Positions 1 through 20,000 of a stretch of 20,000 nucleotides of DNA are shown here, piece by piece. The position numbers and the translations under genes were made by a program. How positions within the stretch are numbered: position 1 is the first letter of the stretch; every line of letters starts with the position of its first letter. The DNA lies in the NCBI GenBank assembly GCA_008632985.1, contig QPGO01000068.1, positions 357,564 through 377,563 on the forward strand, written 5' to 3'. The notes beneath the pieces are model-generated. The model was not told where the DNA came from, searched no databases, and worked only from the letters and a program-made list of their open reading frames with translations. The stretch is from Psammoneis japonica (Eukaryota).

Positions 1-192
1 CCGTCATAATGGATCAGAGGATCTTGACCATCTGGGCGTTTGTTCTCGATGCGGCTTGCAATCATATCATCAATGAGTCCTTCCTTCGGCATGATCCAGT
101 CTTTCATAGATGCAGAGTCGTCATACGAAGCAGCTTGAAATGCCATTACAAATCCCCAATCACCTCCAAAACTTGGAATATGAACAGAATAA
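1..192 (-). CDS. Thermospermine synthase-like gene, exon 2 (runs off window start)
   Basis: Intron 193-295 (GTGAGT...CCCAG) splices CC|T to continue in frame as P-YSVHIPSFGGDWGFVMAF...LIHYD, the conserved C-terminal part of this family. Confidence 0.88.
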
Positions 193-295
193 CTGGGCGT
201 TGAAGGTGAGGCTACTAGAGACTACTGCGAAGCTGTTGTTTTTGTAATGGAGTGGTGTAGACAATAAGAACAAAAAACAAAACAAAAACACTCAC

Positions 296-1059
296 GGGAC
301 AACGCAATCAAAGACATCTTGAAGTGTGTTTCGGATTGGACCATAACAAGATGAATCTTTCTCGCCCTCTTGCGCGTGAGCCGGTGGAACCGAGTCCGCG
401 GTACCTGCCTGCGTAACGAAAACACCATTGGGAGTAAGAAGGGTCTTGGCGTGCTGATAGAACTCTTTCGTGTATAGCATAATTCCCGGGCCAGCCTCAA
501 TTGGATCAGAAATATCCATGATTATTGCATCAAACGTCTCCTTTGTCTTCAAAAGATAGTCATGCGCATCACCGATGACTAACTCGAACCGAGGATCGTT
601 CATGACTACCTCACCTCCCCATTCTGGTAGATGCCTCCGACAGACTTCGATAACCTTCTCGTCCAAGTCTACCATGATTACACGTTCCACAGAAGTATGG
701 CGCAATACTTCTCTCGCTGTTGCAAGCTCTCCTCCGCCGCCAATAAAGACACTTCGAGGCACGGAGCTCTTGTCGCCTGATAGGAGAGCAGACTTGAGCA
801 GAGACGGATGGACCAAAGTCTCGTGATACACAAACTCATCAAATTGAGTGCTTTGCGTTTTTCCATCTGTGACAAGCGTTTTCCCAAAGTACGTTTCGAT
901 CACATCAATCTTTTGATATTCCGACGAAGTGGAGGCCAGGATTGCCTTCAGATCCACATCCGTTCGAAGCCCAGGCGCGATGTCTTCGATGAAGGTGAAG
1001 TTGGCCTTGTCCCGCTGCGCTTCAATGCCACCGCTACTGTCCTTAGCCTCATGTTCCAT
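296..1059 (-). CDS. Aminopropyltransferase, thermospermine synthase (ACL5)-like, exon 1
   Basis: Spermine/spermidine synthase motifs FGKTLVTDGKTQSTQFDEFVYHETLVHP, VFIGGGGELATAREVLRH, VDLDEKVI and DAIIMDISDPIEAGPGIMLYTKEFY, closest in style to ACL5. The ORF's apparent TGA lies inside a GTGAGT donor starting at 295. Confidence 0.9.
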
Positions 1060-1475
1060 GTTAGTTACTGTGCTTCAGAAGCTTCTGGACTTCATTCAAT
1101 CAATTGTTTTTGCATTTGTGCGACTACTCCTTCCTACAGTGGTACTTCGGGCTTGGAGGTCGGAATGTTGTGGGAACGAAGTGTGCGATGTACTTCTATG
1201 TACGATGTGCGGTGCAAACGTCGTGCTTGTTTTGTTCGTTTGGCTTTGTGCGCGCGGGGGGGGGGGGCGGGGGGTTGCAAATAAGTTGGTCGCGCACACG
1301 ACTGCTCCCCAACCTTTCATCTTTCATCCTTCGGTAGTTGTGCTTCCGCGCGGTGATTCGTTTTCTATTCTATTGTTTATTTCCTCGACTGTCACTCCAC
1401 TGCTATCGACTCTAACGAGAGACTACTAGTAGTTTCTATCTTCGTTAAAGGGATAGCCATCACTAAGACATTACT
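1060..1475. promoter_or_regulatory. Putative bidirectional promoter between the aminopropyltransferase and the kinase gene
   Basis: 416 bp between divergent ATGs. Contains a G12-C-G6 run (1256-1274) and a perfect 12-bp palindrome ACTACTAGTAGT (1422-1433). Confidence 0.5.
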
Positions 1476-4400
1476 ATGGATGCTCTCGTTAAAGAAATAT
1501 TTACTGCAGCGAACGTTGCGGAGGAAGAAAATTCCGAGAAAAAAGACGCGATGACTCGGTTGGAAGAGTGGCTGGATATGGAAGACAGCAGCGGCGCGTC
1601 GTCTGCAGCAATTACAACATGGACCCCGATGGATTCTCTAGCAACTTGCGACACTCCCCGCTTACTTATGGAAGACTGTGCACCGTTTTCTTGGAGGTTT
1701 TATCAAAGCGTTGGTCGCGTCGTCGTGGAGGCTTGGAACCCGGCTGCTGGCATAACAGATGATGGAGATGGGAAAGCTTTCGTCAACCGCAGCATTTTCT
1801 CGCCGCCATCGCCCAGTGACGCAGAAAATGCCCCACAGGATGTTTCTCTGTTTCAAATAAAATCAGTACGAGTGACAAGGTGGTTAAGGTATTGGATGGA
1901 CTTGAATGTGATGGGCGCAAGTTCTTCGGATACTGCATTGACGACGTTTTCTCAGCTTCTGCTAAGACACTGCGAAGGGAATACATCGACCACAGCAAGT
2001 TCCAGTGATGACGTAAACGAGAAAGAGAAGAACACTATGAATATTGGGAATGGGGGAGAACAACGCAAAGTACCCCGAGTTCATGTTTTGAAAGCACTGT
2101 TTCACCATATTGCAATGTTGCCTCAGATGCAACATCAAATCCATGTGTACACGCAGTCCCTACTCAAAAGCAACAGCAGCAGCCCCAACGGCTCGTCTTC
2201 CAAACTTTCCAATACTCGTCTGGAACAGCTTCAAGCTGCCAACAAAATGACAGATAAGCTGACAGCGGAGTTCGACCTGCATCGTCAACACTTAGAGGAT
2301 ATCTTGGGTGAATGGTATTCAGTCTGCAACTCCACTCTACGAGCCTCTTGTAAGGCACATCTTGGTCGTATTTGGCAAGAATTTATTTATGTTACCTCGC
2401 ATCGAAGTGGTGGCGTGGGTATGGGAAGAATGGAAAACACAAGTGCATGCGGGATAGATTTGACGTTGAGAGTTCTGAACCGTATTCTCCTCGGTGGCAC
2501 GGAATCGTCGTCGCTGAACTCATCCACTGAACATTTGCTTTTCGATGTACTTATTCCACTACACAAACCGTCTGGAATGATACTTTGGCGAGACCAAACT
2601 CCTCTTTTGGATCTCTACCACAAACCTCTGGTTCAATGCATCGGAACCATCCTTCAGAGAAACACTCTTCTTATTCCCAGGGTGGTGTCGCAAATGTTGC
2701 AACCCGACATCTGGCCCTCGAGTCAAGGCGTAGGCTCTGCTTCGGCAAACACACCCAAGGTTGTACTACTATTGCATGAAATCGACACATTTCTCAGTCT
2801 GCTATCAGTGGAAAAAGACAAGGCTGTGATTGATGCCTTTGGCGAAACCGTTGGACCTCTGACGGTGCGCTTGGCGAGCTGTATTTCATCGGACAATTCT
2901 CGCATGTCCGAACAGGCGTTGCAATTTTTCAAGAATGATGTATTTGCGTTTGTGATCAAGCATCATCTATTCGAGACTCTTCCGACACTACTCCGAGCGC
3001 TTTGTCGGACATCTGATCAAATGCAGTTGCCTTGGAACCCAACGGTGCGAAAAATGACTCGACTGGTTCTTCAGGAATTAGAGGGATACGACGAAGATGC
3101 CTTTGCGAAAGCTTGTCATTCCTTGTTCTCATCGGATCTCCCAAATCGAGCTCCTCCCAACGAGGATAAGAAAGAGGCTTCAATTAAACCAGCTGCTCGA
3201 GAAGGGACTGCAACGACAATGAACGAAAAGCAAGACAACGTAGCACCAGTCAAGGACTTTTCCTTGCGTGCAGGTATGGGGAGCTGGAAACCACCATCGC
3301 AGACACGTCGAAGTCACCCAATGAACAAAATGCTACCGCCTCCCGCTAGGTCACCCAGAAGTGGCGGAAAACAGCAACCACCATTGACTGTTACCGGCGT
3401 TGCACCATGGGCCGTGTCCTCCCAACCACCGGGTAGAGATTCTTCGGGTAATCCTCCCCTTACTGTAACGGGCGTTGCGCCTTGGGCAAGTCATCCACCA
3501 CCTTCAGGCTCTATGCGTCCTCCCAGAAAACGAGCCGTGGCTGCGAACGGATTACCACATCGACCAGGTCGCCCGCTCACGGAACAAAACAGCCAGTCAG
3601 CTACGCCCACACTTGATGATTCCGTGCCAACCCCAATCATAGAAGAAGAGGAGGAGGAAGTTGACAACAAGGAAAATGCCGGTCTGGCCAAGGTTCACTG
3701 GTACATGGACAAGCTCAAGCCAGATTCGTCGTCCGATCAAGACGAGGAAGGAACTTCGTCATGGGCACTGGCACAAATGTCAGAATCACCCACACTGCTA
3801 CCCACCTTAAAGTTTCACGATTTGGTGTTTGGTCAAGACCTGGGAAGCGGCGCTTTTGGAATTGTCAGATATGCGCGGCAAATTATCAAGAGCAAGACCC
3901 GCTCACACTGGCCCGAGTACGCTGTCAAGATTGTTAGCACTCAACGTATCGATGAAATGGGGTACGAACAATCGATCAATCGCGAAATCGCAACGCTGCG
4001 GCAAATGTCCCATCCAGGTATTGCTCGGCTCATTTCGTCCTTTCGTTTCCGTGATGGAGCCTACCTTGTGTTGGAATATGCCAGTGGCGGAGATTTGCAC
4101 ACGCTTCTAAAGAATAGTGGATCGCTGGATCAAGACTCTACAAAGTTTGTTGTTGGATCCATTGTAGCTGCATTGGGTAGCATACACGACATGGGCTTTG
4201 TCTACGGAGATTTGAAGCCAGAGAACGTCCTTATAACTGAGACAAATCATATCAAGCTAACTGATTTCGGTGGCTGTCGACCCGTGACATATCACGCTAA
4301 GGAACTGATCCGTTTCAGTGGTAAGAACGCTCTCAAGGAACTGCGCGATGGAGATTGGAAACCGCAAAACAAACCAAAGGACGGAAAGCCCAGCAGCACT

Positions 4401-5078
4401 TGGTCTGCTGGCAATGATAAAGATACAAACAATATGGATTTAGAAGAAGGGGAGGACGAAGAAGATCATAGAATAGAAGGCACCACGGCCTATCTTCCTC
4501 CCGAAGTTGTGATTGGTGCCAGACCCACACTCGCCGCGGATTCCTGGGCTCTCGGCTGCGTCATGTATCAGTGCCTCTCAGGCCGTCCTCCGCTCCTTGA
4601 AGACGACGATGAAATGACTCGAAACAAGATTGTTGCATTTCACCTGTCTCAGCAAGAGCATCATACCCGCGACGCTCTTTTTGAAGATGATCAAACGACC
4701 TTTACTCCGGAAGCACGAGCGCTGGTACTAGGATTGTTGCATCGCGAACCAGCCAGTCGACCAAACATGCCCCAAGTAGCCGAAGACCCATTCTTTGAAG
4801 GCGTGGATGTTCTTTCGTTGCACAAGCACCCTGGCCACCCCCTCGACGTGGGTAGTGTGGCACCCGTGGCAGACGCCAAGTGGTCCCGCAGGCAATTCAG
4901 CTCCATCTGGGCACCTCAGCCCGAGGCCTACATTATCAGCGCACCATCGAGTGACAAGACAATGGGCCCTTCTCAGAACGGCCCAATCCCAGAGGGAGAA
5001 GAAGCTAATGCGTTCTTCTCCAAGAGCCATCAACATTCGTCGTTTGGCAACATTCCAGAAAATGTCCCAGTTTCATAA
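1476..5078 (+). CDS. 1200-aa protein: PP2A regulatory subunit B56(B')-like helical domain, Pro-rich linker, AGC/PDK1-like Ser/Thr kinase domain
   Basis: Uninterrupted ORF. B56-like motifs at ~2440-3115: VLIPLHK, LYHKPLVQCI, WP...NTPKVVLLLHEIDTFL, CISSDNSRMSEQALQFFKN, WNPTVRKMT. Kinase motifs at ~3805-4800: LGSGAFGIV, YAVKI, LVLEYASGGDL, YGDLKPEN, DFG, GTTAYLPPE, DSWALGCVMY. Confidence 0.9.
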   Translation: MDALVKEIFTAANVAEEENSEKKDAMTRLEEWLDMEDSSGASSAAITTWTPMDSLATCDTPRLLMEDCAPFSWRFYQSVGRVVVEAWNPAAGITDDGDGKAFVNRSIFSPPSPSDAENAPQDVSLFQIKSVRVTRWLRYWMDLNVMGASSSDTALTTFSQLLLRHCEGNTSTTASSSDDVNEKEKNTMNIGNGGEQRKVPRVHVLKALFHHIAMLPQMQHQIHVYTQSLLKSNSSSPNGSSSKLSNTRLEQLQAANKMTDKLTAEFDLHRQHLEDILGEWYSVCNSTLRASCKAHLGRIWQEFIYVTSHRSGGVGMGRMENTSACGIDLTLRVLNRILLGGTESSSLNSSTEHLLFDVLIPLHKPSGMILWRDQTPLLDLYHKPLVQCIGTILQRNTLLIPRVVSQMLQPDIWPSSQGVGSASANTPKVVLLLHEIDTFLSLLSVEKDKAVIDAFGETVGPLTVRLASCISSDNSRMSEQALQFFKNDVFAFVIKHHLFETLPTLLRALCRTSDQMQLPWNPTVRKMTRLVLQELEGYDEDAFAKACHSLFSSDLPNRAPPNEDKKEASIKPAAREGTATTMNEKQDNVAPVKDFSLRAGMGSWKPPSQTRRSHPMNKMLPPPARSPRSGGKQQPPLTVTGVAPWAVSSQPPGRDSSGNPPLTVTGVAPWASHPPPSGSMRPPRKRAVAANGLPHRPGRPLTEQNSQSATPTLDDSVPTPIIEEEEEEVDNKENAGLAKVHWYMDKLKPDSSSDQDEEGTSSWALAQMSESPTLLPTLKFHDLVFGQDLGSGAFGIVRYARQIIKSKTRSHWPEYAVKIVSTQRIDEMGYEQSINREIATLRQMSHPGIARLISSFRFRDGAYLVLEYASGGDLHTLLKNSGSLDQDSTKFVVGSIVAALGSIHDMGFVYGDLKPENVLITETNHIKLTDFGGCRPVTYHAKELIRFSGKNALKELRDGDWKPQNKPKDGKPSSTWSAGNDKDTNNMDLEEGEDEEDHRIEGTTAYLPPEVVIGARPTLAADSWALGCVMYQCLSGRPPLLEDDDEMTRNKIVAFHLSQQEHHTRDALFEDDQTTFTPEARALVLGLLHREPASRPNMPQVAEDPFFEGVDVLSLHKHPGHPLDVGSVAPVADAKWSRRQFSSIWAPQPEAYIISAPSSDKTMGPSQNGPIPEGEEANAFFSKSHQHSSFGNIPENVPVS

Positions 5079-5187
5079 GATTAGACTAGAGGGTCGCTTC
5101 GAGCTATCTACTACCTACTAGTTACTAGAAAGCGCACACAATACACCAGTCATTCTTTCTTTTTCAGTTTTACTTATTATTTGCAAG

Positions 5188-5739
5188 TTAACCAAAGTAG
5201 GTGGTGGGCCTGACAGTCGTAAAGGTACGATCAGAAAGAGCCTTTTGTCCGCGCTTTCCTGATGCCACCCTGTGGCTGAGAGGGAACTTGACCTGACTCT
5301 TGGCAAACTGCATACCATTCGTACGCTTCAAATCCTTGGCTCCCAAGACACTCGTCCTAATGATTTGAATAGAACGGGGACGAGTGCGGTGCCTTCCCGC
5401 CATTTCATCGTACAGCTGCGACACGGCGCCCGTGATGGACACGTCACGATACTCTCGGTACATATTGTGCGTGCCGGACCGAGACGAGTAGCGGAGCCAA
5501 ATGCCGTAATTCTTGACAATGCGCGAGTTCTTTTCGACAATCTCCACAACGTCCAGAATTTCACCAGTCGTCTTTTTCATCTTGCGAAATTGATGGAGGT
5601 AATACCAGAACTTGGACTTGGCAATCACCTGGTTGGGAGCAAAGATGATCATGCGGTAAGCCTCGGGGTTGGCATCGTCTTCGGTGGGGGCTTTACGGCC
5701 CACCACCTGATATTGGCGCATAACTCCTGCAACAGTCAT
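5188..5739 (-). CDS. RPL18A: 60S ribosomal protein L18a (eL20)
   Basis: MRQYQVVGRK, IFAPNQVIAKSKFWY, KMKKTTGEIL, VKNYGIWLRYSSRSGTHNMYREYRD, MAGRHR, KFPLSHR and RPTTYF are hallmark eL20 motifs. Confidence 0.97.
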   Translation of the reverse strand: MTVAGVMRQYQVVGRKAPTEDDANPEAYRMIIFAPNQVIAKSKFWYYLHQFRKMKKTTGEILDVVEIVEKNSRIVKNYGIWLRYSSRSGTHNMYREYRDVSITGAVSQLYDEMAGRHRTRPRSIQIIRTSVLGAKDLKRTNGMQFAKSQVKFPLSHRVASGKRGQKALSDRTFTTVRPTTYFG

Positions 5740-5740
5740 T

Positions 5741-6072
5741 CTGGAAAAGAGAAAAAATTAAAGTAAGAGAGGGTCAGCTGTGAATTGACTTTTGCGTGTT
5801 GTTGTGAGGGAAAAAAGTGGGCTCAGATCCAGATCATGATTTCTGAGCAGGTTGTTCGAGAAAACAATCACAACGACGGTGTTTCTTTTCACATTGTCAT
5901 CAGAGCGACTCAGAAAAACACACGCCATGAAGCATACAAGAACGACTGACTCTATATCAGCGAGTTTTCAACAAACGTCGAGCCGTCGATATAAACACAG
6001 TCATGGTCGCACCTTGCAGAGATTTGCGTCTCGCAGTTCGAGCGGCGATGTGAAATCTCGTGTACAACTCAC
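5741..6072 (-). other. Probable 5'UTR intron of RPL18A
   Basis: On the minus strand: GTGAGT donor at 6072, branch-like GCTGAC near 5775, long polypyrimidine tract and TTTTCCAG acceptor ending at 5741, one nt before the ATG. Confidence 0.7.
5821..5906 (-). ncRNA. Candidate intronic box C/D snoRNA
   Basis: Minus strand GCTC-TGATGA (box C, 5902-5897) ... CTGA-GC (box D, 5826-5823), 86 nt, ending ~80 nt upstream of the 3' splice site of a ribosomal protein intron. No rRNA target recognised. Confidence 0.35.
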
Positions 6073-6373
6073 GTAGAACCAGTGTTGAACAGCGCAAGTA
6101 AGCGGTAACCTGTTGCTACCATACGCGCGTTCCTTCCAACAAAATCGCGCTTGAAGAATCATCAATCTGTGTGTCAGTTTGACCATTTTGTGGTGTTTAG
6201 TGACCGTTCCACTTTGAGACAAAAAAGCGGCGCGCGGACACCAAAAATCTTCAGAAGCACATGGCGTTCGCTGGTACAAAAATGACGTAGAATCTACGTA
6301 GGCACTGAAAAGTAAAACTCTTTTTCAATCCATATTTTTGTTGTTGCTGAAGTTGTTGTCAAGCTCTGTTACC
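6073..6373. promoter_or_regulatory. Putative bidirectional promoter and 5'UTRs for RPL18A and SUMO
   Basis: About 300 bp between the RPL18A intron donor and the SUMO ATG, divergent orientation. Confidence 0.5.
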
Positions 6374-6796
6374 ATGTCGGACGAAGCCGCTGTCGGAGAA
6401 GAAACCAAAGCAGACGGATCTGAGCCCATTACGATCCGTGTCCGTGATCAGGTATGGCGATACGGTAGAGAGCGCGTTGTGCTTTGGCTACGAACTACCG
6501 ATGAGAAGCTCCATGACCGTGGACGCGATTTTAGGCGTGAAACACTCACACACACGCGCTTGCTTGTTTGCTTTTTTCTACTGTAGACCGGCGAAGAGAC
6601 GTTTTTCAAGATCAAAAAGACGACGAAACTGTCCAAAGTCTTTGATACCTACGCTTCGCGAAAGGGCGTTCAATCCACATCGCTACGCTTCTTGATGGAC
6701 GGCGAACGTGTCGAGGGAGATCAAACACCCAAAATGCTCGAGTTGGAAGATCAGGATCAGATCGATTGCATGTTGGAACAGACGGGTGGAATGTAG
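6374..6796 (+). CDS. SUMO: SUMO (small ubiquitin-like modifier), 95 aa; exons 6374-6451 and 6587-6796
   Basis: Intron 6452-6586 (GTATGG...CTGTAG). Spliced product MSDEAAVGEETKADGSEPITIRVRDQ-TGEETFFKIKKTTKLSKVFDTYASRKGVQSTSLRFLMDGERVEGDQTPKMLELEDQDQIDCMLEQTGG-M* has the SUMO QTGG end. Confidence 0.96.
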
Positions 6797-7700
6797 AGAA
6801 TACGAGAGTATGTTATGATGTGGTGTTGTGTGGTTGTACGGTGATTGGTGGATCAAGCACACAGCGGTAGTTCTTTGTAATGCTTATTGTAGTCGGGTAT
6901 GATTTGCAAAACAAGCTCTGTGTTCTTGGCTATCCTTTCCGTATGATTGCGTGTTGGTGGAATACAAGACTTACGCCAGACATGTATAAGTACCCTTGTT
7001 GCGTTGCTCGAATCTGCAGCGCTATTTTGAATTTTGATTCGAATTTGGCGTCGTCGAGAGCAACGCTAGAAACGAAAGACCGTTGTGCGCTATGTTAAAT
7101 ACTTGAGGGTTCAGATCCTTTTCTCTCACGTCCAACTAACCGAGTCAATGTATTACGAAAAAATGGAATCCAGAAGCTAGAGTATGCCGTGTACGGGTAG
7201 AATCTACTGTGGTTATTTCAACCTGGAAGAGGTCGTCCTGTGAACGGCACTTGTAATCTTACGAAAGTACAAAGACCAACTTTTCAAAAGAAACAGGAGT
7301 AGGCGGAATCAGAGAGTATTTCCGTACATGTTGAGTGACTTAAAACCCTCTCAAAAAGAAGATAGGCAGGCGGGCAAATCCCTTTGAACCAGAATCCCGG
7401 ACTCCTATAATCTAGAAAAGTGACGACACGGCAGAACGAATCTAACGCTCTCAATCTTAAAAGAAACATTGACACTAAAAATCCGCATCAAGCTTGCGGC
7501 CTCGTTGAAGGATGATGTATAGCTGGGGTATCTCTACTAGCCCTAGAGCTTGAGCTGCTGTACAGACGATGGACAGCAGAAGTAGATGAATTACTTCTGT
7601 GCAGGTGCACAAATCAAGCAATGCTTCCGATGGATTGTGCTTCTGTAAAACGTCAGTGTTGTTCTTATTGTAGAGCATTTGACACTCTATCTACCGGCAG

Positions 7701-7748
7701 TAGCTAGCTACAACTGCTCTAGAGCTCTACTCTCTCTACTAGAGCAGT
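7701..7748. repeat. CTAG-rich palindrome and inverted repeat at the host/repeat boundary
   Basis: TAGCTAGCTA palindrome (7701-7710), plus ACTGCTCTAG (7713-7722) / CTAGAGCAGT (7739-7748), a perfect 10-bp inverted repeat. Confidence 0.8.
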
Positions 7749-7789
7749 AATAGAGACAACATAGAGTGGCGCAGCACGCTCCTTCTTGT

Positions 7790-8841
7790 GCGCAGTTTCC
7801 CGACGTCACAGCTCTTCGCCTGCAATTTTTTGCCTCAGTGGCTGGAAGTGGCTCTTGCAGCTTGTTGGCTCTCATTTCTTAGTTCTCACTTGCATCTTCT
7901 GAGTGTTCCAACCATTCGGTTTTGTCATGGGAAGCAAACAACTCTCCAGCTGGCTCTTGGGTTTTGCCTGCTCACGTGTCGCACCCACAATTCCGTGGTG
8001 ACCCCCTGTCACTCCAGTTGTGTTGAGAGCCCCTGCAACCAACATTTTTCCTGGCCAGCACAGTGAGATCTTTCGTTTGTGCATGTCAAAAGGGGGTGGG
8101 AAAATGAAAAATTGATGTTTTACAAGTCTGGATTTCTTTGCTCTGCCTTGAATTGCTTGCATTCTGTGACCATGCACCGCATGATTGTCCATGTGCAACG
8201 TGCGCACTCAGCATTTTTTAGCCTTTTCATTGCCCCAGCTCTTCTGTCACTTGTTGCTTCAGTGGCTGTTTGATGCAAGTGCTTGAGACACTGAGGTCAA
8301 AGCCAGAAGAATGAGGGGGCACTCTTGCCAACACAAACAGCAGCCTGGTTTGTGGGGCCAGCCACACCACACTCTTCCTTGAGCTTGCATTTTGTCAACA
8401 AGACACCACACATGCAGCAGCTTGCCTCTGCTGCAATGTTTCAAAGCAGGAGGCTGTTTTGATGACAGTTGTTTGCTGAGAATGTGACATTTTGTGAGAT
8501 TGCCCAACAACTGGGAAATGCACCTTGCAATGCTGCAAAGGAACACCTGGCAAAAAGACCCCCTGTTCTGGGACAAAAAGTGGTGTGCATTTTCAAAATT
8601 TTTGTGCTCTGGCCCATGCTGCTGGCTGGTTTTAATTCGTTCAAATGAACTTCAATCACAACTTGCACACCCGCTGATGCTGGTCCCTTCACTGTTGTCA
8701 AGGTTGCTGTGGGGCCATCCATTTGCAAGTCAATGTCATGACACCACAGGCAGCGGGGAGAGGGGCTGGGTGGAACATTTTCACAGTCCAAGCAGTCTGG
8801 GCAATGCTCTTTTTTGATTTTGGGATGCACCTTGTTGTGCC
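7790..8841. repeat. Degenerate unidentified repeat/TE remnant, strongly depleted in both TpA and CpG
   Basis: Only ~4 TpA and very few CpG (none seen in 8221-8630). Minus-strand Cys/His-rich ORF fragments (8441-8830, 8259-8576) with no recognised family. Confidence 0.5.
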
Positions 8842-9029
8842 TGACAGGATGCCGAAGGTCAATGATGACAGATGCATGAAAGACTCCCCAAGCGCCAGGG
8901 ACTGTGATGACACGAGCACTGGCAGATGAGAAAGTGAGAGGCAGATCTCAGAGAGATCTGCTCGTCTGTCTAAATGGTCTGGTCATCATCCATGTGCAGT
9001 CTGTCCATCACATGACATGCAGACTGACA
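8842..9029 (-). repeat. Putative 3' LTR of element 1
   Basis: Minus-strand TGTCAG starts directly after the PPT at 9029 and a plausible ...CTGTCA end lies at 8842. Internal hairpins GCAGATCTC-aga-GAGATCTGC (8941-8961) and CAGTCTG/CAGACTG. The 8842 end is uncertain because the second LTR is not in the window. Confidence 0.6.
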
Positions 9030-9038
9030 CCCTCCCCT
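9030..9038 (-). other. Polypurine tract of element 1
   Basis: AGGGGAGGG immediately followed by TG, about 160 nt after the pol stop. Confidence 0.75.
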
Positions 9039-9197
9039 GATCTGCAATGTCTCAAAATAGAAGACAGTGTAGATCAAAACAAGAACAGGGATGATGCAAA
9101 TGGAGCAACCAGAAGAAGGACACCAAAGGTGTCCAAGCCCAATGCGCATCAAACAACGGGGCAATGCGCAGCAGGAGAGGCTGCCATGGAAAAAATG

Positions 9198-12100
9198 TCA
9201 ATGGCAGTGTCCCATCACACGTTGAGTGTGGCGAGTGTGGAGCACCCACCCAAGAGCCTTGGCAAGGTCATTGCTGGGGTTGACAATGCCAGGGATGTGT
9301 CTGGTGACAATCTTGCCCGCTTCCTTCCATTCTTGAATCGCGAAGAACTGAACCTCAATGTGGTGCGAACGCTCAGTCGGAATCGAATGATTGATGATCT
9401 TGATGGCCGATTCGTTGTCAACATGCAAGGGGGTTGGCTTCATTTGGGAATGACCAAGGTCATGCAGCACATGGCGGAAGCAAAGAACATGCTTGGCAGT
9501 GGCACCAGCAGCATGGAATTCTGCTTCTGTAGAACTCGCAGCGGTCACCGACTGCGTCTTGCAATGAAAGGAGATGGCAGCACCAGCCAACATGCAAGCA
9601 CATCCCATCATAGAATGTTGATTACGAAGATCATTTCCACACACAGCATCAAGGAAGGCAACAAGTTGATGGTCACACTCAGGAGTGGGGAATGATGGGA
9701 GAGGAGCGGGGAATGACGGGAGAGACGGATCGGGACTCAAGCATTCACACGGATGGGCAGGGAGGCTCGGGTCACGTTTAGATTTCTTGTGGTTCAATTC
9801 CCAATGTTTGGCACATCGGAGACACTTGCGTGCACCCTTGAGTGCATCGCAGTGCACTGCCGCAGGGCAAGTGGAGAACTTGGAAAGGGCAGTGATGGCA
9901 TGGCCAATGTCGAGTCGACAGACAACATGTGCATGCAACAGCTCACCAGGGAGGGTGTGGCATCCAAAACCAGCAGCTTGTTGCAGCTCCACATGTTCCG
10001 GTGTACCTTCAGCAGGACCAATGTCAGTGTAAAGATCTCGAACAGAATCCACCGGAATTGGAGTCGCCTTGAAGTCATCAAGCAGTTCTTCATCACTTGG
10101 CGCAGACCAACCGCATGAGAGGCAAACACGGTCAATGTAATTGTAGATGGCGACACCAATTGAATCATCATGCTGATGGACATCCACACCATTGAATTCC
10201 TCCAGGAGGCCAAGGTGCTTGAAAGGCGGAGCAGTTTCCGAGTCCAGTTGAAGGGCTTTGCCAATCCTGTCACAGATTGCATTGGCAATGGACTCCCCGG
10301 GGCAAGCAATGGCAAAGTCATCAACCTGTTGAAGGAGCAAAATTTTGTGTCCTTCAAATGCAGCAGAGCAGATGCATTTGTCGTGAGCAGTGTTCCGGAA
10401 TAAAAGATTCACATCAGATGAGACACCATCAATGTGATTCTCCCAGAGCATGCCGGCTTCTGGGTGTCCTTGAAGAGCATGTTGCATGGGAAGTGCCATG
10501 CTCCTGTCCAACTCCTTTCCAAAGTGAGACTCATGCCAAGTCGCATGTGCATCGTCAACAGCAACATGGACAGGATGTGACGGGCAGGGAGAATGGGCAC
10601 AGGCATCGCGGGCATCACTGCCATGTGCTGGACAACCCATTGCAGCTGCCAGGGCAAAGAACATCTGTTGGATGGGTTGTTCAACACAGGAGGAGCATGT
10701 TGAACAAAGATGATGGAGAACAAATGCAGCACGAGGGGATCCGTTGCAACACTGACGAGAGCACCGCGCACTGTCATGTTTGAGGTCATGTTGCCAGTGT
10801 GGTCTCAGTGCAACTGCATCCTTTGGATGTTTGATGGGAGCACCAAACATGCCCAACTCATGAAACTGGTCAAGTTGTTTAAATTCACCCATGCGCCATT
10901 CAGGCCAAGTGTCCAATTGCTTGAGTCGATGGCGAGTGAAGGTGCCCAAGGCTTGTTCCTCTGGGGCAATTGCGCGGGAGGAGATTGCATGGACTTTGAC
11001 GACACCATTGTTGTGGTCAACATGTGCAGGTGGCAGGACGTTGTCATCATCAATGGCTTCGAAATCAGCACTGGGATGGCGCACCGCAGCAATGGCACGT
11101 GTGTCGGCCTGTGCAAGCTCCGGGACATGTTCATCATCAGGGTCCAGGGTGGGGGAGAAGATGTCATGTTCCATCAGAGCATGTTGGAGAGCTTGAGAGT
11201 CCAAGCAACGTTCTGGCGTGAATTCAATTTCAAAATGTGTCTTGCCAGACTCACGCAACTGCTGGAAATGCTTGACAGCATCATCACGGGTAAAAACTGG
11301 TTGATGATCAATCGATGCAACACACGCGCCTTTGATCTTGTTGCGGGTTGCCTTCAAGTTCGAGAAAAGATGATCAGTGGGGGAACCACGTTTGATGTCC
11401 GAGACGAAAACACGTTGGCACAGATCATCCACAGCCAATGAGAAGCCATGAGAGGGATCCGTGAAAGGTCCTTTCATGGCACGTGTGATGGTCTTGGCAA
11501 AAGGGTTACCATGAAAGTGAAATTCATCCACAGTGGTCTCTTCAGTGTCGGCAGGGAGGGCATCACCAGCCTGAGCACGTTGCAAATGAACAACATTCGG
11601 GGGAATAGAGTCGTGGGGTAAATCATTCATCCCCTCATCACATCTGATGTGCTTGGCCAGCTCAACACGCGATGTCTCAGTGTCGCACCACAAAATGTTC
11701 TTGGTGGCATCCGGAAGGCATCCCAAGAAAATCCCTTTGCGTGATGCGGTCCGGAATTTTGCCGGACGGTGATTCAAAGCACGCACCCAAACGCGACAAC
11801 CAAACGTGTGGAAGTTCCGAAAATCATCCTTCTGACCAGCAGCAAGTGCAATCGGAGCAGCAGTCTGCCCCCGGGATGGCATGGCATTCTTGATCCGAAT
11901 GAAGTGATGGAAAGCATGGGGCCAAAACTTGATGGGTAAATCCGCACCAACAAGCATCACCTGAATGGCATTGGCAATGGTCAAATGACTCCGTTCAACT
12001 GGGCCACTCTGATTCGAAGCGTCTTTTCCAGTGGGACGAATTGCACAATGAAAGTCATCCTCGAAGAGTCGCCGAACTTCTGGGTTCTGACATGACTCAC

Positions 12101-14325
12101 CTCCTTGATCCACAAATGCATGTTTGTCTGGACATTTTGGCGAGTGCTCTTCCAGAAAGTGGCGAATCCAATTCAAAGGGGTTGCCTTGGAGACACGAGT
12201 CGCACCATGGAGATGCTTCGTTTTATGATCATAAATGGCAATCCAACAAGTCTCGCCATTCAATCCAACACAGTCCTTGGTGCGCTCCGAGTTCTTGGAG
12301 CGTAGGCCAGAGAAGGAAAAATCAATCGTAAGGCCTTGGCATGGTTGGGTGGCAGTGAGAGTGGTGTTCGGACCGGCAGGTTCCTTCGTCTGCTTGGCTC
12401 GCATGCATGTGGGACAAGTGTCGAGAGGAGAAGTTCCGTGGGCAAACTTGGGGACGCCATCAACATGTTCATGGGCATGATGAAGGCAGTGATCACTCGG
12501 ATGACCAAGTCGCTGATGCCACAAAAGACGTTCCGTGTCGGCCTTGAGAGACTGGACAGGAATGTTCTTCTCAGCATGCTTCTCGAAAGGAACATCTTGA
12601 CAGACACGGGGGATCAACTTGCATTCATCACGAAGAGCTTCATGTTGGTGGGTGCGACAAGTCTCAATCACACACGCAGAGACCGCTTCACACTCATTGG
12701 CAAAAGAAGGATCAGCAGTCTTGAGGCGCTCGACAGATGCATCCAGTTCGTCGTTAGATTCCGGGAGAATGAGAGGGTGAGCAAAACATTTTCCATTGAT
12801 CAATTTTCCATGAATGACAACATCCTGACTCTTGCGCAATCGGTGTCGTGCAACAAACTTGCAGGCACCAAGATCATGGAACTTGAGAATGCAATCGACA
12901 TTGCAATCTGTGAAACGAGAACCATTTTGACGAAGGAGGAGTCGCTCATCGACCAACGTAGATTGGATCTGTGGGTGGCAGCATGCACGGACCTCAACAT
13001 GGCCATCAGAGTTCTCTGCAGGGATGCGAAGACAGCCGAATCCAACTGGGACAGCTTGGTGGCCAAGGGCCGGGTTGACAGCAAGGGGACAGGGATGGGA
13101 CGGAGTGAAGTCTTGGCAGCAATGGAGGAGGTCACGGTCGCCTGCACATGCAATGTTGGCACCTGCATCCAACTGAGCACAACGTTGATGCCACAAAAGG
13201 CGTTCCATGTCGGCCTTGAGGGATTGGACGGGAATGTTCTTCTTGGCGCACTGCTCAAATGGGACATCTTGAAATGCTCGGGGAATCAACTTCCTTTCCA
13301 TGCAGAGAGCATCATTTTGGCATGCACGATGTGTTTCAATCATGTGGGCCGAGACTGCTTCACATTCATCCACAAAGGAGGGGTCACTTGCCTTGAGGCG
13401 CTCGACAGATGCATCGAGCTCATCATGGGATTCTGGGAGAATGAGTGGGTGAGTGCAACACTTGCCATTGGTCAATTTCCCATGAATGACGACATCCTGA
13501 CTCTTGCGCAAATGATGCCGTGCAACAAACTTGCAAGTGCTGAGGTCATGGAACTTGAGGATGCAACCAACATTGCAATCCATGCGACGGGCACCATCCT
13601 GTTGGAGCAGCAATCGTTCATCAACCAAGGTAGATTGGAGCTGTGGGTGGCAATGCGCACAAATCTCAACATGTCCATCAGAGTTCTCCGCAGGCATGCA
13701 AAGACATCCAAAGCCAACTGGGACAGCTTCATGTCCAAGAGCTGGATCAACAGCAAGCGGGCATGGGGCAGAAGGAGCAAACGCCTGGCATCAATGTAGG
13801 AGATCACGATCTCCAGTGCAGGCAACATCAGCACCAGTGTCAAGTTGAGCACAGCGCTCATTTGGGGCAAACTTGACACCATTGACAGCGCAGGCAGTGC
13901 GGAGCAGATCTGGTGGATCCAAGTCATCATCATGCAGTGAGCCAAGCGGGGCAATGCAGACAGAATTCACTGCGGTGAAACCATCCTCAACAGCAATGTC
14001 GTCATGGGTGAGATCAACGAACTTGGCAAATTCACATCCCTCTAAATCTTCCCTCCCCTGTTCTAAAGAGTCCAGAACAGGATCAATCTCCAATGTGCCA
14101 TCAGGGAGAACAGGATCGTCATCAGGCAACTTGGTGGTGTCAGGAGAGACCTTCGAGTCGGGGGTGCAGTCCGCATCAGTCGTCGAAGAAAGAGGCAGCA
14201 CAGTGGCAGATGACGAGACGGTTGGTCCCTCTTTCACAGTCATCCCGCTGACATTGGTCTTGTCTCAGTGGGCAGAGAATGGGCTGCATCGGAGATCCGA
14301 AACTAGCTGCGACGGCCCGACTGAA
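9198..14325 (-). pseudogene. pol: pol of element 1 (two protease copies, integrase, RT, RNase H)
   Basis: LDTGA and LDAGA protease motifs; WHQRLGH...CPTC; TIDF / VDQGGE / GPVERS (DDE integrase); ALQGHPEAG and LLQQVDDF (RT); SSTEAEF, VDNES and HIEVQFFAIQEW (RNase H). Same frame throughout, with two in-frame TGA stops (~14265 and 13791-13793), probably from CGA. Confidence 0.9.
12514..13857 (-). repeat. In-frame 672-bp (224-codon) tandem duplication of protease plus pre-integrase linker
   Basis: TGATGCCACAAAAG at 12514 and 13186. The protein block CAQLD[T/A]GA...QSLKAD[M/T]ERLLWHQR occurs twice. Confidence 0.95.
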
Positions 14326-15769
14326 AATCTGAAGACTGGACACCAGCACTGGGTGGAGAATCAGATGGGGCTTGATGAGGCGGCAACAAACCTTGTGGTC
14401 CTTGAAATTCAGAGGCTTGCATGGCCGCTTCGCGCTTCAAAAATTGACAAAAACGCACATGGAAGCCCTCATTGTATGGGTTGTTGTTCAAGACAGGACA
14501 GTCATGGAACAAGTGCTCGTCAGAACAAACAAGGCATGGTTTCTTGGAGGCCTCTGTGGGAGCAACCTTGAGTTTGTGTGCCAAAGCTGAGCAGACATGA
14601 TGAAGGAGACGATCTTCATCTTCTGTGGAAGGTGCGTCAAGGTCATTCAATTCAGCACAGAGGGAGTCAAAGGTGTCCTCGGGGGAGTTGTCGATGTTGG
14701 TGGCTTCAGGCAGCTCGTCTGCATCCTCTGCAATGGGAGGGACATCCGGAATGGTCAAGGAATTGACATCGGCAGTGGTGCGACGCGCATCGCCTGGGTG
14801 TCGATCCCATGTGCGGCATGGATTGCAAGGAGTCGCACGGGTTGCAAGAGATGGACTGTCCAACTGACGAAGGAAGTCAGACAGAGTCTCAACAATCTGT
14901 GCACCCGTGTGCTTCTTGAGCATGGCAGGAGACTTCCTTTCGTCCCTGGCAGCACGGGATAAGAACTTGGAGCATTTGGTGTTCTTGATAAAAACAGTCA
15001 TCTCTTGAGAGTCATCCAACGTAGAGTCCGCATTAAAGATGTGAGCACGCAGCTGTAGAAAATCCTTGAAACACAAGCGACAGTCCGTCAATGACAGATT
15101 TCCTTGAATGGGGCAGGAATCTACCAAACCAGCAGCCTCGTGATTGAAAGCCGGGTGGTTCTCGCAGACAATTTGCTTGAGAGCCTTGCAGCCATTGCCA
15201 TGGCATGAGGCAACAATCCGATGATGCTTGCTGTTCTTGGGGAACACATCAGACTTGGAAAGGATCTTGTGAAGGGAACTTTGTGCTTCTTTACAATGAA
15301 CATACATTCGTTGGGGCAAGTCATCGTCTTTGCCATTGCCAATCTCAAAACCCTTCTCACCACCATGGTCCTTGGTGAAGCACCACAAAGGATGCACGCA
15401 GCATCCTGAGTCAAAGGAGTGACGTTGAAAATTTTGGTGCCATGCACGTGTCCCAGCGGGAGAATCATCATGGCAGATTGGAGGTTCCCTGAATGGCATC
15501 TTCTGGTCAGGGGCCGAGCTCATTGTAAACAGGGCACCATCATTGAGAATGATGCGGTCAGACGCATCAACATGGTGGCGGAATCCATGGCCACAATGGA
15601 CTGGGGAGCTCTTCAGGGTGACGGCACCATGTTCTTTGCAGTCGTAGCATGTGCAAACATCAGGAGGCAGGGTGTCAGGATTGAAGAGACATTTGAATGC
15701 TGTGGAAGATGCAGGAGTTCCAGAGGTCTTGCCAGAGGAGTCACGAGTCAACAACCGAGTCTGATTCAT
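14303..15769 (-). pseudogene. gag: gag of element 1 (5'-truncated or interrupted)
   Basis: 488-aa ORF directly upstream of pol with a zinc knuckle CLVCSDEHLFHDC, ending SDFQSGRRS*. Strongly Tyr-poor and His/Cys-rich. Confidence 0.8.
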
Positions 15770-15814
15770 GGATGACGCTTCCGGTCATGGATCTCTTCTT
15801 CCGGAAGAAATGTC

Positions 15815-16023
15815 TGTTGAGTCTTCTAGCGACAGTAATCGGAGTGACACACACGACCGTTAGGTCATAATGTCATCTCCAATCCCTCGTGAGATCTTCT
15901 CACAATTCGTATCTTTGGCGCATCTCATTGTCCCAAAACTGCTTCTTGTCATCCTCTGTTGCATTGTACAACCTCAAGAGAGTCCTGAACTCTCCATCCT
16001 ACACAGTGCATTGTTGTATCCCA
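15815..16023 (+). repeat. Putative 5' LTR of element 2
   Basis: Starts TGTTGA, where the composition switches, and ends ...CCA two nt before a TGG-starting PBS-like motif. Alternative starts at 15811 or 15871. Confidence 0.5.
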
Positions 16024-16025
16024 AG

Positions 16026-16038
16026 TGGTTACGACCCC
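16026..16038 (+). other. PBS-like motif TGGTTACGACCCC
   Basis: CA-ag-TGG arrangement typical of copia LTR/PBS junctions, 180 nt before the gag ATG. Priming tRNA not identified. Confidence 0.5.
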
Positions 16039-16109
16039 AATCCACGCACCGGTGTCAACTCGTAACGGAGTTGCTGCCACTCGTTCGTCTCGTTACAGAC
16101 GACATCCTG

Positions 16110-16193
16110 TCCAACGGCGATCTTCTACATCGCAATCCAACGGCGATCATCTATGTCGCAATCCCCACCTGCTAATCGATCCTCTATGTCGAA
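16110..16193 (+). repeat. 26-bp tandem repeat (2 copies plus a partial third) in the element 2 leader
   Basis: TCCAACGGCGATCTTCTACATCGCAA, TCCAACGGCGATCATCTATGTCGCAA, then CGATCCTCTATGTCGAA. Confidence 0.85.
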
Positions 16194-16205
16194 TCATCCA
16201 CAACC

Positions 16206-19200
16206 ATGTCCATGGATCCTGATGCCGTCAAGATGTTTGCTGAGGCCTTCGCCAAGATGCAAACCTCGACCAACCCTCCTACGATCCCCACGCCGCTTCG
16301 CGGCGGTATCCACCACTCTCATGGAGTGCATCTGGGTGGTTCGGCTCTGAACAACAAGCACGAGCAGACCGACACCCGCACCCACCGTTTTGCCTCGCAA
16401 CGTCGCCATCCGAAAGCTGTCGACTCTGTCGAGCAATCTCTCAGAGATCAACTCGCTTCGGCAACCACATCCAAGTTCAACGGCCAGATTGAGTTGTCCA
16501 ACGGTTCCAGTGCTGAACTGGACAAAGACCACTTCGTCAAGACCATTCAGGACTTGATCGAGTCGCACGGACAAGAAACTTTCTACCATCTCAAGAAAGT
16601 CGACGGCAAGGTCGTGCACCTTTTTGATCATCTTCACGCCTTCACTGTCAAAGACCTTGAGAAGGAACATGAGACCCGTGTGGTGGCCACAGGTGACGAA
16701 GGCTACGATCAGTGTGAAATCGATGACATTGGCTTGTCACAACTCATCATCAAGTCGCGCATCACCGAAACCTTCCGTGAAAAGATTGAAACCAAGTTCA
16801 ATCACTTGAAGAACTGCAAGGATCTTCCGGGGTCTGTCTCATTTATGATGGCTCTGGACACCTGCAACGCCAGTGCTCTGGTTGACGTCAAGGCCGCCAA
16901 GGAAAAGTTGAACGACTTAACTCTGGACACCTGCCCTGGTGAGGACTGCACCGAGCTTGCAACCGAAGCTCTGCGCCTGCTCAAGATCATGCAGACGGAC
17001 TGTGTGTCACCAGTTGAAACTGGGTCTGCCATTTCATCTAAGGTGTCAAAGACATCCTCCGAGTTTTTCAATCGTCAAGTTTTTGCCAAGCTCGACTCCG
17101 TCAAGCGCTTGGAGCGCAAATGTTGCTTGCGTGACCCGGCAGAAGTCCCCAAGGATGCCGACTGTGCGGATCTTGGACCTGTTGGCCTTGTTGGCTGGAT
17201 CACCAAGACCCGTGGCGAACTCATTAGCGATGAAGATTGGCCTGCCTTAGCAGCCAAGCTCCCGGAATCCAACCTCGCCAAGGACAACTCGGAAAAGCAT
17301 TGCTGCGGCTGTGGCAAGGTTGGGCACACCAAACGCACGTGTCCTGCCTGCAAGGAGCAATGCAAGAAGGACAAAAAGGGCACGGCGGACAAGTCCAAGG
17401 ATGACCCTCCGGATGTCCGGAAGACCAACCCTTCCAAGAAACCACCCAAGCCGGCCTGGCGTTTCGTTCACAAAGGTGCCACTGTCACCGACGAGAAAGG
17501 CATGACCTGGCACTGGTGCGACAAGTGTGTGAACAAGGAAACGGGCAAGAAGGGCATGCATCAAGGCCACTCCTCTGCTCAACACACCGGGAAACCGTCT
17601 GTCAAAACCGAAACCACCGCTGTGGCAAATTTATCTGCTGTGTCGGACCCCTCTTCAGGCATTCCTTTTGGTCCTCCCGAGCAGACAACGTCTCCACCTA
17701 CAGACGAACCCTCTGACCCTAACGAGCTGGTTCACTGCGGCATGTGGTGTGCACCTGTGGACGACTCTTTGAGCTCGACTCCAGTGACTACGACCGTCAC
17801 GTTCACTCCTGCTCCATTGGCCGAGAGGGAGACTGCCGTGGCCAAACCCGCTCCCATCTTGGTTGAAACAGTTGACCCCAAAGACGCTGATGATTGCTCC
17901 AAGCACTCCGACGCTCACTCCTCTTTTGACTCCCTGCCGTCAGCTGTCGAGCCATTTCCGGCCTGTGCCATGCATGAGATTCAAAATCCGGACGTGTTTT
18001 ATGACACGATCGCAACTCACGTGGAAGGTCTGTCCGACGACGTGTTGGACGATCTCGTTTCCGGGGCAAGCATCCCACCTTTCGAAGACAGCTACGAGCA
18101 CTTACCTCCAAGCACCCAGTGTCGCGGTTTCGAATTTTACGATCCCGAACCCCAAGATGTTGATTGTGGCGTCGAGGAGGCAACGCCGAGCTCTCGTCTT
18201 GAGCTCTTCTGGAACTTCTTGAAGCTCCAAGTTTTCTGGCTGTTTGCCATGTTCTGGGAAACGGCACCACACATTTGCTGTGCGCCGATTCCTGTCTTGC
18301 CTCGTCGCATGCGCCGCAAGGCATTCATCCCAACCATTCACGGTTTCCCCTCTACCTGGATGGTGCTGACTGGAGCTGTCATGGTCTGGGCGTCTGTTTT
18401 CAATGGTCAGCTTCCCACGTGTCCATTCTCCAATGTCCCCTCTCGCTTCTCCAAAGCCAGCTCTCAGGTCCACTCGATCATTGAAGAACTGGACGACAAG
18501 ACAGTGTCAGATCCGGGCAGTTTGGTGGAACACAACAAGATCAAGGCGCGACAAGTGCTTGCCGAATTTGTGGAGCGCGATCCGGACCATTGTCTGAGCA
18601 AGAAATTCATGCAGCTCTGGGAGAACGACGTGTGCTCTTCCCCAGGCCGCTGCATCCCTCCAGCTCTAGAAGACCCCGAGTCCCACTTCGACACCTGTGA
18701 TTCAGAGGAAGCCCTCGGCCCGCTCCCGACCGAGCCGAGCCACTGCTTTGATGCGGTTGAGGAGCTCTCTCCGGACTGTTTTCGTTTCGACGAGCTGTCC
18801 ACCAAGTTTGGTTTCGTGGACACCACTCCATGGCAAGACCCTGTGAAGCTTCTCCAGGCAGCTGCTGACGGAACTGAAGCCCATCCTGCTCATGCCTCTG
18901 TGCAGGTGTTGACAGGCCAACGTTCTTTAGCACAACTCGCCGCCGACCCGCAAGCTTTGCTGAGCCCAGCACATGAGCGCCACACCGTCACATGCGACAC
19001 TGGCGCATCCTTGGCCATTGCTTACGATGAAAACGACTTTGTCGGACCTCTGACGATCCCTGATGGCCCATTGAAGCTTGGGGGTCTAGCAAATGGCTTA
19101 ACCATCGCCGGCATCGGACCCGTCTCCTGGGTTTTCCACAACGAGGATGGCTCTGAGCTCGTCGTCAAGACGATGGCGCACCATGTGCCTCAGGCCGGAC

Positions 19201-20000
19201 AACGTCTTCTATCCCCACAACGCCTCCACAGCAAGGAACATGGCGTGACAGGAAAATGTGAGGGAGACGAGGACTCATTTCGAGTGCACATTGATGGCGC
19301 CGGTTCGCTCAAGGTCGCGCACGCGTCAAATCACTTGCCGGTTGCGTCTGTGACCAACGGGGTGGCACCCGCTCCTCAAGTCAATCTGTCTGTGTTGCAC
19401 GAGGACAACCAGAACCTCACCACCGGTCAGAAGCTCCTTCAAGAATGGCACTTCAGGTTTGGTCACCTGAACATGCCACGCATCCAAGGCCTGCTTCGGG
19501 CCGAACCTTTTCTCCGACCCAAATTCAAGCATGCTTCGCGTTGCGACATTCCGCGGTGCGAGGTGTGCGAATGTGCCAAAGGACATCGCCGAACCCTCAA
19601 GTCTGCCAAACATGCGGCTACTCCAGAGCGTGAGGGTGCTCTTCGAGCCGAGCATCTACGCCCAGGCCAAGCCGTCAGCGTGGATCACTTCGAATCCCGT
19701 CTCCTCGGCCGAACCTGCGACTCCTGCGGGAAGGCCTCGTCCCAGCAATGCAAAGGAGGCTGCATTTTTGTGGATCATGCCTCCGGTTACCTGCATGTTG
19801 AACACCAACTTGGTTTCTCTGCTGTGGAAACGGTGCGAGCAAAGCAAGCGTTTGAAAAGCACGCGATGGACCACGGTGTCATCATCCAAGAATTTCTTGC
19901 CGATTCTGGCACTTTCAAGGCCAGTGCTTTTGTGCAACACATGCGACAGCACGAACAACGTCTACGTTTTTGCGGAACCAACGCCCACCATCAGAACGGC
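16206..20000 (+). CDS. gag-pol: gag-pol polyprotein of element 2 (apparently open for 1265 codons to the window end, hence absent from the ORF track; probably non-functional through missense hypermutation)
   Basis: MSMDPDAVKMFAEAFAK start; zinc knuckle CCGCGKVGHTKRTC (17301-17342); protease VTCDTGAS (18987-19010); WHFRFGH...CEVC; integrase VSVDHFES, GCIFVDHASG, LADSG and AHHQNG, all in the frame of the ATG. Confidence 0.88.
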   Translation, partial: MSMDPDAVKMFAEAFAKMQTSTNPPTIPTPLRGGIHHSHGVHLGGSALNNKHEQTDTRTHRFASQRRHPKAVDSVEQSLRDQLASATTSKFNGQIELSNGSSAELDKDHFVKTIQDLIESHGQETFYHLKKVDGKVVHLFDHLHAFTVKDLEKEHETRVVATGDEGYDQCEIDDIGLSQLIIKSRITETFREKIETKFNHLKNCKDLPGSVSFMMALDTCNASALVDVKAAKEKLNDLTLDTCPGEDCTELATEALRLLKIMQTDCVSPVETGSAISSKVSKTSSEFFNRQVFAKLDSVKRLERKCCLRDPAEVPKDADCADLGPVGLVGWITKTRGELISDEDWPALAAKLPESNLAKDNSEKHCCGCGKVGHTKRTCPACKEQCKKDKKGTADKSKDDPPDVRKTNPSKKPPKPAWRFVHKGATVTDEKGMTWHWCDKCVNKETGKKGMHQGHSSAQHTGKPSVKTETTAVANLSAVSDPSSGIPFGPPEQTTSPPTDEPSDPNELVHCGMWCAPVDDSLSSTPVTTTVTFTPAPLAERETAVAKPAPILVETVDPKDADDCSKHSDAHSSFDSLPSAVEPFPACAMHEIQNPDVFYDTIATHVEGLSDDVLDDLVSGASIPPFEDSYEHLPPSTQCRGFEFYDPEPQDVDCGVEEATPSSRLELFWNFLKLQVFWLFAMFWETAPHICCAPIPVLPRRMRRKAFIPTIHGFPSTWMVLTGAVMVWASVFNGQLPTCPFSNVPSRFSKASSQVHSIIEELDDKTVSDPGSLVEHNKIKARQVLAEFVERDPDHCLSKKFMQLWENDVCSSPGRCIPPALEDPESHFDTCDSEEALGPLPTEPSHCFDAVEELSPDCFRFDELSTKFGFVDTTPWQDPVKLLQAAADGTEAHPAHASVQVLTGQRSLAQLAADPQALLSPAHERHTVTCDTGASLAIAYDENDFVGPLTIPDGPLKLGGLANGLTIAGIGPVSWVFHNEDGSELVVKTMAHHVPQAGQRLLSPQRLHSKEHGVTGKCEGDEDSFRVHIDGAGSLKVAHASNHLPVASVTNGVAPAPQVNLSVLHEDNQNLTTGQKLLQEWHFRFGHLNMPRIQGLLRAEPFLRPKFKHASRCDIPRCEVCECAKGHRRTLKSAKHAATPEREGALRAEHLRPGQAVSVDHFESRLLGRTCDSCGKASSQQCKGGCIFVDHASGYLHVEHQLGFSAVETVRAKQAFEKHAMDHGVIIQEFLADSGTFKASAFVQHMRQHEQRLRFCGTNAHHQNG

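Follow-up and report, generated by a model that had tools for sequence, protein, structure and literature searches.

Why does the dinucleotide TpA almost vanish from the transposon-bearing part of a diatom contig, and why does it keep its normal frequency in the gene nearby? The window analysed here (the whole stretch of 20,000 nucleotides from Psammoneis japonica) poses this question at a sharp border. An initial annotation, made from its letters alone, had answered it with a repeat-restricted change of TpA to TpG or CpA, proposed as a genome defence that runs in the direction opposite to fungal RIP. As a whole, this interpretation is partly supported. The following features were distinguished in the window, with positions counted from its first letter:

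1467..5078, plus strand: host gene used as internal control, a 1203-aa open frame with B56 (PP2A regulatory) and Ser/Thr kinase domains
7763..9098, no strand assigned: TpA-depleted and strongly CpG-depleted stretch without recognisable coding content, delimited by composition and border
9099..14261, minus strand: element 1, a TpA-hypermutated polyprotein of Ty1/copia type with gag, integrase, RT and RNase H in this order, delimited by tblastn with homologues
12494..13852, minus strand: tandem duplication within the gag region of element 1 (copies 12494-13180 and 13166-13852, offset 672), found by purine/pyrimidine word match
14315..15691, minus strand: N-terminal ORF or domain at the upstream end of element 1, TpA-depleted and conserved across its copia lineage, delimited by tblastn and tblastx
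15827..16185, no strand assigned: island with normal composition separating the two divergent elements (15 TpA in 359 nt)
16206..20000, plus strand: element 2, from a second copia family unrelated to that of element 1 and present with its N-terminal 1265 residues, TpA-hypermutated, delimited by homologues

The control gene was matched by the Pfam domains Pkinase (3e-50) and B56 (8.5e-23), and its named homologues, with 42-52% identity, are all from diatoms. Its TpA content is normal, with 22 TpA in the first 600 nt of the kinase ORF, and it lies 2.7 kb away from the depleted DNA. Element 1 has the domain order of Ty1/copia elements, with the integrase upstream of an RVT_2-type reverse transcriptase, and is 44-57% identical to diatom copia proteins. 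Pfam recognised gag_pre-integrs (residues 412-467), SH3_retrovirus (652-720) and RVT_2 (986-1223), the latter with 28.8 bits, which is under the Pfam cut-off of 31.6. Residues ~111-346 of the homologues match element 1 twice, at the tandem duplication, which was the sole repeat returned by the purine/pyrimidine word match. For the ORF upstream of element 1, tblastn matched N-terminal portions of proteins from Nitzschia and Fistulifera (e.g. residues 179-655 of P0035, 2e-58), and tblastx found a counterpart upstream of the polyprotein in the related loci L064, L019, L006, L004 and L001. Homologues of element 2, for example from Fragilaria crotonensis, are 35-43% identical to it, with as much as 98% of the query covered; polyproteins of this family comprise ~2100 aa and element 2 continues past the end of the window. 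Both elements are highly repeated, with similarity to 3527 short-read contigs of one public run (X1) and a summed depth of roughly 900-4700, compared to 60 in unique DNA. No LTR pair or direct repeat flanking the elements was detected in the window by exact seeds, purine/pyrimidine 22-mers or transition-tolerant local alignment of the element ends, the best score of which (62.5 versus a shuffle maximum of 49.5) was not located at the ends. Self-BLAST detected no LTRs in 16 of 77 related loci, including L019, L064, L037, L038 and L042.

The depletion of TpA in the window is real. The ratio of observed to expected TpA (o/e) is 0.08-0.14 across 7763-15826 and 16186-20000 and 0.60 in host DNA; the depleted blocks contain 72 TpA in 11877 dinucleotide steps versus 311 in 7761 in the host (Fisher odds ratio 0.146, p = 1.3e-63), and the loss amounts to ~82%. 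We counted 7 TpA in 7790-9197 (o/e 0.08; CpG o/e 0.26), 37 in 9198-15770 (o/e 0.10), none in 10441-10860 and 26 in 16321-20000 (o/e 0.14; CpG o/e 0.85), compared to 312 in host positions 1-7789 (o/e 0.60; CpG o/e 0.98). The values of 37, 26 and 0 reproduce those of the initial annotation, which had also correctly described the adjacent host gene as spared. Its description of the depletion as extending over 7790..20000 holds for the elements and the flank but fails for the island at 15827-16185, where TpA (o/e 0.61) and CpG (o/e 1.05) are undepleted inside the affected domain. Neither 7763-9098 nor this island had blastn or tblastx similarity to the 77 related loci, and the island also showed none to the other flank; 26-nt tandem repeats are found at 16110-16191.

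The left border is sharp and lies between 7762 and 7763: up to this point there are ~15 TpA per 200 nt, and the next ones follow at 7880 and 8121. One X1 contig bridges the border, covering 1269-8924 with 7 letters different from the window. Of the 3527 X1 contigs, 689 are at least 99% alike to the window. As X1 is possibly the source from which the window was assembled, this agreement is not independent proof. On the depleted side, 144 copia proteins gave zero tblastn matches in 7763-9098, and the 168-aa ORF at 8441-8947 has no Pfam match, as is the case for ORFs in the depleted flanks of two related loci, L037 and L019. The X1 depth of 72-83 (60 in unique DNA) indicates that 7763-8924 is near single-copy, and its TpA o/e of 0.08 makes it as depleted as the elements. 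Together with the undepleted island, this leaves the restriction to repeats that was initially claimed without support.

Only three dinucleotide classes depart from the host. In strand-symmetrised values for transposon versus host DNA, TA falls to 0.11 from 0.59 and CG to 0.64 from 0.99, CA/TG rises to 1.52 from 1.14, and all remaining dinucleotides differ by at most 0.12, with AA at 1.14 in both. The deficits of 329 TA and 277 CG (606 together) are approximately balanced by gains of 281 CA and 281 TG (562). Decay of CpG to TpG or CpA is a separate process superposed on the loss of TpA: CpG o/e in the three depleted blocks is 0.26, 0.58 and 0.85, and TpA saturation is equal in all three, indicating that TpA is lost fast in comparison with the decay of CpG. 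TAA and TAG, with densities of 7.6 and 9.7 per kb otherwise, are reduced to 1.9 and 1.8 per kb. Sense-strand totals of TG and CA are 708 and 607 in one element and 288 and 315 in the other; as they point in opposite directions, we do not claim a strand bias for the window.

Comparisons with homologous proteins and between copies established which way the sequence changed and that both strands were affected. All seven peptide motifs with Cys or His in place of Tyr that had been quoted initially were found in the translations. Tyrosine makes up 0.3% of element 1 versus 1.9-5.0% of 97 homologues and 0.6% of element 2 versus 2.5-3.9% of 47 homologues, and in both elements Cys and His are raised. 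At 24 conserved Tyr columns, element 1 has 2 Y, 11 C, 9 H and 2 F (20/24 Cys or His), and at 15 such columns element 2 has 1 Y, 7 C, 4 H, 2 F and 1 S (11/15), giving 18 Tyr>Cys and 13 Tyr>His replacements in total. At other conserved columns of element 1, Trp was kept in 15 of 15 cases and the remaining residue classes in 59-94%. Where conserved Thr and Ile columns of element 1 were altered, Thr>Ala (9) and Ile>Val (5) were most frequent, as might result from A>G at the first codon base. Between the copies of the tandem duplication (75.7% identity over 687 aligned nt), 19 double transitions connect CA with TG, compared to 0-3 for each other class of double transition. Among the 40 of 1422 variant places listed against other genomic copies (38 of them in the transposon part), other copies have TA in at least four places where the window has TG and in at least four where it has CA, and at least five adjacent pairs read TG in other copies and CA in the window. 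The change is thus specific to each copy, and the same Cys and His residues are not shared by all copies, which the initial annotation had named as a finding that would refute it. These observations support the conclusion that depletion arose by TA>TG and TA>CA on both strands of copies that once were normal in TpA.

The sequence context of the change was resolved in a related copia family. We used 54 copies from metagenomes, which may derive from more than one organism and from species other than that of the window, and took 39 non-depleted copies as the reference for polarising them. Among the five copies with the strongest depletion, A>G affected 196 of 465 sites after T (42%), but only 43 of 782 after A (5.5%), 41 of 934 after C (4.4%) and 24 of 762 after G (3.1%), and T>C affected 121 of 437 sites before A (28%), versus 4.2, 7.1 and 4.5% before C, G and T. 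The 5' T is therefore strictly required. Transversions in these copies reached 1.1-2.9%, transitions outside TpA 3-8% and mutated TpA sites 25-58%, so that the excess at TpA over other transitions that had been predicted was indeed observed. The base following TpA also had an influence, with mutated fractions of 42% for TA[C], 33% for TA[T], 22% for TA[A] and 19% for TA[G]. In the same five copies, 173 TG outcomes exceeded 113 CA outcomes on the sense strand (p = 5e-4), a count that includes L044 and L038, which represent one lineage. A double change to CG is almost absent, with one case among the six commonest outcomes per copy listed for 11 depleted copies. Runs tests on 14 copies showed mutated and intact sites, as well as TG and CA outcomes, to be randomly interspersed; in these copies, mutated sites did not form blocks, and TG or CA outcomes did not follow each other in a strand-coordinated manner, which does not indicate a processive single-strand mechanism. 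Copies changed independently of each other, their outcomes being often discordant (e.g. 28 same and 19 discordant between L037 and L019). In L037, 65 of 73 scored TpA sites were mutated. Depletion is graded among related copies, from 0.09 to ~0.5, and even close relatives (80-91% nucleotide identity) include normal as well as depleted copies. Copies with more transversions have a larger share of their TpA mutated (Spearman 0.71, n = 54, p = 2e-9; 0.66 once 8 near-duplicates are dropped), a correlation that could partly reflect subfamily structure in the consensus. The correlation of CpG decay with TpA mutation across the family is positive but weak (rho 0.30, p = 0.03).

Several known activities are incompatible with this pattern. 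ADAR enzymes, which to our knowledge are confined to animals, prefer U and A over C and G as 5' neighbour; dsRNA editing of this type is rejected because A>G after A stays at a background of 5.5%. Sense-strand-only ADAR editing is contradicted by T>C, which accounts for 113 of 286 outcomes in the related family and for 13 of 31 Tyr replacements in the window. A Pol-eta-type error-prone synthesis, one of the agents initially considered, has WA as its hotspot, ApA included, and is disfavoured by the unchanged ApA o/e of 1.14 and the comparison of 43/782 sites after A with 196/465 after T. In contrast, TadA and ADAT2-ADAT3 target an A with U as its 5' neighbour (U33-A34 of the anticodon loop), and TadA/ADAT is the sole natural deaminase family known to us with a strict requirement for a 5' U or T. 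The natural substrates of these enzymes are RNA loops, while engineered TadA acts on DNA; the stage-specific A-to-I mRNA editing of filamentous fungi also derives from TadA/ADAT deaminases.

We consider it probable that the two copia families and ~1.2 kb of low-copy DNA were brought close to saturation by a host mutator that converts TpA to TpG or CpA on chromosomal DNA. Since TpA is self-complementary, both outcomes correspond to an A:T>G:C transition, with the A affected on one strand or the other. The mutator would act after integration and accumulate changes over time, presumably as a host enzyme directed at silenced or foreign DNA. A TadA/ADAT2-like adenine deaminase would be the likeliest candidate, as a reasonable guess. 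Slow accumulation on chromosomes is favoured because the mutated fraction tracks divergence, depletion is graded and the low-copy stretch 7763-8924 is affected as well. The unexplained 359-nt island counts against this explanation, as does the fact that all clearly identified affected DNA is retroelement, and a perfectly symmetric attack on duplex DNA would not predict the excess of sense-strand A>G.

The last two points would be accounted for if editing instead took place during retrotransposition, i.e. if a packaged adenosine deaminase edited A in the genomic RNA (sense TA>TG) and in the minus-strand cDNA (sense TA>CA), so that insertions arrive already hypermutated, in analogy to the restriction of retroviruses by APOBEC3 but with adenine as target. 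Since both outcomes can arise in this way, the initial reasoning that changes on both strands imply a process on genomic DNA is not compelling, although it correctly contradicted sense-only ADAR. In line with such editing, the identifiable targets in the window and the 77 loci are all copia elements, the left border is sharp, and copies were struck independently and to differing degrees. However, near saturation (65 of 73 sites in L037, ~82% in the window), spread over both outcomes in random interspersion, is much for a single replication cycle of an element that is then dead, and the relation of mutated fraction to transversion divergence is unexpected for a one-off event. Moreover, the non-coding, low-copy stretch 7763-8924 lies outside the repeated part of element 1 and is equally depleted, and in the alga Bigelowiella natans the precedent concerns integrated DNA viruses in asexual lines (bioRxiv 10.64898/2026.01.13.699255). 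We therefore regard editing during retrotransposition as unlikely.

Other sources of the footprint appear less probable still. At the self-complementary TpA, A:T>G:C looks the same whichever partner is modified, so that sequence alone cannot distinguish a modified adenine from a modified thymine, and a TET/JBP-type dioxygenase could form 5-hydroxymethyluracil (5hmU) at TpA in silenced repeats, followed by T>C through mispairing or error-prone repair. In dinoflagellate DNA, 5hmU prefers TpA. In this SAR lineage, 5hmU made by TET/JBP homologues was reported to be enriched in repeats and to silence transposable elements (PMC11572971). However, we found no evidence for 5hmU in diatoms or for a strong T>C mutagenicity of 5hmU (the term 'mispair' occurs 0 times in the available text of PMC11572971), and the preference for a pyrimidine at +1 on the adenine strand is simpler to understand as a property of an adenine-directed enzyme; modification of thymine is accordingly improbable. 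Even more so is a by-product of heterochromatin repair, in which T:G mismatches from 5mC deamination would call in non-canonical mismatch repair and a Pol-eta-type polymerase that mutates nearby A:T pairs. CpG decay does accompany the loss of TpA (o/e 0.26-0.85 versus 0.98 in the host) and the two are weakly correlated in the related family, but ApA is unaffected (o/e 1.14 versus 1.14; A>G 5.5% after A versus 42% after T), and element 2 is TpA-saturated at a CpG o/e of 0.85, which shows that the two processes are uncoupled. The least credible scenario dispenses with a mutator altogether and attributes the depletion to selection against UpA in elements that are active, to a TpA-poor donor of the DNA, or to an artefact of assembly or sequencing. 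Frames that are open over 1275-1530 codons resemble the result of purifying selection at first sight, but they are expected anyway, because TA>TG/CA creates no stops and removes TAA and TAG; such long frames can therefore persist in dead elements. Against this scenario stand the destruction of conserved Tyr residues, with RVT_2 falling under the Pfam cut-off, the range from normal to depleted among relatives at 80-91% identity, the TA retained in other genomic copies and the border reproduced by X1 contigs.

The initial annotation had stated that no pathway of this kind was described. For diatoms, and likewise for retrotransposons, this agrees with our search of the full-text literature, largely outside subscription journals, which found no report of TpA-directed hypermutation; a title search beyond diatoms returned genome-editing papers only. 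Before a preprint on B. natans in 2026, we knew of no cellular process that turns A:T to G:C specifically at TpA in selected parts of a genome. According to this preprint, two regions of integrated viral DNA had acquired 231 mutations, 230 of them A>G or T>C (bioRxiv 10.64898/2026.01.13.699255), and these changes were all at TpA (Mettrop et al., bioRxiv 10.64898/2026.01.13.699255). In mutation-accumulation lines the rate was ~6e-7 per site per generation, and one of the affected regions was single copy and transcriptionally silent (bioRxiv 10.64898/2026.01.13.699255). The text available to us mentions neither diatoms nor retrotransposons (bioRxiv 10.64898/2026.01.13.699255).

The footprint in the window matches this targeted mutator signature, reported once before and in an unrelated alga, and may be its diatom counterpart. 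The two cases share the exclusive occurrence of A>G and T>C at TpA, with TpG or CpA as the strand-dependent result, the confinement to DNA that is foreign or selfish while the ordinary DNA of the host is spared, and a long-term footprint of TpA depletion with gain of CpA and TpG; TpA-depleted coding sequences of B. natans are enriched in reverse-transcriptase and DDE domains. In our data, too, only A>G and T>C are in excess besides the separate CpG decay, the mutated A follows T and the mutated T precedes A, and host DNA beyond the border at 7762/7763 is spared, with the spared island left unexplained. The hosts belong to different groups, B. natans being a chlorarachniophyte (Rhizaria) and the window deriving from a diatom (Stramenopiles). 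The measured targets in B. natans, according to the same text, were NCLDV and virophage inserts rather than LTR retrotransposons, its active regions are mildly depleted (Rho TpA 0.45, NCLDV) whereas the window is near saturation (0.08-0.14), and rates were measured directly there, whereas the window provides a footprint alone.

Fungal RIP is similar in being a dinucleotide-specific transition hypermutation that inactivates transposons, affects both strands and stops near the edge of its target. RIP, however, changes C>T at CpA, which makes TpA and leaves AT-rich DNA full of stops, whereas in the window TpA is destroyed, GC is slightly increased and stop codons cannot arise. It also requires duplicated sequence and a RID-type enzyme and takes place at a premeiotic stage, while one affected stretch of the window is low copy. 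With TpA o/e at 0.11 and CpA/TpG at 1.52, the direction is opposite to RIP, as had been recognised initially, and RIP is rejected. The vertebrate retroelement footprints of APOBEC3 (G>A) and ADAR (A>G) are comparable as dead, hypermutated copies fixed as a record of deaminase activity. These enzymes attack a single strand while the element replicates and leave strand-coordinated clusters, whereas both outcomes are randomly interspersed in the related copia copies.

Our analysis adds, from the window and from the graded copies of a related family in environmental contigs, a TpA-only footprint in diatoms, another lineage of SAR, on LTR retrotransposons and to saturation. In combination with B. 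natans, this argues for a widespread defence rather than the curiosity of one alga. It is conceivable, albeit still doubtful, that diatoms and chlorarachniophytes have in common an enzyme-driven defence in which adenine deamination at TpA, preferentially at TA followed by a pyrimidine, attacks foreign or silenced chromosomal DNA, saturates transposons before CpG decay and kills them by missense changes only. Loss of TpA, gain of CpA/TpG and replacement of Tyr by Cys or His provide a search signature for further cases, and TA followed by C or T is a site preference against which candidate enzymes can be tested. Since TAA and TAG are removed and stops are never made, very long open frames persist in dead elements, on the antisense strand as well, and gene callers will report them as proteins. 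If such a shared defence exists, killing by missense changes alone, notably from Tyr to Cys or His, would fill genomes with 'zombie' reading frames, and its agent would be a natural DNA adenine deaminase working on chromatin; base editing, too, could make use of an enzyme with this activity on chromosomal DNA. If it is ancestral to SAR, it would constitute a second major family of repeat-directed DNA mutators besides fungal RIP.

The TpA depletion seen by the initial annotation was confirmed. Recomputed TpA counts gave the same values, with observed/expected ratios (o/e) of 0.08 (7790-9197), 0.10 (9198-15770) and 0.14 (16321-20000) compared to 0.60 in the host part of the window (1-7789). With block borders taken from the list of TpA positions (7763-15826 and 16186-20000), 72 TpA were present among 11877 steps in the depleted blocks and 311 among 7761 in the host part (odds ratio 0.146, p = 1.3e-63). 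The left border is abrupt, TpA being dense up to 7762 and next found at 7880 and 8121. Directly outside the depleted domain lies a TA- and CT-rich low-complexity stretch with ctat/ctag/ctac motifs (7681-7762), which contains a 15-nt inverted repeat (7708-7753) and may mark the insertion site.

Features of the window
1467-5078, plus strand: host gene, one frame of 1203 codons without interruption, B56 and protein-kinase domains
9099-14261, minus strand: element 1, Ty1/copia polyprotein, placed by similarity to homologues
12494-13180 and 13166-13852, minus strand: tandem duplication of the gag region of element 1, 672-nt offset, homologue residues ~111-346
14315-15691, minus strand: N-terminal ORF before the element 1 polyprotein, also present in this lineage in Nitzschia and Fistulifera and on several metagenome contigs
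16206-20000 (window end), plus strand: element 2, of a second copia family, first 1265 residues; the family polyproteins have ~2100 aa
8880-9695, plus strand: spurious frame antisense to element 1, 271 codons
12306-13799, plus strand: spurious frame antisense to element 1, 497 codons

All named relatives of the host gene are diatom proteins (42-52% identity), which makes the host a diatom whose close relatives are absent from the protein database searched. The gene's fusion of a PP2A B56 regulatory subunit (residues 273-556) to a Ser/Thr kinase (from residue 787) looks conserved across diatoms, because 119 of the best 120 of 281 homologues (E ≤ 0.001), from many diatom genera, share this architecture. 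The two elements are arranged head to head, ~360 nt apart, and a search within the window found no LTRs around either of them. Five metagenome loci related to element 1 (L018, L049, L004, L001 and L071) carry the same sequence at the start and end of the contig (45-211 nt, 95.6-100% identity), which fits assembler collapse of two LTRs and thus indicates that LTRs do occur in the wider lineage.

After strand symmetrisation, only three dinucleotide classes departed from the host part: TA (o/e 0.11 vs 0.59), CG (0.64 vs 0.99) and CA/TG (1.52 vs 1.14), while ApA was 1.14 in both. The deficits of 329 TA and 277 CG are balanced by surpluses of 281 CA and 281 TG, indicating that CA/TG arose from two sources, CpG decay and TpA loss. 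The CpG share presumably reflects ordinary decay of methylated CpG. For TpA, the direction TpA to TpG/CpA proposed initially is supported by the Tyr columns of both elements. At 24 columns with Tyr in at least 80% of 39 homologues, element 1 has Tyr twice, Cys 11 times, His nine times and Phe twice; Trp was kept in 15/15 columns and other residue classes to 59-94%. Element 2 kept Tyr at one of 15 such columns (17 homologues), with Cys at seven and His at four, and none of 144 copia homologues was Tyr-poor, the lowest Tyr content being 1.9%. At conserved columns of element 1, counted irrespective of the preceding base, Thr was most often replaced by Ala (9) and Ile by Val (5), as A>G at the first codon base would give. 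Replacements of Arg by His (6) or Gln (5) fit CpG>CpA. A mutational reading of the depletion is well supported.

The sequence context of the changes was tabulated in relatives of element 1. Metagenome contigs were scanned with an alignment that combined element 1 with 18 homologues; this gave 77 loci, whose matched parts had a median TpA o/e of 0.62 and reached as low as 0.10 (L037), 0.18 (L044), 0.19 (L038), 0.30 (L019) and 0.31 (L042). In a related family of 54 loci with 80-91% nucleotide identity to one of them, L064 (L048 was left out as non-colinear), changes were polarised against the 39 copies whose TpA o/e was ≥ 0.55, by their majority base, and rates were taken from the five most depleted copies. 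There, A>G occurred at 196/465 sites after T (42%), compared to 43/782 after A (5.5%), 41/934 after C (4.4%) and 24/762 after G (3.1%); T>C occurred at 121/437 sites before A (28%), compared to 4.2%, 7.1% and 4.5% before C, G and T. At 73 scored consensus-TA sites, L037 had TG 43 times, CA 22 times and still TA three times. In L037 (2653-4114) and L019 (1-1618), TpA loss extends into flanks that are not homologous to L064 and gave no Pfam match. Among the outcomes listed, double CG was almost absent from depleted copies, as expected if the first hit removes TpA on both strands. In the 11 most depleted copies, counted per strand, A was edited at 42% of opportunities with C as the next base, compared to 33% with T, 22% with A and 19% with G. 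The TpA surviving in the window agree with this preference: ATAT (0 vs 19 in the host part), GTAC (1 vs 26) and ATAC (3 vs 45) are the scarcest contexts, CTAA and TTAA the richest.

Separate copies were hit independently. In 14/14 copies tested, mutated sites were mixed at random with intact ones, and TG with CA outcomes, and outcomes frequently differed between paired depleted copies, except for L044/L038, which form one lineage and agreed at 33/33 sites. On the sense strand, TG outnumbered CA (173 vs 113, p = 5e-4, with L044 and L038 both counted). Within the element 1 duplication, CA in one copy faced TG in the other at 19 of 687 aligned positions, each other double-transition class occurring 0-3 times. 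These discordances are as expected from independent resolution of ancestral TA in each copy and imply ~38 ancestral TpA in 687 nt, a normal density; the 55 transversions between the copies indicate that the duplication is old. One contig from X1, a public sequencing run, joins 12835 straight to 13518 (682 skipped), like a copy without the duplication. Comparison of the window with X1 contigs at ≥80% likeness (3527 contigs) showed that both elements are highly repeated. The differences were mostly transitions (A>G at 330, G>A at 322, C>T at 265 and T>C at 237 places); each type of transversion was seen at 24-48 places. Among the 40 of 1422 variant places that were detailed, 38 of them in the transposable-element part, other copies had TA at at least four places where the window has TG and at least four where it has CA; at least five adjacent pairs were TG against CA in the window, and at least seven places were CpG-related. 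The same Cys/His residues are thus not shared by all copies, the case that the initial annotation had set against its own proposal; other genomic copies read TA or TG instead.

The suggestion that repetition triggers the process was not supported. The stretch 7763-8924 is depleted as strongly as the elements at a depth of 72-83 compared to 60 for unique DNA (run X1), and a single X1 contig spans from the host gene through 8924, so that this stretch falls beyond the repeated portion of element 1. Its depletion is one reason why we infer slow accumulation on chromosomal DNA. Depletion was also graded across copies rather than all-or-none, and copies further from the consensus by transversions had a larger mutated TpA fraction (rho 0.71, n = 54; 0.66, n = 46 without near-duplicates). 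Less easily reconciled with this reading are the retroelement nature of all identifiable depleted DNA, the sense-strand TG bias in the related family and an undepleted island of 359 nt (15827-16185), with normal TpA o/e (0.61) and CpG o/e (1.05), precisely between the points where both saturated, divergently oriented polyproteins begin. Tandem repeats of 26 nt lie at 16110-16191, just upstream of the element 2 ATG, and the island may be a 5' region that was spared, a remnant of host DNA or an insertion that came later. CpG o/e was lowest, and decay thus strongest, in 7790-9197, the block with the 7763-8924 stretch (0.26); it was 0.58 in 9198-15770 and 0.85 in 16321-20000. As TpA loss was equally complete in all three, which are probably of different ages, it must proceed much faster than CpG decay.

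Both the enzyme behind the TpA loss and its stage of action are inferred. Pol-eta acts in WA context and ADAR prefers a 5' U or A. Pol-eta-type error-prone synthesis, one of the mutators considered initially, does not match the data because ApA was untouched, and ADAR does not match for the same reason. A thymine-directed route via 5hmU would give the same sequence outcome, and 5hmU is a silencing mark of repeats in dinoflagellates according to excerpts of PMC11572971, but we consider this route very improbable. RIP is a functional analogue that acts in the direction opposite to the TA loss in the window. Same in kind is the hypermutation in Bigelowiella natans, where, according to excerpts of a 2026 preprint (bioRxiv 10.64898/2026.01.13.699255), 231/302 nuclear mutations in mutation-accumulation lines fell into two integrated viral regions, with 230/231 being A>G or T>C changes, every one of them at TpA, and the rate was ~6e-7 per site per generation. 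In B. natans, reverse-transcriptase and DDE domains were over-represented among TpA-depleted coding sequences, and an ADAT2 homologue was proposed as candidate; these excerpts do not mention diatoms, stramenopiles or retrotransposons. In full-text literature, including excerpts of a diatom DNA-methyltransferase paper and a 2025 diatom TE preprint, we found no report of TpA hypermutation in diatoms. The initial annotation knew of no such pathway in diatoms, and the B. natans work has to be set beside that statement: the occurrence in diatoms, the LTR retrotransposon targets and the saturation are new, but for this kind of process a single description exists, a very recent one from another SAR lineage.

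No frame can gain a stop codon by changes from TA to TG or CA, which also erase TAA and TAG, so that long frames persist in dead elements. From the host part to the depleted part, stop density per kb changed from 7.6 to 1.9 for TAA, from 9.7 to 1.8 for TAG and from 18.0 to 23.0 for TGA, making TAA and TAG four to five times rarer (7763-20000, all frames). Although its RVT_2 domain scores below the Pfam cut-off, the catalytically wrecked element 1 retains a frame of 1530 codons because the process makes no stops, and the erasure of TAA and TAG likewise accounts for the long spurious frames on the opposite strand. Spurious long frames on both strands are thus a trap for gene prediction.

Follow-up and report, generated by a model that had tools for sequence, protein, structure and literature searches.

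Two unrelated copia-type retrotransposons of the diatom Psammoneis japonica, together with the stretch at 7766–8890 beside them, appear to have been struck by a transition hypermutation that is specific for TpA and follows a T-A-Y rule (Y, pyrimidine; R, purine), with a host enzyme as the presumed agent. We place the probability of this reading at roughly 0.6. Positions refer to the window, the whole stretch of 20,000 nt from contig QPGO01000068.1 that was analyzed.

TpA depletion in mobile-type DNA

The features of the window are collected in Table 1. Diatoms provide the best named relatives of RPL18a, and the host DNA at 1–7765 has a TA rho of 0.60, a CG rho of 0.99, and a read depth of ~60 (run X1). 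Depletion of TpA starts abruptly, with TA rho dropping from 0.60 in 1–7765 to 0.06 from position 7766 onward. The values for 7770–8890, 8891–15800, and 16321–20000 are 0.06, 0.10, and 0.14, respectively, and across these three stretches TG rho is 1.42–1.68 and CA rho is 1.25–1.87. The hypermutation is thus limited to mobile-type DNA, and the adjoining host genes are unaffected.

Table 1 Features of the window, with strand and basis of assignment
Feature	Position	Strand	Basis
Host diatom genes, internal control	1..7765	.	Pfam matches
Spermidine synthase	292-1059	-	Pfam match
B56-plus-kinase ORF	1476-5078	+	Pfam match
RPL18a	5188-5739	-	Pfam match
TpA-poor, CpG-poor non-coding stretch	7766..8890	.	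Dinucleotide rho; sharp left border at 7766
Element 1, hypermutated Ty1/copia-type retrotransposon	8891..15800	-	Pfam domains, relatives, composition, depth
Element 1 pol ORF	13697..9198	-	
Element 1 gag-like ORF	15769..14303	-	
Tandem duplication within element 1	12511..13856	-	Two 674-nt halves, overlap at 13183-13184
Unmutated island between both hypermutated bodies	15801..16310	+	TpA count, rho
Element 2, second copia-type retrotransposon, unrelated to element 1	16206..20000	+	Open ORF, gag_pre-integrs match, relatives
Stretch with 26 surviving TpA, all YTA	16321..20000	+	TpA context count

The non-coding stretch holds only 4 TpA (rho: TA 0.06, CG 0.27, TG 1.68, CA 1.87). Its ORFs have no Pfam match, and for most of its length no second copy with at least 80% similarity was found. 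A single contig with a depth of 60 spans 1269 to 8924; depth bins within 7766–8890 are 72–83. Element 1, by comparison with the host depth of 60, reaches a summed depth of 895–4661. It matches gag_pre-integrs, SH3_retrovirus, and RVT_2 in Pfam (RVT_2 at 28.8 bits, under the cut-off of 31.6), and is up to 55% identical (1363 bits) to diatom copia polyproteins. Gag, integrase, and RVT_2 occur in copia order, which identifies the targets as Ty1/copia. The ORF of element 2 is open for 1264 amino acids, continues beyond the window end, and encodes a gag with a CCHC knuckle, a protease, and the start of an integrase. Its gag_pre-integrs match is weak (20.9 bits), and 35 copia relatives, one of them from Fragilaria, are 34–43% identical across most of its length. 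A search of the window for an LTR pair found none; element 2 exceeds the window, and the 5′ end of element 1 adjoins element 2.

Between the two hypermutated bodies lies an island of 510 nt that contains 17 TpA, four of them RTAY, with a TA rho of 0.55 and a CG rho of 1.11. At the TpA density of element 2, at least 17 TpA would occur here with a probability of 2.8e-7. Depth bins in the island are 2900–4500. The island probably belongs to element 2, as its 5′ LTR, primer-binding region, leader, and the first 100 nt of its ORF.

Loss of conserved tyrosines

Comparison with relatives shows mutation, not codon usage, to be the cause of the missing TpA in the elements. The 24 columns of element 1 in which relatives have Tyr now hold 11 Cys (TGY), nine His (CAY), two Phe, and two Tyr; the corresponding 16 columns of element 2 hold seven His, six Cys, two Phe, one Ser, and no Tyr. 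For both elements together, 38 of 40 conserved Tyr are lost, 33 of them to Cys or His (17 Cys, 16 His). Conserved Trp is kept in 15/15 and 8/8 columns and conserved Gly in 47/51 and 36/39 columns of elements 1 and 2, respectively. Tyr content is 0.3–0.6% in the elements versus 2.4–5.0% in relatives; the protein of element 1 is composed of 0.3% Tyr, 4.9% Cys, and 7.4% His. Among conserved Thr/Ile/Met columns, a first-base A>G change is present in 20/93 codons, and T precedes 15 of these 20; conserved Asn/Lys columns changed in 3/66 (p 0.0026).

Repeated copies carry traces of independent hits. The halves of the tandem duplication in element 1 align gap-free and are identical at 515/674 positions. 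They contain 19 CA/TG double differences, where column shuffling predicts 2.08 and never gave more than 9 in 2000 rounds; none of the remaining differences between these 674-nt halves involves TpA. Among the 40 listed of 1901 places at which genomic copies differ, adjacent CA-to-TG pairs were found at 9748/9, 16359/60, 16383/4, and 19139/40.

Polarized comparison with normal relatives

We paired 11 partly TpA-depleted copia relatives from metagenomes, each with its nearest normal relative. Polarity was taken from that relative and calibrated by normal–normal pairs rather than by a tree. The depleted loci were selected by TA content, some may have inherited changes in common, and two partners served two loci each (L008 for L011 and L043; L045 for L035 and L040). 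The context rule was thus measured in copia families other than those of the window, and their hosts are assumed by homology alone to be diatoms.

Relative to controls, the fraction kept in the 11 pairs was 0.45 for TA, and the remaining 15 dinucleotides ranged from 0.86 to 0.98. The partners contained 884 TA sites, of which 266 became TG and 231 became CA; the next commonest outcome accounted for 41. A>G occurred at a rate of 0.313 after T versus 0.103 in controls, and was near control values after A, C, or G. These results show that the hypermutation affects TpA alone and proceeds by transition to TpG or CpA.

Sequence context of TpA loss

Per-context loss rates, which the earlier note had set as the test of an enzyme-like preference, contradicted equal loss: the 16 NTAN contexts were heterogeneous (chi2 82, df 15, p 3e-11). 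RTAY, which had been proposed as the hottest target, suffered the greatest loss of any class in 11/11 loci and was kept at 40/292 sites versus 223/587 for the other classes (p 1.6e-14). The proposal that YTAR is the most resistant context held in part. It agrees with density along the depletion gradient and with strand-neutral survivors in the window, but after normalization to normal–normal controls YTAR was kept no better (0.51) than mixed contexts (0.58).

The base that follows the A accounts for these differences. The A of TpA was converted in 361/1024 cases before Y and in 134/724 before R (odds ratio 2.4, p 9e-15), and the conversion rates by +1 base were 0.34 for C, 0.36 for T, 0.19 for A, and 0.18 for G. 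The base at −2, before the T, had no effect of its own (odds ratio 1.01), and normal–normal controls had no neighbor preference (flat at 0.11–0.13). The odds ratio for a +1 pyrimidine was 2.1 on the sense strand and 2.7 on the antisense strand; the preference held for each of the three codon phases on either strand, at p<0.01 in 5/6 tests. Outcomes were split accordingly between TG and CA, at 109:60 for YTAY, 14:34 for RTAR (p 2.6e-5), and 109:108 for RTAY. The rule is therefore T-A-Y, readable on either strand and equal in size on both. Under such a rule, RTAY presents a hot site on each strand and is nearly eliminated, YTAR presents none, and YTAY or RTAR is hot on a single strand. A simple two-rate model fits poorly, as RTAY loss exceeds the product of two half-sites.

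Survivors in the window

The earlier note had stated that all TpA in the body of element 2 are YTA; our recount of 16321–20000 bears this out, with 26 TpA (17 YTAY and nine YTAR) preceded by C (14), T (12), and never by A or G. Its statement that about half of the TpA in the host kinase are RTA likewise matches our count of 62/114 in the ORF at 1476–5078. For element 1, the survivors were said to be YTA on the sense strand, and we obtained 34/43 (34 TAR on the plus strand) with three RTAY over 8000–15800; the earlier figure of 29/37 differs only because borders were set differently. The TpA at 16307 (GTAT) is an RTAY that lies just left of 16321, inside the unmutated island. In strand-neutral terms, the window retains 20 YTAR, 47 mixed, and three RTAY sites versus a starting composition of 0.15/0.54/0.31. 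The survivors in 7770–9197, which is mostly non-coding and includes the 3′ part of element 1 (8891–9197), are four YTAR, three mixed, and no RTAY.

Could the all-YTA pattern simply reflect starting codon usage, or selection that keeps certain TA codons, in the absence of any neighbor preference? YTA already makes up 58% of sense-strand TpA in unmutated relatives, in which YTAY constitutes 43% of TpA and RTAR 11% (~4-fold). This excess on the coding strand before mutation leaves survivors that read YTA on the sense strand in either element orientation, and it explains the orientation flip. It does not suffice for 26/26 YTA, the probability of which is 7e-7 given the share of 0.58 and 1e-9 given the host share of 142/313. 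Loss normalized to the partners differs by context, with RTAY lost most at every locus; the effect extends to all codon phases and both strands and is absent from normal–normal pairs; and mostly non-coding DNA of the window has the same pattern. Selection cannot be protecting function in elements that have lost 38 of 40 conserved Tyr. An explanation without neighbor preference is therefore extremely improbable.

The earlier note had attributed the orientation flip to either template-strand bias or codon usage. Codon structure is mainly responsible; strand bias finds no support in a preference that is equal on both strands, a slight asymmetry of element 2 aside. In that element no RTAR was observed versus about four expected, a deficit that hints at a small residual strand asymmetry. 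Survival of YTAY in the window is near that of YTAR (0.28 versus 0.41 in element 2; 0.18 versus 0.22 in element 1).

Strand coordination and spared ends

At 11/11 loci, lost sites were unclustered and formed no same-strand runs of outcomes, and there was no deficit of TG/CA runs (lowest p 0.37). The lack of strand coordination between neighboring events favors slow, site-by-site change on duplex DNA. The island is not the only spared region. At L011, 475 nt past the ORF kept 23/32 TA versus 31/129 in the body; the tail of L043 past its ORF had no such sparing. The sparing of the island and of the L011 tail is unpredicted by a purely regional DNA process.

These spared ends bear on another model, in which a deaminase edits element RNA or single-stranded cDNA during each cycle of retrotransposition, in the style of APOBEC3 or ADAR, and the edited copy integrates. 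APOBEC3G-type cDNA editing leaves terminal regions least edited. Element 2, in its presumed 5′ LTR and leader, and L011, in its tail, match this behavior beside their hypermutated bodies; moreover, the targets are retroelements, and their copies differ from one another at TA-derived sites. Editing of this kind would, however, produce the same-strand runs that are missing from all 11 loci, and it conflicts with the equal exposure of both strands to one neighbor rule (RTAY outcomes of 109:108, odds ratios of 2.1 and 2.7, and Tyr replaced by 17 Cys and 16 His). It also leaves aside the unspared L043 tail and the stretch at 7766–8890, which is non-coding, for which no close second copy was found, and which is depleted as much as the elements. 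According to the main text of a preprint on Bigelowiella natans (bioRxiv 10.64898/2026.01.13.699255), integrated DNA that is present as a single copy acquires the same signature. We consider editing during retrotransposition unlikely.

An A before Y on one strand is a T after R on its complement, and the sequence therefore fits an A-centered and a T-centered rule alike. In another alveolate/stramenopile-related lineage, modified thymine is known to be concentrated at TpA. With this precedent, the T of R-T-A could be modified, for example oxidized by a TET/JBP-like enzyme to hydroxymethyl- or formyl-uracil, and then mispair with G to yield T>C. Such chemistry is quite improbable in our view, as the preference for C or T after T-A agrees with the motifs of TadA: in the passages of PMC12296453 that concern them, native TadA depends on UACG and the evolved TadA-8e prefers UA. 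In addition, the main text of the preprint, the sole paper on the signature, argues for adenine deamination, without proof.

Comparison with known systems

The closest parallel is B. natans, a chlorarachniophyte (Rhizaria). According to the preprint's main text, 230 of the 231 mutations that arose de novo in the integrated viral DNA were A>G or T>C changes, always at TpA, and reverse-transcriptase and DDE domains are overrepresented among low-TpA genes of Bigelowiella. As in the diatom, changes there are nearly exclusively A>G/T>C on TpA to TpG/CpA, TpA falls as CpA and TpG rise, and the effect is limited to foreign DNA with ordinary host DNA adjoining. The two cases differ in their targets: Bigelowiella carries giant-virus and virophage inserts that mutate in real time, as described in that text, whereas the diatom has multi-copy LTR retrotransposons of which the end product alone is visible. 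Depletion is far deeper in the diatom (rho 0.06–0.14) than in the Bigelowiella viral region (0.45, same text). The main text of the preprint contains no analysis of flanking context and so reports neither a T-A-Y rule nor its strand symmetry nor a lack of strand runs.

A second comparison is with hypermutation in fungi and animals. In ascomycete fungi, repeat-induced point mutation (RIP) turns C:G into T:A at CpA sites, so that new TpA and stop codons arise. In RIP targets and diatom elements alike, a single dinucleotide of repeated or mobile DNA undergoes transitions on either strand, the affected regions end sharply, and the elements are dead afterward. Unlike RIP targets, the diatom elements lose TpA, gain CpA and TpG, and rise in G+C; because stop codons do not arise, both strands retain open reading frames. 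Fungal RIP is rejected as the process, given its opposite direction. APOBEC3, which edits cDNA of retroelements, and ADARs, which hyper-edit double-stranded RNA, mark one strand in coordinated runs; APOBEC changes C rather than A, and ADARs are animal enzymes. They share with the diatom process a deaminase-type hypermutation of retroelements with a nearest-neighbor preference, and ADAR favors U before the edited A, as mentioned in the Discussion of 10.64898/2026.01.13.699255. Single-strand hyper-editing of this type is likewise rejected on the balanced RTAY outcomes and the missing strand runs.

TadA, ADAT2-ADAT3, and derived base editors require T or U before the target A and match T-A-Y, as far as the motifs given in PMC12296453 are concerned. 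The match is to T-A-Y and not to strict T-A-C, since a +1 T is as good as a +1 C. These enzymes naturally act on a tRNA loop, and the editors on single-stranded DNA, in contrast to the putative action on chromosomal DNA in the diatom. CpG decay stems from deamination of 5-methylcytosine. It involves a different base but similarly turns a self-complementary dinucleotide into TG and CA through uncoordinated single transitions on either strand. CpG loss accompanies TpA loss in 7770–15800 (CG rho 0.27–0.57). In element 2, TpA is lost (0.14) and CpG is nearly intact (0.85), which indicates that the two processes are separable and that TpA loss is faster.

Proposed mechanism and significance

In the mechanism that we favor, a host enzyme would act site by site on integrated duplex DNA, a setting to which strand symmetry and the missing strand runs lend indirect support. 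The most likely candidate is a TadA/ADAT-type adenine deaminase; the inosine that it forms would be copied as G to give A>G at TpA. The process would be of the same kind as that seen in real time in B. natans and may serve in defense against mobile DNA.

Fungi (RIP) and animals (APOBEC, ADAR) are known to defend themselves against mobile DNA by directed hypermutation. TpA-specific, GC-raising hypermutation has been reported once before, in the 2026 preprint on a chlorarachniophyte, and the diatom represents a second, unrelated algal lineage. The findings carry a warning for annotation: in TpA-free DNA, either strand retains long open frames in which Cys and His stand in for Tyr, and gene callers and family models will therefore mishandle such elements. 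The signature, seen in diatom retrotransposons as well as in diatom-like copia elements of several metagenome samples, marks a candidate for a widespread eukaryotic defense in ecologically dominant algae. We tentatively speculate that this defense is old and widespread in algae of the SAR group, with a TadA/ADAT-like DNA adenine deaminase, shared by diatoms and chlorarachniophytes, that reads T-A-Y on the chromosome. It would be a GC-raising counterpart of RIP that kills elements without stop codons. The neighbor rule, strand-symmetric and uncoordinated, has the character of an enzyme footprint that fits tRNA-type adenine deaminases; if the proposed mechanism is true, the surviving TpA would directly record which sites the enzyme prefers.

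Host genes and retrotransposons in the window

The left 7.7 kb of the window contain ordinary genes, which Pfam hits identify as spermidine synthase, a B56-plus-kinase ORF, and RPL18a. RPL18a has its best named relatives in diatoms (a MAG labelled Bacillariaceae, Mayamaea, Seminavis, and others). The B56-plus-kinase ORF is intronless and encodes 1200 amino acids; the joining of a PP2A B56 regulatory-subunit domain (residues 270-553) and a protein kinase (from about residue 784) in one host ORF is an unusual fusion.

Two hypermutated Ty1/copia-type retrotransposons, which bear no likeness to each other at the DNA level, lie to the right of these genes. The pol ORF of element 1 matches gag_pre-integrs, the retroviral SH3-like domain, and RVT_2, and aligns over its full length to copia polyproteins of Nitzschia, Cylindrotheca, and Fistulifera with identities of up to 55%. 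Element 2, which extends beyond the window, is from a different copia family, for which 35 relatives were found, one of them from Fragilaria. Two of the copia polyproteins, P0019 and P0036, carry the label of a Flammeovirgaceae bacterium MAG but are closely related to diatom elements, so that the bacterial bin has probably taken in diatom contigs. The gag-like ORF, 13791-14243, and the ORFs of 7770-8890 had no Pfam match, and a tRNA search of the window with ARAGORN was negative. Repeat search and BLAST revealed no LTR pair in the window or in four related copia loci from metagenome contigs (L043, L011, L040, and L014). One public sequencing run was listed as containing the stretch, and none of RNA. 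In that run, depth was ~60 for host DNA and 895-4661, summed, for the elements, and 3527 contigs matched the window at 80% likeness or more. Both families therefore exist in many diverged copies.

Features of the window and dinucleotide rho of its stretches
Feature	Position	TA rho	CG rho
Host DNA	1-7765	0.60	0.99
B56-plus-kinase ORF	1476-5078		
TpA-dense host stretch	7646-7762		
Non-coding stretch	7770-8890	0.06	0.27
Element 1 (-)	8891-15800	0.10	0.57
ORF antisense to element 1	8904-9695 (+)		
ORF antisense to element 1	12336-13799 (+)		
ORF antisense to element 1	13873-14571 (+)		
Tandem duplication in element 1	12511-13856		
14-nt palindrome, at island	15796-15809		
Island	15801-16310	0.55	1.11
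Primer-binding-like site starting TGG, in island	16024		
26-nt tandem repeat, in island	16110-16161		
Element 2, hypermutated body (+)	16321-20000	0.14	0.85

Depletion and surviving sites

TpA depletion of the element stretches is extreme. The three depleted stretches have TG rho of 1.42-1.68 and CA rho of 1.25-1.87. CpG is depleted in 7766-15800 (rho 0.27-0.57) and nearly normal in element 2, whereas TpA is lost from both. This contrast suggests that TpA loss is faster than CpG decay, or that element 2 is younger or unmethylated. The TpA-dense stretch just outside the depleted zone holds 15 TpA in 117 nt, mostly in repeated CTAG/CTAC words, and thus makes an extreme contrast at the border.

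The earlier note had reported that every TpA surviving in element 2 follows a pyrimidine (YTA), that about half of those in host DNA follow a purine (RTA), and that the pattern flips with the orientation of element 1. A recount gave the same picture. All 26 TpA counted in 16321-20000 come after C (14) or T (12), dividing into 17 YTAY and 9 YTAR (p = 7e-7 for 26/26 YTA against the starting composition of unmutated relatives); RTA accounts for 62/114 TpA in the host kinase ORF. When element 1 is taken as 8000-15800, 34 of its 43 TpA read TAR on the + strand, i.e. YTA on its own sense strand, and 3 are RTAY.

TpA loss by mutation

Tyr makes up 0.3% of the element 1 pol (Cys 4.9%, His 7.4%) and 0.6% of the element 2 protein (Cys 3.4%, His 5.1%); the relatives' proteins contain 2.4-5.0% Tyr and 1.1-2.3% Cys. 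At 24 columns that are Tyr in at least 80% of 40 relatives, element 1 has Cys (TGY) in 11, His (CAY) in 9, Phe in 2, and Tyr in 2. Element 2 keeps none of the Tyr at its 16 such columns (threshold 70%, 27 relatives): His stands in 7, Cys in 6, Phe in 2, and Ser in 1. Elements 1 and 2 retain most of their other conserved residues, with Trp kept at 15/15 and 8/8 columns and Gly at 47/51 and 36/39, respectively. TAY codons were thus converted to TGY or CAY at the cost of function, which leaves both elements dead. The only reason that their frames are still open is that a process converting TpA to TpG or CpA cannot make stop codons. TpA loss is mutation, not codon usage. Among the best 150 representatives of the element 1 polyprotein in a library of 1.84 billion proteins, four had Tyr below 1%, three of them with raised Cys.

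Long ORFs of up to 487 amino acids also run antisense to element 1 (three are tabulated; there are others). They reflect DNA without TAA and TAG and are a by-product rather than genes, although they could mislead gene callers.

In element 1 the region upstream of the integrase contains a 674-nt tandem duplication, which appears to be absent from some genomic copies (joint 12835 to 13518). Its halves are identical at 515 of 674 positions and differ by 19 CA/TG double differences, compared with 2.08 expected from column shuffling (2000 shuffles, none giving more than 9), which indicates that the same ancestral TpA was hit on opposite strands in the two halves. CA/TG doublets also separate genomic copies at 9748/9, 16359/60, 16383/4, and 19139/40 (among 40 listed of 1901 differing places). 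These doublets are evidence that hits on element TpA were independent.

A neighbour rule for TpA loss

A scan of metagenome contigs yielded 79 loci of related copia elements; for most of them the TA rho of the matching coding region is 0.5-0.8. TA rho falls to 0.10 in L032, 0.22 in L011, 0.28 in L043, 0.29 in L040 and L064, and 0.31 in L018. The YTA share rises as TA content falls (Spearman -0.42, p = 1.6e-4; computed over the 77 loci that have 15 TpA or more). Sixteen loci had a TA rho below 0.45, and 11 of these were aligned to their nearest normal relative; L059, L063, and L077 were left out for low identity or short alignment, and L048 and L078 for want of a normal partner. When ancestral states were called strictly, from what most normal members of a family share, only 13-52 ancestral TA per locus remained; loss was therefore scored pairwise, with normal-normal pairs of similar divergence as controls. 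Polarity thus comes from nearest relatives and controls rather than trees. The depleted loci were picked by TA content, some share partners, and the context rule derived from them is that of relatives rather than of the window's own families, with metagenome hosts assumed from homology alone.

TpA context classes in 11 depleted loci aligned to normal partners, and sense-strand composition and density (sites/kb)
Class	Partner sites	Kept	TG	CA	Control kept	Ratio	Starting share	Density, loci of rho 0.55-0.65	Density, loci of rho <0.25
RTAY	292	40	109	108	0.67	0.20	31%	12.0	1.3
RTAR	93	25	14	34	0.46	0.58	11%	4.1	1.0
YTAY	350	150	109	60	0.74	0.58	43%	16.7	5.7
YTAR	144	48	33	28	0.65	0.51	15%	5.9	2.9

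The process touches TpA only: the kept ratio to control is 0.45 for TA and 0.86-0.98 for the other 15 dinucleotides (11 pairs). The proposal in the earlier note that RTAY is the hottest target holds in these relatives, where it is the most lost class in 11/11 loci, and a normalised per-context test found the 16 NTAN contexts to be unequal (chi2 82, df 15, p = 3e-11). YTAR had been proposed as the most resistant class; YTAY survives about as well in the window.

These classes reduce to a simpler rule when every TpA is scored as two adenines, one per strand. The adenine was converted in 361/1024 cases before a pyrimidine and in 134/724 before a purine (odds ratio 2.4, p = 9e-15), a preference, hereafter T-A-Y, that applies to both the sense (odds ratio 2.1) and antisense (2.7) strands. 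The base two upstream of the adenine has no effect (odds ratio 1.01), positions -3, +2, and +3 have little, and normal-normal controls are flat in the same test. Outcomes skew in a manner that mirrors T-A-Y: YTAY goes mostly to TG and RTAR mostly to CA (p = 2.6e-5), with RTAY even. The preference is present on both strands and in all three codon phases, the phases being approximate owing to frameshifts in partner sequences. RTAY loss exceeds the prediction from two independent half-sites. A two-rate half-site model gave a poor fit.

The window itself bears the same mark. At conserved Thr/Ile/Met columns, where A stands before C or T, the first base changed from A to G in 20/93 codons, 15 of the 20 preceded by T; at conserved Asn/Lys columns, where A stands before A, 3/66 changed (p = 0.0026 versus Thr/Ile/Met). 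Former Tyr codons go in the expected direction without reaching significance, with His 11:Cys 7 after a purine versus His 5:Cys 10 after a pyrimidine (p = 0.17). Survivors in the mostly non-coding 7770-9197 comprise four YTAR, three mixed, and no RTAY. The lack of RTA in element 2 is accordingly the opposite-strand mirror of the hot T-A-Y.

The flip with element orientation had been ascribed to either transcription coupling or codon usage in the starting sequence. Codon usage explains most of it; transcription coupling is not the main cause, the rule being the same on both strands. Before mutation the sense strand carried about fourfold more YTAY than RTAR, so that a strand-symmetric rule leaves survivors that read YTA on the sense strand in either orientation. 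Indeed, survival in element 1 relative to its estimated start is alike for RTAR (0.19) and YTAY (0.18), which fits a symmetric process. Element 2 has no RTAR where ~4 are expected and may have a small strand asymmetry.

Borders of hypermutated tracts

Hypermutation has left no mark on the 510-nt island that separates the two element bodies: it has 17 TpA (p = 2.8e-7 at the TpA density of element 2), 4 of them RTAY. It is also CpG-rich, with CG rho reaching 1.40 in 16000-16199. The island probably represents the LTR, primer-binding region, and leader of element 2, spared by the process. A spared tail is found in L011, where the 475 nt after the polyprotein ORF (4263-4737) kept 23/32 TpA compared with 31/129 in the body (991-4262; p = 1e-6). 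In its sister copy L043, by contrast, the tail (6812-7169) is depleted like the body (5/21 and 37/160 TpA kept, respectively). Hypermutated tracts thus have copy-specific borders.

The stretch 7766-8890 is fully depleted, yet hardly any other copy matches it at 80% likeness. Either the process may have spread here into flanking DNA, or the stretch may come from an old element, its copies now too diverged to reach 80%. Its signature recurs in an unrelated sample, where a 1.9-kb tract adjoining the partly depleted copia element of L040 (4020-6099) has two TpA (TA rho 0.02; CG 0.16, TG 1.74, CA 1.98) and a sharp left border.

Agent and timing

Lost and kept sites are randomly interspersed in the 11 loci, in which we found no clustering of lost sites; same-strand runs of neighbouring events were not above chance in 11/11 loci or in the window duplication. 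The lack of strand coordination and the equal use of both strands suggest many single events on duplex DNA and argue against one burst on single-stranded RNA or cDNA.

Exactly the same signature arose in mutation-accumulation lines of Bigelowiella natans, as described in the main text of a preprint (10.64898/2026.01.13.699255): 230/231 mutations in integrated giant-virus/virophage DNA were A>G or T>C, all at TpA, and its authors propose an ADAT2-like DNA adenine deaminase. The process in the window is thus of a very recently described kind. According to PMC12296453, native TadA depends on UACG and evolved TadA-8e prefers UA, preferences that, as given there, fit T-A-Y. The sequence data would be matched just as well by a chemistry that centres on thymine, at R-T-A.

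Our literature searches turned up no account of TpA hypermutation in a diatom and met the signature only in the Bigelowiella preprint, in whose main text the words 'context', 'flank', and 'tetranucleotide' are absent. The lineage of the host, the type of target, the dependence on neighbouring bases, and the absence of strand coordination are all new. We think it most likely that the host defends itself against mobile elements by deaminating adenine in integrated DNA; a host adenine deaminase would convert the A of T-A-Y on the duplex, event by event.
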